A stretch of 64,000 nt of DNA from Patescibacteria group bacterium (GTDB taxonomy: Bacteria; Patescibacteriota; Minisyncoccia; Phycocordibacterales; UBA12079). Below are positions 1 to 64,000 of the stretch, one piece after another; within the stretch, counting starts at the first letter, position 1; each line of letters starts with the position of its first letter. Below the pieces are notes generated by a model. The model made no database searches and had not been told where the DNA came from. It saw nothing but the letters and a program-made list of their open reading frames with translations. The stretch lies in contig JAZDMO010000007.1 of NCBI GenBank assembly GCA_043800905.1, forward strand, positions 1,627-65,626. Reading direction: 5' to 3'. The position numbers and the translations under genes were made by a program.

Positions 1-986
1 CGTCTAAAATGCCAGAAGGTAACAATGATGAAGATAATATTACTATAAGAAGTTGGGGAGATATTCCAAAATTTAGTTTTGAAACAAAAACGCATGATAT
101 TTTAGGAAAAGAATTGGATATATTAGATACTGATAAAGCCACGGAGGTTTCTGGATCACGCTTTTATTATTTGAAAGGTGATTTGGTTTTGTTGCAATTC
201 GCTTTAACAATGTTTGCTTTTGAAACATTAACCAATGAAAAAATAATAAAGAAAATTATAAAACAAAAAGGGTTAAATCTTTCTTCAAAACCGTTTGTAC
301 CTATGTTGCCACCTGTTATGATTAAAAATACAGTTCAAAATGCTATACATCGAGTTTTCGGTGATCAAACTTATAAAATTGGAAATGATGAAGGTTTGAA
401 TTTGGTTGCTTCTGCAGAACACACTATGGCTCCTTATCATATGAACGAAGTTTTAGACGAAAAGGATTTACCAAAACGATATATTGGTTACTCAACCGCT
501 TTTAGAAAAGAAGCAGGGACATATGGTAAAGACATGCAAGGATTTTTTAGAAACCATCAGTTTGATAAATCAGAAATGGAAAGTTTTACTACTGCTGAGA
601 CTGGAGAAGATGAACAAGAGATGATTGTTGGATTACAAGAATATATGATGCAACAATTGAAAATTCCTTATCGTGTGCAACAAATTTGTACTGGAGATAC
701 TGGAAAACCAGACTACCAACAATATGATATTGAATGCTGGATGCCTGGTCAAGGAAAATATCGCGAAACTCACACATCAGACTACATGACCGATTTTCAA
801 ACACGCGGTATTAAATCTTTTTATAGAACAAAAGATGGAGAGAAAAAATTATTACATACCAATGATGCTACCGCTTTTGCTGGCCGCCCAATGATCGCGA
901 TAATGGAAAATTATCAGCAAAAAGATGGAACAATTAAAATACCTGATGTATTACAAAAATATATTGGAAAAAAAATAATAAAATAA
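1..986 (+). CDS. serS: seryl-tRNA synthetase, class II catalytic region; 5' end lies outside the window, so partial
   Basis: ORF 9..986 stays open back to the window edge. Translation carries the SerRS signature VSGSRFYYLKGD and a motif-2-like FRKEAGTYGKDMQGFFRNHQFDKSEM. The N-terminal coiled-coil arm is missing and should be upstream of the window. Confidence 0.8.
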   Translation, partial: SKMPEGNNDEDNITIRSWGDIPKFSFETKTHDILGKELDILDTDKATEVSGSRFYYLKGDLVLLQFALTMFAFETLTNEKIIKKIIKQKGLNLSSKPFVPMLPPVMIKNTVQNAIHRVFGDQTYKIGNDEGLNLVASAEHTMAPYHMNEVLDEKDLPKRYIGYSTAFRKEAGTYGKDMQGFFRNHQFDKSEMESFTTAETGEDEQEMIVGLQEYMMQQLKIPYRVQQICTGDTGKPDYQQYDIECWMPGQGKYRETHTSDYMTDFQTRGIKSFYRTKDGEKKLLHTNDATAFAGRPMIAIMENYQQKDGTIKIPDVLQKYIGKKIIK

Positions 987-1224
987 AATAAAATTAAAAT
1001 TAATTTATTTAATTTCCACAACTTTTTTAGTTATTATAATCTTAGATTTAAAACATCCCATCAACTCTCTTTTTTCTTCGTTAGTTCCATCTTTTAAAAT
1101 ATATTTAGCATAGGTTTTTAAATCTATGTCTTTGTGTTTTGTGTTTTTATCTTGAACACCCAAAACCCTCTATTTCTTCTTTTGTACAATATTTTTTATC
1201 TAAGACGATGGTGAAAATATAAAA

Positions 1225-1536
1225 TTGTTTGAAATGGATAATGACGGAAAAAAATTTGTAAAAATAAGGAAGTGTAATTTTGATGTCGAAATTTCAGTTG
1301 ATGCGATTAAAAAAATAGATAAGTATGATACCTTTTGTTTATTTTCAGGAGACGCTGATTTTGTTTATTTGAATAACTTTTTAAGAAAAAGGGGCAAAAA
1401 GGTTATTTTAATAAAAGGGGGTTATATTACAAGTAAATTACGGAAATCGACTGATTTAATTATAAACGCACAGAAAATCAAAAAACATATCGCTAGAATA
1501 GAACAAAGACCTGACAAGTCAGGTCTTTGTGGATAG
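1225..1536 (+). pseudogene. NYN (LabA-like PIN-fold RNase) domain C-terminal fragment, probable gene remnant
   Basis: 103-aa ORF with a TTG start. It matches the C-terminal half of NYN domains (DTFCLFSGDADFVYLNNFLRKRGKKVILIKG). The upstream in-frame sequence hits a stop at 1201 and no N-terminal NYN half (vfiDGeN motif) is found in any frame. Confidence 0.4.
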
Positions 1537-1678
1537 TTTTGCCGAATGACCTCGGCTAAGGTGTACTAATATACTATACCGAGAGGTCGCTAAAGTCAAC
1601 AAAAATCTTGGGGATAAATATATAGAATTTCAGGATATATGGTTTGAAAATAAAGATTAAAAGTTATATAAATAGCTT

Positions 1679-2770
1679 ATGAAAATAGAATTAAATAAGA
1701 TTAAAATAAGGGAAGTAATTGAGGGCTATAAGGATAGTGCTGAGGAGGGTGTTGTGGCTTACAAAGGAAAACTTGATATTCGTCCTAAATATCAAAGAGA
1801 ATTTGTTTATTCAGGAAAACAGAGAGATGCAGTGCTTGAAACTATCAAGCAAGGTTTCCCTTTGAATGTGATGTATTGGATGATACGCGATGACGGAGGT
1901 TTTGAATTATTGGACGGGCAACAAAGAACAATTAGTATTGGGCAATATGTGGCTGGAGATTTTTCTTTAGGTGATAGGTTTTTTCATAATTTAACAAAAG
2001 AAGAACAAGAGCAAGTTTTAGATTATGAATTGATGATTTATTTTTGTGAAGGAACAGACAAAGAGAGATTAGATTGGTTTAAAACAATTAATATTGCAGG
2101 AGAGAAATTAACTGATCAAGAATTGAGAAATGCAGTTTACACAGGATCATGGCTTTCCGATGCTAAATTGAAATTTAGTAAAACTCATTGCGCCGCATAT
2201 CTTTTGGCGAATGACGGAGGAGCTCTTTTGAAAGGTTCTCCAATCAGACAAGAATATCTTGAGACAGCTCTTGCTTGGATAAATAACGGGGAAGTAGCTG
2301 ATTATATGGCAAAACATCAACATAATAAAAATGCTGACGAATTGTGGAATTATTTTCAAGATGTGATTACTTGGGTGCGAAAAACTTTTGTAAATTATCG
2401 AAAAGAAATGACTGGTGTGAATTGGGGAGAACTATATAATTCATTCAAAGATAAAAAACTTAATGCGATAAAATTAGAAACAGAGATTGCTGAATTGATG
2501 CAAGACGAAGATGTCACCAAAAAGTCAGGGATTTATCCTTATGTTTTAACAAGACAAGAAAAATATCTTTCAATCCGAGCTTTTGATGATAAAACGAAAA
2601 GAGAAACTTATGAAAAACAAAAAGGAATTTGTGTGAAGTGTGGAGAGAAATTTGTGATAGATGAGATGGAGGCGGACCACATTACTCCTTGGTATGAGGG
2701 CGGAAAAACAATCACAGAAAATTGTCAGATGTTGTGTAAAGATTGCAATAGGAGAAAATCAGGAAAATAA
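1679..2770 (+). CDS. DUF262 (ParB-like NTPase, DGQQR motif) fused to a C-terminal HNH endonuclease; GmrSD/type IV restriction-like defence nuclease
   Basis: The N-terminus has KYQREFVYSGKQ and LLDGQQRT, typical of the DUF262/ParB-like nuclease-NTPase domain. The C-terminus has the CxxC...DHIxP...N...CxxCN pattern (CVKCGEKF..ADHITPW..ENCQMLCKDCNRRK) of an HNH nuclease. Confidence 0.6.
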   Translation: MKIELNKIKIREVIEGYKDSAEEGVVAYKGKLDIRPKYQREFVYSGKQRDAVLETIKQGFPLNVMYWMIRDDGGFELLDGQQRTISIGQYVAGDFSLGDRFFHNLTKEEQEQVLDYELMIYFCEGTDKERLDWFKTINIAGEKLTDQELRNAVYTGSWLSDAKLKFSKTHCAAYLLANDGGALLKGSPIRQEYLETALAWINNGEVADYMAKHQHNKNADELWNYFQDVITWVRKTFVNYRKEMTGVNWGELYNSFKDKKLNAIKLETEIAELMQDEDVTKKSGIYPYVLTRQEKYLSIRAFDDKTKRETYEKQKGICVKCGEKFVIDEMEADHITPWYEGGKTITENCQMLCKDCNRRKSGK

Positions 2771-2825
2771 TTTGATAAAATCCAACTATATTAAAAAAAC
2801 AGGGATTTAATAAAAAACCAAAATC

Positions 2826-3665
2826 ATGAAATTTAAATTATTTGATAGGGAGAGGGATAAAAAAGTTTTAAAGGCGGTTATTATTGCCGTTGTTGTGATA
2901 GGTTGTTCTATCACAATTAAAGATGAATTGGTTTGGCAATTTGGAGGAGAAAGTGATTACTATGATGATTATTCTTATACAGAAAATTATTTGGGTGAAT
3001 GTAATGTGGCTAAAATAGATATTAAGGGTTTCCTTGATGTTGAAGCTTATGAAGAAGGAGCTATTTCTTCTAGTGAAATTGTTGGGGCCATTGAAGATAT
3101 TCAAAATAATCCTGATCTTAAGGCCATTATTTTAGACATTGATTCTACTGGTGGAGTTCCTGTGGCTGGTGAAGAAATATCTAATGCTCTTAGCCGTATA
3201 GATAAGCCCACAGTGGCTTTGATTAGAGGTTTTGGTAATTCTTCTGCTTATTGGGTAGCTGTTGGTACAGATAAAATTTTTGCTTCTGCTAATTCTGATG
3301 TGGGATCTATTGGAGTGACAATGTCTTATTTAGATAATGCACAACAAAATCAAATTACAGGTTTGAATTATAATTCAATCAGTTCGGGAAAGTTTAAAGA
3401 CACTGGAGATCCTAATAAAACTTTAACTTGGGAAGAAAAACAATACCTAATGCGAGATGTGAATATCATCAATGATAATTTTATAAAAGCCGTAGCGGAA
3501 AAAAGAAATTTAGAGATTGCAAAAGTTAAAAAACTAGCTGATGGCTCTTCGATGTTAGGACAAATGGCTTTGGAGAATGGTTTGATTGATGAAATTGGTG
3601 ATATGTATGCTGTGAAAAAATATCTTGAAGACCTTATCGGCGAAGAAGTGATTTTGTGTGATTAA
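2826..3665 (+). CDS. sppA: signal peptide peptidase SppA (S49 family, ClpP/crotonase fold)
   Basis: N-terminal TM helix. Motifs KAIILDIDSTGGVPVAGEEI and RGFGNSSAYWVAVGTDKIFASANSDVGSIGV are typical of S49 protease IV. Confidence 0.7.
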   Translation: MKFKLFDRERDKKVLKAVIIAVVVIGCSITIKDELVWQFGGESDYYDDYSYTENYLGECNVAKIDIKGFLDVEAYEEGAISSSEIVGAIEDIQNNPDLKAIILDIDSTGGVPVAGEEISNALSRIDKPTVALIRGFGNSSAYWVAVGTDKIFASANSDVGSIGVTMSYLDNAQQNQITGLNYNSISSGKFKDTGDPNKTLTWEEKQYLMRDVNIINDNFIKAVAEKRNLEIAKVKKLADGSSMLGQMALENGLIDEIGDMYAVKKYLEDLIGEEVILCD

Positions 3666-3785
3666 ATGATATTTGGATATTTGGTTTTTTTAATTAGTAT
3701 ATTATTTTTTTTGAGTTTAATTTAGATGTCAAATTTACTAACATCTATGTTTGACTTTTTTACATCAAAAGATATACTATAAAAT

Positions 3786-4469
3786 ATGAGCAATAAATAT
3801 TCTATTCTCTTAAAAGATTTAAGACTTAAAAAAGGTTTAACTCAAAAGGAATTAGCTAAAAAATTAGGAATTTCTCGTCCTTCCTATATTGCTATCGAGC
3901 AAGGGAAGAGAGACATCACCCTGAATGAATTTGAAAAATTGTCAGGTGTTTTGAGTGTGTCTTTTGATGATTTTGAGAGAGGGGAATTGCCTGATTATGA
4001 AAAATATAAACAAATGATTTTAACCTTTTTGAGAATGAGTGATGGAATAACCAAAACTAAGTTAGCTAAGTTGGTGTATCTTTCTGATTTTGCTTGGTTT
4101 TATTTTAATTTAAAAAGCATGAGTGGAATGCCTTATAGGAAGATTCAATACGGTCCTGTTCCTGATGCTTACTTTAGAGCTATTGATGAATTAGAAAATA
4201 GTGGAAAAATTTTAATTAATTGTAAACAGAAAGATGATAAAGAAATGTTTATTATTTCTGAATCAGAGAGCAATAAAAACCAAAAGTTAGATTCCATTTT
4301 GAAAGATGAGGTTGATTTAATGAAAAATATTTTTAAAAAGTGGAAAAATAAAAAGACAGCAGAAATTGTTAATTTTACCCATAATCAATTGCCGTATTTA
4401 ATCGCAGAAGATGAAGAGATTATTTCTTATGGCCTTATAACTCAAGAAAATCCAGATGAAATCTATTAA
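3786..4469 (+). CDS. XRE-family HTH fused to a Panacea/DUF4065 (SocA/PanA-like) domain; antitoxin-like
   Basis: N-terminal LKKGLTQKELAKKLGISRPSYIAIEQGKRDITLNEFEKL is a Cro/C1-type HTH. The C-terminal ITKTKLAKLVYLSDFAWFY...YGPVPD resembles the DUF4065/Panacea antitoxin domain. It overlaps the next ORF by 14 bp. Confidence 0.55.
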   Translation: MSNKYSILLKDLRLKKGLTQKELAKKLGISRPSYIAIEQGKRDITLNEFEKLSGVLSVSFDDFERGELPDYEKYKQMILTFLRMSDGITKTKLAKLVYLSDFAWFYFNLKSMSGMPYRKIQYGPVPDAYFRAIDELENSGKILINCKQKDDKEMFIISESESNKNQKLDSILKDEVDLMKNIFKKWKNKKTAEIVNFTHNQLPYLIAEDEEIISYGLITQENPDEIY

Positions 4470-4854
4470 ATATGAAGTTGTTTTTAAGCCTTTTGCTGAA
4501 AAACATTTTATAAAAAGTTTTGCGAAAAAATATAAGAATACTTGGGATTTTACTTTTGAGATCATTATAGAAGAATTTAAAAGAATAGATGTTTTGTTTT
4601 TTAAAACTATTGCTGAAATAATTTCTGATCCAAATAAGAGCATCATTATTTGTAAGACTGAGTTTAAAATTGCAGGAACAAAAGATTCAAGACATCGTTC
4701 TGGAAACCGTTGTATTGTGGCTTTGCATAAAGAAATTAATGAAGTTCGGGTTTTACTTGTTTACCACAAGAAAGATTTAAAAGGGAATAATGAAACCGTA
4801 GCTTGGAAAAAAATAATTAAAGAAAATTATCCTGAATATAACGATTTAATTTAA
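4456..4854 (+). CDS. RelE/ParE-superfamily-like toxin candidate; cognate toxin of the upstream Panacea-HTH gene
   Basis: 132 aa, translationally coupled to the upstream gene by overlap. The C-terminal half (KIAGTKDSRHRSGNRCIVALHKEINEVRVLLVYHKKDL) follows the RelE/YafQ pattern: beta strands ending in a basic/His-containing tail. The N-terminus YEVVFKPFAEKHFIKSF resembles the RelE start. Confidence 0.4.
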   Translation: MKSIKYEVVFKPFAEKHFIKSFAKKYKNTWDFTFEIIIEEFKRIDVLFFKTIAEIISDPNKSIIICKTEFKIAGTKDSRHRSGNRCIVALHKEINEVRVLLVYHKKDLKGNNETVAWKKIIKENYPEYNDLI

Positions 4855-4881
4855 ACATTTATTTTGTGTTAAAATCTATCT

Positions 4882-6456
4882 ATGCAAAAGGTTATAGATT
4901 TTATTCAAAAACATACTAACTTAAGTTTTTTTATTTTAGCGCTAGTTTTGGTTTTGGTGATGTATGGTAGTAGTCTAGCCGGCTCTTTTGTTTTTGATGA
5001 TAGGTCTATTATTAGTTATCAAAGTTTTTTTCAAAATCCCGCAAATTGGTGGGAAGTTTTAAAGATGCCCTATTGGGGTTATGAAGCGGGGCTTTATCGT
5101 CCGGTGACAATTTTTTCCTATGGGCTAAATTTTGCTATTTTTGGTTCTGGAGCTTGGAGTTTTCATCTTATCAATATTCTTTTGTATGTTTTTTCGGGTT
5201 ATCTTTTATTTTTGTTTCTCAAAAAAGTTTTATGGGGAAAATATCGCAGGCAGATTGCTTGGGTGAGTGCACTTTTATTTTTGATTTTACCGATTCATAC
5301 CGAAGTGGTGGCAAATATTGTAGGGCGAGCGGAAATTTTTGCCTTAATGTTTTCTTTATTAGGTCTTCTTGAGCTGATTAAAAAAAATCCAAACAAATGG
5401 ATAACCGCTTTATGGTTTTTCTTAGCTATGGGTAGTAAGGAAACGGCTATCGCGGTTTTGCCTATTGCGTTTTTAGTGTGGTTTTCTCGATCTAAGTTTT
5501 TAGAAAAAAAGAAAATTACTCTTCGAGATTTAGAGTTTTATTTTTTCCCAGCTTTTTTGTCGGCTTTTGTTTATTTAAGTTTCCGTTTTCTGATTTTAGG
5601 TTTTTATTTTTTTTCCAATAACGCGAGTCTCGTAGAAAATCCTTTAAAATTTGTTTCTGTTTCAGAAAGAATTTTTACAGCTTTGAAAATTTTATCTATG
5701 TATGTTTATAAAAGTTTAGTGCCCTTCAATCTTTGTTCTGATTATTCTTATAATCAGATTGTAGTTAGTTCTAGTTTTTGGGAAAGCGGAGTAATCGTCG
5801 GTTTTCTGATTTTAGTTTTTTCTTTTGTGGGAATTTTCTATTTTTTTAAAAAGAATTTTAATTTTACTTTGGCGTTGATATTCTTCTTCTTTCCTTTTTT
5901 TATAGTTTCTAATTTATGGAATGCTATCGGGACAATTGCAGGGGAGAGGCTTTTCTTTTATCCTTCAGTGGGTTTATGTATTTTCTTAGGAATATTTTTT
6001 GTTTGGTTGTGGAACTTAGCTAAAAGCGAAAATATCAAAAAAATTTTAATCACTCTATTTGTGTTATTGAGTTTTTTTTATACAATCCGCAGTTTTGACC
6101 GAGCCTTAGATTGGATGAGCGAAGAAAAACTTTTTATTTCTGCAAGTCAGTGTGCACCTCAAAGTGTATTATCTCTTTCTAATTTAGCCACGGTTTATTA
6201 TTTTAAAGGAGATTATGAACAAGCAGAAAAGATTATTTTAGATTCTTATGAAATTTATGATGGTTATACAAAAGCTAATAATAATCTTGGTTTAATTTAT
6301 TGGAGAGGGGGAGAAATAGAAAAAGCTAAAGAGCAATTTTTTAAAACTTTTGAGCACTTTCCGCCCTATGAAGGGGTTTATGAAAATTTAGTTTTATTTT
6401 ATTTATCTCAAAATAATGAAAAAGAAGCTATGAAGTGGTATAAAATAGGTTATTAG
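4882..6456 (+). CDS. polytopic membrane protein with N-terminal GT-C-like (PMT/ArnT-type) glycosyltransferase region and C-terminal TPR repeats
   Basis: About 11 predicted TM helices. The early FVFDD loop motif is typical of GT-C aspartate-rich loops. The C-terminal approx. 120 aa has TPR-like repeats (ATVYYFKGDYEQAEKI, NNLGLIYWRGGEIEKAKEQF). Confidence 0.5.
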   Translation: MQKVIDFIQKHTNLSFFILALVLVLVMYGSSLAGSFVFDDRSIISYQSFFQNPANWWEVLKMPYWGYEAGLYRPVTIFSYGLNFAIFGSGAWSFHLINILLYVFSGYLLFLFLKKVLWGKYRRQIAWVSALLFLILPIHTEVVANIVGRAEIFALMFSLLGLLELIKKNPNKWITALWFFLAMGSKETAIAVLPIAFLVWFSRSKFLEKKKITLRDLEFYFFPAFLSAFVYLSFRFLILGFYFFSNNASLVENPLKFVSVSERIFTALKILSMYVYKSLVPFNLCSDYSYNQIVVSSSFWESGVIVGFLILVFSFVGIFYFFKKNFNFTLALIFFFFPFFIVSNLWNAIGTIAGERLFFYPSVGLCIFLGIFFVWLWNLAKSENIKKILITLFVLLSFFYTIRSFDRALDWMSEEKLFISASQCAPQSVLSLSNLATVYYFKGDYEQAEKIILDSYEIYDGYTKANNNLGLIYWRGGEIEKAKEQFFKTFEHFPPYEGVYENLVLFYLSQNNEKEAMKWYKIGY

Positions 6457-6496
6457 TTATCTAGTTGTTTAGGAAAAATTTACAAAGCAAATTTTT

Positions 6497-7057
6497 ATGT
6501 TTAAAAAAATTATTTATTTGTTGTTAATAATTGTAGGAATAGGTTTTTTAATATTGCTTTGGCAGTATTTTGATTTTTACAATTTCAAACCAGAACAAGA
6601 AATTCTTCTTTCAGAACAAAATGAAAAAAATAATTTAAATCCACAATTGAAAAAAACAATTGAAGATTATTTAGTGACTTTAGATGATTTAGCTTGGCAA
6701 ACAGAGGATGAAACTTCAAATATTTGTGTCTTCGAAAATTTAGATTCAGATAATGAATTATTCCCTTTATCTTTGTGGGTTTATTGTGTTGAATATCGGA
6801 TAGACGAAAGTGGAGAGATAGAAAAATTTAGTGGAGTTTCTTTACCTTTGTTACTGGATTATCCCAATGAACTTTCTTTTTATGATCTAGAAAAATTTAC
6901 TTTTAAGATTCCTCGTGATGGTGCTTTTTACGGCGCTGATATAAGGGAAATTTTTTCAGAAAATATTCAAGAAAAAATTCTTTCGCATAATTCGGTAGAA
7001 ATTTTGGAAACCAAATTGGATGAAAAGATAAAAGCGAAGAATATTTCTGAGGAGTAA
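6497..7057 (+). CDS. hypothetical membrane-anchored/secreted protein
   Basis: 186-aa ORF with a single N-terminal TM/signal-anchor (IIYLLLIIVGIGFLILLW). No recognisable domain. Confidence 0.3.
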   Translation: MFKKIIYLLLIIVGIGFLILLWQYFDFYNFKPEQEILLSEQNEKNNLNPQLKKTIEDYLVTLDDLAWQTEDETSNICVFENLDSDNELFPLSLWVYCVEYRIDESGEIEKFSGVSLPLLLDYPNELSFYDLEKFTFKIPRDGAFYGADIREIFSENIQEKILSHNSVEILETKLDEKIKAKNISEE

Positions 7058-7140
7058 TCGACTTGTATTTTCTTTTAATTAAAGCTAATATTTTAATTCG
7101 GATAGTAATTTAAACTAACACTTTTTAGGGGGGTTCTACA

Positions 7141-7401
7141 ATGAATGGAACAACTTCTTTGGGGGTGGCAGAATTAAACAAAACAAGCTTTTCTGAAACC
7201 TTGTCGGTGGATCTTGGCGACAAGGTTCAGCTAATGGGATTAAAACAGGCGGTTCTTTTCCTCGTGGATGTTTTACGTCGAGAAGAACCTGTTTTAAAGA
7301 AAATGCCGAGCGATTGGCCGGTCCAAGAATTAGAAAGACTATGTTTATCTATATGTAAAAAAATAGACGGGACAAAGGTTCCTCCTGTCGTTAGAAGATA
7401 G
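7141..7401 (+). CDS. hypothetical small protein (86 aa) in a GC-rich islet; a structured ncRNA is an alternative
   Basis: ATG is preceded by the SD-like aggggggttctaca. The segment is clearly more GC-rich than its flanks and contains several stable hairpins (accttgtcg..cgacaaggt; gttcttttcctcg..cgagaagaac). It ends in the intrinsic terminator ggggtggtctacggatcaccctttt at 7418-7444. Confidence 0.25.
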   Translation: MNGTTSLGVAELNKTSFSETLSVDLGDKVQLMGLKQAVLFLVDVLRREEPVLKKMPSDWPVQELERLCLSICKKIDGTKVPPVVRR

Positions 7402-7449
7402 TGTTTTGTTTTTAAGGGGTGGTCTACGGATCACCCTTTTGTTTTATTT

Positions 7450-8118
7450 TTAGTGAGCTACGGTGACACAAATAATTTGTTTTGGTTTATATTTTTTCAG
7501 TGTTCGCATAGCTTCTTTGAGAGTGGCTCCTGTGGTAATAACATCGTCTAATAAAATAATATTTTTATCTTTAATTAATTTAGGCATAATTACTTTAAAA
7601 CAATTTTTTAAATTAATTTCTCTTTCTTCTTTGGAATGAGTTCGAGATTGTGGGGTAGTGTGTTTGATTTTTTTTAAAATATTTTTTCTATATTCAAAAG
7701 ATAAACGCTTATCTAAATTGTTTAATTCTTGAGCAATTAATTCTGTTTGGTTATAGCCCCTTTCTTGAAGTTTTTTGTGAGAGATTGGAATTGGAATTAA
7801 AAGAGGATTATCAAAATTATGTGTTAATTTTAAATCGGCTAATTCTTCAATTAAATTATCATAAATTATTTTCGCAAAAATTTTTGCTATTTTCCGATTA
7901 TTTTTGAATTTTAAAGACCAAATACTTTGTCGTACTAATTCATTTTGATAACTCAAAAATGAAAAGGTATTTTTGAGTGGTGGTGGAGAATTTTTAATCG
8001 GTAAAGATAGTAGTGTTTCCGCAGTCATTTTTTCTATTTTTTTCTGGGTAGGGTTTAAGGGAAGTATGGCATTCAGGATAATTCCACAGATTTCTTTAAG
8101 AGACTTGTCAGTTTGCAT
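7450..8118 (-). CDS. comFC: ComF-family phosphoribosyltransferase-domain protein (competence protein ComFC)
   Basis: PRTase-type motif IILLDDVITTGATLKEA plus upstream LIPIPISHKKLQERGYNQTELIA, typical of ComFC/ComF. Confidence 0.7.
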   Translation of the reverse strand: MQTDKSLKEICGIILNAILPLNPTQKKIEKMTAETLLSLPIKNSPPPLKNTFSFLSYQNELVRQSIWSLKFKNNRKIAKIFAKIIYDNLIEELADLKLTHNFDNPLLIPIPISHKKLQERGYNQTELIAQELNNLDKRLSFEYRKNILKKIKHTTPQSRTHSKEEREINLKNCFKVIMPKLIKDKNIILLDDVITTGATLKEAMRTLKKYKPKQIICVTVAH

Positions 8119-8144
8119 ATATTATATGATATAATAATTGAATA

Positions 8145-9320
8145 ATGTTGGAAAATTTTTTAAGTAAAATTACGTTGCCGTCTTTTTTGCAAAAGAAAAA
8201 TAAAAGTTTTCTGGGTATTGATATTGGAAGCTCGGCGATTAAAATTGTGCAATTAAAGAAAGAAAAGGGTACGGCTGTTTTAGAAACTTATGGTGAACTA
8301 GCTTTGGGACCCAAAGCTGGTTTAGAAGTGGGGAGAGCTACTAATCTATCAGATAAGGAAATCAGTGTCGCTTTGATGGATTTAATTCAAGAATCAAGAG
8401 TGAGTGTAACTGAAAGTGGGGCTTCTATTCCGGTGCGTTCTAGTTTAGTTTTTGATATGGAAATTCCTGATATGCCTTTTGAACAATTAAAAAAAATTGT
8501 TCCCATTGAAGCTCGTCGTTATATTCCAGTTCCTATTTCAGAAGTAATGTTGGATTGGAGAATTGTTCCTAAGGAAATAAAAGAAGAGGATGAAGAAGAT
8601 CCTGAAGACAAGAGATTGGCCGCTCAAAGACCTGCTGATAATTTTGTTGATACTGACCAACAAAAGATAATTGGAAAAACAAAAGTTTTTGTGGTGGCTA
8701 TTCATAAAAATGCTCTGGAAAAGTGTCAGGGAATTATAAAAAACGCTCAATTAAATTTAAATTTTTTAGAAATAGAAATTTTCAGTACCATTCGTTCTGC
8801 AGTAAACCATAATATTGGAACGGTGGCACTTTTAGATATAGGGGCGGGGGTAAGTAAAATGTATATTGTAGAATATGGGGTGATTAAAGATTCTCATATT
8901 ATTAATCGTGGCTCACAAGATATTTCTTTGGCGATTTCTCATGCTATTGGTGTGTCTGTAGATGAGGCTGAAGAAAAAAAGAGAAGTATTGGGCTTACAG
9001 GGCAAGACGGAGTGCAGAAGGAGGTTTCTGATATTATCTCGGCTAATCTTAAATACATTTTAACGGAAGCCAATAACGCCATTAAGCATTATCAAACAAT
9101 CAATAATAAGAATATTAGTGAATTGATTTTTACTGGGGGAGGTTCTGTTATAAAAGGTTTACCAGCTTTTGCTTCTTCTGTTTTAGAAATTAATTCTGAA
9201 ATCGCCAATCCTTTTAGTAAGGTTAAAACACCAGCTTTTTTGGATGACGTGCTAAAAGAAATTGGTCCGGAGTTTGCTGTGGCAGTAGGTTTGGCTTTAA
9301 GAGGTTTAGAAGATAATTAA
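8145..9320 (+). CDS. pilM: type IV pilus assembly protein PilM (actin-like ATPase fold)
   Basis: LGIDIGSSAIKIVQL start, ALLDIGAGVSKMYIV, and a C-terminal FAVAVGLALRG, typical of PilM. First gene of a pilM-N-O arrangement. Confidence 0.8.
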   Translation: MLENFLSKITLPSFLQKKNKSFLGIDIGSSAIKIVQLKKEKGTAVLETYGELALGPKAGLEVGRATNLSDKEISVALMDLIQESRVSVTESGASIPVRSSLVFDMEIPDMPFEQLKKIVPIEARRYIPVPISEVMLDWRIVPKEIKEEDEEDPEDKRLAAQRPADNFVDTDQQKIIGKTKVFVVAIHKNALEKCQGIIKNAQLNLNFLEIEIFSTIRSAVNHNIGTVALLDIGAGVSKMYIVEYGVIKDSHIINRGSQDISLAISHAIGVSVDEAEEKKRSIGLTGQDGVQKEVSDIISANLKYILTEANNAIKHYQTINNKNISELIFTGGGSVIKGLPAFASSVLEINSEIANPFSKVKTPAFLDDVLKEIGPEFAVAVGLALRGLEDN

Positions 9321-9425
9321 TTAAAAAAAATAAAAGAGATCTTGAATTTTATTTTATTATCTTTTTATTTTTTCTTTGTCCACACTTTTATTGTGTTGGA
9401 TCTTTTTTTTGTTATATAATATTAA

Positions 9426-9998
9426 TTGATGGATACTTCTTTTATTCCAAAAAAAGATTTCACTCGTAAAGAAAATAGTAAGAATTATATTGGTTTTGCT
9501 ACCATAGTTTCTATTGTTATTTTTATTGTCGCATTATTTGCTGCGGGAGGGGTTTACTTTTATAAACAGTTTTTAATGGGAGAAATTGAAAATAAATCTA
9601 TTACTTTGACTCAAGAAAAAGGCGGTTTAGATTTAAATGTAATTCAAGAACTTTCTCGTTTCGATGAACGAATAGAATCTGCTACTAAATTATTAAATTC
9701 TCACGTTTCTTTGATTCCTCTTTTTGAATTTTTAGAAGAGAATACTTTAAAAGGGGTTCGTTACGAGCGTTTTACTTTTTCGGTAGAAAAAGGAGGCTTA
9801 GCTCTTGATTTAAAAGGTGAGGCAAGTAGCTACGCAACCGTAGCTTTACAGTCAGAAATTTTTGGAAGTAATAAAAATATTATTGATCCTATTTTTTCTG
9901 ATTTAGGAGTAAGCCCTTCTGGTAATATTACTTTTTCTTTTTCTTCTAAATTAGATCCACGATTAATTTCTTATCGAGATAATTTAACTACTGAATAA
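9426..9998 (+). CDS. pilN: PilN-like bitopic pilus alignment protein
   Basis: Position directly after pilM. A single TM helix near the N-terminus (FATIVSIVIFIVALFAAGGVYFY) followed by a periplasmic domain. No strong sequence signature. Confidence 0.5.
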   Translation: MMDTSFIPKKDFTRKENSKNYIGFATIVSIVIFIVALFAAGGVYFYKQFLMGEIENKSITLTQEKGGLDLNVIQELSRFDERIESATKLLNSHVSLIPLFEFLEENTLKGVRYERFTFSVEKGGLALDLKGEASSYATVALQSEIFGSNKNIIDPIFSDLGVSPSGNITFSFSSKLDPRLISYRDNLTTE

Positions 9999-9999
9999 T

Positions 10000-10536
10000 A
10001 TGTTTAAATTTGCATTACCAATTATATTAATAATAACTTCTGGGGGATTGTTTTTTTCCTATGTTGATCCTAATTATCAAGAAATCCAATCTTTAGAAGA
10101 TTTAAATGGGCAGTATGATGAAGCCTTAAATAAGTCTAAGGAATTACGAGATGTTCGTGATTCTTTGCTTTCTAAATTTACTGCTTTTAAAGTGGAAGAA
10201 ACTGAAAAATTAGAAAAATTATTACCAGATCATTTTGACAACATTAGATTAATTATGGATATTGATGCTATTGCTTCGAAATATAATGTTTTAATAAGAA
10301 AGGTTGACGTATCCAATGCAGGTTCGACTGAGAGTGGTTTAGGAAAAAATACTGATAGTTATAATTCTCTTAGTTTAGATTTTACCATTGAAGCTACCTA
10401 TGATAATTTCCAAAGATTTTTGGATGATTTAACTAATAGTCTTAGAATGGTGGATGTGACAAATCTTTCTTTTCAAGCTTCAAGTTTAAATTTATTTAGA
10501 TACAGTTTAAGTCTTAAAACATATTGGTTAAAATAA
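10000..10536 (+). CDS. pilO: PilO-like bitopic pilus alignment protein
   Basis: Abuts pilN with a 1-bp gap. N-terminal TM helix plus a coiled-coil-like segment, consistent with PilO. Confidence 0.5.
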   Translation: MFKFALPIILIITSGGLFFSYVDPNYQEIQSLEDLNGQYDEALNKSKELRDVRDSLLSKFTAFKVEETEKLEKLLPDHFDNIRLIMDIDAIASKYNVLIRKVDVSNAGSTESGLGKNTDSYNSLSLDFTIEATYDNFQRFLDDLTNSLRMVDVTNLSFQASSLNLFRYSLSLKTYWLK

Positions 10537-10542
10537 AAATTT

Positions 10543-10902
10543 ATGGAAAAAGTAAAAAATAAAAAAACAAATATATTTTCTTTGCTAGGTATTATGGCGG
10601 TTTTGTTTTTTGCTTATCTTTTTATGGCTTCGGCAGCGACTGGTGGTTCTCAATTAGTATCTTTGGGGGCTAAAAATACCAGTGGGGATGTGGGGAGAGA
10701 GACTCTTGAAACTTTATTAAAACTTAAATCTTTGAGATTGGATGGAACCATTTTTGAAGATCAGGTTTTTCTTTCTCTAAAAGATTTTAGCGTTGAATTA
10801 AAAGAACAGCCAAAGGGAAGAAATAATCCTTTTGCTGTTTTGGGAGATGATACTGATTATATTGTTTCGGACGAAGTGTCGGCGGATGAAGAATCAAACT
10901 AG
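10543..10902 (+). CDS. hypothetical small membrane protein with acidic C-terminus, in the pilus operon
   Basis: 119 aa, one TM helix (LLGIMAVLFFAYLFMA). Sits between pilO and pilB. Confidence 0.3.
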   Translation: MEKVKNKKTNIFSLLGIMAVLFFAYLFMASAATGGSQLVSLGAKNTSGDVGRETLETLLKLKSLRLDGTIFEDQVFLSLKDFSVELKEQPKGRNNPFAVLGDDTDYIVSDEVSADEESN

Positions 10903-10917
10903 CAGAAGATTACAATT

Positions 10918-12639
10918 ATGGGTTTTACAGATATTTTAATAAAGAAAAATATCATTTCTGCTTCTCAGCTAGCAGAGTTTCAAAAAGAAGTTGACTCCTC
11001 TAAAGATTTAGAGGAAGTTTTGGTTGAAAAAAATATTTCTCGTGAAGAAATAAATAAAGCCAAAGAAGAATATTATAATCTTCCCGTTAAAGATTTAAAT
11101 GTTGATAATTTTAATTATAAGGCTTTAAAATATGTTCCAGAAAAATCCGCGGTTCATTATGAATTTATTCCTTTGGGAGTTAAGGATGGTTTTTTAGAGG
11201 TGGGTATTGTTGATCCATCTAATATTGAAGCGAGAGATGCCATTGAATTTATTTCCTCAAAAGTTAAATTGCCTTTTAAACTTTTTTTGATTTCCAAGGC
11301 TAATTTTAGAATTGCTTTAGATGGCTATAAAGGTTTGCGAGGAGAAGTTTCTCAAGCTTTAACAGAACTAGAGTTGGAACTTAACGAAGAAGAAGAAAAG
11401 ATTAGTAACGCTGTTTCTAAAATAAAAAAAGGACATTCTGATTATGATGCTACGATTACTGAAGACGCACCAGTAACTAAGATTGTGGCAACTATTTTGA
11501 GATATGCTTCTGAGGGAGAAGCTTCTGATGTTCATATTGAACCTTCGGCAGAAAAAGTTCGAGTACGTTTTCGTGTTGATGGAATTTTGGATACTCATCT
11601 AGTTTTACCAACCAAAGTTCATGGGGCGGTGGTAGCTAGAATAAAAATTTTATCTCAGATGCGTTTGGATGAAAAAAGAAAACCGCAAGATGGAAGATTT
11701 TCTGCCAAAATAGATAGTCATAAAGTTGATTTTCGTGTTTCTACTTTTCCTACTTACTATGGAGAAAAAGTAGTTATGCGTCTTCTTGAAGCGGATAAAG
11801 GAGCAGGGCGATTGGAAGAAACTGGTTTGAGTGATAGTCATTTGAAAATTATTAAAAGATGTATTCAAAGACCGCATGGTTTAATTTTAATTTCTGGTCC
11901 GACTGGTTCAGGAAAAAGTACCACTTTATATTCTATTTTGAGTGAAATTGATCGTTTAAGTAAAAATGTGTTATCTCTGGAAGATCCTGTTGAAAGAAAT
12001 GTTGAAGGGGTTAGTCAGTCACAGGTGCGAGCTGAGATTGGTTACACTTTTGCTAGTGGATTAAGAACTATTTTGCGACAAGACCCAGATGTTATCATGG
12101 TGGGAGAGATTCGAGATAAGGAAACAGCTGGTTTGGCTATTCAAGCTGCCTTAACTGGTCACTTAGTTTTTTCGACCATTCACACCAATGACGCAGTGGG
12201 GGTAATTCCTCGTTTAATTGAAATGGATGTGGATCCTTATTTGATTGCCCCAACTCTTATTTTAGCTATGGCACAAAGACTAACTCGTCGTTTGTCTGAA
12301 GGCTCTGGCAAACCTTTACCAATAGAGGGGAGTATTAAGATGATGATAGATAAGGCTTTTGAAAGTTTGCCTCAAGAATTTAGAAAAGATATTGTTTTTC
12401 CAGAAAATGTTTATGAAGCTAGTCCGACTAAAGATAACCCTACTGGATTAAAGGGGAGAATTGGTGTTTATGAGTTGATTGAAATGGATAGAGATATTGA
12501 AGAAACTATTTTAAAAAACCCAGACAGTATGGATTTGGAAACTTTAGTTCGTCAGAAAGGAATGATTACCATGAAACAAGATGCTTTGATTAAGGCTTTT
12601 AATAAAATTATCCCTTTTGAAGAAGCTAATAAACTTTAA
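10918..12639 (+). CDS. pilB: type IV pilus assembly ATPase PilB (GspE family)
   Basis: Walker A GPTGSGKSTTLYS, Asp box, His box TIHTNDAVG. The N-terminal GSPII-like domain is typical of PilB. Confidence 0.85.
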   Translation: MGFTDILIKKNIISASQLAEFQKEVDSSKDLEEVLVEKNISREEINKAKEEYYNLPVKDLNVDNFNYKALKYVPEKSAVHYEFIPLGVKDGFLEVGIVDPSNIEARDAIEFISSKVKLPFKLFLISKANFRIALDGYKGLRGEVSQALTELELELNEEEEKISNAVSKIKKGHSDYDATITEDAPVTKIVATILRYASEGEASDVHIEPSAEKVRVRFRVDGILDTHLVLPTKVHGAVVARIKILSQMRLDEKRKPQDGRFSAKIDSHKVDFRVSTFPTYYGEKVVMRLLEADKGAGRLEETGLSDSHLKIIKRCIQRPHGLILISGPTGSGKSTTLYSILSEIDRLSKNVLSLEDPVERNVEGVSQSQVRAEIGYTFASGLRTILRQDPDVIMVGEIRDKETAGLAIQAALTGHLVFSTIHTNDAVGVIPRLIEMDVDPYLIAPTLILAMAQRLTRRLSEGSGKPLPIEGSIKMMIDKAFESLPQEFRKDIVFPENVYEASPTKDNPTGLKGRIGVYELIEMDRDIEETILKNPDSMDLETLVRQKGMITMKQDALIKAFNKIIPFEEANKL

Positions 12640-12679
12640 AAATTTAGGGATCGTTTAATAAATTATGTTTCTTTTTGTG

Positions 12680-12712
12680 AAGGATTTTGCAGAGCAAAAT
12701 CCTTCCGTTTGT
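12680..12712 (+). terminator. intrinsic terminator after pilB
   Basis: Hairpin gaaggattttgc-agag-caaaatccttc followed by a T-run. Confidence 0.5.
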
Positions 12713-12754
12713 TTTATTTATTATTACTAGATTACGAAGTAATTTAGTATTCAT

Positions 12755-12843
12755 CGTCTGTCTGTTCGTCATTACGAGGAAAAAATTAAGGTTCAAAAGT
12801 TTTAAAACTTTTGAACCTTAATTTTTGACGTGGTAATCCAGAA
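12755..12843. repeat. copy of an approx. 90-bp hairpin repeat (cgtcattacgagg..aaggttcaaaagttttaaaacttttgaacctt..gacgtggtaatccag)
   Basis: Near-identical to 19029-19132. The internal hairpin differs from that copy by compensatory changes (ggttc/gaacc here, gcctc/gaggc there). Confidence 0.6.
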
Positions 12844-12859
12844 TTATATATTAAGACTT

Positions 12860-13340
12860 AATGAAAAATTAATCAGGCTGTTTTATAAAATTCTTTCTGG
12901 ATTGCTTCGTCACTCCACTGCGTTCCGTTCCTCGCAATGACGGACGACGAAAAGCAAAACGTCTCTGCGAGATCAGATTTTTTAATAAAAATCTGATCGT
13001 GGCAGTCCAGACTTGTGAAATCACGAAGTGATTTAATTAAAAAACTAAAACCTCACTCGCAAAGACGAAAAACAAAGTTTTTCGTTACGTTTTGCGTTAA
13101 GCAAAACGTCTCTGCGAGGCACGAAGCAGTCCAGTAATAAAGTGTTTTTAGGAGGAGTGAAATAATATGATACTTGTCCGCCTTGCCTGCCCCTGCACGC
13201 CGGCAGGCGGGGGTAGACAGGTTGCTTCGTAAACTCGCAATGATGAATGACGAGATGCTGGGTTGATTTATAGACTTGTAATGATAAGTGAATGGATTTT
13301 TTAAAGTAAGATCCCCCTTCCTAAATTTATTCGCCGTGGC
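12860..13340. mobile_element. composite cluster of nested GC-rich MITE-like modules filling the pilB-pilT intergenic region
   Basis: No ORF. Contains atcaggctg..ctggattgcttcg (an inverted copy of the terminus seen at 16090-16129), cctcgcaatgacg, gtctctgcgag twice, cagtccag, and ccttgcctgcccctgcacgccggcaggcggg (an inverted copy of the 58556/63797 module). Modules recur at 15894, 19029, 25482, 31203, 58337 and 63775. Confidence 0.55.
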
Positions 13341-13461
13341 GGGTGGTGGTGAATTTGCGGGTTTTCCCCAGCAAGAGAATATATTTCTTTTCTGTTTTCT
13401 TGTATAATTATAATTAAGATTTGGGTTTTAAAAAATCCAATAGCTCAATAAATTAAATTTT

Positions 13462-14520
13462 ATGGAAAATAAAACTTTATTAAATGAATTAGTCGCTGAT
13501 GTCATCAAAGAAAATGCTTCTGATATTCACTTATCTGTAAATCAAAACCCGTCTATTCGAATTCATGGGGCTCTTTTTGAACTTAAAAAATATCCCGTGG
13601 TCACTGAAGAAAATTTAATTGGAATTATTGATGAAATTTTAACTCCGTCGTTTAAAGAAAGGTTTTTAAAAGAAAAAGAAATTGATTTTTCTTATGAAAT
13701 TGCCGAAGCACGATTTAGAGGAAGTTGTTTTTTTAGCCAGAAATCTATTTGTATTAGTCTGCGATTAATTCCCAAGGTGGTGGGGACTTTGGATGAACTT
13801 AATTTGCCCCCATCTTTACTTAATTTTACAAGAAAGGAACAAGGATTTTTTTTAGTGGTTGGTCCTATGGGTCATGGTAAATCCACAACCTTAGCATCTA
13901 TGATTGATTCTATAAATAAAGAAAGAACTGAACATATTGTGACCATTGAAGACCCTGTGGAATATGTTTATCTTAAAGATAAATCTCTTATTGATCAGAG
14001 AGAGGTGGGGGTTGATACTAAAGATTTTCCTACCGCTTTGAAATCAGCTTTTAGACAGGATGCTGATGTTATTATGATTGGTGAGATGCGAGGTTTGGAA
14101 ACTATTTCAACGGCTGTCACGGCTGCAGAAACAGGACATTTGGTTTTTTCAACTTTACATACCAATAACGCAGCTCAAACCGTTGATAGGATTATTGATG
14201 CTTTTCCTGCTAATCAACAGGATCAAATTAGAGTGCAGTTAGCAGGGTCGCTTTTGGGAATTTTTTCTCAAAGATTAATTCCTAGAATTTCTGGAGGAGT
14301 AATTCCAGCCTATGAACTACTAATTAATAATAACGCTATTTCTAATTTGATTCGTGAAGGTCGTTCTTTTGAAATTCAAAATGTTATTGAAACTTCTTCT
14401 AATGAAGGTATGGTAAGTTTAAATAGGTCTTTAGCTGAATTGGTTCGCTTAGGTGAGGTTACTATGGAGAATGCTAGAAAATATTCAACTACTGAAGGTG
14501 ATTTGGATAAATTGTTTTAG
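13462..14520 (+). CDS. pilT: twitching-motility/retraction ATPase PilT
   Basis: Walker A GPMGHGKSTTLAS, His box TLHTNNAAQT. Its 352-aa size is typical of PilT, shorter than PilB. Confidence 0.85.
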   Translation: MENKTLLNELVADVIKENASDIHLSVNQNPSIRIHGALFELKKYPVVTEENLIGIIDEILTPSFKERFLKEKEIDFSYEIAEARFRGSCFFSQKSICISLRLIPKVVGTLDELNLPPSLLNFTRKEQGFFLVVGPMGHGKSTTLASMIDSINKERTEHIVTIEDPVEYVYLKDKSLIDQREVGVDTKDFPTALKSAFRQDADVIMIGEMRGLETISTAVTAAETGHLVFSTLHTNNAAQTVDRIIDAFPANQQDQIRVQLAGSLLGIFSQRLIPRISGGVIPAYELLINNNAISNLIREGRSFEIQNVIETSSNEGMVSLNRSLAELVRLGEVTMENARKYSTTEGDLDKLF

Positions 14521-14532
14521 GAAAAAATAATT

Positions 14533-15738
14533 ATGTTATTTAAATATAAAGTTGTTGATAATAAAGGAATAGAAAAAGAAGGAAGTATTGAAGCTACCAG
14601 CGAGGAGGTGGCTATTGCTTCTTTGCAAGATCGAGCCTATGTTATTACTTATATTGCTCCAGTTAAGAATACAAACTTTTTAAATTTTGAATTCACTTTT
14701 TTTCAAAAAGTTTCTAATAAGGATGTTGTTATGTTGTCTAAACAAATGGCAACTTTGTTTGGAGCGCAAGTTTCCGCTTTGAGAATTTTTAGACTATTGG
14801 GAGATGAATCAGAAAACCCAATGTTAAAAAGGGTTTTGAAAAAAGTGGCGGATGATATTCAAGGAGGTAATCCGATTTCTCTGGCTTTATCTAAACACCC
14901 AAAGGTTTTTTCTGAATTTTACGTCAATATGGTTAAGTCGGGTGAGGAAGCGGGAACTTTAAACGATACTTTTGCTTATTTAGCAGAGCATCTTGATAGA
15001 AATTATGACTTGGTTTCAAAAGTAAAAAATGCTTTGATTTATCCTATTTTCGTGGTGATTGTTTTTTTTGTGGTTATGGTTTTGATGTTAACTATGGTTA
15101 TTCCTAAAATTAGCTTGATTTTGTTAGACGCTGGACAGGATTTACCTTTTCTTACTAGGGTAGTTATCGGAATTAGTAATTTTTTTGTTAATTACGGTAT
15201 TTTTTTGTTAGTGGCAGTTATCGTTGGTATTTTTATGTTTATTCGTTTTTCCAGAACTCAAGCGGGGAAAATGTCCATCGGTCGTTTTTCTCTAGCCGTT
15301 CCTTATATAGGAGACTTGTATAAAAAAATGTATTTAGCAAGAATTGCTGGAAATATGCAAACCATGTTGGCGAGCGGGGTTTCTATTGTTAAAGCTGTAG
15401 AAACCACGGCTGATGTAGTCGATAGTGTTATTTATCGTGAAATTTTGGAAAAAGCTGCTCAATCAATTAAAACAGGAATTTCTGTTTCTGGAGCTTTGAG
15501 TGGTTATGATGAGGTTCCTAATATCATGGTGCAAATGATTAAGATTGGAGAGGAAACAGGAGAATTAAGTAATATTTTAAGTACTCTTTCTCGTTTCTAT
15601 GAAAGAGAAGTTAACGGAGCGGTTGATATGTTAGTTGGAATGATTGAACCAGCGATGATTGTTTTTCTTGGCTTGGGAGTAGGGGGATTGATGGCAGCAG
15701 TGTTGATGCCAATTTACAATATCTCTTCAGCGATTTAA
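14533..15738 (+). CDS. pilC: type IV pilus inner-membrane platform protein PilC (GspF family)
   Basis: Two GspF-like repeats with TM segments. Approx. 400 aa, directly downstream of pilT. Confidence 0.8.
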   Translation: MLFKYKVVDNKGIEKEGSIEATSEEVAIASLQDRAYVITYIAPVKNTNFLNFEFTFFQKVSNKDVVMLSKQMATLFGAQVSALRIFRLLGDESENPMLKRVLKKVADDIQGGNPISLALSKHPKVFSEFYVNMVKSGEEAGTLNDTFAYLAEHLDRNYDLVSKVKNALIYPIFVVIVFFVVMVLMLTMVIPKISLILLDAGQDLPFLTRVVIGISNFFVNYGIFLLVAVIVGIFMFIRFSRTQAGKMSIGRFSLAVPYIGDLYKKMYLARIAGNMQTMLASGVSIVKAVETTADVVDSVIYREILEKAAQSIKTGISVSGALSGYDEVPNIMVQMIKIGEETGELSNILSTLSRFYEREVNGAVDMLVGMIEPAMIVFLGLGVGGLMAAVLMPIYNISSAI

Positions 15739-15800
15739 ACAGTTTTCAACTTTCAATTATCAGTTTTCATTAAATTTTCAATTGATAAATTATCAGTGAC

Positions 15801-16429
15801 ATGACCTATAATTTAGAGGAAAGAACCGCTAAATACTCTGAAAATGTTATTTCTTTGATTAAAAGTGTCAAAATAAGGCTTAATGAAAAAAATATCAGGC
15901 TGAAAATGATAAACTAGCTAGTCTTAATATTATTTAAAATGATTTTTAATTAAAAACTTAAATATTTAAATTATAAAGAATTTAATTGTTTTAAAAATTT
16001 CTAGACTGCTTCGCAAGCTCGCAGAGACGAATGATTTCATCGTCCATTCGTTATTGCGAGGAATAAGATGCAGAGAAACAGAATCTTATGACGAAGCAAT
16101 CCAGAAAGAATTTCATAAAATAGCCTGATTAATTTACTATTAAGCTCAAAATAACATTGTTAAACAAAAACATAGTTGAACAATTATCAAAATCAGCCAC
16201 AAGTATCGGGGTTAACTATCATGAAACGAATAACGCTAGTTCTAAGAAAGATTTTATAAATAAGATTTATTTTTGTAAAAAAGAGGCTAACGAAACAAGA
16301 TATTGGTTAGATTTATTAAATAAAAATGAAATAAAGTTTACAGAAGATATTGGTTTATTGAAAAAAGAGAATCAAGAACTAGTCATGATTTTCCAGAAAA
16401 TAATCAATACTTCAAACAACAAACATTGA
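15801..16429 (+). pseudogene. four-helix-bundle protein (23S-rRNA-IVS-protein family) gene, split into an N-fragment (15801-15920) and a C-fragment (16157-16429) by an inserted repeat element
   Basis: The N-fragment translation MTYNLEERTAKYSENVISLIKSVKIRLNEKNI... matches the family N-terminus and ends at a stop inside the inserted element. The C-fragment QLSKSATSIGVNYHETNNASSKKDFINKIYFCKKEANETRYWLDLL matches the family C-terminal half. Confidence 0.5.
15894..16129. mobile_element. 236-bp MITE-like element with 8-bp terminal inverted repeats (atcaggct/agcctgat), inserted into the four-helix-bundle gene
   Basis: Termini atcaggct (15894) and agcctgat (16122). Inside are ctcgcagagacg, cgttattgcgagg and gacgaagcaatccag modules. 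The same terminus plus adjoining approx. 35 bp occurs inverted at 12872-12906. Confidence 0.5.
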
Positions 16430-16574
16430 AAATTGAGAATTGTAAACTGAAAATTGTTTTGATTTATCCCCAGAAAGACTTTCTTTTCTTTGCTTTTTGG
16501 GAGTATAATCAAATAAACGCAAATTATATTTGTTATTAATTATTAGTTATTAATTTAATATTATTAAAAATAAT

Positions 16575-17069
16575 ATGAAGAAATTTATGAAAAAGGATAC
16601 AAAAGGTTTTTCTCTTATCGAACTTTTGATTGTGGTTGCGATCATGGGAATTCTATCCGCCGTTGTTTTAAGTTCTTTGGGAACTGCTCGACAAAAAGCG
16701 AGAGATGCTAGAAGAATTTCAGACGTAAAGGATGCCGCTAAGATTTTAGTTATTGCTTCTGATGTGGGAGGAATAAATATTTCAGGTTGTACCACCGCTA
16801 ACGTAGCTTTGAATACTTGTGGAGATGGAACTGATCAATTTATGGATTTAAGAAGTTATTCTGACCCATCAACAGCAACAGCTGTTTGTAGCGGTACAAC
16901 AACTGAAGGTCCTTGTGAATATGGTATTGCAAATATAGATGGAGACGCAAGAGCAACTACAGAAGATTACCAAATTTGTTTTTATCTTGAATATGGAGCA
17001 GGAGATCTTTCTTCTGGTTTAAATTCAGTTGTGGGTCCAATTGGAAACTTGGTAGCTGGTTGTAATTAA
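16575..17069 (+). CDS. type IV (major) pilin, paralog A
   Basis: Class III signal KKDTKG|FSLIELLIVVAIMGILSAVV with Glu at +5. Cys-rich C-terminal domain. The 5' flank and both ends are nearly identical to the gene at 18408. Confidence 0.75.
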   Translation: MKKFMKKDTKGFSLIELLIVVAIMGILSAVVLSSLGTARQKARDARRISDVKDAAKILVIASDVGGINISGCTTANVALNTCGDGTDQFMDLRSYSDPSTATAVCSGTTTEGPCEYGIANIDGDARATTEDYQICFYLEYGAGDLSSGLNSVVGPIGNLVAGCN

Positions 17070-17077
17070 TCTAAATT

Positions 17078-17500
17078 TTGATGATGTTTAATAAACAAAA
17101 TCAAATTGAAAAAGTAGAAACTCTGGGATGTTTAAAAACATCTCGGGGTTTTTCTTTGGTGGAATTGTTAGTATCTATTGCGATCATTGGTATTTTATCT
17201 TCCATTGTTTTAGTTTCTTTAGGAAGTGCTAGAGAAAAGGCCCGTTTAAGTAGAGTTCAAAGTCAAATGACCGCCTTACATCCTCATTTAATAATGTGTA
17301 TTAATGATGGAGTTTCTGTTGACTTTTCTTCTTCTGCTCCTACAGTTGGGGCATCTTTATGTTCTAGTACTAATGTTAATTTTCCAGAATTACCAGCGGG
17401 ATGGTCTTATGTTGTTAGTCCGGTTGGAAGTTATAGGGCTTCAGGAGAAGGGTATCAGGTTAATTGTACAGAAACTGGTTGTGTAACAACTACCCCTTAA
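17078..17500 (+). CDS. type IV pilin-like protein
   Basis: The prepilin motif SRG|FSLVELLVSIAIIGILSSIVLVSL lies after an approx. 20-aa leader. 140 aa. Confidence 0.6.
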   Translation: MMMFNKQNQIEKVETLGCLKTSRGFSLVELLVSIAIIGILSSIVLVSLGSAREKARLSRVQSQMTALHPHLIMCINDGVSVDFSSSAPTVGASLCSSTNVNFPELPAGWSYVVSPVGSYRASGEGYQVNCTETGCVTTTP

Positions 17501-18198
17501 TTATGTTTTTTAATTTTATAAAAAAAGAAAAGCAAGGTTTTCTAGAATATCAGACGGGGTTTACCCCATCAGAAATTTTTATGAAGATATTTGGTGATAT
17601 AAAGAAAAAAATAAGCAGTTTTTTAAAAAATGAAAAGCAAGGTTTTCTAGAATATCAGACGGGGTTTACCCCGTCAGGAATTTTTAATAGTTTGTTATCT
17701 ATAATAAGAAACAAAATGAAAAAAAATCTTTTTAATAAAAAACAAGATTCTTTGAAATTCCAATCGGGGTTTACTTTAACTGAACTTTTGGTGGCTATCG
17801 CGATTATTGGAATTTTATCTTCCATTGTTTTAACTTCAATGAGTGGGGCGAGAGAAAGGGCTAAGGATGGAAAAAGAATTTCTGATATTAAACAAATTCA
17901 GTTAGCTTTAGAATTATATTACGATGTAAATTCTGCTTATCCTGTAGATAATGGTTCTCAAAATATTTTGTATAACGATCCTAAACCTTTAACTAATTTT
18001 TTAAAAATTTCTCAAGACCCCGATGGAACTAATTACCATTATTGGAGTACGGGACAAGATTATCACCTAGGAGCTGTCTTACAACAAACAAATAATGCTT
18101 TAGATGACGACGATGATGCTACTGGTGGTTTTGAAGGTTCTAGTTCTGATTGTGGTTCTGTGACCGGAACAGATTTTTGTTACGATGTAACTCCTTAA
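17464..18198 (+). CDS. type IV pilin preceded by two tandem degenerate prepilin-leader cassettes; the functional start is probably the ATG at 17716
   Basis: The ORF contains two copies of an approx. 107-bp unit encoding KEKQGFLEYQTGFTPSEIF (17527-17580 and 17633-17687). These are followed by a canonical prepilin MKKNLFNKKQDSLKFQSG|FTLTELLVAIAIIGILSSIVL. Confidence 0.6.
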   Translation: MYRNWLCNNYPLIMFFNFIKKEKQGFLEYQTGFTPSEIFMKIFGDIKKKISSFLKNEKQGFLEYQTGFTPSGIFNSLLSIIRNKMKKNLFNKKQDSLKFQSGFTLTELLVAIAIIGILSSIVLTSMSGARERAKDGKRISDIKQIQLALELYYDVNSAYPVDNGSQNILYNDPKPLTNFLKISQDPDGTNYHYWSTGQDYHLGAVLQQTNNALDDDDDATGGFEGSSSDCGSVTGTDFCYDVTP

Positions 18199-18204
18199 AT
18201 TAAA

Positions 18205-18246
18205 AATGAAAAAAGCGGTGGGCTGGTGTCCACCGCTTTTTTTAAT
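18205..18246 (+). terminator. intrinsic terminator after the pilin at 17464
   Basis: aaaaagcggtgggctggtgtccaccgcttttttt: a GC hairpin plus a T-run. Confidence 0.6.
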
Positions 18247-18407
18247 AGAGTTATAAAAAGTAATCATTGTTTTGTTTAATTATTAATTATATTATTTAAA
18301 TGGGATAATTTTTAATCCTTTTAATTGAAGGTATTGTTTAATCAAATAGACACAAATTACATTTGTTATTAATTATTAGTTATTAATTTAATATTATTAA
18401 AAATAAG

Positions 18408-18917
18408 ATGAAGAAATTTATGAAAAAGGATATAAAAGGTTTTTCCCTTATTGAACTTTTGATTGTGGTTGCAATCATGGGAATTCTATCTGCTGTTGTT
18501 TTGAGTTCTCTAGGAACCGCTCGTCAAAAAGCAAGAGACGCTAGAAGAATTTCAGACGTAAAGGATGCCGCTAAGATTTTAGTTATTGCTTCTGATGTGG
18601 GAGGGGTGAGCATCTCAGGTTGTGGTTCTCCTGATGTCGCCTTAAAAACTTGTGGAGACCCTGATATTGAAAATGATCCTTTTATGGATTTAAGAAGTTA
18701 TTCTGACCCTTCTGTTTCTGAAGAAGTTTGTTCAAGTGGAAGAATTATTGCCGACGGTCCCTGTGAGTACGGAATATCTGATATGACTGGTGATGAAGCG
18801 CCCACCACAGAAGATTACCAAATCTGTTTTTTCCTTGAATATGGAGCGGGAGATCTTTCCGCTGGCCTAAATTCTGTTGTGGGTCCAATTGGAAACTTGG
18901 TAGCTGGTTGTAACTAA
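18408..18917 (+). CDS. type IV (major) pilin, paralog B
   Basis: The first approx. 60 aa and last approx. 35 aa are nearly identical to the gene at 16575. The central approx. 70 aa diverge. 78 bp of upstream sequence is conserved with 16497-16574. Confidence 0.75.
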   Translation: MKKFMKKDIKGFSLIELLIVVAIMGILSAVVLSSLGTARQKARDARRISDVKDAAKILVIASDVGGVSISGCGSPDVALKTCGDPDIENDPFMDLRSYSDPSVSEEVCSSGRIIADGPCEYGISDMTGDEAPTTEDYQICFFLEYGAGDLSAGLNSVVGPIGNLVAGCN

Positions 18918-18984
18918 ATTAATTTTTTAAGAAATTTAAGGTTTTTAATAACATAAATAATTATTATTTTCTTCTATTATTTAC

Positions 18985-19022
18985 TTATAAAGTAAAACCC
19001 GTCTTTAGGCGGGTTTTTATTA
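18985..19022 (+). terminator. intrinsic terminator after pilin paralog B
   Basis: gtaaaacccgtctttaggcgggtttttatt. Confidence 0.55.
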
Positions 19023-19028
19023 TCCTTT

Positions 19029-19132
19029 CTCGCAATGACGGTCCGCTTAGGGCGGACCGTCATTGCGAGGAAAAAATTAAGCCTCAAAAGTTTTAAAACT
19101 TTTGAGGCTTAATTTTTGACGTGGCAATCCAG
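19029..19132. repeat. palindromic repeat element (ctcgcaatgacggtccgc..gcggaccgtcattgcgagg + aagcctcaaaagttttaaaacttttgaggctt + gacgtggcaatccag)
   Basis: Two perfect hairpins in series. Same family as 12755-12843 and 31203-31302. Confidence 0.6.
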
Positions 19133-19225
19133 TAAAAATTTAAGTCTTTAAATCTAACCGAAACTATTTTTCAGATGGAAGGGTTTTGTTTTAATGTTCT
19201 GGTGTTTTAATGCTATAATATTTTT

Positions 19226-20050
19226 ATGGAAAAATACCTACTTTATTTTTTTGTTTTTGTTTTGGGAACTATTATTGGTTCTTTTTTGAATGTAGTGATT
19301 TTACGTTTTAAAAAAAATTCTTTAAATGGAAGTTCTTCTTGTCCCCGATGTAAAAAAAATTTAAGATGGTTTGAATTGATTCCAGTTTTAAGCTTCCTTT
19401 TTTTGAAGGGCAGATGTCGCTATTGTCAAAAGAAAATTTCTTGGCAGTATCCTTTAGTAGAAATAGCAACAGGATTATTATTTTTATTTTCTTTTATTTT
19501 TTCCGCCCAAGGCGGATCCGCCTTGGGCGGACAATTTTTCATTAACCTTATTATTTTATGGGTTGTTTTTAGTTTATTGGTAGTAATTTTTGTTTATGAT
19601 TTATACCATAAAATTATTCCTAATATTTTTGTATATCTTTTTATATTATTTTCTTTTTTAAAAGTCATCATAACTTTTCAAAATTTTTCTTTCGGGGCTG
19701 ATATTTGGGCGGGGTTTTTAGTCTCTTTTCCTTTTGCTTTTTTATGGTTTGTTTCAGGAGGAAGGTGGCTTGGTTTTGGAGATGTAAAATTAGCCTTAGG
19801 TATTGGTTGGTTTTTAGGTTTAGTTCAGGGTTCTACTGCAGTTATTTTAGCTGTTTGGATGGGAGCCTTGGTTGGTTTGATTTTGGTTGGTTTAACAAAG
19901 TTATCCGAAAAACATAGATTGTTTTTTAGGCTTAATAATTTTACAATTAAAAGTGAATTACCTTTTGCCCCCTTTTTAATATTAGGTATTGTGATCACTT
20001 TTTTCTTTGACTTAGATGTTTGGGGCTTGGGAGCTTTGCTTCATGGTTAA
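19226..20050 (+). CDS. pilD: prepilin peptidase PilD (A24 family) carrying an in-frame palindromic insertion
   Basis: N-terminal zinc-ribbon CPRC...CRYC, a polytopic membrane domain, and the C-terminal GFGDVKL catalytic Asp region. 19503-19530 is the perfect palindrome ccgcccaaggcggatccgccttgggcgg, which encodes SAQGGSALGGQ in frame. Confidence 0.8.
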   Translation: MEKYLLYFFVFVLGTIIGSFLNVVILRFKKNSLNGSSSCPRCKKNLRWFELIPVLSFLFLKGRCRYCQKKISWQYPLVEIATGLLFLFSFIFSAQGGSALGGQFFINLIILWVVFSLLVVIFVYDLYHKIIPNIFVYLFILFSFLKVIITFQNFSFGADIWAGFLVSFPFAFLWFVSGGRWLGFGDVKLALGIGWFLGLVQGSTAVILAVWMGALVGLILVGLTKLSEKHRLFFRLNNFTIKSELPFAPFLILGIVITFFFDLDVWGLGALLHG

Positions 20051-20055
20051 TCTTT

Positions 20056-20631
20056 ATGAAATTTAAATTCTCCAAAATTTTTTTAGGAAATAATCAGAGA
20101 GGATTTTCTTTGATGGAACTTTTAGTGACCATTGCTATTTTAATGGTGGTTTCTGGTTTAGTTTTTTTTAATCAATCACAATTTAATAATAGTACTTTGA
20201 TAGAAAATTTGGCTTATGAAATGTCCTTAGCTATTCGACAAGCCCAGTCTTTCGGCTTACAAGTAAAAGGAATTGGGGCAGATTTTGATAATGGTTATGG
20301 TGTTTATTTTGAAAAGGACTCTGATGAATTTTTAATTTTTTCTGATACCTATCCTGTAACCCCTAATTTTGTTTATGATGACGGTTATGATGAGATTATT
20401 GATCGCTTGAAGATGACCAACAAAAATCGTATAGACTATTTATGTATTGATGAAAATTGTTTAGTTGATACCTTGAATATTAGTTTTAAAAGACCAAATC
20501 CCAATGCAATTATTAAAGTTGATGATTCGGGAACAGAAGGTTCAGAGGGATCCATTCATATTATTTCACCGAAGGGTTTAGAAAAGAATATTAATGTGAA
20601 TGGCGTTGGCCAAATTTATATAGGATCGTAA
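20056..20631 (+). CDS. pseudopilin/minor pilin (prepilin-type N-terminus)
   Basis: MKFKFSKIFLGNNQRG|FSLMELLVTIAILMVVSGLVFF. The ATG at 20056 is taken as the start because the tracked ORF's 5' end overlaps the pilD stop. Confidence 0.6.
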   Translation: MKFKFSKIFLGNNQRGFSLMELLVTIAILMVVSGLVFFNQSQFNNSTLIENLAYEMSLAIRQAQSFGLQVKGIGADFDNGYGVYFEKDSDEFLIFSDTYPVTPNFVYDDGYDEIIDRLKMTNKNRIDYLCIDENCLVDTLNISFKRPNPNAIIKVDDSGTEGSEGSIHIISPKGLEKNINVNGVGQIYIGS

Positions 20632-20651
20632 AAGTCAAAAAACATTAAAGC

Positions 20652-21371
20652 ATGAAAATATTAAAACAAAAATTAAAAAGAATTAATTCTCTAGAATATC
20701 AGATGGGGTTTATCCTGTCAGTAATTTTTAAAAATATGATTAATTTTTTAAAAAACAAAACGACTAAAATATTCAAAGATAAAAAAGAGGGTTCTTTGAA
20801 ATTTCAAACAGGGTTTACATTGGTGGAAATGATTACAGCTGTAGCAATTTTTGCTTTGGTGATGGTTGTGGCTATGGGTTCTTTATTGAATGTCCTATCT
20901 GCTAATAGACAAAGCCAAGCAATTCAAACCGCAGTGAATAACCTTAATCTTGCAATGGAAACCATGTCTCGTGAGATTAGAACAGGTTACAATTATCATT
21001 GTGGTTCCTGTTTTGGGTCAGATTGTACTACTGATAATGACTGCCCCGCAGGTGATTCTTCTATTGCCTTTGAACCTTATAATGGGAATCCCTCTTCTTA
21101 TAGTGATCAAGTAATTTTTATGTTTGATCAGGATAATCAACAGATTCTAAAATCGACTAACAACGGAGATGATTATTTAGGATTAACTTCTCCTGAATTA
21201 CATGTGGAAGATTTGACTTTTATTGTAGTCGGTTCGGATCCTAGTGATACTAGACATCCTAAGGTCTTAATTACCGCTAGCGGTTATGTTCAAAGCGATT
21301 CTAATACTCAAACTTCTTTTAACTTACAAACAACAGTTTCTCAAAGGTTAATTGATTTTGATTTATGGTAA
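20652..21371 (+). CDS. pseudopilin with one upstream degenerate leader cassette; probable true start at the ATG at 20736
   Basis: Upstream cassette NSLEYQMGFILSVIF, then MINFLKNKTTKIFKDKKEGSLKFQTG|FTLVEMITAVAIFALVMVV. Confidence 0.55.
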   Translation: MKILKQKLKRINSLEYQMGFILSVIFKNMINFLKNKTTKIFKDKKEGSLKFQTGFTLVEMITAVAIFALVMVVAMGSLLNVLSANRQSQAIQTAVNNLNLAMETMSREIRTGYNYHCGSCFGSDCTTDNDCPAGDSSIAFEPYNGNPSSYSDQVIFMFDQDNQQILKSTNNGDDYLGLTSPELHVEDLTFIVVGSDPSDTRHPKVLITASGYVQSDSNTQTSFNLQTTVSQRLIDFDLW

Positions 21372-22219
21372 AAATAATGAATTTAAAAAATAAAAAACAA
21401 GATTCTTTGAAATTCCAATCGGGGTTTACCCCGTCAGAAATTTTTAGTAGTTTGCTATCTATAATAAGAAACAAAATGAAAAAAAATCTTTTTAATAAAA
21501 AACAAGATTCTTTGAAATATCAGACGGGGTTTACCCCATCAGAAATTTTTATAAAGATATTTGGTAATATAAAGAAAAAAATAAGCAGGTTTTTAAAAAA
21601 TGAAAAGCAAGGTTTTGTAGAATATCAGACGGGGTTTACCCTGTCAGTAATTTTTAAAAATATGATTAATTTTTTAAAAAACAAAACGACTAAAATATTC
21701 AAAGATAAAAAAGTGGGTTCTTTGAAATTTCAAACAGGGTTTACCCTGATAGAAACTTTTGTGGCTGTTACGGTTTTGTTGATTGCCATCACCGGTCCTT
21801 TGTATTTAGTAGCAAAAGGTTTGTCAGTTTCTAAATCTGCTAAAAATCAGGTGACAGCTATGTATTTGGCTCAAGAAGCTGTTGAATATATTCGAAATAT
21901 TCGAGATGAAAATATTTTAAAAGGTCAGGATTGGCTGACTGGTTTAGATTATTGTTTAAATGGTAGTAAGTGTGCTATTGATTCGCCTCAAGAAGAAATC
22001 CTCTTGTGTTCGGGAGTTTGTAATTTTTTGAAATATGATGAAGATAAATATCTTTATACCTATTCCAGCGGGACAGCTAGTCCTTTTCGTCGAGAAATTA
22101 GTCTTTTACCTATTGGCAACACTGGGACAGAGGTAGAAATTTTAGTTGATATGTATTGGAATGATGGACCAAATCAAAAAGATTTTGAGGTTAGAGAACA
22201 TTTGTTGAATTGGCAATAA
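21365..22219 (+). CDS. pseudopilin whose 5' region is a mosaic of four prepilin-leader cassettes
   Basis: Encoded cassettes: KKQDSLKFQSGFTPSEIF, KKQDSLKYQTGFTPSEIF, KQGFVEYQTGFTLSVIF, and finally VGSLKFQTG|FTLIETFVAVTVLLIAITG. DNA blocks are near-identical to 17583-17680, 17700-17760 and 20736-20820. Confidence 0.55.
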   Translation: MVKIMNLKNKKQDSLKFQSGFTPSEIFSSLLSIIRNKMKKNLFNKKQDSLKYQTGFTPSEIFIKIFGNIKKKISRFLKNEKQGFVEYQTGFTLSVIFKNMINFLKNKTTKIFKDKKVGSLKFQTGFTLIETFVAVTVLLIAITGPLYLVAKGLSVSKSAKNQVTAMYLAQEAVEYIRNIRDENILKGQDWLTGLDYCLNGSKCAIDSPQEEILLCSGVCNFLKYDEDKYLYTYSSGTASPFRREISLLPIGNTGTEVEILVDMYWNDGPNQKDFEVREHLLNWQ

Positions 22220-22275
22220 GGTTAGTAGATTAGAGAACTTAGATAAATTTAGAGAATTAGGATAAAAAATAAAAA

Positions 22276-22833
22276 ATGTTTAATTTAAGAAAAATATTAA
22301 AACAAAATAAAAAAATAAACAAAGAAAATTTACGAAGTAAATTTTCTCCTTTACGAAATTTCAACTTTATGAACCTTAAGACTAGTTCTGGATTTGTTTC
22401 TATGATTGCCTTATTATTAGCAAATATTTTTTTGATAATTGGTTTGTCCGTTTTTAATATTGCTTTAAGAGAATTTACTCTTTCCTCTGGCTCGCGGGAA
22501 TCTCTTTTTGCTTTTTATGCAGCTGATGGAGGAATGGAATGTGCTTTATATTGGGATTTAAAAGAAGGTGTTTTTGCTACTAGTACTTCTGCTACAGAAT
22601 TAAATTGTAATAACCAGACTATTGCCATAACCTCTGATAGGTCTGTGGCTGGAGATGGAAGAGAGAATTCTTTTAGCTATAGTTTTATAGAAGGTGAGTT
22701 AAATTCACCTTGTGTTACTGTTTATTTAAATAAAAAAGATGATGGAGGGACTGTTATCCGCTCTTATGGTAAAAATTCTTGTGATGAAAGCAATAATCGA
22801 CGAGTAGAAAGAGCTTGGCAAGTGACTTATTAA
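22276..22833 (+). CDS. hypothetical PilX-like minor pilin/pilus-associated protein
   Basis: N-terminal basic leader, then a hydrophobic helix SSGFVSMIALLLANIFLIIGLSVF and a Cys-containing C-domain. Last gene of the pilus block. Confidence 0.35.
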   Translation: MFNLRKILKQNKKINKENLRSKFSPLRNFNFMNLKTSSGFVSMIALLLANIFLIIGLSVFNIALREFTLSSGSRESLFAFYAADGGMECALYWDLKEGVFATSTSATELNCNNQTIAITSDRSVAGDGRENSFSYSFIEGELNSPCVTVYLNKKDDGGTVIRSYGKNSCDESNNRRVERAWQVTY

Positions 22834-22903
22834 ACAAAAGATCTTAAAATATAAAAATATGGCGAACGGAGTTTCAGCTTCGTTCGTCTTGTTTTTAGCT
22901 TAA

Positions 22904-24943
<2,040 letters not shown>

Positions 24944-24947
24944 ATAA

Positions 24948-24986
24948 AAAGACGGGCGAGGCTTTAGCCTCGCCCGTCTTTTTATT
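24948..24986 (+). terminator. intrinsic terminator after ligA
   Basis: aaaaagacgggcgaggctttagcctcgcccgtcttttt. Confidence 0.65.
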
Positions 24987-25186
24987 TCTATCGTTTTTTT
25001 GAATCTACTATTTTTTGATTGTTTTAATAATAGATTCTGAAAAATGTATAAATTGTTGTTGAGATGATATAAATTGTTTCCATAATTTTTATAGATATTT
25101 AAGTATCTATAATATATATTATATAACAGTATGCTTGTGTTTGTCAAGTGTTTTAAAAACAATGGTTTTGGGCTATAATTAGAACT

Positions 25187-25465
25187 ATGGAAATACAAAA
25201 TATAGAGAATTTAGCTAATTTGTGTCGAATAAAATTATCTGAAAGTGAAAAACAAGAGCTCTTAAATGAAATGGGCTCTATTCTTAATTTTATTGAACAA
25301 ATTCAACAGGTGAAGACTGAAGATCTAAAAAATGAAGCGGGAGAACTAAGAAATGTGATGCGAGATGATGAAGCTTTAAATAAAGGAGGTGAATTTACTG
25401 ATGCTATTTTAGCTGAAGCACCGAATCGAGAAGGACAATATATTAAAGTAAAAAAAATACTTTAA
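25187..25465 (+). CDS. gatC: aspartyl/glutamyl-tRNA amidotransferase subunit C
   Basis: 92 aa. IENLANLCRIKLSESEKQELLNEMGSILNFIEQIQQV is typical of GatC. Directly upstream of gatA. Confidence 0.75.
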   Translation: MEIQNIENLANLCRIKLSESEKQELLNEMGSILNFIEQIQQVKTEDLKNEAGELRNVMRDDEALNKGGEFTDAILAEAPNREGQYIKVKKIL

Positions 25466-25481
25466 CATATTTTTCAAATGT

Positions 25482-25618
25482 TGGATTGCCACGATTAAAT
25501 TTTTATTAAAAAATTTAATCTCGCAAAGACGGATTTTGCAAAGCAAAATTCGTTAGGAAAATCAAAGATTTTCGTCTTTGCGAGGAGTGAAGTGAAACGG
25601 AACGACGAAGCAATCCAG
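25482..25618. repeat. MITE-like element with ctggattgcc / gcaatccag ends between gatC and gatA
   Basis: Termini ggattgcc (25483-25490) and gcaatccag (25610-25618). Interior palindrome ctcgcaaagacg...cgtctttgcgag. The tracked gatA ORF start at 25592 lies inside it, so the real start is probably downstream. Confidence 0.55.
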
Positions 25619-25642
25619 TATAAAAATAAATTAAATACAATT

Positions 25643-27070
25643 ATGAAAATAGACTTACAAAACTTAACAATCAAAAAAGCGCATGAGGCCATGAAAGCTG
25701 GCGAATATACGGCTCAAGATTTAGCTCAAGCTTATTTAGACAATATTGATGAAAGTCTAAATGCTTTCCTTGTGGTTTTTGATGATGTTTTAGAACAAGC
25801 TAAAAAAGCGGATGAAAAATTTAAAGATGGAACAGCCGAGTTATTGACAGGAATCCCGATGGCAATTAAAAATAATATTTTGATTGAAGGGAAAAAAACC
25901 ACAGCTGGTTCAAAAATTTTAGAAAATTATCGTGCCACTTATGATGCTACTGTCATTAAAAAATTAAAAAGAGCGGGAGTGGTATTTATTGGCGGAACTA
26001 ACTTAGATGAATTTGCTATGGGTTCTTCCACAGAAAATTCAGCTTTTGGTGTGGTAAAAAATCCTTATGACATTACACGAGTTCCGGGAGGTTCTTCGGG
26101 TGGATCAGCAGTGGCAGTCGCAGCTAATATGGCTTTAGTAGCTTTAGGAACTGATACGGGTGGTTCTATTCGTCAGCCAGCTGGTTTTACTGGTCTTTAT
26201 GGTTTAAAGACTACCTACGGACGAGTTTCTCGTTATGGAGCGATTGCTATGGGATCTTCTTTGGATCAAATAGGACCTTTTGCTAAAAATATTGATGATT
26301 TAAAAATTGTTTATGATTGTATTAAAGGTGAAGACAAAAATGACAGCACCTCATTGTCTAAAAGAATAATAGAAAAAGAAGAAATAAAAATTGATTTAGC
26401 TAAAATTAAAACTATCGGAGTGCCAATGTCATTTTTGGAAGGAGTGGATGAAGATGTCAAAAAAAACTTTGAAAAATCAGTGGAAAAATTAAAAACTCTT
26501 GGTTACGAAATTAAGAATATAGATTTGCCAAATGTGAATCATATTTTGGCTGTTTATTATATAGTGATGTTTGCAGAGGTTTCTACTAACTTAGCGCGTT
26601 TTGACGGGGTGCGTTATGGTTTGCATGTGGAAGGAGAAAATCTTTTAGAGAATTACAAAAAAACTAAAGGACAGGGTTTTGGAAAGGAGGTGCGTCGCAG
26701 AATTATGTTGGGAACCTATATTTTATCGGCAGGTTATAAAGATGCTTATTACAAAAAAGCTCAAGCCTTGAGAGAACTAATTAAAAGAGATTTTAAAAAA
26801 GCTTTTGAAGGAGTAGGCGCTATAATAACTCCGACTTCACCTACTCCGGCTTTTAAAATTGGAGAAAAAGCGAGTGACCCTTTGCAAATGTATTTAGCTG
26901 ATGTATTTACTGTGCCTGCAAACGTGGTTGGTATTCCAGCAATTTCTGTACCAGAAGGAGAAGTAGAGCGAGATGGAAAAAAATTACCGACTGGCTTATT
27001 GGTGAGTGCTCCTTATTTGCATGAAAATGTTTTATTTAAGATAAGCGAAGACTTACAAAATATTTCTTAA
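25643..27070 (+). CDS. gatA: glutamyl-tRNA(Gln)/aspartyl-tRNA(Asn) amidotransferase subunit A (amidase signature family)
   Basis: Amidase signature GGSSGGSAVAVAAN with a Ser-cisSer-Lys arrangement. Start placed at ATG 25643 (MKIDLQNL), in frame with the tracked ORF and outside the repeat element. Confidence 0.9.
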   Translation: MKIDLQNLTIKKAHEAMKAGEYTAQDLAQAYLDNIDESLNAFLVVFDDVLEQAKKADEKFKDGTAELLTGIPMAIKNNILIEGKKTTAGSKILENYRATYDATVIKKLKRAGVVFIGGTNLDEFAMGSSTENSAFGVVKNPYDITRVPGGSSGGSAVAVAANMALVALGTDTGGSIRQPAGFTGLYGLKTTYGRVSRYGAIAMGSSLDQIGPFAKNIDDLKIVYDCIKGEDKNDSTSLSKRIIEKEEIKIDLAKIKTIGVPMSFLEGVDEDVKKNFEKSVEKLKTLGYEIKNIDLPNVNHILAVYYIVMFAEVSTNLARFDGVRYGLHVEGENLLENYKKTKGQGFGKEVRRRIMLGTYILSAGYKDAYYKKAQALRELIKRDFKKAFEGVGAIITPTSPTPAFKIGEKASDPLQMYLADVFTVPANVVGIPAISVPEGEVERDGKKLPTGLLVSAPYLHENVLFKISEDLQNIS

Positions 27071-27210
27071 GAAATACTTTGAATTATAAATTTAAAATTT
27101 TAAATTATAAAATGGCGAGGCTTTAACTTTTCCTCCTTTTGTCTTTTTAAATATACTTTTTCACTTTTAGCTTTTCCTTTTTAGTTTTTGGTTGTGTTAT
27201 AATTTATTAT

Positions 27211-27795
27211 ATGGAGCATATTGACTTTTTAAATATTCAGCAAATATATTATTGGATTTATCTTTTAATTAAAAATATTTTTTATTTTTTAAATCCGGCT
27301 CACTTAATTGAGTTTTTTTATGAATACTGGCCTATATTCATGTTCTATTCTTTTTTTATTTCAGGGGCTTTGTTTTTGGGAATTATTTATACTTATAAAA
27401 AAAGAGCGATTGTTCTTGAGGCTAACGCAAAAATATTTGATACTGTAATTTCAGGAGCTGGTTTTTCAAACGGTGAAATTAAAAATGAACGTTGGGAAAA
27501 GATTTTACAACAGATTAATTCTGAATCACAGTCTGATTGGAAAATGGCCATTATTGATGCCGATGTAATTTTGGATGAAATTTTAGTTAGTTCTGGATAT
27601 CATGGAGATTCTTTAGGAGAAAGATTGAGGAGTGTTGAGATTAGCGATTTTACAACTTTGAATAGTGCTTGGGAAGCCCACAAAATAAGAAATATGATAG
27701 CTCATGGAGGAGCTGATGCTATGTTGACTAGTCGAATGGCAAAAAGAGCAATTTCTTTATATAAAGAAGTTTTTGAAGAATTTGAATATATCTAA
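27211..27795 (+). CDS. hypothetical membrane protein
   Basis: 194 aa with two N-terminal TM helices and a soluble C-domain ending HKIRNMIAHGG. No confident family. Confidence 0.3.
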   Translation: MEHIDFLNIQQIYYWIYLLIKNIFYFLNPAHLIEFFYEYWPIFMFYSFFISGALFLGIIYTYKKRAIVLEANAKIFDTVISGAGFSNGEIKNERWEKILQQINSESQSDWKMAIIDADVILDEILVSSGYHGDSLGERLRSVEISDFTTLNSAWEAHKIRNMIAHGGADAMLTSRMAKRAISLYKEVFEEFEYI

Positions 27796-27998
27796 ATTAG
27801 TAAGTTAGTTATTAGATAAACTTAGTTTTTAGGAGGCGAGCTGTAGGTCCGCCTCCATACTTTTCAATATTTTTTGTTTGATTTTTCACGTTTTTTGTTA
27901 TATATTACATAGGTTAGTTAAAAGTTTTGAGGCAAGAAAAATCACAAAGTAATTTTTTCTAATTCTCTAAAAACTAAAAGCTAATCTACTAAACATAT

Positions 27999-28065
27999 CG
28001 CGGGATGGTGTAGTGGTCGCACGCATGAGTCTTATGACTCATAACCTCAAAGGAGGTTAGATTGT
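27999..28065 (+). pseudogene. degenerate partial duplicate of the downstream tRNA-Met gene (pseudo-tRNA)
   Basis: The first 30 nt (catatcgcgggatggtgtagtggtcgcacg) are identical to the 5' part of the tRNA at 28095. The rest (catgagtcttatgactcataacctcaaaggagg...) is rearranged and cannot form a T-arm or acceptor stem. Confidence 0.4.
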
Positions 28066-28094
28066 TTATAAAATTGAAAGTTGAAAACATATAT

Positions 28095-28165
28095 CGCGGG
28101 ATGGTGTAGTGGTCGCACGGGAGGCTCATAACCTCCAGGGGTTTGTTCGATTCAAACTTCCGCAA
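28095..28165 (+). tRNA. tRNA-Met (anticodon CAU), initiator-like with a C1·A72 mismatch
   Basis: Manual fold: acceptor cgcggga/ttccgca with 1-72 C·A; D-stem gtgt/gcac; anticodon stem ggagg/cctcc with loop ctCATaa; 4-nt variable loop; T-arm gtttg-ttcgatt-caaac. CCA is not encoded. Followed by terminator aaaaccaccttaattaaggtggtttt (28170-28205). Confidence 0.6.
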
Positions 28166-28261
28166 CAAGTAAACAAAACCACCTTAATTAAGGTGGTTTT
28201 GTTTTGGGAAGTATTTAAAATTTTTTGTAAATATGTTATATTGTTTTTCGTATTAATAAAT

Positions 28262-28335
28262 GTCGGCGTAGCTCAGTTGGTTAGAGCGCAGCACTCATAA
28301 AGCTGAGGTCGAAGGTTCAACTCCTTCCGTCGACA
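28262..28335 (+). tRNA. tRNA with CAU anticodon: elongator Met or Ile2 (lysidine)
   Basis: Acceptor gtcggcg/cgtcgac; D-arm gctc-agttggtta-gagc; anticodon loop ctCATaa; T-arm gaagg-ttcaact-ccttc. Confidence 0.65.
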
Positions 28336-28387
28336 CACAGATTGTTGAGAAAATTAAGGATATCTGTTAAAGTATGTGTGCACTTTG

Positions 28388-28460
28388 CGGGTGTAGCTCA
28401 GCTGGTTAGAGCGTCCGCCTGTCACGCGGAAGGTCGAGGGTTCAAGTCCCTTCACTCGCG
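28388..28460 (+). tRNA. tRNA-Asp (GUC)
   Basis: Acceptor gcgggtg/cactcgc; anticodon stem tccgc/gcgga with loop ctGTCac; T-arm gaggg-ttcaagt-ccctt. A terminator hairpin follows at 28470-28500. Confidence 0.75.
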
Positions 28461-28551
28461 CAAAATTAAAAAACTGAAACTTTTTGTTTCGGTTTTTTAA
28501 TTTATATTGAAAATATATAGTTTTTCATATATTATTTAAATTGGTTTAAAA

Positions 28552-28627
28552 GCCAATGTAGCTCAGTTGGTAGAGCACCCCCATGGTCAGGGGGAGGTCT
28601 GCGGTTCAATCCCGCACATTGGCTCCA
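28552..28627 (+). tRNA. tRNA-Thr (GGU), CCA encoded
   Basis: Acceptor gccaatg/cattggc; anticodon stem ccccc/ggggg with loop atGGTca; T-arm tgcgg-ttcaatc-ccgca; 3' tcca. Confidence 0.75.
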
Positions 28628-28648
28628 ATTATAGAGGAGATGAGTTTC

Positions 28649-28721
28649 GCCCTCTTAGCTCATCTGGTAGAGCAACGGTATCGTAAATCGTAGGTGGTCG
28701 GTTCAAGTCCGACAGAGGGCT
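28649..28721 (+). tRNA. tRNA-Thr (CGU)
   Basis: Acceptor gccctct/agagggc; D-arm gctc-atctggta-gagc; anticodon stem acggt/atcgt with loop atCGTaa; T-arm gtcgg-ttcaagt-ccgac. Confidence 0.65.
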
Positions 28722-28807
28722 CAATAGATATTTTGGTAGTCGCCTCATCGGCGACCCGCTGGAGAGGAGGGTTCAATTCTGCGAGGTGACTCATGAGTTT
28801 TAATTAT

Positions 28808-28841
28808 ATATTTCAGAATGACATTCTATCATTCTATAGAA
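28808..28841. promoter_or_regulatory. perfect 17-bp-arm palindrome between the tRNA cluster and rsmI; candidate operator or terminator
   Basis: gacattctatcattcta|tagaatgatagaatgtc. AT-rich, approx. 60 bp upstream of the rsmI start. Confidence 0.35.
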
Positions 28842-28899
28842 TGATAGAATGTCTTTAAATTAGCTGGATACAAAATACCAAATACTATATACTAATTTC

Positions 28900-29592
28900 A
28901 TGAATAATTTTTATATTGTCGCTACACCCATAGGAAATTTAGAAGATATTACTTTGCGAGCTTTGAGAATTCTTAAAGAAGTGGATTTAATATTGTGCGA
29001 AGATACTCGGGTGACCAAAAAACTTTTAGATAAATATGAAATACAAACTCCGACTCTTTCTTATCATTCTTTTAGCGGGAAAATTAAAACAGATAAAATT
29101 TTAGATTTGTTGGGAGAAGGAAAAAATTTAGCTTTGGTTTCTGATGCGGGAACTCCAACAATTTCTGATCCCGGATTTCAATTAGTTAAAGAGGTTAAGG
29201 AAAAATTTGGTGAAAAGGTTGTGATTTTACCAATCCCTGGTCCTAGTGCTGTGGTTTCTGCGCTTTCAGTTAGTGGTTTACTAGCGGATTCTTTTACCTT
29301 TTTAGGATTTCTTCCTCATAAAAAAGGGAAACAAACTTTAATTCAAGAAATTTTTGATTCAAAGCGAACTATGGTTTTTTATGAATCTCCACATCGAGTT
29401 TTAAAAACTTTGAAAATGTTGGAAGCAGTAGATGAGCAAAAAGAAAAAAAGATTGTAGTTGCTCGAGAGTTAACTAAAATGTTTGAACAAATCGTTTCTG
29501 GAAATATTTCGGAAGTAATTTTATATTTTGAACAAAATCCAGATAAAGTAAAAGGAGAGTTTGTTGTTTTGGTTGGAGCGATAAAGCATTAA
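28900..29592 (+). CDS. rsmI: 16S rRNA (cytidine1402-2'-O)-methyltransferase RsmI (tetrapyrrole-methylase fold)
   Basis: FYIVATPIGNLEDITLRALRILKEVDLILCEDTRVTKKLL is the canonical RsmI N-terminus. 230 aa. Confidence 0.85.
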   Translation: MNNFYIVATPIGNLEDITLRALRILKEVDLILCEDTRVTKKLLDKYEIQTPTLSYHSFSGKIKTDKILDLLGEGKNLALVSDAGTPTISDPGFQLVKEVKEKFGEKVVILPIPGPSAVVSALSVSGLLADSFTFLGFLPHKKGKQTLIQEIFDSKRTMVFYESPHRVLKTLKMLEAVDEQKEKKIVVARELTKMFEQIVSGNISEVILYFEQNPDKVKGEFVVLVGAIKH

Positions 29593-29610
29593 AACACAAA
29601 AACATAAAAA

Positions 29611-29630
29611 CCTGCCTGCCGGCAGGCAGG
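29611..29630. repeat. 20-bp perfect palindrome cctgcctgccggcaggcagg
   Basis: The same 20-mer occurs at 37292-37311 (inside a CDS) and 58439-58458. Partial copies at 13185 and 63945. Confidence 0.7.
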
Positions 29631-29741
29631 CATTAAAACAAAGACGGTTGCAAAATGACAGTTTTTGTTTTTTGTTCTCGTGCTTTAATGTTCTTGTGTC
29701 TCTAATTTTGTATTCTAAAACAAATACAGTATAATACGGCT

Positions 29742-29957
29742 ATGAAGAAGATAATTTTACTATCATTTATAATAATGGTCACTCCATTTTTAGGGATTCC
29801 AAGTCTTTGGAAAAATGTAATTTTTGTTTTTGCTGGTTTAATTATCATTTTGAATACTTTTTCTGAAAATAAAAAAAATACATCTCATAGTCGTGAAGAA
29901 GTGAAAGATAATGTTTATGTTGAAAATGATAGTTCTGCAGAAATTAAAACAGAATAA
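29742..29957 (+). CDS. hypothetical small membrane protein
   Basis: 71 aa, two TM helices. Overlaps the start of the next ORF. Confidence 0.25.
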   Translation: MKKIILLSFIIMVTPFLGIPSLWKNVIFVFAGLIIILNTFSENKKNTSHSREEVKDNVYVENDSSAEIKTE

Positions 29958-31116
29958 GAAAAAAACTTTTGGTTTTATTGGCATTGGTGCTCTTTTTATG
30001 GGAGTGCTTTTATTGTTTTTCTTAACAGATTTATTTGATTTAACTATTAATTTTAAAAATTCTCGAATTATTGTTGAAAGTAAAACTGAAGAGGTAAAAG
30101 AAGCTTCTCATGTTGAATTACCAAATTCAGTTAGGGGTTTATATATGACTAGTTGGGTAGCTGGAACTAAAAGTATTCGAACTCCTTTGGTGCAATTAAT
30201 TGAAGACACAGAAATTAACGCTATTGTAATTGATATTAAAGACTATACAGGTAAGATCGCTTTTGAGGTGGAAGATGAATATTTGAAAAAATTTGATGCG
30301 GTGGAAAATCGTATTCCTGATATTAAAGAATTTTTGGAATATTTGCATAGCAAAGGTATTTATGTGATTGGGAGAATTTCTGTTTTTCAAGACCCCAACC
30401 TTGTAGCCTTAAGACCAGATTTAGCTGTTAAACAGTCAAAAAATGGACCGGTATGGAAAGATCGAAAAGGGATTTCTTGGCTAGATGCTGGTTCTCAGGA
30501 TGTTTGGGATTATGTAATTGCCATAGCGCATGAATCCTATAAGTTTGGTTTTGATGAATTAAATTTTGATTATATTCGTTTTCCTTCAGATGGCGATATG
30601 AATAATATTTATTATCCTATCAGTGAAGAACGGGTAGAGGCTGATCCTGAAAAAGGAAAAGCTAAAGTAATGCAAGAGTTCTTTGTTTATTTAGATAATA
30701 AAATGAGTGACATTGATGCAGTAATTTCAGCAGATTTATTTGGAATGGTAACAACCAATTCAGATGATTTAAATATCGGTCAGGTTTTGGAATATGCTTT
30801 GCCATTTTTTGATTTCATTTGTCCCATGGTTTACCCTTCACATTATCCAACTGGTTTTATTGGTTTGAAGAATCCAGCTGAACATCCCTATGAAGTAGTT
30901 AAATATTCTATGGAGAGAGCAGTGGGGAAAGCTTTGAATGCTAGTTCAACTCCAAGTAAATTAAGACCATGGTTACAAGATTTTGATTTAGGCGCCGATT
31001 ATACAGCCTCTATGGTACGAGCCCAAATTCAAGCGACTTATGATGTTGGATTAAATTCTTGGTTATTGTGGTCGGCGTCGAACAAATATACTAAAGAAGC
31101 TCTCTACGATAAATAA
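29911..31116 (+). CDS. putative glycoside-hydrolase-like TIM-barrel protein (DUF4015/GHL-type), membrane anchored
   Basis: N-terminal TM helix. NAIVIDIKDYTGKIAFE...GIYVIGRISVFQD...ISWLDAGSQDVWDYVIAIAHESYKFGFDELNFDYIRFP is characteristic of the DUF4015 putative glycosyl hydrolase family. Confidence 0.45.
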   Translation: MFMLKMIVLQKLKQNKKKTFGFIGIGALFMGVLLLFFLTDLFDLTINFKNSRIIVESKTEEVKEASHVELPNSVRGLYMTSWVAGTKSIRTPLVQLIEDTEINAIVIDIKDYTGKIAFEVEDEYLKKFDAVENRIPDIKEFLEYLHSKGIYVIGRISVFQDPNLVALRPDLAVKQSKNGPVWKDRKGISWLDAGSQDVWDYVIAIAHESYKFGFDELNFDYIRFPSDGDMNNIYYPISEERVEADPEKGKAKVMQEFFVYLDNKMSDIDAVISADLFGMVTTNSDDLNIGQVLEYALPFFDFICPMVYPSHYPTGFIGLKNPAEHPYEVVKYSMERAVGKALNASSTPSKLRPWLQDFDLGADYTASMVRAQIQATYDVGLNSWLLWSASNKYTKEALYDK

Positions 31117-31123
31117 AAATTAA

Positions 31124-31162
31124 AATAAAAGGCTCGGCGCTAAAGCGCTGAGCCTTTTATTT
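31124..31162 (+). terminator. intrinsic terminator
   Basis: aaaataaaaggctcggcgctaaagcgctgagccttttatttt. Confidence 0.6.
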
Positions 31163-31202
31163 TAGTATATAGTATTCGGTATTTTGTATTTTGTATAAAT
31201 AA

Positions 31203-31302
31203 GTGACGGTCGCCGAAGGCGACCGTCATTGCGAAATATTTTTAGAGAATTTTTTTGAAAAAATTTTTCAAAAAAATTCTCTAAAAATATTGTGGCAATC
31301 CA
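31203..31302. repeat. palindromic repeat element (gtgacggtcgccgaaggcgaccgtcattgcg + long AT palindrome + gtggcaatccag)
   Basis: gacggtcgccgaaggcgaccgtc hairpin; tagagaatttttttgaaaaaatttttcaaaaaaattctcta palindrome; family terminus gcaatccag. Confidence 0.55.
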
Positions 31303-31404
31303 GAAAAAACTCTTAAATTTTAAACGGCTCAACCTGTTGAGCCGTTTAACAAGGCTATATTGCTTGTTATTTTATGAAAGAAAGTTATTTTTAAAAATTC
31401 ACAC

Positions 31405-31440
31405 TAATGTTGGTTTAACATTGGTGTGTTGTGTTATAAT
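31405..31440 (+). promoter_or_regulatory. candidate sigma70-type promoter with extended -10 (TGtTATAAT) for the ATPase gene
   Basis: ttggtg (31411-31416) ...18 bp... tgttataat (31432-31440). This lies inside the 5' end of the tracked ORF, so the real start codon is probably downstream (possibly GTG 31450, leaderless). Confidence 0.3.
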
Positions 31441-33234
31441 TACAAGAACGTGGAAGAAGAAAAAAACCCAATTACATATTTTGCTGAAGTTGATCGACGA
31501 AATAGGAAAACCCCTTTCGGAATTAAAGCTTCCGATAGAACTCGTCATGTCTATGTCATCGGAAAAACCGGAATGGGAAAATCTACTATGTTGGAAAACA
31601 TGGCTGTGCAAGATATTCAACAAGGAAATGGCCTATGTTTTATTGACCCGCACGGTAGTTCAGTAAAAAAATTTTTAGATTATGTGCCTGAAAATAGAAT
31701 TGATGATGTAATCTATTTTGCCCCTTTTGATGTGGATCACCCCATTGCTTTTAATGTAATGGAAGACGTGGGAGCAGACAAAAGACACTTAGTAGCTCAG
31801 GGTTTGCTTTCGGCTTTCAAGAAAATCTGGGGTGAAGAAACTTTTTCAGACAGAATGGAACACATTACTAATAATACTTTATTGGCTCTTTTGGAATATC
31901 CAGGATCTACCATGTTGGGAATGACTAAAATATTTACCGATGCTAAATATCGAAAGAAGGTGGTGGATAATGTAACTGACCCTTCGGTAAAAGCTTTTTG
32001 GACAGAGGAGTTTGCTGGTTGGGATGATCGTTACCGAAAAGATGCCTATGCCGCTATTTTGAACAAGGTGGGGCAATTTACTTCTAATCCTTTGATTCGA
32101 AATATTATTGGACAAGAAAAATCTTCTTTTGATTTTAGGGATATTTTAGATTCAAAAAAAATTTTGTTGGTGAATCTTTCTATTGGGCAAATTGGTGAAG
32201 CTAACGCAGATTTGTTGGGTTCTATGTTGACTACCAAAATTTATTTAGCCGCCATGAGCCGTGCCGATGTGCGTTCAGCTGAATTACATAATTTACCGAA
32301 TTTTTATTTATATATTGATGAATTTCAAAATTTAGCCAATGATTCTTTTGCTGATATTCTTTCACAGGCGAGAAAGTATAAATTAAATTTAACTTTAGCT
32401 CACCAGTATATTGAACAGATGCCAGAGAAGGTCGCTGCTGCTGTCTTTGGAAACGTGGGGACCATGATTACTTTTAGAGTTGGTGCTACTGATGCAGAAG
32501 TTTTAGAAAAAGAATTTGCGCCTGAATTTACTGCTGAAGATTTAGTTAATCTTGGTTTTGCTCAAATATATCTAAAATTAATGATAGATGGAATTGGTTC
32601 TAATCCTTTTTCAGCAAAAACTTTACCACCAATTCAAGTTCCAAATTTGTCTTTTAAAAATGAAATTCTGGAAGCTTCTCGAAAAAGTTTTACTGTACCA
32701 AGAGAAGAAATCGAAAAGAAAATTATGGAATGGCATGCTTCTGGTGATCCTGCTGGGAAAAAACAAAATCAACCAGTTGTGCCTGTTCCGGTTCAAGAAA
32801 GAAAAGAAATTCCTAATAAAAATTTTAAACCAAGAGATTTTTCTTCAAAAAACAATATTAATCAAGCAAATTCAGCTCCGGTTCGCACTCCAGAAAAACG
32901 TCTAAGTTTAAATGAATTAGGAAATCAGTCCAAAAACATTCGTCAATCAAAATTTGTTAAGCCTAAAATAATTATGCCAGATACTAAGGATTTGAGAACG
33001 GCATTGTCTGAAGCCTTACAAAATGTACAAAATAATTCTTTGAAAAAAGAGAATGAAATGAAAGTTGAAGTAAAGGCGCAGGAAGATACTACTCCAAAAA
33101 CAATTATTAACCCTCCTACAGAAGTAAAAAAGGAAATCAAAGAAAGAGATGAAAGAAAATTGGTGGTACAAGAAATTCCTAAAGATCGGTTGGAAAAACT
33201 TTTGTATGTAAAAAGTCCCGATGAGGAAAAATAG
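31426..33234 (+). CDS. TraD/VirD4/TraG-like (type IV coupling protein family) or DUF87 HerA-like P-loop ATPase with a long K/E-rich low-complexity tail
   Basis: Walker A VIGKTGMGKST; CFIDPHG; Walker B/DE IDEFQNL; the ARKY(K/G)..L.LAHQ motif shared by T4CP and DUF87 ATPases. The C-terminal approx. 170 aa are low-complexity and charged. Confidence 0.55.
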   Translation: MLCYNYKNVEEEKNPITYFAEVDRRNRKTPFGIKASDRTRHVYVIGKTGMGKSTMLENMAVQDIQQGNGLCFIDPHGSSVKKFLDYVPENRIDDVIYFAPFDVDHPIAFNVMEDVGADKRHLVAQGLLSAFKKIWGEETFSDRMEHITNNTLLALLEYPGSTMLGMTKIFTDAKYRKKVVDNVTDPSVKAFWTEEFAGWDDRYRKDAYAAILNKVGQFTSNPLIRNIIGQEKSSFDFRDILDSKKILLVNLSIGQIGEANADLLGSMLTTKIYLAAMSRADVRSAELHNLPNFYLYIDEFQNLANDSFADILSQARKYKLNLTLAHQYIEQMPEKVAAAVFGNVGTMITFRVGATDAEVLEKEFAPEFTAEDLVNLGFAQIYLKLMIDGIGSNPFSAKTLPPIQVPNLSFKNEILEASRKSFTVPREEIEKKIMEWHASGDPAGKKQNQPVVPVPVQERKEIPNKNFKPRDFSSKNNINQANSAPVRTPEKRLSLNELGNQSKNIRQSKFVKPKIIMPDTKDLRTALSEALQNVQNNSLKKENEMKVEVKAQEDTTPKTIINPPTEVKKEIKERDERKLVVQEIPKDRLEKLLYVKSPDEEK

Positions 33235-34675
33235 TTTACAAAAAAACACAGAGAAGTTTATTTTTATGATCGCTCTGTGTTTTTTATTGCCTATTATTTC
33301 TATGGCTCAAGTTGAAATCGTGGAAATTATGTATGACTTACCTGAAGGAAGTGATAGTGGAAGGGAGTGGATAAGAATTTATAATAATGATTCAGAAAGT
33401 GTTAATTTGGATGGTTGGAGACTTTTTGAAGCAGAGACTAATCATAAAATAGTTTCCAGTATTGAAGGCGATTCTATGATTTTGGCAGGAAATACTTCAG
33501 CAATTATTGTAGATAATGTGGAAAAATTTAAAATAGATTGGCCTAATTTTAGTGGTTTAATTTTTGATAGTGCTTTTTCACTTTCCAATACCGGTGAACA
33601 ATTAATTTTAAGAAATATGGATTTAGAAGATGTAGATTCTGTTTCCTACCAAAAAGAGGATGGAGCCAATGGTGATGGAAATACTTTGCAAAAAATTAAT
33701 GGATTTTGGTCCTCTGCTTTGCCCACCTTAGGAACACCTAGCCCCTCCGACTCAGAAGAACAAGACTTGGAGATAGTATCTCCAAGTGATGAAAGTTCGG
33801 GTGAGGAAGAGGTTTCTTTTTCAAATCAGTCTGGAGTTTCTTATTTTCAGCCAAAAATAAAAGCTCATATTTTAGTTTCTCCAAATTTACCAACAGCAGG
33901 AGCAGATTTTTTATTTGAAGGCGAGTCTGTTGGTTTGAATAATTTTCCTTTGGAAAATGAAAAATATATTTGGTCTTTCGGAGATGGGGCTAGAGTGGAA
34001 GGTCAGAAAGTTTTACATGCTTTTGTTTATCCAGGAGATTATTTAGTAACTCTAGAAGTGGTTTCTGGAAAATATTCAGCTATAGATAGAATTAAAATGA
34101 AGGTGGTTGCTCCTGAAATTTTTATTTCGAATGTTTCTAGAGAAATGAATAATTCGTTTATAGAATTAAATAATCCTTCAAAAAATAATATTGATTTATC
34201 GTGGTGGCGTTTTCGGATAGATAATCAATTTTTTACTTTACCTAAAAATACAATACTTTTAGCCAATACTAAAATTGCTTTTTCATCCAAGGTTACTAAC
34301 CTGTATCCACAAATAGGACAGATGGTCTATTTGCTTTATCCTAACGGAGAAATTTTTTATAATTATTTAGAAAATAAAATTGCTGAAGTTCTTCCTCAAT
34401 CAAGTGTCGCTGTTAAAGTTTCTGAACCAATTCAAAAAGAAAACATTATTCCAGAAATAAAAAACACTCAAACCCAAACAGCTTCGGTGGCGGGGAGCCT
34501 TTCTTTTTTGGGAACTTCAACCGAGCAAAAAATAGATGAAGAAAAATTAGATTTTTCTTCTGAAGAGCCTACAGAAAAATCAAAACTATTAAATAAATGG
34601 AGATTGCTTACTATTGCCATCGCTACCATGGCCGTGGGTGGAACAATTTTTGTTTCGGCTATCGATTCAAAATAG
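33221..34675 (+). CDS. secreted/anchored protein with two lamin-tail domains (LTD)
   Basis: Signal peptide. LTD-like repeat 1 EIVEIMYDLPEGSDSGREWIRIYNNDSESVNLDGWRLFE; repeat 2 EIFISNVSREMNNSFIELNNPSKNNIDLSWWRFRI. C-terminal TM anchor TIAIATMAVGGTIFV. Confidence 0.55.
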   Translation: MRKNSLQKNTEKFIFMIALCFLLPIISMAQVEIVEIMYDLPEGSDSGREWIRIYNNDSESVNLDGWRLFEAETNHKIVSSIEGDSMILAGNTSAIIVDNVEKFKIDWPNFSGLIFDSAFSLSNTGEQLILRNMDLEDVDSVSYQKEDGANGDGNTLQKINGFWSSALPTLGTPSPSDSEEQDLEIVSPSDESSGEEEVSFSNQSGVSYFQPKIKAHILVSPNLPTAGADFLFEGESVGLNNFPLENEKYIWSFGDGARVEGQKVLHAFVYPGDYLVTLEVVSGKYSAIDRIKMKVVAPEIFISNVSREMNNSFIELNNPSKNNIDLSWWRFRIDNQFFTLPKNTILLANTKIAFSSKVTNLYPQIGQMVYLLYPNGEIFYNYLENKIAEVLPQSSVAVKVSEPIQKENIIPEIKNTQTQTASVAGSLSFLGTSTEQKIDEEKLDFSSEEPTEKSKLLNKWRLLTIAIATMAVGGTIFVSAIDSK

Positions 34676-34711
34676 CTTAAAAAACAAGATTTTTTATAGT
34701 ATTATAGGGGA

Positions 34712-35581
34712 ATGAAAAAGAAAATAGTTTTAGTGACCGGCGGTGCTGGTTTTATAGGTTCTCATCTAATTGAAGAGTTAGTTAAAGATGAAAATAACCG
34801 AGTTATCTCTCTTGATAATTATTTTACTGGTAAAAAAGAAAATCATATTGTTGGGGCTGAATATATCGAAGGGCATACTAAAGATATTGAATTCCTTGTG
34901 ACTGAAATTCCCGACATTGTTTATCATTTAGGTGAATATTCTCGGGTGTTAACCTCTTTTGAAGATATTGCTTTGGTTTGGGAAATGAATAAATTGGGAA
35001 CTTTTAAAGTTTTAGAATTTTGTCGTAAGAATAAAATTCGTTTGATTTACGCGGGATCAAGTACTAAATTCGGAGAATTCAGTGATAATAATGGAAATGG
35101 TAAAGATCAAAGTCCCTATGCTTGTTTTAAGGCATCGAATACTGATTTGGTAAATAATTATGGAAATTGGTTTGGTTTGGATTATGCGATTACTTATTTT
35201 TATAATGTTTCTGGTGGGCGAGAAATGCGTACTGGAAAATATGCAACTTTGATTGGAATTTTTACTGATAAAAAATTAAAAGGCGAAAAACTTTCAGTGG
35301 TGGCTCCAGGGACACAAAAAAGAGCTTTTACTCATGTGGAAGATACTGTTCGTGGACTTATCTTAGTCGGAGAGAAAGGTCAGGGTGATGGTCACTGTAT
35401 TAGTTCTGAAAAAGAATATTCTATTTTAGAAATTGCTCAAATGTTTGGAGGAGAAATAGAAATGTTGCCAGAAAAAAGAGGTGATAGAAATTTTTCAAAA
35501 ATGGATTTAACTAAAATGAAAGAGTTAGGCTGGGTTGCTGAAAAAGATATAAAAGATTATATTCAAAATATAATTAAATAA
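34712..35581 (+). CDS. NAD-dependent epimerase/dehydratase (extended SDR; UDP-glucuronate decarboxylase/UXS-like)
   Basis: Rossmann VLVTGGAGFIGSHL, DNYFTGKKEN, catalytic YACFK (YxxxK). Confidence 0.7.
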   Translation: MKKKIVLVTGGAGFIGSHLIEELVKDENNRVISLDNYFTGKKENHIVGAEYIEGHTKDIEFLVTEIPDIVYHLGEYSRVLTSFEDIALVWEMNKLGTFKVLEFCRKNKIRLIYAGSSTKFGEFSDNNGNGKDQSPYACFKASNTDLVNNYGNWFGLDYAITYFYNVSGGREMRTGKYATLIGIFTDKKLKGEKLSVVAPGTQKRAFTHVEDTVRGLILVGEKGQGDGHCISSEKEYSILEIAQMFGGEIEMLPEKRGDRNFSKMDLTKMKELGWVAEKDIKDYIQNIIK

Positions 35582-35586
35582 CATAT

Positions 35587-36753
35587 ATGCGAAAAAAGAT
35601 TTTAATATTTTCAACAGCCTACGAGCCCTTTATGTCTGGGGCAGAAGTGGCTGTTAAAGAAATCACTGATCGTTTAGGCGAAAGCTGTGAATTTTTCATG
35701 ATTACAGCACGGATGGATAAAAATTTGTCTAAGAAAGAAAAAATAGGAAATATAAATGTTTTTCGTGTGGGTTTTGGTTTTAAAAATCTGGATAAATTTC
35801 TCCTGCCTTTTTGCGGATTGTGGGTGGCTTTAAAAAATTATAAGAAAGAGAATTATCAAATTGTTTGGTCTATTATGGCAAGTCAGGCGAGTATCGGAGC
35901 TTCTTTTTTTAAGATTTTAAAACCACAGGTTAAATTATTGTTAACTTTGCAAGAAGGAGATGAAGAGGAATATTTAAAAAGATATGTTGGGGGGAGTGAT
36001 TTTTTGTATCGATTTTTAATTCAACCATGGCATCTTTTGGTTTTTCATAAGGCGGATTTGATTCAGACTATTAGTTTTGATTTAAAAAATAGAGCTTTGA
36101 AAAATGAGGTTGTTTGTCCTATTGAGGTTATTCCTAACGGAGTAGATATTGAAAATTTTAGTCAAAAATATTCGGTGACGGAATTAGATTCTTTAGCGAA
36201 AAGTTTAGGTAAAGAAGAAGACGACATTTTTTTAGTACACACGGGGCGTTTTAATTATAAAAATGGTTTAGAAGATTTGATCAAGTCTTTAATTTATTTA
36301 CCCCTTAATATTAAATTACTTTTATTGGGTGGGGGGATTGATGAAGAAAAATTAAAGGAGGTTGTGATGGAACGAAGTTTGGAAAAAAGAGTTAAGTTTT
36401 TGGGTTTTATTAATCATCAAGAATTACCAAAGTATTTGAGAATATCAGATATCTTTGTTCGTCCTTCTTTATCGGAAGGTTTGGGAAATTCTTTTTTGGA
36501 AGCCATGGTGGTTAAATTAGCAGTGATTGCTACCCCAGTGGGAGGTATTCCTGATTTTTTAAAAGACGAAGAAACCGGTTTATTTTGTATCGTACATAAT
36601 CCGGAATCCATAGCCGAAAGAGTGAAGAAAATTTTGGCTGATAAAAAATTGAAAGATTATATAGTTGAAAAAGCTTATAAAATGGTTATTAAAAAATATG
36701 ATTGGAATTTGATTGCTGTTGATATGGGAAAAATATTTGATTCTTTGGTATGA
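35587..36753 (+). CDS. glycosyltransferase family 4 (GT-B, group 1)
   Basis: C-terminal PSLSEGLGNSFLEAMVVKLAVIATPVGGIPDF (EX7E-type motif). Confidence 0.7.
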   Translation: MRKKILIFSTAYEPFMSGAEVAVKEITDRLGESCEFFMITARMDKNLSKKEKIGNINVFRVGFGFKNLDKFLLPFCGLWVALKNYKKENYQIVWSIMASQASIGASFFKILKPQVKLLLTLQEGDEEEYLKRYVGGSDFLYRFLIQPWHLLVFHKADLIQTISFDLKNRALKNEVVCPIEVIPNGVDIENFSQKYSVTELDSLAKSLGKEEDDIFLVHTGRFNYKNGLEDLIKSLIYLPLNIKLLLLGGGIDEEKLKEVVMERSLEKRVKFLGFINHQELPKYLRISDIFVRPSLSEGLGNSFLEAMVVKLAVIATPVGGIPDFLKDEETGLFCIVHNPESIAERVKKILADKKLKDYIVEKAYKMVIKKYDWNLIAVDMGKIFDSLV

Positions 36754-37859
36754 AAAATATTTTAATTACAACTGGGGTTTATCCTCCAGAAATAGGTGGT
36801 CCTGCGACTTATTCTAAGTTACTTTTTGATGAATTGCCTAAACGAGGCTATGAAGTAGAAGTTTTGCCTTTTAATGAAGTCCGCCATTTACCAAAAGGGA
36901 TTCGTCATATTGTCTATTTTTTTAAAATTTTAAAAAAGGCTAAGGGTGTTGATATTATTTATGCCCAAGATCCAGTTAGTGTTGGTTTCCCTTCAATGTT
37001 GATGGCTAGAATTTTAAACAAAAGATTTTTTGTGAGAATTGCTGGTGATTATGCTTGGGAACAGGGAGTTCAGAGATTTGGGATTACGGAAGATTTAGAT
37101 TCTTTTGCTGAAAAAGAAAAAGGTTATAATTTTTTTGTAAAAATATTTAAAACAATTCAAACTTGGGTGGCTGGAGATGCTGAAAATGTCATTGTCCCTA
37201 GTTATTATTTTAAAGGAATTATTGAAAAATGGGGAATAGATTCTGAAAAAATAAAGGTAATTTACAACGGAATTAGATTAAACGAGTCAAACCTGCCTGC
37301 CGGCAGGCAGGAGTCGAAAGTCCATAATGTCGAAGGGAAGGTTTTGTTGTCAGTGGGGAGATTGGTTCCATGGAAAGGTTTTAAAGTTTTAATTGAATGT
37401 ATACCAGAGCTTTTGAAAGAAATTCCGAATTTAAAATTAAAAATTGTGGGAAGTGGTCCGCAAAAAGAAGAATTAGAAAATTTAATTAATGAATTGGATT
37501 TAAACGAAAGTGTGGTTTTGGCAGGGCAATTATCTAGAGAGGAATTGTTGGAAGAAAAGAAAAGGGCTGATATTTTTGTTTTTAATACTAATTGGGAATC
37601 TTTTTCTTTTGATACTGTGGAAGCCATGTCTTTGGGTTTGCCTGTGATTGCAACAGAAGTGGGGCCTTTGCCTGAATTGATAGAAAATGGAAAAGAAGGA
37701 ATTTTAGTTGAACCGAATAATAAAGACCAGATTATAGAATCGATTCTGTTTGTTCTAAAAAATAATAAATTTAGAGAAAAAATTATTAAAAATGCGAGAT
37801 TAAAAGTTCAGCGATTTTCTATTGAAAATACTTTGGATGAATTAGAAAAAGTTCTTTAA
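36750..37859 (+). CDS. glycosyltransferase family 4 carrying an in-frame copy of the 20-bp palindrome
   Basis: GT4 C-domain SFDTVEAMSLGLPVIATEVGPLPELI. 37292-37311 cctgcctgccggcaggcagg is translated as LPAGRQ in the interdomain region. Confidence 0.7.
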   Translation: MKNILITTGVYPPEIGGPATYSKLLFDELPKRGYEVEVLPFNEVRHLPKGIRHIVYFFKILKKAKGVDIIYAQDPVSVGFPSMLMARILNKRFFVRIAGDYAWEQGVQRFGITEDLDSFAEKEKGYNFFVKIFKTIQTWVAGDAENVIVPSYYFKGIIEKWGIDSEKIKVIYNGIRLNESNLPAGRQESKVHNVEGKVLLSVGRLVPWKGFKVLIECIPELLKEIPNLKLKIVGSGPQKEELENLINELDLNESVVLAGQLSREELLEEKKRADIFVFNTNWESFSFDTVEAMSLGLPVIATEVGPLPELIENGKEGILVEPNNKDQIIESILFVLKNNKFREKIIKNARLKVQRFSIENTLDELEKVL

Positions 37860-37898
37860 TTTTAAATACTGGATACCAAATACTGAATACTATATACT

Positions 37899-39029
37899 AT
37901 GTATATGAGGCTTTTATTGCTTAGTACTGATAAAAAAATATTGGAGGAAAATAGTGCTGTTCGTCAAAGAATGCTTGATTACGCTGGTTTAGTGGACCAT
38001 TTAGATATAACTGTTTTTAATTTGGCCGATAAAGATAAGGAGATTAAGGATAAAATTAAAATTGCCCAGAATGCTTTTGTTTATCCCACTAATTCAAAAT
38101 TTAAGTTAAATTACTACAAAGACGCCATCAACATTGCCATTGAAGAACTAGACGAAATTGACTTAGTGAGTGCTCAAGATCCTTATGAAACAGGTTTTAT
38201 TGCTTATAAAATTTCAGAGAAGATAAATACAAAATTAGAATTACAAATTCATACAGATATTTTTAATCCTAATTTTATTAGATTTTCTTGGGGAAATCGT
38301 TTCCGTTATTTTGTGGCAAAATTTTTATTGGATAAAGCGGATTCTATTCGGGTAGTTTCTAAAAGAATTAAATTGTCTTTACCAGAAAAATATCAAAGTA
38401 GAATAACTGTTTTACCAATTTTTATTGATCCTTTTTTTATTTCTAATCAAAAAGTTGGTTTTGACTTACATAAAAAATATCCACGTTTTAAATTTATTAT
38501 TGTGATGATAAGTCGTTTATCTCGGGAAAAAAACATTGGTTTAGCTTTGTACGCTTTGAAAGATGTTTTAAAAATTCTTCCTAAAACTGGTTTAGTAATT
38601 GTAGGAGACGGTCCTGAAAGAAAAAATTTAAAGAGGATCGCTAGAAAAACAGGAGTAGAAGAAAATGTTATTTTTAAATCTTGGGTAGAAAATCCTGTGC
38701 CTTATTACAAGAGTGCGAATTTATTTTTAAACACTTCTTTTTATGAAGGCTATGGAATGTCTTTAGTTGAAGCAACTTTATCAGGTTGCCCAGTGATGAC
38801 CACTAAGGTTGGAATTGTGGGGGAAATTTTGAGTAGTAATAATGCTTTCTTGGTGGAAATGAATAATCGAAAAAATTTAGCGAAAAATATAATCAATGCA
38901 CAACAACATCCTGAATTATTGGAAGCTTGTGCTAAAAAAGCTCAACAAGATTATATGAACAAATCTTTTCATTCAAGAAATGAATATTTAAGAGGTTTTA
39001 AAGAAATGTGGGAGAAAACTTCCCTATAA
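37899..39029 (+). CDS. glycosyltransferase family 4
   Basis: TSFYEGYGMSLVEATLSGCPVMTTKVGIVGEIL. Confidence 0.7.
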   Translation: MYMRLLLLSTDKKILEENSAVRQRMLDYAGLVDHLDITVFNLADKDKEIKDKIKIAQNAFVYPTNSKFKLNYYKDAINIAIEELDEIDLVSAQDPYETGFIAYKISEKINTKLELQIHTDIFNPNFIRFSWGNRFRYFVAKFLLDKADSIRVVSKRIKLSLPEKYQSRITVLPIFIDPFFISNQKVGFDLHKKYPRFKFIIVMISRLSREKNIGLALYALKDVLKILPKTGLVIVGDGPERKNLKRIARKTGVEENVIFKSWVENPVPYYKSANLFLNTSFYEGYGMSLVEATLSGCPVMTTKVGIVGEILSSNNAFLVEMNNRKNLAKNIINAQQHPELLEACAKKAQQDYMNKSFHSRNEYLRGFKEMWEKTSL

Positions 39030-39035
39030 AAAGAA

Positions 39036-39078
39036 AAGGCCCTACAAGGACGAAACCTTGTAGGGTGATCTTTTCCGT
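39036..39078 (+). terminator. intrinsic terminator
   Basis: aaggccctacaaggacgaaaccttgtagggtgatctttt. Confidence 0.55.
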
Positions 39079-39120
39079 TGGTGATTACTACTATAATATA
39101 CTACTATAATATACAAGTCA

Positions 39121-40203
39121 ATGAAATTATTAATCGTAACGCAAAAAGTAGATAAGAATGATGATGTACTCGGTTTTATGCACGGGTGGATTTCTGAATT
39201 TGCAAAACATTGTGAAAAGGTGACAGTAATTGCTTTAGGTGTGGGTGAATATGATTTACCTCGAAATGTAAAAGTCTTATCCTTGGGAAAGAATAATTTG
39301 TTATTGCGAGGAGTGAAGCGAAGCGGAACGACGTGGCAATCCAGCAACAAAAGTCGTAAAAAATATATTTTTAATTTTTATAAATATATCTGGCAGGAGC
39401 GAAAAAATTACGATAATGTGTTTGTTCACATGAACCCCGAATACGTGGTTCTAGGGTCAATTTTATGGCGATTTTGGGGTAAAAGGGTGGGACTTTGGTA
39501 CACACATAAGGCTGTTAATTTAAAGTTAAGGATAGCTGAGAAAATGGCTAATTTGGTGTTCTCGGCTAGTTCAGAATCTTTTGGTTTAAAAAGCAAAAAA
39601 CTTCATATTACGGGTCATGGAATTAATTTAGAACAGCTTAAAATTAAGAAAGATAAAATTCAAAATGAGATTTTCAAAATGATTTTAGTCGGAAGGATTG
39701 CTCCCATAAAAAATCAAGACATCTTGATTAAATCGGCGGTAATTTTAAAAAATAAATATCTGGATTTTAAATTTAAAATTGATTTAATTGGTGGGGCTGA
39801 TTCATATGTTCAAAGAGAATATAAAGTGCTTCTTGAAAGTTTGGTTAAAACAAATAATTTAGAAAATGAAATTAGTTTCGTTTCTCCTGTCGCTAATAAA
39901 GAAATCAATGCTATTTATGAAAAAGCGAATTTAAGTTTAAATTTGTGTCCCACAGGAGGAGCTGACAAAGTGGTTTTGGAATCAATGGCTTGTGAATTGC
40001 CTGTTATAGTTTTTAATAAAACCTTTGAGAATATTTTACCCGAAGAATTAATTTTAGAAAAATTAGAACCAGAACTTTTAGCAGAAAAAATTTATGAAAT
40101 TTCTCAGAAGAAAAATTTGAATTTTGGATTAAGAGAAAGGGTTGAAAAAAGTCATAATTTGAAAAAATTAATCATTAAGATTTTAAATTTATATTATGCT
40201 TAA
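39121..40203 (+). CDS. GT-B glycosyltransferase (GT4-like) carrying an in-frame repeat-element fragment
   Basis: GT-B C-domain features (CPTGGADKVVLESMACELPVIVF). 39301-39344 ttattgcgaggagtgaagcgaagcggaacgacgtggcaatccag is a family half-element, translated as LLRGVKRSGTTWQSS. Confidence 0.5.
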   Translation: MKLLIVTQKVDKNDDVLGFMHGWISEFAKHCEKVTVIALGVGEYDLPRNVKVLSLGKNNLLLRGVKRSGTTWQSSNKSRKKYIFNFYKYIWQERKNYDNVFVHMNPEYVVLGSILWRFWGKRVGLWYTHKAVNLKLRIAEKMANLVFSASSESFGLKSKKLHITGHGINLEQLKIKKDKIQNEIFKMILVGRIAPIKNQDILIKSAVILKNKYLDFKFKIDLIGGADSYVQREYKVLLESLVKTNNLENEISFVSPVANKEINAIYEKANLSLNLCPTGGADKVVLESMACELPVIVFNKTFENILPEELILEKLEPELLAEKIYEISQKKNLNFGLRERVEKSHNLKKLIIKILNLYYA

Positions 40204-41225
40204 AGTTTGTTTTTTTGGAATTTATAATCCTGAGTATTCGAGAAACCGGGTGTTGATGAACGGTTTACGTCAAAACGATGTGGTTGTTTTAGAATGTCGT
40301 TCAGAAAAGACTGGTTTTAAAAAATATATTGATTTAATTAAAAAACATTGGAAGATAAGAAAAGATTATAATGTTTTGTTCGTGGCGTTTCCGGGTTTCC
40401 AAACAATGATTTTAGCTCGTTTTCTTACTAGAAAGAAAATAATTTTTGATTCCTTTGCCCCCATTTATGAATCTGAAGTTTTGGATAGAAAAAATATAAA
40501 AAAAGAAAGTTTAAAAGCTAAATATTATTGGTTGCTTGATTGGGCTTCTTTTAAATTAGCAGATATTGTTTTAGTTTTTACTGATGAATACAGAAAATAC
40601 TTTATAGAAAGTTTTAATATTGATGAAAAAAAAGATAAGAAAAATTTTATTGGGGACTTCGACTGATTTATTTTTTCCCCAAAATGCTATTGAAGACGGA
40701 AAGTTTAAGATTTATTTTTATGGACATTTGATTCCCTTACAAGGACAGGAATATATTCTTGAGGCAGCTTGTTTGTTAGAAAAACACGATGATATTGTTT
40801 TTTTGATGGGTGGGTCGGTTGCTAAGAAAAAATATGATGACGGTTCTTTCAAAAATGTAATTTTTAAAGAAAATGTTTTTAAAGAAAAATTGGCCGAGGA
40901 TATTCAAGGAAGTGATGTTTGTTTAGGAATTTTTGGTGACACAATAAAATCAAAAAGAGTTATTCCGAATAAAATTTATGATTATGTCGCTTGTAGAAAA
41001 CCAGTAATTACAGCCGATACACCTGCTATTAGAGAATTATTTGACGAGAATGATTTATATTTAGTGCCAACCGCTAATTCAGAGGCTTTAGCTAAAGCTA
41101 TTTTGAAATTAAAAGAAGATTCTGACTTAAGAGAAAAATTAGCTGAAAATAGTTATAATAAGTTTACTCAAAACTGTACTCCCAAAATATTAGGTAAAGA
41201 ATTGTTAAAGATTATCTCTTTTTAA
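40196..41225 (+). pseudogene. WcaI-like group 1 glycosyltransferase, split into two ORFs (40196-40666 and 40620-41225) by a +1 frameshift at or near an A8 tract
   Basis: ORF1 is a GT-B N-domain and ORF2 a GT-B C-domain (RVIPNKIYDYVACRKPVITADTPAIRELF). They overlap in different frames around gatgaaaaaaaagat (A8, 40626-40633). Confidence 0.5.
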
Positions 41226-41229
41226 AATA

Positions 41230-42258
41230 ATGAAAATTTATATAAGTAAAATTTTAGATTTACCATACCTTCCAATTTTGTACCCCAATTTAGGATTTCA
41301 AACAAAAGGAGGTTTTTTATTTTTAAATAAAGGTCAAAACTTTTTTGATAAAACTTTTTTTGATTTAGTTTTTGAACCTGAAGAAGCTGATTTTTTAATG
41401 TTGCCCCATAATTACCCTTTGATAAAAAATCAAGAAAATTATTTAAAAGAAATAATAGACCTTTCTAAAAAATTACAAAAGAAAATTATTGTTTTTGTAT
41501 ATGGAGATTCAGACGGGGAAGTTAATATAGAAAATTCTGTGGTTTTTAGAACTTCACAATATAAATTTAAAAAGAAATTTAATGAAATTATCGCCCCTCC
41601 TTTTATAGAAGATTTGTTAGAAAATACAAATATTTCTTTGCGAGAGAAAAAAGAAAAACCAAGAGTTGGTTTTTGTGGTTTTGCTGATATCAGAGGTTGG
41701 AAAGGAAAATTAAAATTTTGGATTAAAACTTTTTTTGCTTCAAGAGAAGTTTATCGGCAAGGAATTTTCTTTAGGAAAAAAGCTATTAAGGTTTTAGAAA
41801 AATCTAATTTAGTAAAAACTAATTTTATTTTAAGGGACTTTTATTCAGGAAATTTAAAAACGATTAAAATTCTTCCTGAAATTGCAAGAAATGAATATAT
41901 AAATAACCTTTTAAATTCTGATTTCGTCTTAGCTCCTAAAGGTGACGGTAATTTTTCTTTGAGATTTTTTGAAGCTCTTTCTCTTGGAAGAATCCCTGTG
42001 TTAATTGATACTGAGTGTATTCTTCCTTTGGAAGAAGTAGCTAATTATGATGATTTTGTTTTAAGAATTGACTATAAGAATATCTCTAACTTAGATAAGA
42101 TTATTTTTGATTTTTATGATAAATTATCTGATAAGGATTGGGAAAATATGCAAAAAATGGCGAGAGAAAGTTTTGTTAATTATCTTAATGTGAAAAGCTT
42201 TTACCAACTCTTTTTTTCTGATAACGGTTTTTTGATGAAAAATTATTTGAATCTATGA
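41230..42258 (+). CDS. exostosin-like (GT47-type) putative glycosyltransferase
   Basis: C-terminal DFVLAPKGDGNFSLRFFEALSLGRIPVLIDTECILPLEEVANYDDFVL resembles the exostosin/GT47 C-terminal motif. Confidence 0.45.
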   Translation: MKIYISKILDLPYLPILYPNLGFQTKGGFLFLNKGQNFFDKTFFDLVFEPEEADFLMLPHNYPLIKNQENYLKEIIDLSKKLQKKIIVFVYGDSDGEVNIENSVVFRTSQYKFKKKFNEIIAPPFIEDLLENTNISLREKKEKPRVGFCGFADIRGWKGKLKFWIKTFFASREVYRQGIFFRKKAIKVLEKSNLVKTNFILRDFYSGNLKTIKILPEIARNEYINNLLNSDFVLAPKGDGNFSLRFFEALSLGRIPVLIDTECILPLEEVANYDDFVLRIDYKNISNLDKIIFDFYDKLSDKDWENMQKMARESFVNYLNVKSFYQLFFSDNGFLMKNYLNL

Positions 42259-43292
42259 AATATAAAAATTTAATTTATTTTCAAAACGGGTCCATGGGGG
42301 ATTTTTTAATGACAATTTTCTTCTTGGAAAATGTTTATTTAAATAATCCTGAATTGAATCTTTATGTCGTGGTGCCAAAAAGTGAAAAGCTTCTACAACA
42401 ATTTTTAGAAAAATATTCTTACATTAAAATAATTTTAGTAAATCGTAAATCCTATAAGGGGATTTCGGGAATGATAAAATTATTAAAATTTTATTTTTCT
42501 TCTAATTTGGTTTTAACAGCTCCCACCCCAGGAAAACTTTCCTTGTTGGTAAAGTTGCAAGCTAAAATGATAGCTTTGATGCCATATTCTAAATTGGTAG
42601 GTTTTGACGATGGAGAGAAAATAAATGAAACTATTTATAATGAAGTTTTAGACTATCATACAGATATAATTTATCCCGAATTTTTAAAACAAGTTTTGCT
42701 TTCACTAGGTTTTGAAATCAAAATAGAAAATCCTTTATTTAGATATCAAAAAGACGAAAACATCTTGAAAAGAATGGATTTAACAGAAAATAGTTTTGTG
42801 GTAATTAATCCTTTGGCGGCTACACAAGGAAGAAGTTTAAACGGAAAAGAAATGTCAGATTTTATAAAAGAAATTAAAAAAATAAATAATAATTTAAAAA
42901 TTGTTTTAACTGGAGGAGGAAATGATAGCGAAATTCTTCAAAATTTCTCTAAAATTTTTGACAATGTTTTTGTTTTTGTTAATTTAAGAATAACTGATTT
43001 ATGTAATTTAATTGAGGGAGCAAATTTATTTGTGGGGGTAGACACGGGGACTACTCACCTTGCTTCTTTTTTAAATAAAAAATCTTTGGTTATCGCTAAA
43101 AACGGAACTCCAAATTGGTTGCCTTATTACAATAAAAATGCTCGTATTTTATTTTCAATTAACAATTGCAACCAAGTGATTTATGAAGGAAGAGATTTTT
43201 TGGAAAAAAATAGGGGTAGTAAATTAAGATGTTTAGAAAATGTTCCTGTTGAGGTTGTTAAAAGATCTTTAGGCGAAATATTAACAAAATAA
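42255..43292 (+). CDS. glycosyltransferase family 9 (heptosyltransferase-like)
   Basis: VVINPLAATQGRSLNGKEMSDFIKEI and NLFVGVDTGTTHLASFLNKKSLVI match GT9 signatures. Confidence 0.6.
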   Translation: MKYKNLIYFQNGSMGDFLMTIFFLENVYLNNPELNLYVVVPKSEKLLQQFLEKYSYIKIILVNRKSYKGISGMIKLLKFYFSSNLVLTAPTPGKLSLLVKLQAKMIALMPYSKLVGFDDGEKINETIYNEVLDYHTDIIYPEFLKQVLLSLGFEIKIENPLFRYQKDENILKRMDLTENSFVVINPLAATQGRSLNGKEMSDFIKEIKKINNNLKIVLTGGGNDSEILQNFSKIFDNVFVFVNLRITDLCNLIEGANLFVGVDTGTTHLASFLNKKSLVIAKNGTPNWLPYYNKNARILFSINNCNQVIYEGRDFLEKNRGSKLRCLENVPVEVVKRSLGEILTK

Positions 43293-44444
43293 ATGGAAAA
43301 AGAAACATATTCAAAAAGAATAGCTTTTTATACGATTGCTTTGCATAGCGGTGGTGGTGAAAGAGTGCTTTTGGATTTGGCACAGGGATTTGTGGAAGAC
43401 GGTTTTAAGGTGGATTTGCTTTTATTTCGTCGCGAAGGTTCGTTAAAAGATAAAGTAGACTCTAGAATAAATATTATTGAACTAGAATCTTCTCGGATTG
43501 CTTTTTCTATTTTCCCAATAATAAAATATCTGAGAGAAAAAAAACCTTTGTTTATTTTAGGAACCTCCGAGCATGCTAACTTGATTTTAATTTTAGCTAA
43601 AATGATTTCTATGACTAAGACAAAAATTTTTGTTAGAGTTGGAATGACTTTTTCTGATTTATTTAAGCAGTATAAAAATAAACGAGACAGATTAATCCCT
43701 TTTTTGATTAAATTTTTGTATCCCTATGCGGATAAAATAATTGCTAATTCTCAAAATGTAGCTTTTGATTTAGAAAGGGTTTCTAAAATTCCAAAAAATA
43801 AAATACAGGTTATTTATAATCCAAAGTTTATTTCAGAGATAGAAAAAAGAGCAGTTCAGGGAGAGTGGAAATATTCTGATAAATTTACTATTTTGGCTAT
43901 TGGAAGATTACAAAAACAAAAAGATTTTGAAACCTTAATTAAAGCTTTTTCTTTAGTAAAACAAAAAATAGATGCTCAACTAATTATTTTAGGGGAGGGA
44001 GGGGAAAAAGATAATTTAAATAATTTAATTTATGAATTGAATTTGAGAGGATATGTTTATTTGGTTGGTTTTGTGGAAAATCCTTATTTGTATATGAAAA
44101 ACGCAGATGTTTTTGTTTCCTCTTCACTTTGGGAAGGCTTTTCTAATGCTCTAGTAGAAGCCGGTATTTTATCTTTGCCGATTATCGCTACTGATTGCGG
44201 ATCCGGGTCAAGGGAATTATTGGCCCCTCGCTCTGACTTTAATAAAACCTTAGAAAAAGGTAAAATAGAATATGTACAAAATGGAATCTTGGTAGCAAAA
44301 CAAGATATAGAAAAAATAGCGGAAGCTATTATTTGTCTTTTTGAGGATGAAGTTTTAAGAAAAAAATATTCAGAAAGAATTCAAAAACAAAGTCAAAAAT
44401 TTGAAATAAAGAAAATATTAGAAGAGTATAAAAAATTAATTTAA
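43293..44444 (+). CDS. glycosyltransferase family 4
   Basis: FVSSSLWEGFSNALVEAGILSLPIIATDCGSGSRELL. Confidence 0.7.
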   Translation: MEKETYSKRIAFYTIALHSGGGERVLLDLAQGFVEDGFKVDLLLFRREGSLKDKVDSRINIIELESSRIAFSIFPIIKYLREKKPLFILGTSEHANLILILAKMISMTKTKIFVRVGMTFSDLFKQYKNKRDRLIPFLIKFLYPYADKIIANSQNVAFDLERVSKIPKNKIQVIYNPKFISEIEKRAVQGEWKYSDKFTILAIGRLQKQKDFETLIKAFSLVKQKIDAQLIILGEGGEKDNLNNLIYELNLRGYVYLVGFVENPYLYMKNADVFVSSSLWEGFSNALVEAGILSLPIIATDCGSGSRELLAPRSDFNKTLEKGKIEYVQNGILVAKQDIEKIAEAIICLFEDEVLRKKYSERIQKQSQKFEIKKILEEYKKLI

Positions 44445-44445
44445 A

Positions 44446-45117
44446 GTGAAAGTATTTATATTAAAATTAATAGTAAAATACAGAAAATTAGAAAGTATAT
44501 TCTTGTGGTTGTTAAAAGATATTACTGTAAAAGTTCATGATGTAAGAATTAAAACCCATATTACTGATATGTCAGATGCTCAAACTTTTAGGGAAATATT
44601 TTTAAAAGGAGAATATGATAGAGAATTAGGAACTCCAAAAACAATTTTAGACTTAGGTTCTAATGTTGGTTATTCAATATTATTTTTTAAGGCAAAATAT
44701 CCGGATGCTGTGATTTGTGGATATGAGGCAAACCCCGAAACTTTTAAAAAATTAAAAAGAAATGTGGGCCATTTAAATAATGTAAAGATTTTTAATAAGG
44801 CCATAAGTGACAAAAACGGTTTTGAAAAAATGTATTTAGGTAGTAGTTCAGCATCATCTTCTTTAGTGGATAGATTTGATGAAAATTTTCCTACAGCGCA
44901 AGTAGAATGTATAGAGTTACCCAAGCAAGATTTTGATTTAATTAAATTTGATATAGAGGGAGGGGAACATAAGGTTATAAAGAACCCAACAAATACTAAA
45001 TATATTATAGGAGAGGTTCATTATGATTTAGGGAGTGGATTTAAATTAGATAATTTTGATTTAAAAATTATTAAAATATCAAGGTACCGAGAAGTTGTAT
45101 GGGGTTATCTTAAATAA
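44446..45117 (+). CDS. FkbM-family methyltransferase
   Basis: ILDLGSNVGYSILFF...GYEANPETFKKLKRN...IKFDIEGGEHKV, the FkbM pattern. The true start may be the internal ATG near 44569. Confidence 0.6.
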   Translation: MKVFILKLIVKYRKLESIFLWLLKDITVKVHDVRIKTHITDMSDAQTFREIFLKGEYDRELGTPKTILDLGSNVGYSILFFKAKYPDAVICGYEANPETFKKLKRNVGHLNNVKIFNKAISDKNGFEKMYLGSSSASSSLVDRFDENFPTAQVECIELPKQDFDLIKFDIEGGEHKVIKNPTNTKYIIGEVHYDLGSGFKLDNFDLKIIKISRYREVVWGYLK

Positions 45118-45756
45118 ATGATCAAAATTAAAATATATAAATCAAAAGAAAAGTTAATTAAAGATAAAATTTCTAAAGATGATGTAGTTTTGGATGTGGG
45201 TTTTTGGGGGCAGAATACGAATATAGATAGTAAAGATTGGGTGCATAAAATTTTATTATCTCAGAGTAGTAATGTTTTTGGTGTTGATTTAAATTTCGAT
45301 GGTGGTCGATTGAGAAATCTTGGAAATTATAGAAAACAATCAGCTGAAAATTTTGATTTTGATAAAAAATTTGATGTAATTTTTGCCGGAGATTTAATTG
45401 AGCACCTTTCAAATTTAGGTTTATTTTTGGATTCTTGTAAGAGAAATTTAAAAGATGAAGGAACATTGATAATTACTACCCCAAACGCTTTTGGTCTTTT
45501 TAATATAATGGAAAAACTTTTAAAAAAAGAGCCAAGTGTAAATAGTGATCATACTGTCTATTTTAATTTTATAGTTCTTAAAAAATTATTAGAAAAGAAT
45601 GGCTGGGAAGTTACAGAAGAAAGTTATTTAGATGATGTGTGGCCTAAATATAGACAAAGTCTAAAAAGAAAATTTCTCTATTTGATTTATAAATTTTTTA
45701 ATTTTTTTACTGATAAGTTTGTGGAAAATCTAGTAATTATTGTTAAAAAAAAATGA
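45118..45756 (+). CDS. class I SAM-dependent methyltransferase
   Basis: VLDVGFWGQ (motif I), FDVIFAGDLIEHLSN (motif II/III), TPNAF. Confidence 0.6.
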   Translation: MIKIKIYKSKEKLIKDKISKDDVVLDVGFWGQNTNIDSKDWVHKILLSQSSNVFGVDLNFDGGRLRNLGNYRKQSAENFDFDKKFDVIFAGDLIEHLSNLGLFLDSCKRNLKDEGTLIITTPNAFGLFNIMEKLLKKEPSVNSDHTVYFNFIVLKKLLEKNGWEVTEESYLDDVWPKYRQSLKRKFLYLIYKFFNFFTDKFVENLVIIVKKK

Positions 45757-46475
45757 AAAATAAAGTTGTAATTTATACAGCCATTTTTGGCGGAAAAGAT
45801 AACTTGATTGAACCGGAATTTATTCCTGAAGGATGTGATTTTGTGTGTTTTACTGATTCAGATTTTGTTTCGGGTGTTTGGGAAGTTAGAAAAGTAAAAC
45901 CTGAGTTTGAAGATCCAAACAGAAGCGCAAAAATTTACAAAATTTTGCCTCATAAATATTTTCCAGAATATGAAATTAGTATTTGGATTGATGGAAATAT
46001 GTTGGTGAAAGGGGATGTGAGTGAGTTAATAAAAAAATATTTAAAAGATGTTAACTTTTCAGCTTTTGACCATACCCCCTATAGAAAATTTTGGAAAAAG
46101 TTTTTTCCTTTGAAATTCGAAGAATATCGTGATTGTGTTTACGATGAAGCAAGATTCATTTTAGAGCTTGGTAAAAAGAGAGTGAAATATAAAGATGATC
46201 CTGAATTAATTAAATTTCAAATAGAAAAATATCGTAAAGAAAATTATCCCAAACATAGTGGTTTAATAGTGGGGATGGTTTTGTTGAGAAGACATAATGA
46301 AGAAGATGTCATACAAACAATGGAAGCTTGGTGGCAAGAAATTCAAAATGGAAGTTGTAGAGACCAATTAAGTTTTAATTATGTCGCTTGGAAAAATAAT
46401 TTTAATTTTTGTTATATAGAACAAAGTTCTAGAAAAAACAGGTGGTTTCTACATACACAACACAGGTTAAAATAG
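45753..46475 (+). CDS. DUF616/TOD1-like putative glycosyltransferase
   Basis: VIYTAIFGGKDNL...CFTDSDF...IWIDGNM. Confidence 0.45.
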   Translation: MKNKVVIYTAIFGGKDNLIEPEFIPEGCDFVCFTDSDFVSGVWEVRKVKPEFEDPNRSAKIYKILPHKYFPEYEISIWIDGNMLVKGDVSELIKKYLKDVNFSAFDHTPYRKFWKKFFPLKFEEYRDCVYDEARFILELGKKRVKYKDDPELIKFQIEKYRKENYPKHSGLIVGMVLLRRHNEEDVIQTMEAWWQEIQNGSCRDQLSFNYVAWKNNFNFCYIEQSSRKNRWFLHTQHRLK

Positions 46476-46484
46476 AGCTTTAAA

Positions 46485-47342
46485 TTAAATTTTAAGTATC
46501 TTTTTTAAGATGAGTTTAATTTTCTTTTTAATGCTTGTTTTTTGCCCATAAAACCATTTGTTTTCTCTTTCTGCATATAGTCCTGCATTCAAATATTTTT
46601 TAATATTAATTCTTTCTTTATATTTTTTCCTTTGCTGTTTTAATCTTTCCCCTGTTATGTTTGTGTGGAAGACTGTCCAGTCTTCATCTTCTTCCTTCAT
46701 CAAAGTATAAACTTTGTGTTTTTGAATGTAATTTTCCCAAGCTACCTCGACAGTTCTTCTTTGGTTTGGTTCAGGATTATTTTCTCTAAAACCGGAATCA
46801 ATAAAATCACCTGCATATTCTCGCATAGCTTTTGTGTGAGTGTCTCTTTTTATAAGCGCGAAGTTTTCGCTTAATCTGTCGCTGAAATAATAACCGTCCC
46901 AAGCATTATGATGTTTTGCTTTATAGTTAGAAGAACCGCCAAAGGCAAAAATTTCTCCTTTATTAAGAAAGGAAATTGCTTTTTCTAACCAGCCATCATT
47001 TTTTTGACAATAAGGGAGAGTATCAAATTTAAAAAATAACAAATATTTTTTTCGTGACAAATTGGCAACATGATATTCTCGTATATGAGCAAAATCTTTT
47101 CCTTTTTCTGGATGATTTTCTTTATTTAATGAGAGAGTATCTATTAATCCTTGATCTAATAATTCAAGATAGGCTTTTTTTGTGTTTTGATTGCTTCCTG
47201 CGTCCATAATAATAACTTCTGCTGGTTTTCCACCAAGGAATTTAAACCAGTCCAAAAGAACATCTTTTAAATTTTCATGATTGCCATAATTGGCACAAAC
47301 CATAGAAATTTCATTTAGAATATTTTGTTTATTTTCGCTCAT
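46485..47342 (-). CDS. hypothetical protein, possibly a GT-A-like nucleotide-sugar transferase
   Basis: 285 aa. The VIIMDAGSNQNT segment is only weakly reminiscent of the GT-A DxD region. No firm family. Confidence 0.3.
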   Translation of the reverse strand: MSENKQNILNEISMVCANYGNHENLKDVLLDWFKFLGGKPAEVIIMDAGSNQNTKKAYLELLDQGLIDTLSLNKENHPEKGKDFAHIREYHVANLSRKKYLLFFKFDTLPYCQKNDGWLEKAISFLNKGEIFAFGGSSNYKAKHHNAWDGYYFSDRLSENFALIKRDTHTKAMREYAGDFIDSGFRENNPEPNQRRTVEVAWENYIQKHKVYTLMKEEDEDWTVFHTNITGERLKQQRKKYKERINIKKYLNAGLYAERENKWFYGQKTSIKKKIKLILKKILKI

Positions 47343-47349
47343 AAGTTTA

Positions 47350-48249
47350 TTATTTTTCTATCCATGCAAATAATTTGGTTTTGGTTTTGTATATTGTGTA
47401 TTTCGGAACAAACAATTTTATTTTACTTTCAATTATTTCAGGGTCGTCTGGGAGGTGATAGGTACAAATAGCTATTTTCGGTTTATACTTTTGAATGGTA
47501 TTTCTCGCCCCATCTAGAAATTTTCTTTCAGCTCCCTCTATATCTATTTTTATAAAGTCTATTTTAGTTATAGTTTGATTTTTTTCAATAAAAGAATCTA
47601 GAGTAATTTGTTGTACTTCTTCAATTTCTGTATTTTTCCCTTGTCTTTCGCTAGAGCTACTAACCAATTTATCTTTATTTACAAAAAAATTAATATTTGT
47701 ATTGATATCACCCAGTGCATATGGGAGATATTGAATATTAGTTATATTATTTGTTTTTATATTTTTGTTTAAAAAAATACCCGTTTCTTTTATTGGTTCA
47801 AAGGAAAAAATTTTTCCACCACCTCCTATTTGTTGTGACGCAAATATAGAAAAAAGTCCTATATTTGATCCTGCATCAATGACAACATCATCTTTTTCTA
47901 AAAATACTCCGTTTTCTTCATAGGGGCCTTCAAAATCTAAAAGTAAATTATTATTTAATATGTTCTTTTTTATAAATTCATTTTTAGACAGTAATATTGA
48001 AACAATATCACCCACAGGAAGGTGATTATTGTAAAAAAAAGTATAACCCATACAGACAAAGTTTTTTTCGTTCTGATTATAATCAATGAGATTTCTTTTT
48101 TTTAAAATATTAGGAATCCAATTTCTTTTTTTTAATCTTTTAAAAACAAGATTAGGAGATATTGAGTAAATAATAATAAAAATATTTTTCCCCCAGGATT
48201 CTTTAATAAGAAAATTTATTCTTGGAATTATCTTTTTTAATAAATTCAT
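47350..48249 (-). CDS. FkbM-family methyltransferase
   Basis: VIDAGSNIGLFSIFASQQIGGGGKIFSFEP and IKIDIEGAERKFL. Confidence 0.6.
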   Translation of the reverse strand: MNLLKKIIPRINFLIKESWGKNIFIIIYSISPNLVFKRLKKRNWIPNILKKRNLIDYNQNEKNFVCMGYTFFYNNHLPVGDIVSILLSKNEFIKKNILNNNLLLDFEGPYEENGVFLEKDDVVIDAGSNIGLFSIFASQQIGGGGKIFSFEPIKETGIFLNKNIKTNNITNIQYLPYALGDINTNINFFVNKDKLVSSSSERQGKNTEIEEVQQITLDSFIEKNQTITKIDFIKIDIEGAERKFLDGARNTIQKYKPKIAICTYHLPDDPEIIESKIKLFVPKYTIYKTKTKLFAWIEK

Positions 48250-48328
48250 AAAATTATTATATCATAAAGTTGGGTTCGTTGAGAAAACCTTTATTTTAAG
48301 TGCATATTTGTTTATACTTTAGTTAAAT

Positions 48329-49249
48329 ATGTCTTTAAATCCTAAAATTAGTGTTATTATTCCAACTCACAATAGACCTGAATTATTGGAAAGGGCTATT
48401 CAAAGTGTTTTATGTCAAACATTTCAAGACTTTGAAATTATTGTTATTGATGATGGTTTAGAGAAACGAGCGGATAAAATTATTAGCCAAATTTCAGATG
48501 AAAGAATCCAATATATTCAGAATATTAAAAATTTAGGGGCTTCTGCTTCAAGAAATGTTGGTATTAACAAAGCGAAGGGTAAATACATTACTTTTTTAGA
48601 TGATGATGACGAATTCTATCCAGAGAAAATAGAAAAACAGTATCAAATTATTGAAGCTAGTTTTGAAAAAATAGATTTTGTGTATTGTATTGTTGATGTT
48701 TATTCTCAACAGAGTGGTGATTTTATTTACACACAAAAACATGATTTCAAAGAAGGTGTGCAATCTTTTTTTGAAGAAGCTCTTTCTTTGAAAATGGCAG
48801 TAGCTACCCCTTCAATTTTTTGTAAAAAGAAGAAGGTTTTGGAAATAGGGGGTTTTGATGAAAATTTTCCTAATGCAGAAGATAAAGATTTTTTTATAAG
48901 ATTGTCAAAAAATAGTCAGGGATTTTTTATAAATCAGTCTTTGGTCAAGGTTAATTTTTTTGATGAAAAAGAAAATCGTTTAAGTGGAAATTTAAAATCT
49001 AGAATTATAGGTCGTGAAATGTTAATAAAAAAATATAATACTGATTTATTTAAAAGACCAAAGATTTTAGGTAAACATCTTTTTCTATTAGCTTTTCTTT
49101 ATCAAGAAGATGGTAATTTAAAGAAAACTCAGGAATTGTTTTTTCAGGCGTGGAAATTAGATAAAACAAACTTTATTTTTTTGAAACAGATTTTAAAGAA
49201 TTTATATCTAAGATTTTTTCAAAAGACATTTAATAAAAAATCTAGATAG
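48329..49249 (+). CDS. glycosyltransferase family 2
   Basis: ISVIIPTHNRPELLERAIQSVLCQTFQDFEIIVIDDG...DDDD. Confidence 0.75.
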   Translation: MSLNPKISVIIPTHNRPELLERAIQSVLCQTFQDFEIIVIDDGLEKRADKIISQISDERIQYIQNIKNLGASASRNVGINKAKGKYITFLDDDDEFYPEKIEKQYQIIEASFEKIDFVYCIVDVYSQQSGDFIYTQKHDFKEGVQSFFEEALSLKMAVATPSIFCKKKKVLEIGGFDENFPNAEDKDFFIRLSKNSQGFFINQSLVKVNFFDEKENRLSGNLKSRIIGREMLIKKYNTDLFKRPKILGKHLFLLAFLYQEDGNLKKTQELFFQAWKLDKTNFIFLKQILKNLYLRFFQKTFNKKSR

Positions 49250-50254
49250 AGTTTTCCAGTTTCGCCATTCTTTTAAATCTAATTTTCTTCGTAAAGATGA
49301 CTTCCAAAATTTTTTCCAAATTACCCAGTTTTGATTTGAATTTATACTGCATATTTGTAGCCAGCGTTGAGAAATCATTTCTGAAAATATAGGTTCTTTA
49401 TAAAAATTTGTTATTTTATTTTGAGCTATTAATTTAGATAACCAAAGTTCTTCTTTTTTGAGAAAATCATGGGTTTTATAATTTTCTGGCTTGTATACCT
49501 CTCCATGAATTAAGAGATTTTCTTCTGTTGGTGTAATGTCGAGATTATCTTTCAGTAGGGTGGTTCTTAATTGTGCAATTGCCATTTTTTGTTTTGCAGA
49601 TTGAATTTTACCTGTGTTAGAATCATGAATTCTATATTGAATTAAAGCTTTTTTGATGTTTGTTATAGGAAAATATTTAACAGCATTGCTCCATAAACCA
49701 TAATCTTCTGCATGTTCGTAATTAATGTTATATCTTAAATTATATTTTTCTAGAATATTTTTTCGGGTTATTATTGATGGATGAATTATTATGCATCTAA
49801 ATAACAGAGCAATTTTGATTTTTTCTGGATGAGAAATGGGTTTTGAATATTTATTTATTTTTTTATTTCCTATAATTATTTTTGCCCAAGATCCAGCAAT
49901 ACCAATGTGTGGGTTTTTCTTCATGAATTTTATTTGAATTTCTAGTCTTTTAGGGAAACTAATATCATCTGCATCCATTCTTGCGATGTATTCCCCCCTT
50001 GCTTGATCAAGTCCTTTGTTTAACGATTTAATGACCCCTAAATTAACCTCGTTACTGATGAGTTTAATTCTAGAGTCATTATAGGATTTGATTATTTTTT
50101 CGCTGTTATCGGTTGAGCCATCATTGATAATTAAAAATTCAAAATCAGTGAAGGTTTGGTTAAGAATACTTTCAATTGATTTTTTTAGATATTTTTCACT
50201 ATTATAAACAGGCATTAAGACTGTTATTTTGGGGTTTTTGATATTATTATCCAT
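49208..50254 (-). CDS. glycosyltransferase family 2
   Basis: ITVLMPVYNSEKYLKKSIESILNQTFTDFEFLIINDGSTDNS...ARMDADD. Confidence 0.75.
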   Translation of the reverse strand: MDNNIKNPKITVLMPVYNSEKYLKKSIESILNQTFTDFEFLIINDGSTDNSEKIIKSYNDSRIKLISNEVNLGVIKSLNKGLDQARGEYIARMDADDISFPKRLEIQIKFMKKNPHIGIAGSWAKIIIGNKKINKYSKPISHPEKIKIALLFRCIIIHPSIITRKNILEKYNLRYNINYEHAEDYGLWSNAVKYFPITNIKKALIQYRIHDSNTGKIQSAKQKMAIAQLRTTLLKDNLDITPTEENLLIHGEVYKPENYKTHDFLKKEELWLSKLIAQNKITNFYKEPIFSEMISQRWLQICSINSNQNWVIWKKFWKSSLRRKLDLKEWRNWKTLSRFFIKCLLKKS

Positions 50255-50450
50255 GTTGTTTTAATTTATAGTAATTATTAAAGCATTTTTTAACAATGAC
50301 AGCAATTTTGTTTGAATTCAGGAATTAATTTGTGGGATGAGTCTTAATATTTTTGAGTAAAATATATTGCTATTTTGGGATAAAGGGTGTAGTTTGATAG
50401 GTAGACTGTTCTTTAATTTCAAAATAAAAAAACTAAAAGAGGAGGCAAAA

Positions 50451-51752
50451 ATGAGGAAAAGAATATTACTTATAGATCCGCCCTTTCAAAGATTTATGGG
50501 ATTTTCCAAAACAGGAATTCCTCTCGGGCTGTTGTCTTTGGCAGGAGTTTTGAAAAAAAGAGGTCATTGGGTTGAAGTTCTGGATTCGGATTATAATCCA
50601 AATGGAACCCCTTACCCTTTTATGGATAAAATAGGCCACTATGATGAATACCTTGATAATTTAAATAATGGAAACCATTTAATTTGGGAGGACATTTCTT
50701 CCCAGATTGAGAAATCAAAACCAGATGTGGTTGGTATTTCTTTTATTTCTACCAAATTAAGGAGCGGATTAAGGGTCGCGCAAATTGCAAAAAAGATGGG
50801 TGTAAAAAGAATTGTGGGAGGGGGTCCTCATGTAATAATTCGTCCAGATGATGTTGCTGGCAAAGGTAGTGCTGTTGATTATTTAATTATTGGAGAGGCT
50901 GAAGAACAATTGGATGTTTTTGAAGGAAGCCCTTCTAATAGCGTTATAAAAGCAAGCAGAATAAAAAATTTAGATTCATTGCCTTGGATGGCCAGGGAAA
51001 GTCTTGTGGGGATTCACCATTATCGACCTTCTGATCTTGGTTTTATGATAACCTCAAGAGGGTGTTCTGGGTCTTGCAATTTTTGCTGTTCTGAGAAATT
51101 GTGGGGCAAAAAAGTCAGATTCAGGAGTATTCAAGATGTCATTGCAGAAATGGTTTATGTTAACAAAAAATATGGTACCAAAAAGTTTTATATGACAGAT
51201 GATACTTTTACAATGAATAGAAAAAGAGTTTTTGAATTTACTGACGGGCTTCTTGGAAAAAAATATGAATGGGGTTGTTTGACTCGAGTAGATAGAATAA
51301 ATAGTAAAATGCTTGAACAAATGGTTTTGTCTGGTTGTAATATGATTAAAGTCGGTGTTGAGAGTGGAAGTCAGAGGGTATTAAATTTAATGAACAAGGG
51401 AACAACCCTCAGTCAGGCAAGAGCTGTTGCAAAGTTGCTTAATGATTTTTCTGTAACTTGGCTAGCTTATATAATGGTTGGAGTTCCTGGGGAAACCTCT
51501 GAAGATGTTGATGCCACTATGAAGTTTGTCGATGAAATCAAACCCACTTATGTTAGTGCTTCAATTTATACTCCGTATGTTGGAACTGGTTTTTACAAAA
51601 ACGGTTACGACCATTTATTAAAAGGGAAAATTATGGGCGATTATGCTATCGAAGAAGCAAATCACCACAGTTTAAAAGTTATAGCGGGAGATGTTCCTCG
51701 TGAAAAGATTGTTGAATTCATGAGATTTGCGGATAGTTATAATTCACCCTAG
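50451..51752 (+). CDS. B12-binding-domain radical SAM enzyme (class B radical SAM methylase-like)
   Basis: The N-terminal RILLIDPP...GIPLGLLSLAGVLKKRGHWVEVLD is a B12-binding Rossmann. It is followed by a CSGSCNFCC (Cx3Cx2C) radical SAM cluster motif. The start is placed at the ATG after the aggagg SD (frame of the tracked ORF). Confidence 0.7.
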   Translation: MRKRILLIDPPFQRFMGFSKTGIPLGLLSLAGVLKKRGHWVEVLDSDYNPNGTPYPFMDKIGHYDEYLDNLNNGNHLIWEDISSQIEKSKPDVVGISFISTKLRSGLRVAQIAKKMGVKRIVGGGPHVIIRPDDVAGKGSAVDYLIIGEAEEQLDVFEGSPSNSVIKASRIKNLDSLPWMARESLVGIHHYRPSDLGFMITSRGCSGSCNFCCSEKLWGKKVRFRSIQDVIAEMVYVNKKYGTKKFYMTDDTFTMNRKRVFEFTDGLLGKKYEWGCLTRVDRINSKMLEQMVLSGCNMIKVGVESGSQRVLNLMNKGTTLSQARAVAKLLNDFSVTWLAYIMVGVPGETSEDVDATMKFVDEIKPTYVSASIYTPYVGTGFYKNGYDHLLKGKIMGDYAIEEANHHSLKVIAGDVPREKIVEFMRFADSYNSP

Positions 51753-51901
51753 TGAGTATTTTTGAGAGGGGTCCTTTTATTTTTTTATTTCGAATTATTA
51801 TTGTATTAATGAGTTTTTTGAGACAAAGCGAGATTGGTTTATTCAATCTCGCTTTTCAATTTTCGTAAAATTTTAACAAAAAACTGTTTTTAAAAAATAA
51901 C

Positions 51902-52807
51902 CTAGATTTTCATCCAAGTTAAGGGTATTGGATTATATTTATTTTTTTCTAAATCAGTAAACCACTTTTCAGGGGCTATTACTATTTTGTCAGGGTTTGG
52001 GTTTAACCAAGCTCCCCACCAACTAAAAGAACTGTTAGCAATAACATTGTGTTTACACAAGCTCATCAATATTAAATCTTCATAATTTTTGTTTTCTTCA
52101 ACAAAGGTAATAGAGAATTCGGTTTTAAAATTTTCTTTTGCCCACCAGATATCATCAGAAAAAACAAAGATTTTTAGATCTTTGAATTTTTCTGAAATTT
52201 TTTGGATAGCGTTTTGATAATAATCTAAAGAACAGATTTCATAAATTTTGTTTGTTTTTTTATTATTGATATAATCGCTTCTGCGAATATGGATAGAAAT
52301 TGAATTTGTGTTTTCAATAATCCCTTTTAATTTTTGATTTTTAATTGAGAATTCATTTTTTAAAGTAAATTCTTCACGAATAATATTTTTAATATTTTTT
52401 CCGTTCGAGATAAATCCGTCTTGGGCGGAAAAATATTTTTCGTTTTGCCAATAACCATCTAGATAAATATCTTTGTTGGAATTTTCTAGTATTTTTTTAT
52501 TAAAATTATTCGGCTTTTCAGTAATATAAATTGAATTATCTGAAAAAAATAAATTATAAAAAAGATATTTCCAATTATTTATTTTTTTATATTTCTTTAA
52601 CTTTTTTATTTCGTCATTGTTCGCTATCTTTTCAACTATATTAAAAATTCCTAATTCATATTTGCGAGGAGTCGTGTTTTTTTTAATGTGATTAAACCAA
52701 GAGATATCTAATTTTAATTCGGTTTTATTTTTTTCAGCCAAAGCACGTCCAATTGCATATTGGAACATTTGATTTCCTAAACCGCCTGTTAATTTAACAA
52801 TAATCAT
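51902..52807 (-). CDS. glycosyltransferase family 11 alpha-1,2-fucosyltransferase (FutC-like)
   Basis: GGLGNQMFQYA at the N-terminus, HIRRSDY, CKHNVIANSSFSWWGAWL, KIVIAPEKWF: all four GT11 hallmarks. Confidence 0.7.
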   Translation of the reverse strand: MIIVKLTGGLGNQMFQYAIGRALAEKNKTELKLDISWFNHIKKNTTPRKYELGIFNIVEKIANNDEIKKLKKYKKINNWKYLFYNLFFSDNSIYITEKPNNFNKKILENSNKDIYLDGYWQNEKYFSAQDGFISNGKNIKNIIREEFTLKNEFSIKNQKLKGIIENTNSISIHIRRSDYINNKKTNKIYEICSLDYYQNAIQKISEKFKDLKIFVFSDDIWWAKENFKTEFSITFVEENKNYEDLILMSLCKHNVIANSSFSWWGAWLNPNPDKIVIAPEKWFTDLEKNKYNPIPLTWMKI

Positions 52808-52808
52808 A

Positions 52809-53393
52809 TTATTTATTTTTCAAACCGAGAGTCTCTGCGGCTGTTGTTTTTTGCCTGAATCCTACCACTTTTGCTGGGGCCCCGACAGCAATAGCATATT
52901 CGGGAATATCTTTGGTTACAACACTGCCAGCTCCGATAACGGCGCCTTTTTCTATGGTGACACCGTCTAGTATAGATGAATTTCCTCCTATCCAGACTTC
53001 GTCTTTTATTATGGTTCCTTTCATTTCGTTTCCGCTTGTTTTTATTGACTCTGTTGTTTTTATGTTGTGGTTAGCCCCGGGGATATTTACATTTGGGCCT
53101 ATTGAAACATTATTTCCTATCTTTACTTTTCCACAAATAAAGTTATTAACCCCTAAATCACAATTATCTCCAACAGTTAATTCAATAGGTGATATGAAAC
53201 AATTATGGTAAATCGTTATGTTTTTACCAAATTTAATTTTGTTTTTGTTCCTTATAAAAGTATTGTTGAAAAGCGTAATAGGGAGTTCTATTTTTTCAAA
53301 TTTATTTTTGTTTAAAAAATAAAAAAATAAACCATAAAGTTTTTGTTTGTTCTTAGAATATTTATATAAATAAAACAATCTTTTTCTTAACAT
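52809..53393 (-). CDS. hexapeptide-repeat (left-handed beta-helix) O-acetyltransferase
   Basis: Repeated [LIV]G..xx[IV] hexads (IGNNVSIGPNVNI, IGGNSSILDGVTIEKGAVIGAGSVV). Confidence 0.65.
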   Translation of the reverse strand: MLRKRLFYLYKYSKNKQKLYGLFFYFLNKNKFEKIELPITLFNNTFIRNKNKIKFGKNITIYHNCFISPIELTVGDNCDLGVNNFICGKVKIGNNVSIGPNVNIPGANHNIKTTESIKTSGNEMKGTIIKDEVWIGGNSSILDGVTIEKGAVIGAGSVVTKDIPEYAIAVGAPAKVVGFRQKTTAAETLGLKNK

Positions 53394-55006
53394 ATTGATA
53401 TAATATCATTTTTAACCTTGAATTTTAAGTTTTTGTTTTTATTTTTAATAAATTCTTTTAGTTTGCTTATTGTTGGATAATCATTTTCCCCCACAAAACA
53501 TCTTGCGTCATCAATGAGAATAACATGGTTTTTAATTGGATGATTAAAAATAGCAGTTAACTCTTTGAAGATTGGTGTGTTTAAATTACCTTTGGCGGTA
53601 ATATCTCCAGAATAATGACCGTCAAGCCAAAAAAGGCAAGGTTCATTTATCTCTTTTAAAATACTAGGAAGTATTTCTCCGCTATCCCCGTTTAAAATTA
53701 AAATATTGGTGTTTTGTTTAAACTTATCAACGGCTTTTCTATATAAAGAGATGTCTAATTCAATTGAATAAATCTTTTTAAACATTTTTTCCATTGCCTC
53801 CACCATTTTACCTTTATAGGTGCCCGTTTCTATGAAAGTTTTTATTCTATATTTTCTGGCATATTTTTTTATATTTTTTTGTTTGATTACGTGGGGAGGG
53901 GGGGTTGGTTTGCCTCTAGTTAACCAAATTAAAATAATTAATTGATTTTTTAGATAATTAGCAAATTTATTAAAAAGTATTTTTTTTACAAAAAGTTTAG
54001 ATATTAATTTTATTTTTAATAAAAATAGTTTTAGTTTTTTTAACATAATTTCTTTAATCGTGGGCGGATAGTTATTTTCTGGATTAATTTCTAAAATCTC
54101 ATACCGCAGAGGTTCACCACTCGATGTTTTTTTAATAATTTTTGTAATCATGGGAAAAAGATTATATTCGTCCAAAATCAATTCTTTCGATTGGATAATT
54201 TCTCCTTTCGATTTTTCATAAGTATTATTTTTTAGGGTGTCTTCAATAATTTTTATAGCTTCTCTTGGTTTTTTTATATCAATTACTGACAATGAATTTT
54301 TAGGAAAATATTCGTAAATATTTGAACACCCATAATAAAGTGGGTAACTTTCTCCTAAAAATGCATCAGAGAGTTTTTCTGACCAATAATCTCTATTAGA
54401 ACTATTTTCTAGAACAATATGATATTTATATGGGGCAATAATATCCCATTTATCAGTGAAATCTTTTATATCTTTACCCAAAATATCTATTTTATTTCCA
54501 AAATGTTTTTTTAATTTATTTATGAATTTTAATCTTTGACGGTGTCCTTTTGTGGAGTTTTTATTTGATGAAATTACTGAAATCAACCTACTTTTCTTTA
54601 TTTCTTGGGAACTTTTTAAATTGTCGTAATTTTTAGAAAAGTTTCCCCATGTGTTTATTTCTTTATTATACTCAGCACCAATCATCCATGGCAATGACTC
54701 TTGTTTGTTTAGTATATTTGGATGTTTGATGTTTCTTTGTGACGTAATAATAGTTTCAAATTGTTTTAAAAAATTAGAGTTATATTTTTTTATGTTTTTC
54801 GGTTCCGTTGTAATGAAAATTGTGTTTTTTTTAGGACAAATACAGCTCTCTTTTTGTACTAAACCGCCCAAAATAATCCAGTAATCACATTTTTCAATGT
54901 TTTTGTTTATTGAAAAATGGTAATTCTCCCAGATCCCTTTCGAATTTGGTGTCTGTCTTTCTATAGGCCATTCTGGGGAAGCTGTTGTTAATTTAATTTT
55001 TTGCAT
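53387..55006 (-). CDS. bifunctional: N-terminal GT10 alpha-1,3/4-fucosyltransferase-like domain fused to a C-terminal methyltransferase-like domain
   Basis: The N-domain has YKYHIVLENSSNRDYWSEKLSDAFLGESYPLYYGCSNIYEYFPKNSLSVIDI (GT10 FxLxFENSxxxDYxTEK..P.Y.G motif). The C-domain (approx. residues 340-539) has FIETGTYKG...LFWLDGHYSG...ILIDDARCF and is paralogous to ORF 54993-55709. Confidence 0.55.
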   Translation of the reverse strand: MQKIKLTTASPEWPIERQTPNSKGIWENYHFSINKNIEKCDYWIILGGLVQKESCICPKKNTIFITTEPKNIKKYNSNFLKQFETIITSQRNIKHPNILNKQESLPWMIGAEYNKEINTWGNFSKNYDNLKSSQEIKKSRLISVISSNKNSTKGHRQRLKFINKLKKHFGNKIDILGKDIKDFTDKWDIIAPYKYHIVLENSSNRDYWSEKLSDAFLGESYPLYYGCSNIYEYFPKNSLSVIDIKKPREAIKIIEDTLKNNTYEKSKGEIIQSKELILDEYNLFPMITKIIKKTSSGEPLRYEILEINPENNYPPTIKEIMLKKLKLFLLKIKLISKLFVKKILFNKFANYLKNQLIILIWLTRGKPTPPPHVIKQKNIKKYARKYRIKTFIETGTYKGKMVEAMEKMFKKIYSIELDISLYRKAVDKFKQNTNILILNGDSGEILPSILKEINEPCLFWLDGHYSGDITAKGNLNTPIFKELTAIFNHPIKNHVILIDDARCFVGENDYPTISKLKEFIKNKNKNLKFKVKNDIISIC

Positions 55007-55709
55007 AAATGATTTTTCTCAGTATCTTTTTAATCTTGCGATAATTAAAGCTCGCTTTTTGTCTGAACGGCTCTTTGTATGATTTTGATTTGATATATTT
55101 TATATTATCACACGGGACTATCCTTATAATATCGTTAGAAACTTTAAAATTGATATTACTATTTATTTTTTTTATAAAAGAGAATAGTTCTTTAACAGTT
55201 GGGTATTCATTTTCTCCCGTAAAACATCTTGCGTCATCGATAAGGATTATATGATTTTTAATACGATGATTTAATATAATTTCTAGTTCTTTTAAAATCG
55301 GGGTATTAAGATTACCTCTTGCTGTTATTCCTCCAGAGTAGTGGCCATCTAGCCAAAAAAGTGTGGGTTGATATAAAGTGGGAGTAACCACTTTTAAAAT
55401 ATCAGAACTATCTCCTTGAAGTATTGTTATATGGGTATTATAAATGAATTTTTCTTTTGATTTTTTATATAGATCTTTGTCTAATTCGATTGATATTAAT
55501 TTTTTGAATTTGTTTTTTAAAGCTTCCACTGTTTCTCCTAAGAAAGTACCGGTTTCAATAAAAATATCAATAGAAAATTCCTTAGCATAGTTTTCTATTG
55601 TTTGCCTTTTTATGGTATAGAGGGGAGGACTGATTGGCTTGCCAATAATAAATTTATATAGTTTATTATCAATAGTGTTTAATATCTTTTTAATTTGTTT
55701 TTTTACCAT
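54993..55709 (-). CDS. standalone paralog of the methyltransferase-like domain (TylF/MycF-like fold suspected)
   Basis: FIETGTFLGETVEAL...LFWLDGHYSGGITARGNLNTPILKELEIILNHRIKNHIILIDDARCF. Collinear with the C-domain of the upstream gene over approx. 190 aa. Confidence 0.5.
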   Translation of the reverse strand: MVKKQIKKILNTIDNKLYKFIIGKPISPPLYTIKRQTIENYAKEFSIDIFIETGTFLGETVEALKNKFKKLISIELDKDLYKKSKEKFIYNTHITILQGDSSDILKVVTPTLYQPTLFWLDGHYSGGITARGNLNTPILKELEIILNHRIKNHIILIDDARCFTGENEYPTVKELFSFIKKINSNINFKVSNDIIRIVPCDNIKYIKSKSYKEPFRQKASFNYRKIKKILRKIIYAKN

Positions 55710-56975
55710 TTAGCTATATTTATCTGTTGAATAATCTAAAACCGTAGCAATTTGTCCTTCACTTGACCCTTTAAATATTAGTGATTTTGGGTTGTTTACA
55801 TCAGTTATTTCAAAATAAATATCTTTTTTATGATCAAAAGATTCTATGCAAGGTTCGTGGATAGCAGTAGTGAAATTATAATTTCCTACATTAAACAAAA
55901 ATGACGGGATCTCAACAACGGTTGCGTATTTTCCTGGAGAATAGGTTTTTAGTTTTTTTGTTTTGTCTGATTCAGAAGATTTTAATAGTAGTGTATTTGA
56001 TGAGTAAAATAAGATAGAAAAAAGAGCATTCTCAACCTTTTTAAGAACTTTGTATTCTGTTTTAATAAAAAAGTTTTGGCTAATAGGTATATTGGTTGTT
56101 GGCTTTTTATTTTTATCTAGAATGGAAACTCTTGTGATTTGTGCTTTCTTTTTTTGATCAACTTCAAATTCAGTAACGGCTTTTTTTTCTTTTATCTTGT
56201 TTAAATAATGACTGATAACTTTTTTCGTTTCTCCGATCATTTTTATTTTTCCGTTTTCGATTAGAATACACCTTTTGCAAAGTTTTTTAACGGCTTCTAG
56301 GTTATGGCTTACGAATAGAATAGTTCTTCCTGCTTGGCTGGTGACCTCGTCCATTTTACCAAGGCATTTTTTTTGGAATTCTGCGTCGCCGACAGCAAGA
56401 ACTTCATCTACCAAAAGAATATCAGGTTCCATATGAGCTGCCACAGAAAAACCAAGACGCACTAGCATTCCAGAAGAATATCTTTTTACGGGCGTATCAA
56501 TAAATTTTCCTACTCCTGAAAATTCTACGATAGCATCAAATTTTTCAGCAATTTCTTTTTTAGTCATTCCTAAAATAGCTCCATTAAGAAAAATATTTTC
56601 TCGTCCAGTTAATTCAGAATGAAAACCGGTCCCAACTTCTAGAAGAGAGGCCACTTTTCCGTGCATTCTGATTTCTCCTGTGGTTGGTGGTGTGATTCCT
56701 GTTAAAATTTTAAGTAAAGTAGACTTACCCGCTCCATTGGCTCCGATAATTCCAACAGCTTCTCCTGCTTGAATTTCAAAATCAATGTCTTTTAATGCCC
56801 AAAATTCTTCATTAGTATTTCTCCCTGTAATTTGTTCAGCTTTCTTTTTTAGAAAAGAAAAAGGTTTTTTAGCTATATTGGTTAAAACATCGCGCATTGC
56901 AACATAACTACCTCGTTCATGAGTGATATTGTATTTTTTTGAAATGTTTTTAACAATTATTATTGGTTTATTCAT
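55710..56975 (-). CDS. wzt: ABC transporter ATP-binding protein of the glycan-export (Wzt/TagH) type with a C-terminal glycan-binding domain
   Basis: Walker A GANGAGKST, signature YSSGMLVRL, Walker B ILLVDE. An extra approx. 160-aa C-terminal beta-rich domain is typical of Wzt_C. Confidence 0.8.
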   Translation of the reverse strand: MNKPIIIVKNISKKYNITHERGSYVAMRDVLTNIAKKPFSFLKKKAEQITGRNTNEEFWALKDIDFEIQAGEAVGIIGANGAGKSTLLKILTGITPPTTGEIRMHGKVASLLEVGTGFHSELTGRENIFLNGAILGMTKKEIAEKFDAIVEFSGVGKFIDTPVKRYSSGMLVRLGFSVAAHMEPDILLVDEVLAVGDAEFQKKCLGKMDEVTSQAGRTILFVSHNLEAVKKLCKRCILIENGKIKMIGETKKVISHYLNKIKEKKAVTEFEVDQKKKAQITRVSILDKNKKPTTNIPISQNFFIKTEYKVLKKVENALFSILFYSSNTLLLKSSESDKTKKLKTYSPGKYATVVEIPSFLFNVGNYNFTTAIHEPCIESFDHKKDIYFEITDVNNPKSLIFKGSSEGQIATVLDYSTDKYS

Positions 56976-56987
56976 AATATTTTATAT

Positions 56988-57815
56988 TCATACAACGTCT
57001 GCAAAATATCTTTCGGTTTTTTTGAAAAAATAAAATCCTATTAATAAGACTATTAGACAAACAGTTCCTGAAATTGTTAAAAGTGTCCAATTTATTGGGG
57101 CATTTCCTAATAGAGCTGCACGAGAGGCTTTAATTACTCCAGTCATAGGATTTAAGGCCAAAAGCCATGAATATTTTCCTACAATACTAGCTGGATAAAT
57201 TACTGGGGTGACAAACATCATTATGGAAATGAAAAAAGGTAAAGCATAACGAACATCGCGATATTTAACATTTATAGAAGCAAGAAATAGACCACCTCCT
57301 ACTGAAGCCATAAAAGTAATAAATAGAAGTAGGGGAATAATTAAAAGCCCAATTAAATTTGGTGTGTATTGATAATAAATCATCATTCCAACTAAAATAG
57401 TGGAGGCTATGAAAAAATCAACAAATTTTGTGATTGTAGATGAAATAGGTAAAATTATTCTTGGAAAGTAAACCTTAGTGATAATTCCTTGATTAGAAAT
57501 TAAACAATTACTTACATCTGATAAAGAAGCAGAAAAAAATTGCCAAAATAAAAGTCCAGAGTAAACAAAGATTGGGTAAGGAATTCCGTCTGAAGGCATT
57601 TTAGCAAAGTTTCCGAAAAATATGGTGAAAACAACCATCGTCATGAAAGGTTGAAAAAGAGCCCATAAAATTCCTATGGCTGTTTGTTTGTAGCGAACTT
57701 TAATATCTCTCCAAGTTAGGAAATACAATAATTCTTTGTATTGCCAGATTTCTTTTAAATCGTTAAAACTAAAAGTTTTTTTCGGTTTAATTATGGTTGT
57801 CTTTGAGTTATACAT
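56988..57815 (-). CDS. wzm: ABC-2 type polysaccharide export permease
   Basis: Six TM helices, 275 aa, immediately upstream of and co-oriented with the ATPase. Confidence 0.75.
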   Translation of the reverse strand: MYNSKTTIIKPKKTFSFNDLKEIWQYKELLYFLTWRDIKVRYKQTAIGILWALFQPFMTMVVFTIFFGNFAKMPSDGIPYPIFVYSGLLFWQFFSASLSDVSNCLISNQGIITKVYFPRIILPISSTITKFVDFFIASTILVGMMIYYQYTPNLIGLLIIPLLLFITFMASVGGGLFLASINVKYRDVRYALPFFISIMMFVTPVIYPASIVGKYSWLLALNPMTGVIKASRAALLGNAPINWTLLTISGTVCLIVLLIGFYFFKKTERYFADVV

Positions 57816-57901
57816 AAATTGTTTGTTTATGAAATAATAACAATTTATTCATTTTTTTTCCACTGTTTGTCTGAAAATGGCTGTGATATAATTTTGATAT
57901 T

Positions 57902-58306
57902 ATGCTTGATAAAAAAAGATTTTCTATTGTTTTAATGGTTTTAATCTATGTAATTTTGATTATGGATATACTGGCTTTTAGATTTTTCCTTTATTGGCGC
58001 TTTTGGTGGTTTGATATAGTAATGCATTTTTTGGGTGGAATTTGGATAATGTTGGTGAGTTATTATATTTTTTATCTTTCGGATTATGCTGAGTATGTAA
58101 GACATTTGAGTAAAAAATATTCTCCTTTTATTTTATCTTTGTCTTCAATTGCTTTTGTGGGAATTTTTTGGGAATTGTTTGAATTGACAACTAAAGTTTC
58201 TATTCAATCAAATTATGTTTTAGACACAAGTTTAGACTTGTTTATGGATATGAGTGGTTGGATAGTGGCTTATACCTATGTGGAAAAAAGAACAAGAAAG
58301 CGTTGA
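57902..58306 (+). CDS. hypothetical integral membrane protein
   Basis: 134 aa, four predicted TM helices. Confidence 0.3.
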   Translation: MLDKKRFSIVLMVLIYVILIMDILAFRFFLYWRFWWFDIVMHFLGGIWIMLVSYYIFYLSDYAEYVRHLSKKYSPFILSLSSIAFVGIFWELFELTTKVSIQSNYVLDTSLDLFMDMSGWIVAYTYVEKRTRKR

Positions 58307-58336
58307 TATTTTTTAAATTAAAAAATTAAAACTTTA

Positions 58337-58641
58337 TTCGCAATGATATTTATTTACTGGATTGCCACACCGAGCGCCAAAAACTTTAATTAAAGTTTTT
58401 GGTGCTCGGCTCGCAATGACGAACGAACGGATGTTGGACCTGCCTGCCGGCAGGCAGGTTGCCATGATATCGCTCGCAATGACGAGATGCTGGGTTGCTT
58501 CGTAAACTCGCAATGACGAACTGACGAATAAACACTGGATTCCTCCCAAGCCTACCTGCCCCCGCCTGCCGGCGTGCAAGGGCAGGCAGGGCGGACAAAT
58601 GCCACAGAATTTTTTAAAACAAAAAATTCTTCGCAATGACG
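58337..58641. mobile_element. approx. 300-bp cluster of nested GC-rich repeat modules
   Basis: Contains ctggattgcc, ctcgcaatgacg three times, the 20-bp palindrome 58439-58458, gacgagatgctgggttgcttcgtaaactcgcaatgacg (inverted at 13215-13260), and tggattcctcccaagcctacctgcccccgcctgccggcgtgcaagggcaggcagggcgg (copy at 63775-63835). The ORFs tracked here on the minus strand are translations of the repeats. Confidence 0.6.
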
Positions 58642-58838
58642 ATAATTTTTTGGGATGTTTTTTCTTTGTTTTTTATGTTGTTTTTTGGTATAATTTTTCG
58701 GTTATACTTAACAGAGTTGCAAGTTTTTAAAGTTTATAAAATTCGTAAAGTTTATCTGTAGGTAGATAGAAAATTACTTTGTAATTTTTTCGAAATATTT
58801 TTTGACTTTAAATCTGTATTAGAAATTAAAATACTTTT

Positions 58839-60554
58839 ATGTTAAACAAAATAGGTTTAGGTAGTGTCCAAAATAGAATAATGAGGATCAAGGAACTTCG
58901 TCGCAATCAAAGAATTTTGATTTTATTAGTAATATTGATTTTGGCGGTGGTGTTATATCAACAGGTAGTCATCAAAGATATTTTAGAAGAAACTGTAATG
59001 ACTTCAGAGGCAAGACTGGTAGAAGTTTCTTCTGTTAAAGATTTAACACTTGATAATACTCCTTTACCTTTATTGGGAAAGGTTCAGTCTCAATCATCGG
59101 CAATAATTTATTCTCAGAGTGCTGGGGAGGTAATTGGTTTGTATAAAAAAGAAGGAGATTTTGTTTGGGCAGATCAAATCATCGGAGAAATAGATAATTG
59201 GGCTCAAAGATCAACTGTAATTCAAGCTGAAGCAAATGTTGAAATGGCAACTGCCCAACTGGAAAAAATTAAAAAAGGTGCTAGGGAAGAACAAATTTCT
59301 ATTCTAAAAGCCACTTTGAATAATTCCCAAAATTCTTTAAACGAAACTAAGGCATCGGTTATCAATACTTTAAATGATGCCTACGGAAAATCAGATGATG
59401 CTATTCGTAATAAAATAGATCCTATGTTTCGAGACCCTCGCAACGAGGCTCCGCAGTTACTTTTTTCTGTGAATGATTCTCAGTTAGAGATTGATTTGGA
59501 ATGGGGAAGAAGAATAATTGAAGAAATGTTGAAAGTTTGGGAAAAAGAATTAAGTGTTTTAAACACGGAAGCGGATTTAATTAAAGCTTTGAACACTGCA
59601 AAAGATAACGTGGATTCGGTGAGAACTTTTTTGGATAAAATGGCGACGGCTGTTAATGTGCTAACTCCTAATTCTAATTTATCAGAAACAACAATTGCTA
59701 CATGGAAAGCAAATGTAAGTGCTAGCCGATCGGTTATTAATTTGGTGGTGGCAAGTATTCCGGCTTCTATTAATTCTTTAAATGGAGCTAATTCATCTTT
59801 AAGTATCGCTCAATTAAATTATGAACAAGCTCTTTCTGGAGAGAGAACAGAAGATATCATCAGTGCTGAAGCTCAGTTAAAACAAGCGCAGGCAGGTTTA
59901 CAGGTGGCTTATTCTTCTTTAGAAAAAACTATTTTAAGAGCTCCGATTAGTGGAACCATTAATGATCTTGGTTTTGAAAAAGGTGACTTTGTATCAACCT
60001 ATGCTCCTTTGGTAACAATTGCGAATAATGCGAAACTTGAAATTGTTTCTTATATTACAGAAGTAGATCGAAGTGATATTCAGGTTGGAGCAAACGTTTT
60101 AGTTGGTAAAAAATGGAAGGGAACGGTAAAGACTATTGCTCCCGCTTTAGATTCTCAAACTAAAAAAATTAAAGTAGAAATTTCTTTGATTGATTCTGAT
60201 GTTCCTTTAACTAATGGACAATCTATTGCTTTGTTGGTTGAGAGGTTTGTTAAGAAAGAAGGTTCCTTAAGTGAATTTTCGGTGCCGATTTCTGCTATTA
60301 AAATTGGAGCTGATAACACGGTAGTTTTCACTATTAACAATGAAAATCGTTTGGTGGCCCATCCTGTTTTAACCGGTCCAATTTTAGGGGAAAAAATTAC
60401 TATTTTAGATGGAGTAACTGAAGATATGGTTATTGTGACGGACGCTCGTGGTTTGCGGGAAGGACAAGAGGTCGTTTTAGCTCCTTCTTTAGGAACCTCT
60501 AATCCAGAGAAAAAAGAAACAGATTCGACATTAAATAATCTAAATCAAAATTAA
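58839..60554 (+). CDS. HlyD-family membrane fusion (periplasmic adaptor) protein
   Basis: N-terminal TM anchor, long coiled-coil region, and a C-terminal beta-barrel/lipoyl-like segment (APISGTINDLGFEKGDFVS). Confidence 0.7.
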   Translation: MLNKIGLGSVQNRIMRIKELRRNQRILILLVILILAVVLYQQVVIKDILEETVMTSEARLVEVSSVKDLTLDNTPLPLLGKVQSQSSAIIYSQSAGEVIGLYKKEGDFVWADQIIGEIDNWAQRSTVIQAEANVEMATAQLEKIKKGAREEQISILKATLNNSQNSLNETKASVINTLNDAYGKSDDAIRNKIDPMFRDPRNEAPQLLFSVNDSQLEIDLEWGRRIIEEMLKVWEKELSVLNTEADLIKALNTAKDNVDSVRTFLDKMATAVNVLTPNSNLSETTIATWKANVSASRSVINLVVASIPASINSLNGANSSLSIAQLNYEQALSGERTEDIISAEAQLKQAQAGLQVAYSSLEKTILRAPISGTINDLGFEKGDFVSTYAPLVTIANNAKLEIVSYITEVDRSDIQVGANVLVGKKWKGTVKTIAPALDSQTKKIKVEISLIDSDVPLTNGQSIALLVERFVKKEGSLSEFSVPISAIKIGADNTVVFTINNENRLVAHPVLTGPILGEKITILDGVTEDMVIVTDARGLREGQEVVLAPSLGTSNPEKKETDSTLNNLNQN

Positions 60555-60558
60555 TTTC

Positions 60559-63500
60559 ATGAAAGATTTTTGGACTTTTTTTATAAGAAAAAGAGCGTTC
60601 ACTAGTTTATTAGTTATTTCTTTAACAATTGCTGGGATTTTTTCTTTGGTTAAAATTACCAAAGAGTCATCTCCTGAAATTCAAATTCCTTTAGCGATTG
60701 TTTCTACTTTTTTACCAGGGTCTTCTGCTTACGATACGGAAAGATTAATTACGGATAAGATTGAAGACCAATTGATTAATAATCTTGATACTGTAAGTAA
60801 GGTATCTTCTACTTCGGGGGAAGGAATTTCTTCAATTACAGTAGAATTTAATGCTGATGCTGATATTCCTAGTTCAATTCAAAAGGTTAAAGATGAGGTA
60901 GATAAAGTTAAGGGAGAATTGCCAACTGAAGCTGAGGATCCTATTATTTCTGATATTAATTTTGCCGATCAGCCGATTTTAATGTTTTCTATTTCTAGCG
61001 ATTTACCAACAACCGAGTTTATTAAATTAGCTGATAATGTTGAAGCAAAATTAAAAACTGTTAGTGGTGTTTCTAAGTTAGGTATTAGTGGTATTCAAAA
61101 AAGAGAGGTACAAGTTATCGTTGATAAGGCAGCCTTATCTAAATTTAATTTAGGGATTTCTGATTTAGTTTCTGCTATTTCTCGCGCCAATAGTTCTATT
61201 CCGGTAGGAAATATTGAAATTTCTGGAATTAAATATCCGTTAAAATTTAAAGGAGATATTACCGATACCGCCGTGATTAAAGATATTCCGGTTTTGAATT
61301 TGGGAGGGGAAGTTATTTATGTTAGAGATTTAGCCTTTGTTTCAGATGGGGTTTCCCAACAAAATTCTTATTCTCGTATTAGCTTGGACGGAGAGCCTTC
61401 TCAACAAGCGGTTTCTTTCTCTGTTTATAAAAAACGTGGTGGAGATATTACTTCTATTGTGAATGGAGTAAAAAAATCTATAGAAGAAATGCAAAACGGT
61501 GGAATTTTAGAGGGATCCGAAGTTTTGTATTCGGTGGATATGGCAGAATATTTGAAAGACGATTTAAATAATCTTTCGGGTTCTGGTTTGGTAACCGTCT
61601 TTCTGGTGGTGATGATTTTGTATTTATCTATCGGTTGGCGAGAAGCTTTAATCGCTGGTTTAGCTATTCCATTTTCCTTCTTAATTGCCTTTATCGGTTT
61701 GTATTCTAGTGGAAACACTATTAATTTTATTTCTTTGTTTGCTTTGATTTTAGCGGTCGGAATTTTGGTCGATTCTGCCATTGTGGTAACGGAAGCGATG
61801 CACACCAAAATTAAAGATGGAATGGGTGGAAAAGAATCAGCTATCGCAACTATAAAAGAATTTTATATGTCTTTGACCTCAGGGACCATGACTACGGTGG
61901 CCGCTTTTTTCCCTTTATTTTTTCTGTCAGGAATTATGGGTAAGTTTGTGAGTGGAATTCCTTATACTTTGATTTTTGTTTTGTTTGCTTCTTTGTTTGT
62001 TGCTTTAGGAATTGTGCCTTTAATTGCCATGTTAGTTTTGAAAAAAAATGGAAATTCAAATGGTAAGTTGTTTAAATTCCAAACTAAATACAATAATCTT
62101 CTTAAAGATTGGTATGAAGTTCGCTTGAAAAATATTATTTTAAATCGAAAATTTCAAAATAAATTTTTATGGGCTATGGGAATAGCTTTGGTGTTATCTT
62201 TTATTTTACCTTTAAGTGGTTTATTAAAAACGACCTTATTTCCAGATGAAGATCAAAAGTTTATTTATGTAGATGTGGAGATGCCTCAAGGAACTGTTTT
62301 GGCAGAAACTGATATGGCGGTGCGAGCAGTAGAGGAAATTCTTTATAATCAACCTTTTATAGAATCTTTTGAAACTAGTGTTGGGGCAACAAATTCTTTC
62401 AGTAATTCAGGATCTAGTTCTGGTGAAAAATTTGGAAATATGACGGTGATTTTGCGTAAGGATAGGAGTAAAACCAGTTACGAAATTGTTGAAGTTTTAA
62501 GAAAAGAATTGGCTCCTATTAAAATTGCAAAGGTAATTGTTGCTCAGCCAGGAAGCGGGCCTCCTTCAGGAGCACCGATTACAATTAAATTTTTTGGAGA
62601 TGATTTAGATAATTTGGAAAAGGTTGTTTTTCAAGCAGGTGAGGTTTTGAAAGAAATTTCTGGGACTGTTGATGTGACCAATAGTATGGAAAATAATGTA
62701 ATTGAATTTGTTTTATCTATTGATAGGGCAAAGCTGGCAGAAAATAATCTTTCTCCTGTTTCTTTAGCACAGGTTTTAAGAACTTCTATTTATGGTGTCG
62801 ATGCTACAACTATTAAAACAGCTGGGGAAGATATTGATGTTTTGGTTAAATTAAATTTAAATTCAGAAAATATTGATCCCAGCTTAACTTCTCAAACAAC
62901 AGTAGATGCTATTCGCCAAATGGAAATTAGTACACCACAAGGAAAGGTTTTGTTGGGTTCTTTGCTGGATATTAGTTTAAGTAAAAATAATTCTTCGATT
63001 ATTCATGAAGATGGAGATCGAGTAGCGACTGTTTCCAGTCAGTTGGCAAAGGGGGCAAACGCTGTAGAAATTAATAAAGAATTTCAAAAAAAGATTGATG
63101 ATGGAACCTTATCTATTCCAGAAGGGATTAGGTTGAAGACTGGAGGAGAAAATGAAGATATTATGAAAACTTTTACTGAAATGTTAATGGCTTTAGTTGC
63201 TGGATTGCTTTTGGTGATTGTGGTTTTGATTTTACAATTTGATTCTTTCAAACAAACTTTCTTTATTGTGGTGGGAGTGATGATGTCATTGATCGGAGTT
63301 TTGGTCGGTTTGACTATTACAGGAAATGCTTTTTCTTTCCCTTCTTTTATTGGAGTGATTGCTTTGGCTGGAATTGTGGTAAATAATGCTATTATTTTGA
63401 TTGATACCATGAATTCTATGCGAATGGAAAAACCAGATTTAGAATTAGTTGAGGTGGTAATTCAATCTTCAATTACACGTTTGCGTCCAATTTTGTTAAC

Positions 63501-63651
63501 GACCTTAACTACTGTGATTGGTATGGTACCTTTGATTTTTGCTTCTAGTATGTGGGCTCCTTTGTCATTTTCAATTATCTTTGGACTTTCTTTTGCAACT
63601 GTGATTACTTTAATTTTGGTACCAGTTTTGTATGTGAGATATACGAAATAA
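60559..63651 (+). CDS. RND superfamily efflux permease (AcrB/HAE-type, 12 TM, 1030 aa)
   Basis: Two large periplasmic loops and the duplicated 6-TM architecture. Conserved TM4-like GLAIPFSFLIAFIGLY and TM10-like segments. Confidence 0.85.
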   Translation: MKDFWTFFIRKRAFTSLLVISLTIAGIFSLVKITKESSPEIQIPLAIVSTFLPGSSAYDTERLITDKIEDQLINNLDTVSKVSSTSGEGISSITVEFNADADIPSSIQKVKDEVDKVKGELPTEAEDPIISDINFADQPILMFSISSDLPTTEFIKLADNVEAKLKTVSGVSKLGISGIQKREVQVIVDKAALSKFNLGISDLVSAISRANSSIPVGNIEISGIKYPLKFKGDITDTAVIKDIPVLNLGGEVIYVRDLAFVSDGVSQQNSYSRISLDGEPSQQAVSFSVYKKRGGDITSIVNGVKKSIEEMQNGGILEGSEVLYSVDMAEYLKDDLNNLSGSGLVTVFLVVMILYLSIGWREALIAGLAIPFSFLIAFIGLYSSGNTINFISLFALILAVGILVDSAIVVTEAMHTKIKDGMGGKESAIATIKEFYMSLTSGTMTTVAAFFPLFFLSGIMGKFVSGIPYTLIFVLFASLFVALGIVPLIAMLVLKKNGNSNGKLFKFQTKYNNLLKDWYEVRLKNIILNRKFQNKFLWAMGIALVLSFILPLSGLLKTTLFPDEDQKFIYVDVEMPQGTVLAETDMAVRAVEEILYNQPFIESFETSVGATNSFSNSGSSSGEKFGNMTVILRKDRSKTSYEIVEVLRKELAPIKIAKVIVAQPGSGPPSGAPITIKFFGDDLDNLEKVVFQAGEVLKEISGTVDVTNSMENNVIEFVLSIDRAKLAENNLSPVSLAQVLRTSIYGVDATTIKTAGEDIDVLVKLNLNSENIDPSLTSQTTVDAIRQMEISTPQGKVLLGSLLDISLSKNNSSIIHEDGDRVATVSSQLAKGANAVEINKEFQKKIDDGTLSIPEGIRLKTGGENEDIMKTFTEMLMALVAGLLLVIVVLILQFDSFKQTFFIVVGVMMSLIGVLVGLTITGNAFSFPSFIGVIALAGIVVNNAIILIDTMNSMRMEKPDLELVEVVIQSSITRLRPILLTTLTTVIGMVPLIFASSMWAPLSFSIIFGLSFATVITLILVPVLYVRYTK

Positions 63652-63677
63652 ATATATAAAAGCTTGATAAAAAATAA

Positions 63678-63712
63678 AAAAGCGATAATTTTAAATTATC
63701 GCTTTTTTATTA
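63678..63712 (+). terminator. intrinsic terminator after the RND gene
   Basis: aaaaagcgataattttaaattatcgcttttttatt. Confidence 0.6.
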
Positions 63713-63774
63713 TTCCATTTTTAGAAGTAAAACCTTCGCCTTTAGGTGATTATTCAAACATTTTTTTAAAATCT

Positions 63775-63965
63775 GGATTCCACCCAAGCCTACCTGCCCC
63801 CGCCTGCCGGCGTGCAGGGGCAGGCAAGGCGGACAGGTGCCACACAAGGTTTTTTGATTTTTCTTCAAAAATCAAAAAACTGTATAATTATGACGACCGT
63901 CATAATTATACAGTTTGTTTTTTTTGCTAGACCTGTCTACTGGCAGGCAGGCTTGGGTGGAATTC
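63775..63965. mobile_element. approx. 190-bp MITE-like element with approx. 25-bp terminal inverted repeats and nested internal palindromes; further family modules run to the window end
   Basis: Left end ggattccacccaagcctacctgcc, right end ggcaggcaggcttgggtggaattcc. Internal cctgccggcgtgcaggggcaggc, the hairpin ttgatttttcttcaaaaatcaa, and the perfect 16-bp-arm palindrome ctgtataattatgacg-a-ccgtcataattatacag (63880-63913). Confidence 0.6.
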
Positions 63966-64000
63966 CGCCTCTAACCGTCTCTGCGAGCTTGCGAAGCAGT

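Follow-up and report, generated by a model that had tools for sequence, protein, structure and literature searches.

Two copies of a palindromic repeat lie behind pilus-related genes in the 64-kb window (the whole stretch of 64,000 nt analyzed here), and the few positions at which they differ fall in pairs that keep a hairpin intact. This raises the question of what the hairpin serves: a function in the transcripts of pilus genes, as a terminator or RNA-stability element, as the initial annotation had suggested, or a process that concerns the repeat itself.

The alignment of the two copies, here called A and B (Table 1), revealed a homology running exactly from a CGTC at the 5' end to a CCAG at the 3' end, the sequence directly outside differing between them. 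The two copies therefore do align as first described, in a unit that measures 75 nt and not approximately 90 bp; the extra bases at 19029-19056, previously counted as the start of copy B, hold an inverted partial 5' half of a different unit, whose combination with the 5' end of copy B yields the palindrome CTCGCAATGACGGTCCGC-TTAG-GGCGGACCGTCATTGCGAG. Six positions within the 75 nt distinguish A from B; they make up three compensated pairs and leave no uncompensated change. Two of these pairs are located in the inner stem (12791/12816 and 12792/12815) and correspond to the GGTTC/GAACC stem of copy A and the GCCTC/GAGGC stem of copy B, exactly as had been read from the sequence. The third involves positions given only as R and Y in the initial annotation and belongs to an outer helix that had been overlooked: A or G at 12774 pairs in Watson-Crick fashion with T or C at 12834, within the 5-bp helix ATTRC/GYAAT. 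When six substitutions were placed at random in the unit, all pairs stayed canonical in only 0.4 % of simulated trials. Folding with DNA parameters gave z values of -7.1 for A and -8.1 for B relative to dinucleotide shuffles, and 0 of 200 shuffles were as stable. These compensation statistics rest on three pairs, since the A/B subfamily comprises two copies only in the 64-kb window. A search of the metagenome collection anchored on the edges of the conserved flanks returned no further member, and the 54 loci found with an anchor on the hairpin apex were all different palindromes devoid of these flanks.

Table 1. Elements of the repeat family in the window and the genes and terminator-like hairpins that surround copies A and B
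Feature	Position (strand)	Structure	Context
PilB-like ATPase gene	10918-12639		upstream of copy A
Terminator-like hairpin, canonical	12679-12705 (+)	hairpin and T-run	between PilB-like ATPase gene and copy A
Copy A, long form	12767-12841 (+)	75 nt; CGTC tag; outer helix ATTAC/GTAAT; junction GAG-GA / GA-CGTG; perfect inner palindrome, 21-23 bp; CCAG tail	
Short form	12897-12942 (-)	21-nt pentamer-like core	tags-outside (HH) partner of copy A, spacer 55 nt
Long form	12960-13010 (+)	outer helix CTGC/GCAG; inner hairpin ATCAGATTTTTT-AATA-AAAAATCTGAT	sister of 25481-25531
Minimal form	13107-13134 (+)	CGTCTCTGCGAG-GCA-CGAAGCAGTCCAG	
Minimal form	13217-13245 (-)		GC-rich palindromic module (13170-13222) follows or interrupts the 3' clamp
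Minimal form	16001-16029 (-)		within the 271-bp MITE-like insertion
Long form	16049-16104 (+)	inner stem ATAAGAT/ATCTTAT	within the 271-bp MITE-like insertion
Pilin-like gene	18408-18917		upstream of copy B
Terminator-like hairpin, canonical	18994-19017 (+)	hairpin and T-run	between pilin-like gene and copy B
Inverted partial 5' half	19029-19040 (-)	CGTCATTGCGAG	next to the 5' end of copy B
Copy B, long form	19058-19132 (+)	75 nt, as in copy A; outer helix ATTGC/GCAAT	
Long form	25481-25531 (-)	three compensated pairs and one tail change	sister of 12960-13010
Short form	25573-25618 (+)		directly upstream of amidase gene
Long form	31224-31303 (+)	inner palindrome, 55 nt	
Short form, in frame	39299-39344 (+)	encodes LLLRGVKRSGTTWQSS	inside the GT4 glycosyltransferase ORF (39121-40203)
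Four-element cluster	58357-58641 (-)		members in the four rows below
Cluster member, long form	58357-58421 (-)	internal mismatch tolerated in stem	
Cluster member, minimal form	~58440-58484 (-)	carries GC-rich insertion	
Cluster member, minimal form	58490-58518 (-)		
Cluster member, long form	~58535-58641 (-)	interrupted by GC-rich module	

Copies A and B are not isolated. At least 16 elements were counted in the 64 kb, eight on the plus and eight on the minus strand, all built as CGTC-ATTGC-GAR-(variable core)-YGWR-GCAAT-CCAG. An unpaired tag, CGTC or TGTC in the family and CGTC, CGTT or TGTT in the window, precedes the 5-bp outer helix ATTGC/GCAAT, which is followed by an unpaired CCA(G) tail; full-length window copies mostly end in CCAG, with a few variants such as CCAA and CTAG. 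Between the outer helix and the core lies a conserved asymmetric junction, with GAR 5' of the core, YGWR 3' of it and often a GA/GA beside the inner helix. We call these conserved flanks the clamp. The core is a 2-bp C-GNA-G mini-hairpin in the minimal form, in which all four N occur, a tract of ~21 nt with AGYGR-like pentamers in the short form and, in the long form, a hairpin that can reach ~27 bp and whose sequence varies from copy to copy. The motif GTCATTRCGAGG has 11 matches in the window against 0.15 expected by chance, and the 3' motif nine against 0.27. The elements are mostly found inside unusually long intergenic gaps, and in two places (12640-13461 and 58337-58641) they are clustered with other small repeats into mosaics. 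The window also holds a 271-bp MITE-like insertion (15877-16147) with terminal inverted repeats and a 7-bp duplication, which is separate from the A/B elements.

Two further structures were considered for the foot of the hairpin and rejected. Pairing of the CGTC tag with a GACG on the 3' side, as a pseudoknot or an alternative helix, showed no covariation and implied an implausible loop geometry, and the GACG is missing in several copies: the element at 58357-58421 keeps its CGTC tag, yet has GGTG at this place. The junction also does not appear to be a classical kink-turn: the GA/GA is there, but its internal loop measures 3 x 4, where a kink-turn has 3 x 0.

The pattern seen between A and B recurs in a second pair of sister copies, at 12960-13010 (+) and 25481-25531 (-). 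Of their seven differences, six form three compensated pairs (one in the outer and two in the inner helix, each a C-G replaced by T-A), whereas the last falls in the unpaired tail. This sister pair, in which all three stem pairs that changed are compensated, is an independent replicate of the A/B pattern.

Outside the 64 kb, exact matches to the clamp with 18 to 48 nt of interior were found in 16 contigs of a viral collection and at no fewer than 119 loci of reference genomes. Among the matches listed, the genomes that carry it range from 31 to 71 % GC and belong to more than 12 phyla, including Bradyrhizobium, Rhodopseudomonas and other Alphaproteobacteria, Gamma- and Deltaproteobacteria, Bacteroidota, Ignavibacteriota, Chloroflexota, several Patescibacteria, Firmicutes, Spirochaetes, Verrucomicrobia, Nitrospirota, Melainabacteria, Acidobacteria and others. 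The interiors are mostly clean hairpins of unrelated sequence. Covariation was measured on an ungapped alignment of 71 nonredundant elements across phyla, comprising the clamp and nine interior bases per side, in which the eight base-proximal interior pairs were free of any constraint from the search pattern. All eight showed double-sided changes, with four to six pair types each. In the proposed register, the covariation score reached 0.285, compared with 0.127 +/- 0.012 for shuffles (0 of 500 reached the observed value) and 0.07 to 0.10 for slid registers. Paired cells amounted to 76.5 % over 13 pairs, the five invariant outer pairs included, compared with 24 to 49 % in slid registers, and to 61.8 % over the eight pairs of the inner helix alone. 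As regards secondary structure, the claim of the initial annotation is borne out, with the structure kept and the stem sequence free in A/B, in the second sister pair and across phyla.

The second half of that claim, that primary sequence was not under selection, does not survive the same comparison, since ~25 nt around the hairpin, CGTCATTGCGAG... on one side and ...YGWRGCAATCC on the other, show sequence conservation in more than 12 phyla. This conservation ends at the clamp edges. In a fuzzy collection assembled blind to pairing, the outer pairs A-T and T-A were present in 330 and 362 of 386 elements, respectively; substitutions in ATTGC/GCAAT are rare, and double compensations exceed the expectation under independence, with uncompensated changes also present. 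Conservation of the clamp is thus mainly one of sequence. The base adjacent to the junction, a position that the search left unconstrained, is A in at least 90 % of the elements, and the 3' junction dinucleotide is AA in 231 and TG in 93 of 336. Among minimal forms, 66 of 86 contain GCGAAGC. The heptamer d(GCGNAGC) is said, from the work of Hirao et al., to form a hyper-stable DNA mini-hairpin, and a C-GNA-G minimal core would thus fit a structure at the DNA level. Across phyla, the tag is CGTC in 148 and TGTC in 121 of 298 elements, and the commonest tail, although a minority overall, is CCA (100 of 298, as CCAG in 67 and CCAT in 33). As for dimers, 52 of 129 are in the arrangement with the tags outside (HH), with a median spacer of 23.5 nt, against five with the tags inside (TT) and eight in tandem; one locus, L001, escapes the HH rule and holds head-to-tail arrays.

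The adjacency of A and B to a PilB-like ATPase gene and a pilin-like gene is real, as originally reported. The other elements of the window have neighbors of other kinds (amidase, glycosyltransferase and HlyD-like genes). In the nearest relatives (PilB 73-76 % identical), the pil operon is kept with a plain terminator, and clamp elements are absent at the A and B sites; at the pilin site, the relatives have an equivalent of the upstream terminator-like hairpin and nothing more. The gaps are correspondingly short, with 158 to 240 nt between pilB and pilT (822 nt in the window), 157 to 241 nt between pilC and the pilin gene (836 nt) and 88 to 177 nt between the pilin and peptidase genes (308 nt). 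At ~75 % identity in PilB, this comparison of sites is one of gap length and content, not of individual nucleotides. On this comparison, copies A and B stand as lineage-specific insertions, absent at these sites in the nearest relatives. Mobility is deduced from the patchy distribution, the sharp unit edges and the nested mosaics, because the relatives are too divergent for a filled and an empty site to be compared at nucleotide resolution. Neither A nor B is bordered by direct repeats.

Orientation follows the same line. Among 125 distinct elements, and with crude ORF calls, 15 were sense and 19 antisense relative to codirectional flanking ORFs, and the gaps holding elements were codirectional in 34 cases, convergent in 18 and divergent in five. 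In the window, GC skew is positive throughout and nearly all genes lie on the plus strand, and the even distribution of the elements over the two strands shows no leading-strand bias. Given the unrelated neighbors, the relatives without elements and the unbiased orientation, the association with pilus genes is incidental and nothing indicates a strand-specific RNA role. No recurrent neighboring ORF family or transposase emerged from 135 loci, and no transposase, including Y1/RAYT, was found among the window ORFs scanned or beside the elements. A PF05635/four-helix-bundle gene located beside one copy was considered as a partner and dismissed, as the link is not general and no such ORF occurs in the 135 loci.

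One copy of the window lies inside a gene. The GT4 glycosyltransferase carries a short form in a loop that follows SLGKE; this loop varies in length among homologues, and the small repeats within it change from lineage to lineage. In one homologue (L143), an orthologous short form is ~87 % identical to the window copy, the proteins being 64 % identical; in another (L144), a minimal form sits at the orthologous place, with an outer pair changed from T-A to C-G; and in a third (L145), GAGG...GACG is retained within a different outer helix. These sequences suggest constraint on the loop element, or homogenization between copies, beyond simple selfish decay.

The closest known relatives of the family are the CGTC-tagged REPs (Di Nocera, De Gregorio and Rocco 2013, BMC Genomics 14:522, PMC3733652). 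Their definition combines an unpaired 5' CGTC tag (variants TGTC and CCTC), a continuous 8- to 9-bp stem opening with two A-T pairs, a 4- to 5-nt loop and an unpaired 3' CCA tail. They form mostly HH dimers, TT being rare and HT negligible, and reside between unidirectional or convergent ORFs, with some in-frame intragenic copies; no dedicated or flanking transposase accompanies them, and the authors found no mobilizing enzyme. The present family has the CGTC/TGTC tag, a stem starting with A-T and T-A (ATTGC/GCAAT), the unpaired CCA tail, a prevalence of HH dimers whose spacers run from 20 nt upward as in the published elements, a location in codirectional and convergent gaps with an in-frame intragenic copy, and no associated transposase. 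It departs from the definition in lacking the continuous 8- to 9-bp stem with a 4- to 5-nt loop: its stem is broken after 5 bp by the asymmetric junction and goes on as a second helix of 2 to ~27 bp or as a pentamer tract, and the perfect ATTGCGAG...CTCGCAAT form had no match in the collected loci.

Sequences of two published types could be back-translated from the table of intragenic REPs in that paper, CGTC-1 as CGTC-ATTCCCGC-GAAA-GCGGGAAT-CCAG and CGTC-3 as CGTC-ATTGCCGGG-CTTGA-CCCGGCAAT-CCA. The outer shell of CGTC-3 thus obtained is identical to that of the present family (CGTC-ATTGC...GCAAT-CCA, i.e., CGTCATTGC...GCAATCCA), and canonical CGTC-1 and CGTC-3 units were found within the same loci as clamp elements. 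Both groups occur in Bradyrhizobium, Rhodopseudomonas, Bacteroidetes and Spirochaetes, and the range of the present family is wider, extending to Patescibacteria, Chloroflexota, Firmicutes, Nitrospirota, Melainabacteria, Acidobacteria, Verrucomicrobia and others; the head-to-tail arrays of L001 are a further difference from the published elements. Because everything but the continuous stem and short loop agrees, the present family is classed as a probable variant within the CGTC-tagged REP superfamily, on a comparison with the CGTC-1 and CGTC-3 sequences; CGTC-2 may resemble its core.

Other small repeats share some of these traits. The Neisseria dRS3/NIME mosaics and the Rickettsia RPE-4 and RPE-6 (CGTC-1 and CGTC-4) have the CGTC-ATT...AAT-CCAG shell in common with the present family and cluster into intergenic mosaics with other small repeats, like the window clusters, but differ in being simple hairpins with stems ATTCCCGC and ATTCCGTGG and restricted hosts. 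The in-frame insertion of Rickettsia RPEs into protein loops is paralleled by the GT4 copy. The GTAG REPs and REPINs (Bertels and Rainey 2011; Nunvar 2010; Ton-Hoang 2012) resemble the present elements in their short hairpin with an unpaired tetranucleotide foot, their inverted doublets, high copy number and correlated changes that preserve structure. They differ by the GTAG tag and a cognate RAYT gene with REPs on both sides, where the present family has CGTC/TGTC and no Y1 transposase detected in the window; moreover, the REPIN-RAYT system is lineage specific and vertically inherited, whereas the present clamp is near-identical across phyla. Intrinsic terminators share a stable hairpin 3' of a gene, but the present stem is AT-rich, with its T-run paired inside, a conserved flanking clamp and both orientations, and a terminator scan calls the separate upstream hairpins and not the element. 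Without flanking target-site duplication, A and B do not qualify as MITEs. Integron attC sites were also discarded as candidates, the RYYYAAC/GTTRRRY core sites being absent in both clamp orientations and no cassette organization being seen. At gathering score, Rfam 15 returned only tRNAs in the window, and permissive E-values gave generic miRNA-type hairpin matches at copy A; 18 loci with GC-rich versions had no Rfam match. Searches of the literature with clamp sequence strings returned coincidental primers or nothing, and later REP surveys did not contain the present core.

Three other explanations of the compensated changes have to be weighed. If the element acted in cis in the mRNA of the pilus genes, as a 3'-UTR terminator or a barrier to 3'-5' exonucleases, selection on the RNA would explain the compensation. 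The RNA folds of A and B are very stable (-29.8 and -34.2 kcal/mol), the excess of convergent over divergent gaps favors gene 3' ends, and roles of this kind have been proposed in the REP literature (PMC3733652). Nevertheless, the stem has no free U-tract on its 3' side and is passed over by the terminator scan, both copies are preceded by canonical terminators, the same sites in relatives are without elements, sense and antisense copies are balanced in an almost entirely plus-strand gene set, one copy lies in frame within a gene, and no Rfam family matches. We consider this explanation quite improbable. The role in termination or RNA stability first proposed for these pilus genes, or indeed any dedicated terminator or 3'-UTR role, is unlikely because the genes have their own terminators upstream of the copies, the nearest relatives are devoid of the element and its orientation shows no strand bias.

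Compensation could also arise with no selection at all, through intrastrand template switching (quasi-palindrome correction) that copies a change from one arm to the other, in which case it would say nothing on function. The inner stems of A and B are indeed perfect 23/23 palindromes with neither spacer nor wobble, and two neighboring A/B changes could stem from a single templated event, but the compensated outer pair is 60 nt apart, across the conserved asymmetric junction. Unrelated hairpins moreover occupy one clamp in many phyla, in a register fixed to that clamp, some copies (58357-58421) put up with a mismatch inside the stem, and symmetrization leaves the conserved unpaired clamp bases unexplained; it seems very improbable. 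A last possibility, which we hold unlikely, is a functional nucleic-acid motif that serves one dedicated, conserved partner, either a site bound or processed by a widely conserved protein of the host or of a mobile element, or a small catalytic or regulatory RNA; its functional core would be the GAR/YGWR junction with the tandem GA/GA, and the hairpin would act as a structural spacer. The near-identity of ~25 nt from CPR bacteria to Bradyrhizobium would fit, as would the unconstrained junction-adjacent A, the 3' junction dinucleotide with its two states only, and the glycosyltransferase homologues, in which an orthologous site keeps the element across genera and GAGG...GACG outlives a change of outer helix. 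However, the search pattern itself imposed most of this conservation, neither the 135 loci nor the window ORFs yielded a partner gene, strand bias and Rfam matches are lacking, and copy number and distribution are patchy, down to the empty A and B sites of the nearest relatives.

Altogether, these observations lead us to regard A and B as probably recently diverged members of a dispersed, noncoding family of palindromic REP-type DNA repeats, hairpin dependent and nonautonomous. In the model that we propose, the element would be maintained or propagated as folded single-stranded DNA. Its tag, clamp and tail, at the hairpin foot, would be recognized by an enzyme or host factor, by analogy with the RAYT and IS200/IS605 Y1 transposases that read GTAG REPs. 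Copies losing either helix would drop out, while those with both helices would remain competent, and this requirement for both helices would result in compensated substitutions with no role for the pilus genes. If the element also influenced transcripts, e.g., by blocking 3' exonucleases, this would be secondary. Two points run counter to this model: the ~87 % identity of the GT4 element across genera, which simple selfish decay leaves unexplained, and a stem and loop geometry that departs from the published CGTC definition. A more specific hypothesis, which we put forward as doubtful, is that the clamp, the tandem GA/GA and the two-state junction could constitute a specific and deeply conserved recognition module for one widespread partner, such as a transposase or recombinase of a new type that acts on single-stranded DNA, or else a host factor.

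Our study shows that the compensatory changes between A and B are genuine and argues that they mark a REP-like repeat, not a regulatory hairpin of pilus genes. On a practical side, translations of the elements (...SLRG... and ...ARND...-type peptides) could pass for coding sequence with gene callers. The CGTC-tagged REPs are a published class whose mobilizing enzyme has so far been missing; the present variant combines a conserved asymmetric junction, a freely varying inner hairpin and near-identity of sequence across distant phyla, including small CPR genomes, with in-frame insertion into proteins. The combination of a strict motif, small genomes and clear presence or absence offers a sharper handle on the missing partner of CGTC REPs. 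If the clamp is indeed a module for a single partner, the orphan CGTC REP problem would become tractable by phylogenetic profiling.

Several small hairpins resemble or share parts of the clamp elements, the CGTC-tagged, REP-like repeats of the window (coordinates in the table). A 13-nt mini-hairpin occurs in two copies, ATTAC-GAA-GTAAT and ATCAC-GAA-GTGAT, which are separated by a single compensated pair (T-A to C-G) and resemble the 5-bp outer helix of the clamp elements (ATTGC/GCAAT) capped directly by a GAA loop. In the two 75-nt long-form elements, the hairpin has a 20-nt apex, CAAAAGTTTTAAAACTTTTG, which is also found in an unrelated multicopy palindrome of metagenome contigs, AACTTTC-CAAAAGTTTTAAAACTTTTG-GAAAGTT, and in plain terminator-like hairpins, and the CGTC clamp is absent from all of these apex-bearing structures on the contigs listed.

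In three clamp elements of the window, GCAA of the 3' clamp is directly followed by a palindrome module rich in GC (CCTGCCTGCCGGCAGGCAGG or GTCCGCCYTGCCTGCCCYTGCACGCCGGCAGGCGGGGG), suggesting that GCAA^TCC is a preferred point of insertion or breakage. The genome carrying these modules has 31% GC, and a similar sequence, CCTGCCGGCAGGCAGG, is present on L141, a contig from a relative. While head-to-tail arrangements were termed negligible in the published description of CGTC-tagged REPs (Di Nocera et al. 2013, PMC3733652), intergenic gaps of L001 (a viral-collection contig of 54% GC) are filled by head-to-tail arrays of 3 to 5 minimal units each, with a period of ~41 nt.

Coordinates of the features (window positions unless a contig is named)
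Feature	Position	Detail
Mini-hairpins	12731-12746, 13020-13035	
GC-rich modules	58440-58470, 58540-58600, 13170-13222	
CAAAAGTTTTAAAACTTTTG apex	L168 (3 copies), L185 (2), L147, L148, L153, L162, L163, L170, L172, L184, L191, L196, L199	
Head-to-tail arrays	L001:2670-2857, 4984-5104, 11850-11966, 12666-12782	minimal units
Interrupted four-helix-bundle gene	15801-16429	PF05635/TIGR02436, "23S rRNA intervening sequence protein"
MITE-like insertion	15877-16147	271 bp
Second occurrence of its terminal repeat and subterminal sequence	12853-12896	
TTTTCAATTNTCAATTTTCA-type inverted repeats	15739-15790, 16430-16460	~30 nt
TTTTCAATTNTCAATTTTCA-type, pilB-pilT gap of relatives	L141:2783-2865, L136:11729-11900	
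GT4 glycosyltransferase gene	39121-40203	
tRNA gene cluster	28095-28722, plus strand	five: Met, Met, Asp, Thr-GGT, Thr-CGT
Likely defence or toxin-antitoxin genes	1225-4469	NYN-domain fragment; GmrSD_N + HNH endonuclease; HTH + SocA/Panacea antitoxin-like protein

The four-helix-bundle gene is split by a MITE-like insertion with imperfect terminal inverted repeats (GGCTTAATGAAAAAAATATCAGGCTG / TAGCCTGATTAATTTACTATTAAGCTC), accompanied by a 7-bp duplication (AAAATAA). When 15801-15876 is joined to 16155-16429, the reading frame again encodes an intact 116-amino-acid protein (TIGR02436 match, 3-108 of 109).

Alignment of the window's glycosyltransferase with its homologs P0122 to P0142 revealed that the loop after SLGKE is a hot spot of in-frame small-repeat insertions across different Patescibacteria (CPR) lineages, namely clamp-derived types (SLRG...TTWQS / SLRAIAKQS) as well as FSIFNFQSIFN and QKSKVYKVKSK types. 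FSIFNFQSIFN, found in the loop of P0125 and P0142, is the translation of the TTTTCAATTNTCAATTTTCA-type inverted repeat, which flanks the four-helix-bundle gene on both sides and, in the relatives, encloses nothing more than a small hairpin or a tiny palindrome rich in GC. The TTTTCAATTNTCAATTTTCA-type repeats look like a further family of small repeats in these CPR genomes.

Follow-up and report, generated by a model that had tools for sequence, protein, structure and literature searches.

A probable IS256-derived MITE in a split four-helix-bundle gene of a Patescibacteria bacterium

Two short ORFs follow one another in a 64-kb stretch of Patescibacteria DNA (the whole of the sequence analysed here, hereafter the window; 31% GC). 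Are they the remains of a single gene and, if so, what DNA came between them, where does that DNA begin and end, and how did it arrive? The original prediction had joined the two ORFs into one four-helix-bundle protein and attributed their separation to a repeat element bounded by 8-bp inverted repeats. We examined the gene, the ends of the insert, its relatives and the hairpin modules that it carries.

The split gene and its setting

The ORFs stand in a row of type IV pilus genes, every one of which is on the + strand. Roles of the neighbours are likely ones, read from the ORF translations rather than from a family search.

10918-12639, + strand: pilB-like ORF
13462-14520, + strand: pilT-like ORF
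14533-15738, + strand: pilC-like ORF
from 16575, + strand: pilin-like genes

The gap between pilC and the first pilin gene measures 836 bp and contains both short ORFs; the four-helix-bundle gene is a stand-alone cassette with pilC on one side and a pilin gene on the other. Its parts are given below, the two ORFs as they appear in the ORF list.

15801-15917, + strand: N-terminal ORF, 38 aa plus stop
16157-16429, + strand: C-terminal ORF, 90 aa, TTG start
15801-15876, + strand: N-terminal part of the gene (codons 1-25 and the first base of codon 26), encoding helix 1
16155-16429, + strand: C-terminal part of the gene (rest of codon 26 to the stop), encoding helices 2-4

The two ORFs are halves of one gene of the TIGR02436/PF05635 four-helix-bundle family. 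By itself the C-terminal fragment matches TIGR02436 with 69.1 bits (cutoff 24; profile positions 26-108 of 109) and PF05635 with 53.1 bits (cutoff 33.8; positions 30-102 of 106), and the 38-aa N-terminal fragment by itself has no family match in the profile search. The C-terminal ORF had been predicted exactly as found. The N-terminal piece had been put at 39 codons (15801-15920); an ORF is indeed present, but it comprises 38 aa plus stop, ends at 15917 and belongs to the gene only in part. From 15877 onwards (RLNEKNIRLKMIN, 15877-15917) it is translated MITE sequence, since the standing ORF continues through 13 MITE-encoded codons to a TAG at 15915-15917.

Excision of 15877-16154 (278 bp, the element plus one duplicate of its target site) yields an open ORF of 116 aa that begins MTYNLEERTAKYSENVISLIKSVKITLLNKNIVEQLSK...; the expected intact junction, with 15876 joined to 16155, reads ...GTCAAAATAACATTG.... 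The restored protein matches TIGR02436 with 72.9 bits, its residues 7-112 lying on profile positions 3-108 of 109 with no indels, and its N-terminal YNLEERTAKYSENVISLIKSVK agrees with the homologue consensus YNLEERTAKFGENIIxLCKSIK. The best intact homologues among 5.8 billion proteins searched are 113-147 aa long and 48-60% identical at 90-99% query coverage; those with a source name come from Patescibacteria/CPR lineages. Aligned to 18 intact Patescibacteria homologues (52-59% identity), the restored protein is gap-free across the junction, and none of the 18 (0/18) carries an insert at the split position. These results bear out the predicted splitting of one gene by a repeat element, the collinearity of its fragments with intact TIGR02436 members and the lack of an insert in aligned homologues. 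Both gene halves are stop-free. At 19 of the 25 columns that are unanimous among the 18 intact homologues the window protein has the same residue; this is a hand count, as the invariant-column list of the alignment tool contains the window sequence and is hence uninformative on retention.

An AlphaFold2 model of the restored protein (pLDDT 93.4) has helices at residues 5-22, 30-50, 56-83 and 85-114, which would place the insertion, at codons 23-26, in the predicted loop between helices 1 and 2. The nearest solved structures in Foldseek are BT_0352 (2RLD; 32% identity, TM about 0.8), Xcc0516 (2GSC) and the DGR protein Avd (4DWL). With the 23S rRNA intervening-sequence protein / Avd family (PF05635, TIGR02436) the restored protein thus shares full-length similarity in sequence and fold, as well as inverted repeats that bracket the gene; unlike the genes for 23S rRNA intervening-sequence proteins, the window gene lies outside any rRNA gene and is split. 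A DGR context, with the four-helix protein acting as Avd, was considered and rejected for the surroundings of the gene: among ORFs of 150 aa or more from 1 to 34.7 kb, a span that includes both flanks of the split gene, none contains a reverse-transcriptase YxDD motif.

The bracketing repeats are a separate observation. Long-range inverted repeats of AATTTTCAATT-like units enclose the four-helix-bundle ORF both here and in three homologous loci; in the window the inverted-repeat search placed their arms as follows.

15739-15769, + strand: upstream arm of the long-range inverted repeat bracketing the four-helix-bundle ORF
16425-16456, + strand: downstream arm of the same repeat

The bracket duplex has z = -2.9 in the window versus -4.2 to -9.7 around the three homologues. 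The inverted repeats that bracket the window's ORF resemble the stem of an rRNA intervening sequence.

As it stands, the gene is not intact and translatable: it is split by 270 bp, its N-terminal piece stops early and its C-terminal piece is without helix 1 and the original start. With the start codon and helix 1 both gone from the C-terminal piece, inactivation of the gene is the most likely outcome; judged by the model, a fragment without helix 1 should be unable to form the bundle. A scan for consensus promoters found nothing that exceeds shuffled sequences. A near-identical protein is already public (99% identical, 90 aa, annotated by NCBI as 'four helix bundle protein' and derived from a 'Patescibacteria group bacterium' MAG), and for annotation this means that the entry describes the 3' part of a transposon-disrupted gene. 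The collections searched contained no empty-site allele or close intact orthologue, the best intact homologue being 59% identical; look-ups by exact sequence with PilC, the C-terminal fragment and the 99%-identical protein gave no entry.

Ends of the insert and choice of the junction

The insert, a putative MITE, has the following anatomy.

15877-16146, + strand: MITE, 270 bp, 27% GC, non-coding
15877-15901, + strand: left terminal inverted repeat, GGCTTAATGAAAAAAATATCAGGCT, aligned to the left ends of the relatives L115, L120, L029, L132 and L126
16122-16146, - strand: right terminal inverted repeat, reverse complement AGCTTAATAGTAAATTAATCAGGCT, from the alignment to relatives
15869-15876, no strand: left copy of the target-site duplication, CAAAATAA, an exact match to the right copy and abutting the terminal inverted repeat
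16147-16154, no strand: right copy of the target-site duplication, CAAAATAA, an exact match to the left copy and abutting the terminal inverted repeat

The terminal inverted repeats are about 25 nt long and imperfect, of the form GGCTTAAT...ATCAGGCT; the inverted-repeat search paired 15878-15901 (GCTTAATGAAAAAAATATCAGGCT) with 16122-16145 (AGCCTGATTAATTTACTATTAAGC) over 24 nt at 75% complementarity. The 8-mers that had been proposed as the boundaries, atcaggct (15894-15901) and agcctgat (16122-16129), are present and do enclose 236 bp, but they are not the ends of the element: they form the inner core of the longer 24-nt inverted repeat. On its own this 8-nt pair is not beyond chance, the window holding 694 inverted 8-nt pairs at a spacing of 150-300 nt (about 330-410 in shuffles).

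A look for a target-site duplication had been recommended with the original prediction, and an exact one, CAAAATAA, directly abuts the terminal inverted repeats. It can also be read as a 9-nt direct repeat, TCAAAATAA, exact at 15868-15876 and 16146-16154, which shortens to 8 nt if base 16146 is assigned to the element. Family-type ends (GGCTTAAT...ATTAAGCN) give an element of 270 bp (15877-16146) and an 8-mer duplication; the choice between 8 and 9 bp is ambiguous because the right terminus ends in AGCT, versus GGCC-type ends in the family. Among random site pairs, 0.07% are flanked by an exact 9-nt repeat, even when 25 offset combinations are allowed.

Other ways of joining the halves were compared. 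Excision of the 236 bp between the outer edges of the 8-mers (15894-16129) was rejected: it leaves ...NEKN*FTIK..., that is, an in-frame TAA and 10 extra codons, with no direct repeat at the junctions. Removing only the DNA from inverted repeat to inverted repeat gives 119 aa and retains a duplicated KI. A hand-built 120-aa join that keeps both duplicates (...KIR+LKITLL...) was discarded, scoring lower on TIGR02436 at 67.9 bits. If the halves are instead joined through the MITE-encoded LNEKNI, the protein is as long as that of the duplication-based join and reaches 75.1 bits against 72.9; this variant was set aside since its boundaries disregard the insertion-sequence ends and since the LN-K of the chosen join is closer to the I-N-K of the homologues. 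With 75.1 bits for the one and 72.9 for the other, HMM scores cannot decide the junction; it is the inverted repeats, the duplication and the alignment of homologues that together make 15876/16155 the probable point of rejoining. The MITE-encoded RLNEKNIRLKMIN resembles the displaced TLLNKNI, a likeness that misled the earlier join.

The insert has stops in all six frames and no ORF, and shows no similarity to the family transposase in tblastn. Folding of its single-stranded form gives a long hairpin (z = -4.9). Its left 125 bp have 16% GC and are mostly derived from an insertion sequence, the derived sequence running to about 15950. The insert had been described as filled with modules of a repeat family; two such units do lie inside it, but they account for only about 85 of the 270 bp. 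The element had no blastn match among plasmids and phages, and its left end had none in a scan of viral contigs.

Relatives of the element and course of the insertion

Relatives were sought by their ends. A scan of genome contigs with a terminus pattern of 17 fixed bases gave 6 real relatives among the 80 matches listed, the rest being mostly chance, and the real ones are Patescibacteria and Saccharibacteria loci; a metagenome scan with a 20-mer across the inner inverted repeat gave five real relatives. The following two are full-length, as is L027 described further below.

L115, 1959-2988: full-length insertion sequence, 1030 bp, with near-perfect copies of the MITE's ends (GGCTTAATGGTAAATTAATCAGGCT)
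L120, 305-1334: full-length insertion sequence, 1030 bp, with near-perfect copies of the MITE's ends (GGCTTAATGGTAAATTAATCAGGCT)

Alignment of the MITE with the insertion sequence extends across 70-85 nt at the MITE's left end and 30-40 nt at its right. Both insertion sequences have a single ORF with QPD as its last codons and the stop inside the right inverted repeat, and the right-end segment of the window element is the transposase C-terminus (...QPD*) in the parent insertion sequence. The transposase matches NF048019, 'IS256 family transposase, variant Zn-binding type', at E 1.3e-93 with 313.6 bits (cutoff 150) over positions 2-301 of 304, and thus covers the model of this variant, which is near the IS1249 group, end to end; the IS1249 model itself stays below its cutoff (122 vs 300 bits). 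There is also a match to the IS1/IS1595-type N-terminal Zn-binding domain, and Pfam gives weak zinc-ribbon matches only. A tblastn search of the 64-kb window found no gene for an NF048019-type transposase, and a literature search gave nothing useful on the Zn-variant IS256 group. In three diverged copies the Zn-finger transposase frame is without a canonical in-frame start, and in each of the three an ATG in another frame stands just upstream of an A6-7 run.

Among the remaining relatives, L027 (1041 bp, from a Saccharibacteria MAG) encodes a transposase that is 46% identical, has a like terminus type and is flanked on both sides by GAAAATTC, an 8-bp duplication. L062, a deletion derivative of 221 bp, is likewise flanked on both sides by an 8-bp duplication, GTTTTTTA, and keeps 29 aa of the N-terminal transposase sequence; in L080 a C-terminal remnant is left. 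A clean duplication is absent at L029, L115 and L120, three of the six complete relatives. IS256 elements as defined by ISfinder have GG termini and target-site duplications of 8-9 bp. The GG termini and 8-bp duplications of the relatives fit this definition. The differences from IS256 are that the window element has no transposase, that the parent measures about 1.03 kb rather than the typical 1.2-1.5 kb and that the parent's Zn-finger ORF has no canonical in-frame start.

Because it shares the ends of these insertion sequences, has stops in all frames, is without similarity to the transposase and forms a long hairpin, the 270-bp insert is best read as a MITE, whose parent would be an IS256-family insertion sequence of the Zn-binding variant of about 1.03 kb. 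The group can be defined by termini of the form GGCTTAAT-N3-AAA-N3-ATCAGGCT, a length of about 1.03 kb and an 8-bp duplication, as a clade of the IS256 Zn-variant together with its MITE derivatives; termini, size and duplication length are usable for masking or annotating such elements.

The MITE is not alone. A homologue of 378 bp, L029, lies in another Patescibacteria MAG and is identical in L110. It and the window MITE share 154 nt on the left and 57 nt on the right, each at 84% identity; about 70 nt of the left-hand stretch have no counterpart in the insertion sequence. Inside L029, a spacer separates a '-' module from a '+' module, after which come a 17-nt segment and the right inverted repeat; this plan matches that of the window MITE. 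A further copy is in the window itself.

12855-13010, - strand: truncated second MITE copy with a right-type terminus, the 17-nt subterminal segment and a module pair; no left end

Read in the opposite direction, this copy follows the MITE's right 130-150 nt collinearly, and no partner terminus for it was found in the window. Recurrence of the right terminus in inverted form had been noted for about 35 bp at 12872-12906; it is real and extends further, to 56 nt at 91% identity (12857-12912 vs 16089-16144, inverted); an alignment of 47 nt at 96% identity was also obtained for this copy. The 64 kb thus hold one complete and one truncated MITE copy, with homologous copies in another MAG. Since its architecture is common to L029 and to 12855-13010, it predates the insertion in the window.

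How, then, was the gene split? We consider it very probable that a 270-bp MITE derived from IS256 inserted into the four-helix-bundle gene and carried the modules along as passengers. The original prediction saw the mobile unit as the 236-bp stretch with 8-nt atcaggct/agcctgat ends, built of modules that themselves act as insertion elements. The 8-mers are there and inverted, two modules lie between them and the right terminus recurs at 12857-12912; however, excision of this unit leaves the TAA and the 10 extra codons and its junctions are without duplication, 8-nt inverted pairs are common at such a spacing (the 694 of the window), the 8-mers sit within longer inverted repeats that are common to transposase-encoding insertion sequences, and other module units of the window are without these termini, so that this course of events appears very improbable. 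An insertion sequence could also have landed in full and decayed in place by internal deletion and gain of modules, as the transposase remnants in the 221-bp L062 (29 aa) and in L080 (C-terminal) might suggest. The window element has no such remnant, though, and its interior that is not from the insertion sequence, an AT-rich segment and a two-module pair, is common to L029 and 12855-13010; decay at this site therefore has little to recommend it and we give it only a slight chance.

Explanations without a transposition event fare worse still. Were the insert a conserved intron-like, recoding or regulatory feature with the gene expressed intact, undamaged halves and a stable hairpin (z = -4.9) would be natural. 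Against this, Rfam gave only tRNAs above gathering thresholds over the window and nothing credible at E<=10 in 12600-16600, the insert is absent at the split position from the aligned homologues, and the inverted repeats, duplication and insertion-sequence homology explain it fully; the probability of such a feature is close to nil. Nor do we see more than a vanishing chance for an assembly or binning artefact, a chimeric join induced by repeats in a metagenome-assembled contig: the window does come from a MAG and the region is repeat-rich, but a mis-join has no reason to give an exact duplication around matched inverted repeats, or to restore a gap-free family member in frame. The insertion is genuine and cleanly resolved, a mechanistically ordinary disruption of a gene by a mobile element.

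For the insertion of the MITE itself, established knowledge of IS256 and other DDE elements suggests the likely steps. As the insert has no ORF, it would have been moved in trans: a transposase encoded elsewhere would bind the terminal inverted repeats and insert the element at a target site whose two strands are cut 8 bp apart; filling of the gaps would then give the CAAAATAA duplication. The exactness of this duplication, the stop-free gene halves and the retention of 19 of the 25 residues unanimous among homologues point to a recent insertion. Exact duplication and undamaged halves would then speak for recent activity of a DDE transposon in a streamlined Patescibacteria genome.

Bacterial MITEs that stem from DDE insertion sequences include Correia/NEMIS in Neisseria and RUP in Streptococcus pneumoniae. 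The window MITE resembles them in being small, non-coding, hairpin-forming and able to land in genes, and in having the terminal inverted repeats of an autonomous insertion sequence and a target-site duplication of fixed length; it differs in its probable IS256 Zn-binding-variant parent, its Patescibacteria host and the REP-like hairpin pair inside. In a full-text literature search no paper dealt with MITEs of CPR genomes; the one match named both but was about DGRs. With Rickettsia palindromic elements (RPE) the MITE shares the occurrence of palindromic repeats within protein-coding genes, but whereas RPEs are in frame and translated within the host protein, the MITE is closed by stops in all frames and cuts the protein short.

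Hairpin modules in the interior

Two module units form an inverted ('-+') pair inside the MITE.

16001-16029, - strand: module unit with shell CGTCTCTGCGAG..CGAAGCAGTC and a minimal core CTTG (regular expression and fold)
16049-16104, + strand: module unit of the form CGTTATTGCGAGG-core-GACGAAGCAATCCAG (regular expression and inverted repeats)

The unit at 16001-16029 is identical in 25/25 positions to 63976-64000, and the one at 16049-16104 has collinear counterparts at 12897-12942 and in the L029 MITE. In all, the window holds 13 units of the form CGTC[AT][TC]TGCGAG-core-CG[AT][AG]GCA[AG]TCCAG, 11 of them outside the MITE, with cores of 4 to about 55 nt that are usually perfect palindromes. 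Three '-+' doublets of units occur in the window. Insertion-sequence termini bound the unit in the truncated copy but no other outside unit. Since other copies in the window are without insertion-sequence ends, the modules are cargo. That the repeats should act as insertion elements in their own right is therefore not borne out; on the sequence evidence the mobile unit appears to be set by the IS256-family ends, with the modules as passengers and not the agent of insertion. To keep insertion-sequence ends apart from the hairpin modules that they carry matters to any later study of the module family.

At homologous module positions, different MITE copies have entirely different palindromic cores. 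Compensatory changes occur in the stems (ATTGC/GCAAT to ATTAC/GTAAT; GCCTC/GAGGC to GGTTC/GAACC). REP/REPIN elements, which are mobilized by RAYT (Y1/HUH) transposases, share such compensatory changes with the modules, and like them are short intergenic hairpins with conserved feet and inverted doublets around a short spacer; in contrast to REPs, which are species-specific, the modules have a shell that spans contigs of 30-73% GC, and their cores vary highly in length. No RAYT-like gene was matched by tblastn in the window or in 113 module-bearing IMG/VR loci (see below), a search of low sensitivity with an E. coli RAYT sequence as query. The module 12-mers had no relevant match in the literature.

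We speculate, with considerable reserve, that the MITE is a chimeric vehicle in which IS256-type ends have captured a hairpin pair, perhaps from an undescribed, phylum-crossing family of mobile hairpins; on balance we think this unlikely. Behind this reading are the exact recurrence of the shell in contigs of widely different GC content, the unlike cores at homologous positions and the compensatory stem changes. If it were true, the hairpins would have one means of spreading by riding along on a DDE transposon, and the shell might be a site of core exchange or growth.

The four-helix-bundle gene shows no association with the modules in IMG/VR, none being found near the module doublets of the loci there. 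The 25-nt module shell (CGTCATTGCGAG..core..CGAAGCAATCCAG) is exact in 113 IMG/VR contigs, at loci of 30-73% GC, and for the most part in doublets that resemble REPINs. These loci contain 95 '+-' doublets; adjacent units are nearly always '+-', most often with a spacer of 15-18 nt.

The split four-helix-bundle gene and its inverted repeats

Public annotation lists the 90-aa C-fragment (16157-16429, database protein P0001) as an intact 'four helix bundle protein', but it is the 3' part of the gene disrupted by the MITE (the IS256-derived non-autonomous element). Four-helix-bundle ORFs of Patescibacteria, in the window and at three homologous loci (L138, L139 and L141), are flanked on both sides by long-range inverted repeats of AATTTTCAATT-like units.

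Inverted-repeat brackets around four-helix-bundle ORFs
Window, 15739-15769 with 16425-16456: duplex z = -2.9
L138, around 260-616: duplex z = -9.7
L139, around 2501-2866: duplex z = -4.9
L141, around 2501-2857: duplex z = -4.2

The bracketing repeats would place the ORF inside one long stem, an arrangement resembling that of 23S rRNA intervening sequences, where an ORF likewise lies within a long stem. The bracket suggests that the four-helix-bundle ORF is a self-contained cassette.

The hairpin module family

Each module consists of a conserved shell, CGTCATTGCGAG..core..CGAAGCAATCCAG, around a palindromic and highly variable core; base changes in the stems are compensatory.

Module sites in the window: 12767-13134, 16001-16104, 19058-19132, 25481-25618, 31224-31303, 39299-39344, 58357-58518 and 63976-64000

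Exact matches to the 25-nt shell were found in 113 IMG/VR contigs (loci L142-L254); the GC content of these loci ranges from 30 to 73%. The modules there are mostly '+-' doublets, most commonly with a spacer of 15-18 nt, and in this resemble REPINs. The doublets of the window are '-+'. The family is absent from Rfam, its 12-mers did not occur in the papers searched, and a low-sensitivity test found no RAYT in the window or in the 113 loci.

The mechanical ORF 25592-27070 opens with VKRNDEAIQ, residues that come from translation of a module; judging by the printed translation, the gene probably begins instead at the first in-frame ATG (∼ 25643-25644). Adjoining module units in this 31% GC genome are copies of another hairpin repeat family, CCTACCTGCCCCCGCCTGCCGGCGTGCAGGGGCAGGCAAGGCGGACA, which is GC-rich.

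GC-rich hairpin repeats in the window: 13172-13221, 58551-58612 and 63789-63838

The start of the IS256-variant transposase

Three diverged copies of the transposase (L115, L120 and L027, the last from a Saccharibacteria MAG) lack an ATG, GTG or TTG ahead of the zinc finger in its own frame. An ATG lies in another frame, 2-3 codons 5' of an A6-7 (or T5A6) run, and entry into the zinc-finger frame requires a shift of +1 in L115 and L120 and of -1 in L027.

Transposase start regions
L115: 2036-2060
L120: about 160-190, reverse complement
L027: about 4060-4075, reverse complement

The missing start might be explained by slippage, by use of a non-canonical start codon or by sequencing errors in the homopolymer.

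Repeats and duplications in pilin-like genes

Several pilin-like genes carry 105-nt tandem repeats (61-88% identity) within their 5' regions; in the encoded proteins these give a series of KKQDSLKFQSGFTPSEIF-like segments that precede the N-terminal pilin helix. Two pilin-like genes are duplicated together with their upstream regions, ∼ 1.8 kb apart and at 80-89% identity.

Tandem repeats, window: 17526-17807, 20675-20851 and 21391-21800
Duplication, window: 16503-16802 versus 18336-18635; 16905-17091 versus 18753-18939

Follow-up and report, generated by a model that had tools for sequence, protein, structure and literature searches.

Within the window, a stretch of 64 kb from a Patescibacteria MAG, one pilus locus carries two pilin genes, A and B, whose products agree at both ends and differ in the middle. 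Are they cassettes that vary the pilus surface by gene conversion, as the sequence-only reading proposed, or did they arise by plain duplication? The comparisons below indicate that A and B are ordinary paralogous pilins from gene duplication, and that an antigenic-variation system is not demonstrated.

Two type IV pilin genes in one pilus locus

The pilin genes and their neighbors are as follows.

16575..17069, plus strand: pilin A, 164 aa (160 aa from the ATG at 16587, as in the NCBI annotation)
17078..17500, plus strand: pilin-like gene 2, PF07963; begins 8 bp past A, with no terminator between
17503..18198, plus strand: pilin-like gene 3, GspG-like, PF07963 and PF08334; NCBI form 231 aa
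18408..18917, plus strand: pilin B, 169 aa, PF07963; extra, lineage-specific copy
19226..20050, plus strand: prepilin peptidase PilD, PF06750 (E = 3.4e-32) and PF01478; the sole one in the locus

Both pilin open reading frames are complete and lie on the same strand. They share a class III signal motif, MKKFMKKD(T/I)KG before the cut and FSLIELLIVVAIMGIL after it, with a basic leader, a G-F site, and Glu at +5; in pilin A, the prepilin cleavage site falls between G11 and F12, and E16 is at +5. Against PF07963, the two copies scored 34.9 and 34.3 bits (cutoff, 21.2; E = 9.6e-9 for pilin A), and TIGR02532 matched both above its cutoff. AlphaFold2 predicted a lollipop for each (pLDDT of 91.4 for A and 91.2 for B), with a long α1 helix at 10 to 60 followed by three to four C-terminal strands; the B model has the secondary structure of A, and its additional residues fall in loops. 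The content of Gly, Ala, Ser, and Thr (GAST) was 39% in A and 34% in B, versus 24 to 26% in PilB and PilT.

In a Pfam scan, PilM, PilO, PilB, PilT, and PilC were found upstream of the pilins and PilD downstream. Signal peptide, lollipop fold, and linkage to the ATPase, the platform protein, and the peptidase were thus all found for A and B, which are type IV pilin paralogs within one pilus locus. The earlier description of A and B as pilin paralogs, conserved at their ends and variable in the middle, was borne out, and the middle probably forms surface loops. Their status as major pilins is putative and unproven. Position points to it, since in every related locus a member of this family comes first among the pilin genes that follow pilC, and a competing hint comes from gene 3, whose globular domain is more GspG-like (TIGR01710, E = 8.7e-13, under that model's cutoff). 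Gene 2 is a conserved neighbor, lying downstream of the pilin in every related locus.

As a separate observation, odd 35-codon "pseudo-leader" repeats occur at the 5' ends of three adjacent pilin-like genes. The modules are nearly identical, and gene 3 has two of them ahead of its real leader peptide. A protein search with these modules matched only proteins of the same contig.

Conserved ends and a diverged core

At the protein level, A and B are 80% identical (E = 4e-97), and their DNA homology extends over 16503-17091 versus 18336-18939 at 82% identity. The segments that behave differently within it are as follows.

16707..16771, plus strand: 65-bp identical tract, codons 45-66; candidate recent gene-conversion tract
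16773..16955, plus strand: variable core of A, codons 67-127; loops between α1 and the β-sheet, two Cys-bounded loops included
18606-18803, plus strand: core of B, more acidic than that of A

A single amino-acid difference was found in N-terminal codons 1 to 66 (98% identity) and two in the C-terminal 37 codons (95%). The ends had been described as almost exactly identical, which does not hold for the DNA: they are approximately 10% diverged there, nearly all of it synonymous. Codons 1 to 45 contain 11 synonymous differences and 1 nonsynonymous difference (pS of 0.38), the C-terminal segment has a pS of 0.34, and dN in the ends is only 0.01 to 0.02.

The core had been called unrelated apart from its Cys positions, and this is refuted by a core alignment at approximately 51% amino-acid identity, interrupted by one small indel of 3 codons and one of 2, by a 29-bp identical island in mid-core (16839-16867, FMDLRSYSDP; in the protein, FMDLRSYSDPS is invariant), and by the conserved motif GPCEYGI. 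The net charge of the core is -11 in B and -6 in A. With a dN of 0.31, a pS of 0.66, and a dN/dS of approximately 0.2, the core gives no sign of positive selection. Exact identity blocks of at least 20 bp were located, in A coordinates, at 16528-16573, 16575-16599, 16620-16639, 16707-16771, 16839-16867, and 17028-17065. In the DNA alignment, similarity was far above chance, and the blocks of identity that had been expected to be sharp were so only in part.

The same pattern across the family

In 46 family members from other organisms, the N- and C-termini are conserved, six Cys are present, and the middle varies. The differences between A and B sit on columns that vary in the family (entropy of 1.97 versus 1.06 bits, p = 3e-6). 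The view that conserved ends around a variable middle are a signature of gene conversion is not upheld by these results, as orthologs of different organisms show the same. Because synonymous divergence in the conserved ends is substantial and the pattern is family-wide across orthologs, purifying selection accounts for most of it.

Origin of copy B

The related loci L001 and L003 and 17 metagenome loci each contain one member of the family, with two pilin-like genes after it; the 17, found in a metagenome scan with the family C-terminal motif, were single-copy in every case. Copy B is missing from about 20 related loci, and since these are single-copy, B is a lineage-specific extra copy. The site of pilin A corresponds to that of the lone ortholog in L001 and in L003. 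The upstream region of A is orthologous to that of L001, and its homology to B begins only at the -10 box. In addition, A and B have seven derived residues in common relative to the orthologs P0003 and P0004, six of them in the core. A and B are therefore sisters, B is no allele brought in from elsewhere, and the shared derived core residues likewise rule out import of a foreign core.

The subclade motif DVKDAAKILVIASD had no match in a metagenome scan, and a collection of 15 billion proteins contained no close variants of A or B, each 90% cluster consisting of one member from one contig. A scan of genome contigs with the family alignment was uninformative on the family, because its generic N-terminal motifs matched unrelated pilins from many phyla.

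Upstream regions and terminators

The noncoding features around the two copies are as follows.

16481..16509, plus strand: putative promoter of A, TTCTTT-N17-TATAAT with GGAG before it, as read from the sequence
16503..16574, plus strand: 5' region of A, shared with B; A/U-rich, unstructured putative 5' untranslated region
18209..18242, no strand assigned: bidirectional terminator-like hairpin between the A operon and B; 13 pairs, flanking A and T runs
18336..18407, plus strand: 5' region of B, homologous to 16503-16574; further upstream unrelated to A
18994..19017, plus strand: terminator-like hairpin with a T run after B

A common upstream sequence of 78 bp had been claimed; the shared stretch is there, with a length of 72 bp and 66 of 71 positions identical. 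This 93% identity exceeds the neutral prediction from synonymous sites (P = 3e-6). The 5' region is partly conserved in L001 as well (54/71 identical to A, 38 gap columns). Of the A promoter, B has only the -10 part in common (TTTAAT at the homology boundary). The sequence ATTTATCCCCA...GGAGTATAAT upstream of A was also found 5' of the single ortholog in L001; in a consensus scan, promoter-like sites around the A promoter were no more frequent than expected by chance. Folding revealed no RNA structure in the 5' untranslated regions (z-scores of +0.84 and +0.91, no better than shuffled sequences). Rfam gave no match in the 5' regions, and so no riboswitch or leader family; its only hits were tRNAs at the gathering threshold and hairpin noise at E ≤ 1.

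A probable duplication giving two pilus surfaces

We consider a lineage-specific pilin duplication, giving two complete pilins with shared assembly parts and diverged surface loops, to be the best explanation, with a probability of roughly 70%. The duplicated unit would have been approximately 590 bp, covering the putative major pilin gene from its -10 box to a point about 22 bp beyond the stop codon, and the copy would have landed in the intergenic DNA between the third pilin-like gene and pilD, leaving two complete pilin genes on the same strand. A would remain the head of the ancestral operon (A, gene 2, and gene 3), and B would form a monocistronic unit between terminator hairpins.

Both copies retain the leader peptide, the α1 helix, and the C-terminal β-sheet with its disulfide, held by purifying selection as in the orthologs of other organisms, so that the single PilD could process both and the single PilB/C/M/N/O machine could polymerize them. 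The loops between α1 and the sheet would be free to vary and have diverged, with B the more acidic. With shared assembly parts and diverged loops, the cell could therefore make pili with two surfaces, provided that both copies are expressed: mixed filaments if the two co-assemble, or alternative filaments if the differing upstream regions regulate the genes differently. Functionally, the two surfaces would probably alter adhesion or host or phage specificity. Occasional short conversion (the 65-bp tract and the 5' region) may have happened, and would not be the main cause of the pattern.

Alternative explanations

One copy may instead have taken on a new nonstructural or specialized role, for example, tuning DNA uptake or the number of pili as a pilin of low abundance, as described for PilA paralogs elsewhere, and would then be no interchangeable subunit of the filament. 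As reported previously, the paralogs PilA1, PilA2, and PilA3 of Xylella give different or opposing phenotypes (PMC9956873). Consistent with such a role, B is monocistronic with an upstream region unlike that of A, and its core is further from the orthologs (41% and 33% identity) than that of A (45% and 44%). However, the rate asymmetry between A and B is not significant (5 versus 8 unique changes, p = 0.4), all family-invariant residues are kept in B as in A, and the α1 helix and the C-terminal sheet are whole in both copies. We regard this explanation as unlikely.

A two-cassette system is rather improbable. Here, RecA-mediated conversion or crossover at the identical tracts (65, 46, 38, and 29 bp) would swap or homogenize the cores, or delete the two intervening genes, and so vary the surface. 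The variable segments are indeed flanked by identity tracts, and near-identical 35-codon modules in three other pilin-like genes show exchange within the locus. The evidence for gene conversion between A and B themselves is only suggestive. The longest run of unchanged degenerate codons is 21 (permutation p = 0.025), and synonymous divergence is heterogeneous among segments (chi-square p = 0.013): among codons for the same amino acid, 27% differ in codons 1 to 45, 5% in codons 46 to 66, 44% in the core, and 23% at the C-terminus. In the 65-bp tract, 1 of 21 degenerate codons differs, versus 19 of 76 in the remaining ends. Synonymous differences in the core are at the between-species saturation level (15/34 codons versus 20/97 in the ends, Fisher p = 0.012), but this contrast is not significant without the 65-bp tract (p = 0.07). 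The ends may have evolved partly in concert, or the core may be older. The earlier proposal thus keeps slight support for some past conversion and loses the claim that the overall pattern is its signature.

Several findings argue against a two-cassette system. With about 10% of bases still different between the ends of A and B, conversion must be rare or old, and conserved ends are also found between species, where conversion is impossible. Only two cassettes occur in the 64 kb, each a complete expression unit that has its 5' region, ATG, and leader peptide. Searches of the window by tblastn and blastn turned up no silent or truncated cassettes and no additional copy of the core or the C-terminus, a G4 motif (G3+N1-7 ×4) is absent from both strands of the window, and no recombinase was found in the 19 locus open reading frames scanned with Pfam (7450-15738 and 16157-24943). 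The lack of a close variant in the 15-billion-protein collection points the same way. The antigenic-variation reading is not sustained by these results. Invertible or shufflon-type switching (Piv, Rci) was rejected as well, since the two copies are same-strand direct repeats and the scanned frames contain no recombinase. Two-cassette switching in an episymbiotic CPR bacterium through identical tracts in the 5' region, codons 45 to 66, the mid-core island, and the 3' end is quite doubtful. If true, it would reassort both variable loop segments or collapse the locus into a hybrid gene, the specificity of the pilus surface would shift within populations and, with it, host range or phage susceptibility, and the switching may be mechanistically tied to the recombining 35-codon pseudo-leader modules next door.

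It is very improbable that metagenome assembly set two strain alleles of one pilin in tandem. The sequence does come from a MAG, and only one contig is known to encode each protein, but the flanks of B are unique and nonhomologous (left terminator, right terminator, palindromes, and pilD), the homology ends precisely inside intergenic DNA, and the copies differ by indels and approximately 18% of bases.

The last candidate involves one further gene.

16157-16429: Avd-like four-helix-bundle gene, PF05635 / TIGR02436; directly 5' of copy A

Mutagenic retrohoming into the pilin core by a DGR, a reading prompted by this neighbor, has a negligible likelihood and was rejected on the substitution spectrum and the reverse-transcriptase scan, as the differences are not adenine-limited (35/90 at A in copy A, 17/90 in copy B), a crude YxDD motif scan of the window found no reverse-transcriptase-like frame (the sole YLDD lies in a 212-aa open reading frame), and the variable region is not C-terminal within a CLec-like fold.

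Comparison with known pilins

Paralogous major pilins served by one machinery are found in Pseudomonas stutzeri (pilAI/pilAII) and Thermus (PilA4/PilA5). The same holds for PilA1, PilA2, and PilA3 of Xylella fastidiosa on a single type IV pilus machinery (PMC9956873). As in these Xylella-type paralogs, one locus here holds at least two complete pilin genes with their own signals, a common N-terminal assembly region, and a differing globular part. Unlike them, A and B match unusually closely at the N- and C-terminal ends (98% and 95% amino-acid identity), have a 5' untranslated region in common, and belong to a Patescibacteria (Paceibacteria-like) MAG.

In Saccharibacteria TM7x, pili with PilA1 and PilA2 mediate host binding and motility (PMC11623550). 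TM7x, an episymbiont, is likewise a member of Patescibacteria with two small lollipop-type pilins, which are major pilins; however, these are dissimilar and belong to separate machineries and loci, whereas A and B are close paralogs in one locus with one PilB/C/D set.

Neisseria has one expressed pilE gene, many promoterless, 5'-truncated silent pilS copies, and an upstream G4 with a small-RNA promoter (PMC3547852, PMC6796969). Conserved segments around variable ones, Cys-bounded variable loops, and short identical tracts that might guide recombination are common to both. In contrast to Neisseria, the 64 kb contain no silent truncated copies and no G4 with a small-RNA promoter, both copies have the N-terminal constant region, and the ends show old synonymous divergence.

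The best PDB match of pilin A in Foldseek was the full-length type IVa PAK pilin of Pseudomonas aeruginosa (1oqw; probability of 0.97, TM of 0.47 to 0.52), with sequence similarity in α1. Identity to PAK pilin is only 22%, however, and the A/B family differs from it in having three conserved Cys pairs and a C-terminal region that is conserved rather than hypervariable, the variable part lying between α1 and the sheet.

Implications

Other bacteria already provide well-known cases of duplicated pilins whose ends are conserved, and A and B require no new mechanism. The duplication probably lets the pilus surface be mixed or take one of two alternative forms. For contact with their hosts, the principal organelle known in Patescibacteria is the type IV pilus, and differences in the surface loops of pilins are therefore candidate determinants of host range. 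With matching assembly parts and differing surfaces, A and B form a clean, naturally occurring pair with which to test the importance of individual loops.

Two pilin genes in one type IV pilus locus

The pilin genes A (164 aa) and B (169 aa) are located within a type IV pilus locus, as assigned by ORF calls and Pfam/TIGRFAM domain matches. The window has a G+C content of 31% and is part of an 82,274-bp Patescibacteria MAG contig.

Genes of the pilus locus and flanks (window positions)
7450, minus strand: phosphoribosyltransferase
8145: PilM
9426: PilN-like gene
10000: PilO
10543: gene of unassigned identity, after PilO
10918-12639: PilB
13462-14520: PilT
14533-15738: PilC
16157-16429: truncated four-helix-bundle gene (23S-IVP/Avd-like; PF05635, TIGR02436), TTG start
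16575-17069, plus strand: pilin A
17078-17500: pilin-like gene 2
17503-18198: pilin-like gene 3
18408-18917, plus strand: pilin B
19226-20050: PilD
20020-22833: four further pilin-like genes
22937: LigA, after the four further pilin-like genes

The truncated four-helix-bundle gene, inserted after pilC and ahead of pilin A, has no counterpart in the syntenic loci L001 and L003, which are related pilus loci with a single family pilin, and no components of a diversity-generating retroelement accompany it. A cluster of five tRNA genes lies at 28095-28721.

Several results agree that A and B are both intact type IV pilins. Both carry a class III signal peptide (G11|F12, E at +5), passed PF07963 and TIGR02532, and retain all family-invariant residues, including six Cys. 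AlphaFold2 models based on a 48-sequence family alignment were confident (pLDDT of 91.4 and 91.2 for A and B). Each model has an alpha1 helix of 50 residues, then loops interrupted by one short helix, and a sheet at the C-terminus; the additional residues of B map to loops. Full-length PAK pilin was the top PDB fold match (probability 0.97), with sequence similarity to solved pilins restricted to alpha1. GAST content, an index applied to sheared pilins (PMC11623550), was 39% for A and 34% for B, against 24-26% for PilB and PilT. From position, conservation, and composition, we infer that A and B are the major pilin, although the more GspG-like domain of gene 3 counts against treating this as assured.

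Conserved ends and variable core

The sequence-only reading described almost identical 5' regions and termini with cores unrelated except for Cys positions, and took the pair as a substrate for gene conversion and antigenic variation. The observation was real, but overstated in two respects, and its interpretation was supported in part. The proteins are 80% identical (135/169; E=4e-97), and DNA homology (16503-17091 versus 18336-18939; 82% identity) stops abruptly at both sides.

Differences between A and B by segment
Upstream 72 bp: 66/71 positions identical
Codons 1-45: 1 non-synonymous and 11 synonymous differences; pS 0.38, dN 0.01; 27% of same-aa codons differ
Codons 45-66: perfect match over 65 bp; 5% of same-aa codons differ (codons 46-66)
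Codons 67-127 (core): dN 0.31, pS 0.66; two small indels; 44% of same-aa codons differ
Within codons 67-127: 29-bp identical island encoding FMDLRSYSDP
Last 37 codons: dN 0.02, pS 0.34; 23% of same-aa codons differ (C-terminus)

Far from being unrelated, the cores are ~51% identical, and given the synonymous differences, the ends are conserved mainly in protein rather than DNA. The protein differences fall in loops after alpha1 and in Cys-bounded loops. A is rich in Thr/Ala (core net charge -6) and B in Asp/Glu (core net charge -11).

The family comprises at least 55 full-length homologs; Paceibacteria-type MAGs and metagenomes supplied most of them. Across organisms in the 48-sequence alignment, conservation covered the N-terminal ~60 and C-terminal ~40 residues (pattern EDYQICFYLEYG..GL.AG.NS..GPIG.L..GC), while the middle was variable except for the Cys and a DPS motif. 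The columns differing between A and B were those that vary family-wide (mean entropy, 1.97 versus 1.06 bits; Mann-Whitney p=3e-6). Thus, selection on the fold yields this pattern even among different species, which gene conversion cannot link, and the pattern need not in itself signal conversion.

Synonymous differences between species in this A+T-rich family saturate at ~32-47% of same-aa codons. Between A and B, synonymous divergence was heterogeneous among the four segments (chi-square p=0.013), with a run of 21 unchanged degenerate codons (permutation p=0.025); the core differed from all ends (Fisher p=0.012; p=0.07 without the 65-bp tract). The similarity of the 5' regions was well above neutral-site expectation (P=3e-6), but this region also matches L001 at 76% of alignable positions, so that constraint accounts for at least some of the similarity. 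There was no evidence of positive selection in the core (dN/dS ~0.2). We read these results as an old duplication whose ends were kept by purifying selection, with at most one or two short, fairly recent conversion tracts added.

The pair does not resemble a cassette system under active homogenisation. The 64-kb window holds no further copies of the core or C-terminus and no G-quadruplex motif. Inverted-repeat switching was rejected, as A and B are direct repeats. No recombinase was found among those locus genes that were run against Pfam, no reverse-transcriptase-like ORF by motif scan, no adenine-specific substitution spectrum between A and B, and no riboswitch or structured leader. The 90%-identity protein clusters of A and B each had one member from one contig.

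Origin of the second copy

In L001, which encodes the 74% identical ortholog P0003, and in L003 to L005, one family pilin is followed by two pilin-like genes and then PilD; one copy each was also found in 17 metagenome loci bearing the family C-terminal motif. The ancestral position is occupied by A, whose upstream sequence ATTTATCCCCA ... GGAGTATAAT is common to L001. The homology of B extends from the -10 box, which reads TATAAT in A and TTTAAT in B, to ~22 bp past the stop codon. B is flanked by two terminator-like hairpins (18209-18242 and 18994-19017), and L001 has two hairpins in the equivalent intergenic region. Relative to P0003 and another ortholog, P0004, A and B have seven derived residues in common, six of which lie in the core. 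This marks A and B as sister copies that arose in this lineage and rules out B as an imported allele. The asymmetry in rate (5 versus 8 unique changes) was not significant.

The motif of the pilin 5' regions recurs a third time at 18253-18290, 93 bp upstream of the B homology, in degenerate form (71% identical). This copy may have been left behind by the duplication, or the resemblance may be coincidental in sequence so rich in A+T.

Pseudo-leader modules, palindromes, and pilD

Three further features looked more unusual than the pilin duplication: pseudo-leader modules, REP-like palindromes, and an apparently leaderless pilD. In three pilin-like genes, the real prepilin leader is preceded in frame by tandem 105-nt (35-codon) pseudo-leader modules, and the long ORFs including them are the NCBI annotation.

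Pseudo-leader modules and palindromic elements
17514-17717: modules in gene 17503-18198
20652-20790: modules in gene 20652-21371
21388-21760: modules in gene 21365-22219
L001 8994-9071 and 11204-11923; L003 10403-11101: modules in relatives
12767-12841 and 19058-19132: 75-nt palindrome copies, 92% identical
12857-12912 versus 16089-16144: palindromic element pair, inverted
12928, 13234, 16049, and 19026-19072: CTCGCAATGACG motifs

The modules are Lys-rich and leader-like and end in [FY]Q[TS]G|FTPSE, which resembles a prepilin cleavage site and has no hydrophobic helix behind it. This end is encoded by GGGGTTTACCCCGTCAGAAA, a sequence that forms a GC hairpin with a T run after it (z=-3.7 in RNA folding of one copy). 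Over 86, 53, and 128 codons, the module regions contain 0 stops in the gene frame and 5-19 in other frames. Three module types are near-identical between genes (pS 0-0.3), a sign of recent exchange; a single module occurs in relatives. The modules could serve as a leader that is extended or multi-site; alternatively, they could be attenuator hairpins setting minor-pilin dosage.

The REP/MITE-like palindromic elements occupy enlarged intergenic gaps (PilB-PilT, PilC-IVP, and pilin B-PilD). In the 75-nt copies, the stem changes are compensatory (GGTTC/GAACC versus GCCTC/GAGGC), and the folding energy is -30 to -34 kcal/mol (z -6.7 to -7.8); these elements matched no Rfam family.

An extended -10 box precedes pilD at 19209-19228 (TGCTATAAT) and at ~9720-9738 in L001 (TGATATAAT), ending 7-9 nt ahead of the ATG in both. 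This proximity suggests a leaderless pilD mRNA. At the pilin genes, no Shine-Dalgarno-like sequence was found.

Two putative pilus surfaces

A and B are pilin paralogs that share a type IV pilus locus, an already known arrangement; several pilin paralogs likewise occur in Xylella, where diverged roles of paralogous PilA proteins are documented (PMC9956873). Because the leader, alpha1 helix, and C-terminal sheet are the same, both would be expected to be substrates of one PilD and one assembly machine, and to be interchangeable inside the filament core. A would be co-transcribed with genes 2 and 3, whereas B would form a stand-alone unit; its sequence upstream of the common -10 region differs from that of A, which makes differential regulation plausible. 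Two pilus surfaces, mixed or alternative, would be the likely result. Pili of Patescibacteria mediate host binding and motility (PMC11623550). Therefore, two surfaces, if present, would affect adhesion to the host or substrate, or phage recognition.

Follow-up and report, generated by a model that had tools for sequence, protein, structure and literature searches.

Three pilin genes in the 64-kb window (our term for the whole stretch of DNA that was analyzed) are preceded by repeats of a 105-bp unit, six copies being complete and three truncated. Each unit is probably a non-autonomous, MITE-like insertion element which, being encoded within the prepilin leader, would be removed by the prepilin peptidase PilD and hence tolerated. 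The repeated leader cassettes that the original prediction described for these genes are real: repeat finders recover them, and they are in frame and free of stops.

The surroundings form a type IV pilus cluster, in which Pfam identified PilM, PilO, PilB, PilT, PilC, several N_methyl pilins, and PilD itself (19226..20050, + strand; Pfam A24_N_bact and Peptidase_A24). All three pilin genes and their elements lie on the + strand as well. Gene A (17503..18198; T2SSG/N_methyl; 231 aa from the ATG annotated by NCBI) has its genuine cleavage site at G↓FTLTELL, where the arrow marks cleavage and the Gly codon is GGG at 17767-17769. The corresponding sites are G↓FTLVEMI (GGG at 20811-20813) in the minor-pilin gene B (20652..21371) and G↓FTLIETF (GGG at 21737-21739) in the minor-pilin gene C (21377..22219; 280 aa in the NCBI annotation). 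All three are class III signal peptides, with a basic leader, Gly(-1), Phe(+1), Glu(+5), and a hydrophobic helix of ~20 residues, an assignment based on Pfam N_methyl for genes A and B and on sequence for gene C. Six further "pseudo sites" upstream of them have no hydrophobic helix and are therefore not class III signal peptides.

Tandem Repeats Finder and a repeat finder gave a period of 105 nt (35 codons) at 17514-17717 and 21388-21760, with one unit at ~20687. The units had been predicted to measure approx. 55-110 bp; the repetition stands, whereas the length is a fixed 105 bp, with one 5'-truncated copy per gene in addition. They are in frame with the pilins, this frame containing no stops and the other two containing 2-5 per unit, and each consists of a 101-nt element bounded by TTTA direct repeats. 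The leader of gene A comprises one truncated and two full elements: an alpha-type copy at 17514..17559, which comprises only the 3' part and right inverted repeat and aligns with 17619-17664; eA1 (alpha type, 17564..17664; ends CCCCATCAGAAAT...GAATATCAGACGGGG), with TTTA at 17560-17563 and 17665-17668; and eA2 (beta type, 17669..17769; ends CCCCGTCAGGAATTT...AAATTCCAATCGGGG), followed by TTTA at 17770-17773, whose right end codes for ..KFQSG, providing Gly(-1) of the genuine site. In gene B, a remnant right repeat (~20689-20708) precedes a single full element, eB1 (gamma type, 20713..20813; ends TCCTGTCAGTAAT...AAATTTCAAACAGGG; TTTA at 20709-20712 and 20814-20817). Gene C carries a truncated beta-type copy (21388-21424) and then eC1 (beta type, 21429..21529), eC2 (alpha type, 21534..21634), and eC3 (gamma type, 21639..21739; ends CCCTGTCAG...CAAACAGGG), with TTTA following at 21740-21743.

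The palindrome GACGGGGTTTACCCCGTC is exact at 17658..17675 (a strandless feature), where the right repeat of eA1, TTTA, and the left repeat of eA2 meet, and occurs with one to three mismatches at the junctions 17553-17570, 20702-20719, 21418-21435, 21523-21540, and 21628-21645. A mismatch scan of the 64 kb found it nowhere else (chance expectation, 0.01 matches) and not at the three genuine cleavage sites, in agreement with the prediction that it is confined to the degenerate copies. As a conserved hairpin, however, the 18-nt palindrome was ruled out: across 13 units from five genomes RNAalifold kept only three GGG/CCC pairs, and pairing of the local palindrome, at 68% of cells, was no better than in shuffles, 183 of 500 equaling it. 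The 5' end of each unit, in contrast, paired with its own 3' end in 87.4% of cells across 13 units from five genomes, against 26-52% for slid controls, and four pairs showed compensatory changes; the covariation score was 0.170 versus 0.096 for shuffles, none of the 500 being as good. Examples within the window are the GGAATTT/AAATTCC pairs, both arms of which change together between eA2 and eC1, and a C-G to T-A change present in both ends of eC3. Single-strand folds joined the two termini in every copy; fold z was -3.1 for eA2 and ~0 for the alpha copies of the window, including eA1, whose ends are degraded and whose terminal stem is degenerate. Since complementarity is kept between the ends of the 101-nt unit and not within the palindrome, the latter is simply the place where two elements abut. 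Although the pseudo PilD sites had been taken for degenerate copies of the leader, each is instead the left target copy, GGG-TTTA, joined to the left repeat, and thus a by-product.

We propose the following mechanism. An element of 101 nt, with imperfect terminal inverted repeats of 13-15 nt (5'-CCCCGTCAGAAAT ... ATWTCARACGGGG-3'; the window termini read CCCC...GGGG) and flanking 4-bp TTTA copies, lies within GGG-TTT-ACN, where the prepilin cleavage site has its codons for Gly(-1), Phe(+1), and Thr(+2). Because element plus duplication is stop-free and a multiple of three, translation could read through from the gene's original start. The left target copy and left repeat spell G-F-T-P-S-E, the interior codes for a Lys-rich stretch, and the right repeat codes for ..Q-T/S-G, supplying a new Gly(-1) before the second TTTA and so regenerating G↓FT beside the hydrophobic helix. 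PilD probably cuts away the whole insertion together with the leader, leaving the mature pilin unaltered, which would explain why the insertion is tolerated; with the target regenerated, tandem arrays could build up as further copies insert there or are duplicated. The anatomy of the repeats, their frames, the pattern across genomes, and the existence of copies away from pilin genes were observed; read-through translation, removal by PilD, and the mode of movement are what we infer from them. Virtual excision of each element with one TTTA turns the three leaders of the window into ordinary ones, and in other phyla it yields MKVLNSKKG↓FTLTEVLV (locus L163), MNKQRG↓FTLIELLV (L162), and ..KESG↓FTLIELLVV (L161). 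In ~12 independent families, with two exceptions, the element and its duplication together span a whole number of codons; the 53-nt elements, as read from sequence, have no internal start codon, so read-through would be required.

As predicted, the cassettes form mosaics whose blocks recur in different genes with nearly every base unchanged: eA1 (17564-17664) and eC2 (21534-21634) are 96% identical, eA2 and eC1 93%, and eB1 and eC3 98%, whereas, for the same genes, identity falls to 40-48% over the neighboring 101 nt that code for mature pilin. This contrast within one genome suggests that element copies spread independently of their host genes. It is quite unlikely that no mobile element is involved and that the 5' ends of pilin genes were simply duplicated locally (by slippage, unequal crossing-over, or template switching between paralogues), the units persisting since cleavage at the last G↓F removes whatever precedes it. 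The mosaic blocks would suit such duplication, as would the 5'-truncated copy that opens each of the three window arrays, the homology among pilin 5' ends, which favors recombination, and the in-frame GFT[ST]xSE pseudo sites of GC-rich Paceibacteria, which have no detectable inverted repeats. A TTTA direct repeat combined with inverted termini is, however, the signature of an insertion; neither direct nor fold-back duplication leaves it. Where only one copy is present, its left flank bears no relation to the right repeat. Outside pilin genes, copies carry other 4-bp duplications, and the same ends recur across phyla. The truncated copies do point to recombination in addition to insertion, and the Paceibacteria sites may point to a second origin of pseudo sites.

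Each unit encodes ~33 Lys-rich residues, and pN/pS among units is ~0.5-1.1; the rare codons GGG-ACC-CCG at the pseudo site (usage 15%, 10-18%, and 4-11%) are invariant in four AT-rich genomes. These two observations support a constraint on the units at the DNA rather than the protein level, as had been suggested. They bear on the idea that the nested sites function as protein, PilD releasing 35-residue N-methylated cationic peptides or the decoys titrating PilD. The pseudo sites do retain Gly(-1), Phe(+1), and usually Glu(+5), and the encoded stretches are Lys-rich and amphipathic, but we regard such a function as very improbable: pN/pS is ~1 between copies, the P-S/L-E and Q/L-T/S-G residues are dictated by the inverted repeats, the peptide sequences are unrelated between element families, and one frameshifted element (L003, 4981-5088) keeps its nucleotide ends.

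End-pairing with compensatory changes was also found in other Patescibacteria, Omnitrophota, and Planctomycetota. Single elements in the relatives have perfect terminal repeats of 13-21 nt, belong to several sequence families, always have the form CCC...GGG, and are flanked by TTYA (for example, at L001, L006, L163, L161, L025, L030, L012/L093, L018, L119, L158, L081, and L155). A structural scan of 1.65 Mb of loci gave 31 distinct cases, compared with three in shuffled sequence, and the encoded signature GFTPLEI..[FS]LTG↓FTLIELL was found in 216 cluster representatives, with Planctomycetota, Phycisphaerae, and Omnitrophota among them. Near-identical copies occupy different loci of one genome in the window, in L001 (three copies, ~97% identical), and in L161 and L119 (copies in two genes each). 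A comparison across related genomes, which the original prediction had proposed as a check, confirmed that copy number varies: syntenic orthologues of gene C carry three elements in the window, none in L003, and one in L001, and those of gene A carry two, one decayed, and one, respectively, while other pilin genes carry elements in L001 and L005. These empty and filled sites belong to orthologues of different species, with 58-70% amino-acid identity, and are not alleles of one population.

The elements have most of the anatomy of a MITE. They are small (45-125 nt, and 101 nt in the window) without capacity to code for a transposase, and have complementary termini of 13-21 nt, degraded in the alpha copies of the window. 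The target duplication is TTTA or TTCA at pilin sites; outside pilin genes, members of the same repeat family are flanked by TTCA (L018 and L048), TCTG (L164), or an imperfect TTCA/ATCA (L165), and no duplication surrounds the tandem pair of L012. No transposase, and no autonomous partner sharing these ends, was found in the window near the cluster or in any compared locus, and the end motif did not recur as distant pairs in the 1.65 Mb of loci; mobility is thus read solely from anatomy. By a rough estimate over the compared loci, ~24 of ~540 pilin sites are occupied, as against ~5 of the tens of thousands of other TTYA sites, so that the enrichment at pilin sites requires more than a 4-bp TTYA target. 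It implies that the target preference is wider, that copies spread secondarily through recombination or gene conversion, or that survivorship is strong.

The paired ends invite another explanation, in which selection maintains the conserved stem as an RNA structure that regulates pilin mRNAs in cis or directs their processing. Its spread would then reflect function rather than selfish mobility, or it would be an exapted MITE; the long hairpin, enclosing an internal start codon, would act on translation, RNase III processing, or stability. The two arms covary, the stems reach 13-21 bp with fold z of -3 to -9 in relatives, an ATG lies in the loop of the 98-101-nt Patescibacteria elements, and in a loose scan four of the six window junction hairpins resembled terminators, the region having 13 such sites where 4.0 were expected. 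Against this, the repeat family is also found, with target duplications, in unrelated settings, tandem arrays reach three to four copies, presence differs among orthologues, the loop is unconstrained in sequence and in length (27 to ~100 nt), and the alpha copies of the window persist though their stem is lost. In Rfam searches only five tRNAs reached threshold in the window, and the units gave no match even at E<=1. We judge a selected RNA unlikely.

It had also been proposed that the palindrome cassettes are a recombination or phase-variation module, or an attenuator, controlling which pilin leader is expressed. The differences in copy number between genomes would fit a switch, and in this genome the hairpin, with AGNAATTTTT after it, looks like a weak intrinsic terminator. 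Only this genome shows the terminator-like score, however. The U-run begins 4 nt past the stem, and the local palindrome is not conserved in relatives. The cluster and its vicinity contain no recombinase gene, every copy has the direct orientation, with no inverted variant seen in 160 loci, and inversion of the L001 loop, as read from sequence, would create an in-frame stop. A switch or attenuator of this kind is hardly credible. Nor do the elements resemble integron attC sites (5'-RYYYAAC ... GTTRRRY-3'), since their ends, GTTAGA ... TCTAAC, have the opposite order and no integrase is present.

A bolder form of the MITE-like reading, plausible though leaning toward the doubtful, is that these elements are a class of selfish DNA specialized for the prepilin cleavage site, actively targeting GGN-TTYA-C while the host peptidase erases their protein footprint. 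They would target that sequence because it mimics their own abutted ends (GGGG-TTTA-CCCC), and they would both code for a basic peptide compatible with the leader and restore Gly(-1). If so, their removal in Patescibacteria, Omnitrophota, and Planctomycetota would parallel that of introns or inteins, but at the level of protein, and active targeting would be a natural case of sequence-specific, in-frame, scarless insertion; specialized elements could also have been co-opted to tune pilin expression via the hairpin.

MITE-like insertion would account for an odd and widespread annotation, in which pilin-like proteins combine very long leaders with a duplicated GFTPLE...LTGFTL motif; the short form alone occurs in at least ~200 protein clusters from several phyla. 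It would also suggest how mobile DNA persists in essential genes of very compact genomes, hidden in a peptide that is lost through host cleavage. For such pilins, predictions of start codons and signal peptides would be unreliable, pseudo cleavage sites should not be taken as processing sites, and leader length would be an undependable marker of pilin class in these lineages. Literature searches gave no account of such prepilin leader-cassette arrays, and the original prediction likewise knew of none; in-frame MITEs are already known, but the niche at the prepilin cleavage site appears to be undescribed.

The closest of these are the Rickettsia palindromic elements (RPEs), small palindromic repeats inserted in frame in coding genes and translated with the host protein (PMC10969869, citing Ogata et al. 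2000/2002). The present elements are likewise small palindromic repeats in frame with coding genes, and are predicted to be translated; both kinds comprise several families in small, gene-dense genomes. By their description, RPEs occur in many unrelated genes and are retained in the mature protein (PMC10969869), whereas the present elements occupy one position, the prepilin Gly-Phe-Thr codons, rebuild the site, and would be removed posttranslationally; the host phyla also differ. Classical bacterial MITEs such as Neisseria Correia/NEMIS, ERIC, Coxiella QMITE1, and Anabaena MITEs (named in PMC10969869 or in other papers) are also 45-125 nt long, end in inverted repeats, have a short target duplication, and occur in many copies; they too lack transposase coding capacity and show occasional in-frame fusions. 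Classical MITEs are mostly intergenic with a generic target, whereas the great majority of the present elements are seen in one codon triplet of one protein class, nearly all in frame. The target of Correia elements is TA. Inteins and self-splicing introns provide an analogy only: they too are selfish insertions in essential genes with a footprint erased before the mature product, but here removal would be by host PilD at a site regenerated by the element rather than by self-splicing, and there is no homing endonuclease. Repeated DNA modules tied to type IV pilin genes are familiar from the R64-type pilV shufflon and Neisseria pilE/pilS, where site-specific inversion or gene conversion, through a dedicated recombinase or RecA, alters the mature C-terminal or variable part; in our case the cleaved leader alone is affected and no recombinase is present. 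Type IVb pilins, finally, have long leaders of ~15-30 residues. The present leaders are likewise extended, basic, N-terminal, and predicted to be removed by prepilin peptidase, but they reach 88-124 residues and are modular, with a number of modules that varies between orthologues.

A type IV pilus cluster was located by Pfam at 8.1-22.8 kb of the window, which comes from a Patescibacteria metagenome-assembled genome (82-kb contig; NCBI locus tags V1851_). It encodes PilM, PilO, the ATPases PilB and PilT, PilC, five or six N_methyl pilins, the prepilin peptidase PilD (19226-20050), and a PilX-like protein. Three of the pilin genes carry repeat units and are termed here A (17503-18198), B (20652-21371), and C (21377-22219); the NCBI start of gene C lies four codons downstream of the start of the 284-amino-acid ORF, and the exact 284-residue protein is not on record. 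Two major-pilin-like paralogues in the same cluster (16575-17069 and 18408-18917) are 80% identical, with the N-terminal 66 and C-terminal ∼50 residues nearly identical and the center variable, and the AT-rich repeats 5' of them are also duplicated (16522-16567 and 18361-18400); this pattern resembles cassette-type pilin variation.

The original prediction described tandem leader units upstream of these genes, with blocks common to different genes, and both observations were confirmed. Tandem Repeats Finder and a repeat finder gave a strict period of 105 nt, or 35 codons, with six full units (A1, A2, B1, and C1 to C3) and three 5'-truncated ones. There are three interior types, alpha (A1 and C2), beta (A2 and C1), and gamma (B1 and C3), with between-gene identities of 96, 93, and 98%, respectively; the adjoining 101 nt of the mature-pilin coding region share just 40-48% identity between genes. 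The units are stop-free and in the pilin frame, with two to five stops per unit in the remaining two frames. The palindrome reported for the upstream copies, GACGGGGTTTACCCCGTC, was recovered at six upstream sites (≤3 mismatches), with no other match in the 64 kb (chance expectation, 0.01). Nei-Gojobori counts gave a pN/pS of ∼0.5-1.1, so that constraint at the protein level is weak, with no purifying selection on the units other than for an open frame.

A DNA- or RNA-level role had been proposed for the palindrome; this interpretation was partly supported, in that constraint at the nucleotide level was upheld. The core GGG-TTT-ACC-CCG-TYA-GAA-A is invariant in the pseudo sites (the GFT motifs upstream of the genuine cleavage site) of four AT-rich genomes. 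Codon usage was rejected as its cause because GGG, ACC, and CCG are rare there (usage of 15%, 10-18%, and 4-11%) and the synonymous positions of genuine sites vary freely. Conservation of the palindrome as a local hairpin was not upheld. RNAalifold, applied to 13 pseudo sites, kept three GGG/CCC pairs (-2.9 kcal/mol) with no covariation, and the 14 putative pairs, with 68% of cells paired, were at shuffle level (183 of 500 shuffles were equally good); a conserved local RNA hairpin was rejected on both grounds. Taken together, a core that is invariant despite its rare codons, the pN/pS values, and a palindrome that is not itself conserved indicate that the nucleotides are constrained and the local hairpin is not. 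An invertible segment was also rejected, as the loci seen have a single orientation and inversion would create a stop, and so was an integron attC site, as the core motifs are in the wrong order. Nothing relevant was found in the window units with Rfam (gathering score and E ≤ 1), and a promoter scan found no plus-strand promoter within them. A terminator scan returned loose terminator-like matches, in the window genome only. Elsewhere in the cluster, a 46-nt perfect palindrome occurs twice in nearly identical form (AAAAATTAAGSYTCAAAAGTTTTAAAACTTTTGARSCTTAATTTTT; 19072-19117 and 12781-12826), 3' of the pilin gene at 18408 and 3' of pilB, and a separate hairpin with 21-nt arms (19026-19072) directly adjoins the first copy; these are possibly terminators acting in both directions or members of a further repeat family.

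Relatives came from 80 genome loci and 80 metagenome loci (designated L001 and so on) that were retrieved on the basis of their proteins. An in-frame pseudo site lies 102-105 nt 5' of genuine sites in L001 (three genes), L003, L005, and L006. The 3' half of each pseudo site is reverse complementary to the leader end of the site that follows ∼90 nt downstream. The pair ACCCCGTTAGAAAC ... GTTTCTAACGGGGT forms a perfect 14-nt inverted repeat in L006 and in the three copies of L001. L003 has a compensatory change (...GAAAT/ATTTC...), CCCTGT/ACAGGG replaces CCCCGT/ACGGGG in the gamma units of the window, and A2 has GGAATTT/AAATTCC. When 13 units were aligned, this long-range helix was paired in 87.4% of cells, compared with 26-52% in slid controls, with both-side changes at four pairs and a covariation score of 0.170 versus 0.096 ± 0.014 for shuffled alignments (0/500). 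Single-strand folds paired the termini in all elements, with z of -3 to -9 in the relatives and ∼0 in the alpha copies of the window, which are evidently old. The stem may have a selected role in pilin mRNA.

A profile search with the long cassettes gave few matches, the query being short, yet it led to examples from other phyla with the same pattern. The arrangement GGA-TTTA-(CCCCGTTAGARAT, 27-39 nt, ATYTCTAACGGGG)-TTTA-C occurs in the Omnitrophota contig L161, which has two genes with two elements in each, and in the loci L162, where the gene is DUF1559-type and pilin-like, and L163. This architecture is that of terminal inverted repeats between two direct copies of a 4-bp sequence. Inverted termini beside a direct repeat whose sequence varies are the signature of insertion and misfit fold-back or slippage duplication; a fold-back or template-switch origin was rejected, since the arms are inverted but the TTTA copies have the same orientation. 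Deletion of the element with one TTTA leaves textbook prepilins (MKVLNSKKG/FTLTEVLV, MNKQRG/FTLIELLV, and ..KESG/FTLIELLVV, the slash marking the cleavage site), and the same operation in the window leaves MFFNFIKKEKQGFLEYQTG/FTLTELL, MKILKQKLKRINSLEYQMG/FTLVEMI, and MNLKNKKQDSLKFQSG/FTLIETF. The palindrome of the original prediction arises where two copies abut, as right repeat-TTTA-left repeat, which accounts for its presence at the "degenerate" sites and its absence from the genuine ones.

A sequence-independent scan for a 13-nt arm with its reverse complement within 30-140 nt, each with TTYA on its outer side, found 31 distinct cases in 1.65 Mb, versus 3 in shuffled sequence. Anchored comparison of the ends gave the families CCCCGTTAGARAT, CCCSCACACY, CCCAGCACYAC, and CCCCGAATCAC, all with CCC...GGG termini. 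Element plus duplication measures 39, 45, 57, 69, 72, 78, 84, 102, 105, or 129 nt, a multiple of three with two exceptions. The first is a decayed element with a 1-nt deletion 5' of the gene A orthologue in L003 (4988-5087); its 14-nt inverted ends remain perfect despite the frameshift, and the pseudo site now forms a separate ORF of 25 codons (4937-5013; MTKLRNLKSKNKFQLGFTPLEIVGI*), out of the pilin frame. The second (L081, 5971-6015) adds 49 nt in total, the frame being open via a different upstream frame; this gives ..EGLPSTTFSFLKTKSSAG/FTLIETF, a peptide also seen in the proteins P0026 and P0038.

We consider it fairly probable that each window unit is a copy of a MITE-like element that is situated within the Gly(-1)-Phe(+1)-Thr(+2) codons and is removed as leader by PilD. 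The left target copy and left repeat read G-F-T-P-S/L-E, and the right repeat reads ..F/Y-Q/L-T/S-G, re-creating Gly(-1) ahead of the second TTTA. The 53-nt elements have no start codon, so the gene is expressible only via read-through from the original start; this requirement explains why surviving copies are in frame, stop-free, and coding for basic residues compatible with a cytoplasmic leader. PilD would cut at the last G/F beside the hydrophobic helix, stripping all element-encoded residues; the leader of the gene C precursor is 124 residues long. Translation through the elements, PilD cleavage, and element mobility are all three what we infer here. Within pilD itself, a 36-nt GC-rich perfect palindrome, TTCCGCCCAAGGCGGATCCGCCTTGGGCGGA (19499-19534), lies in frame and coincides with seven residues (..SAQGGSALGGQ..) that are inserted in comparison with the L003 orthologue, with related half-motifs at 19042-19055 and 52415-52428; it may be a second type of in-frame palindromic insertion in the window genome.

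Copy number was found to vary between related genomes, which answers the check proposed in the original prediction. Genes A, B, and C hold two, one, and three elements in the window, plus truncated copies; their orthologues hold one (decayed), one, and none in L003 and one, none (a remnant right end only), and one in L001, which has one more in another pilin gene. Identity of the mature parts to the window is 70, 59, and 58% for L003 and 68, 63, and 58% for L001. L005 has one element in the orthologue of the window gene at 20020. Upstream in-frame GF[TS] occurs at 31 of 542 distinct genuine prepilin sites from 160 Paceibacteria loci, against 2 in length-matched controls. In GC-rich Paceibacteria, genuine sites are preceded at a distance of 75-81 nt by in-frame GFT[PST]x[SR]E pseudo sites (L033 at 4918, 6470, and 7291; L044 at 7249; L059 at 7932; L021 at 7959; L095 at 5498). 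Terminal inverted repeats were not detectable there (complementarity at 0-3 of 16 positions), and these sites represent either elements that have decayed completely or a second, independent phenomenon. The PilX-like gene of the window (22276-22833) has a 37-residue leader with ..LRSKFSPLRNF.., and its L003 counterpart (8526-9068) has ..LRSKFPLKAI..; the faint likeness to GFTPLE could reflect a very old decayed element. The peptide signature of the short form, ..GFTPLEIxIPxRxxGRFLTG/FTLIELL, is frequent in DUF1559-type proteins of Planctomycetota and Phycisphaerae and in Omnitrophota. Across 1.84 billion cluster representatives, an exhaustive profile search gave 216 matches at E ≤ 1e-3, a few of them false positives, including ankyrin GFTPLH repeats. 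One representative, the 129-amino-acid protein P0236, contains SGFTPLEFRT five times, mostly at 22-residue (66-nt) spacing, and looks like a translated nucleotide repeat array with a repeat similar to the left end of the element.

Copies of the CCCCGTTAGA family were also found outside pilin genes: in L048 between pilT and a small ORF (3697-3800; duplication TTCA on the strand shown), in L018 directly 5' of the gatC start (11223-11345; TTCA), and in two IMG/VR contigs (TCTG in L164; TTCA/ATCA in L165). In L012, two tandem intergenic copies of the family (1645-1890) lie just 5' of a pilin gene; the element there is 111 nt with perfect 14-nt ends (CCCCGTTAGAAGTT...AACTTCTAACGGGG), and the pilin gene itself holds two in-frame 125-nt elements of another end family. 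Outside pilin genes, the CCCGTTAG...CTAACGGG element or its remnants adjoin start codons (..CTAACGGG-ATGAA..) in L018 (e.g., gatC), L048, and L155 (∼9818-9840). This position has two possible explanations: overlap of the 4-bp target TGAA with ATGAA starts, or an element end that is tolerated or useful just 5' of a start. By a rough estimate from the retrieved loci, ∼4% of pilin sites are occupied, versus well under 0.1% of other TTYA sites, and a 4-bp target is insufficient to explain why most copies are at pilin sites. The excess possibly stems from a wider target preference, the site being similar to abutted element ends; from recombination between leaders, with the truncated copies at the array heads in the window as homology; or from survivorship in gene-dense genomes. 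Pfam found no transposase or recombinase near the cluster among 30 window ORFs, and no full-length IS or autonomous partner with the same ends was found in the retrieved loci. Genes at 1679-2770, 3786-4469, and 31426-33234 of the window encode a GmrSD_N plus HNH endonuclease, an HTH plus SocA/Panacea antitoxin-like protein, and a TrwB/TraG-like coupling protein, which suggests defense or mobile-DNA content, with no transposase among them.

The anatomy of the window elements is ordinary for a MITE. In-frame MITE insertions are documented, among them the Rickettsia RPEs, ERIC, Coxiella QMITE1, and Anabaena MITEs (PMC10969869), in a review that mentions neither pilins nor signal peptides. Full-text literature searches on the peptide motifs and on MITEs in pilin or signal-peptide regions gave no description of such an element. 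The niche, in a signal-peptidase site that the insertion rebuilds, is unusual and apparently undescribed. The window elements occupy and regenerate the signal-peptidase site, so that the host would remove their product.
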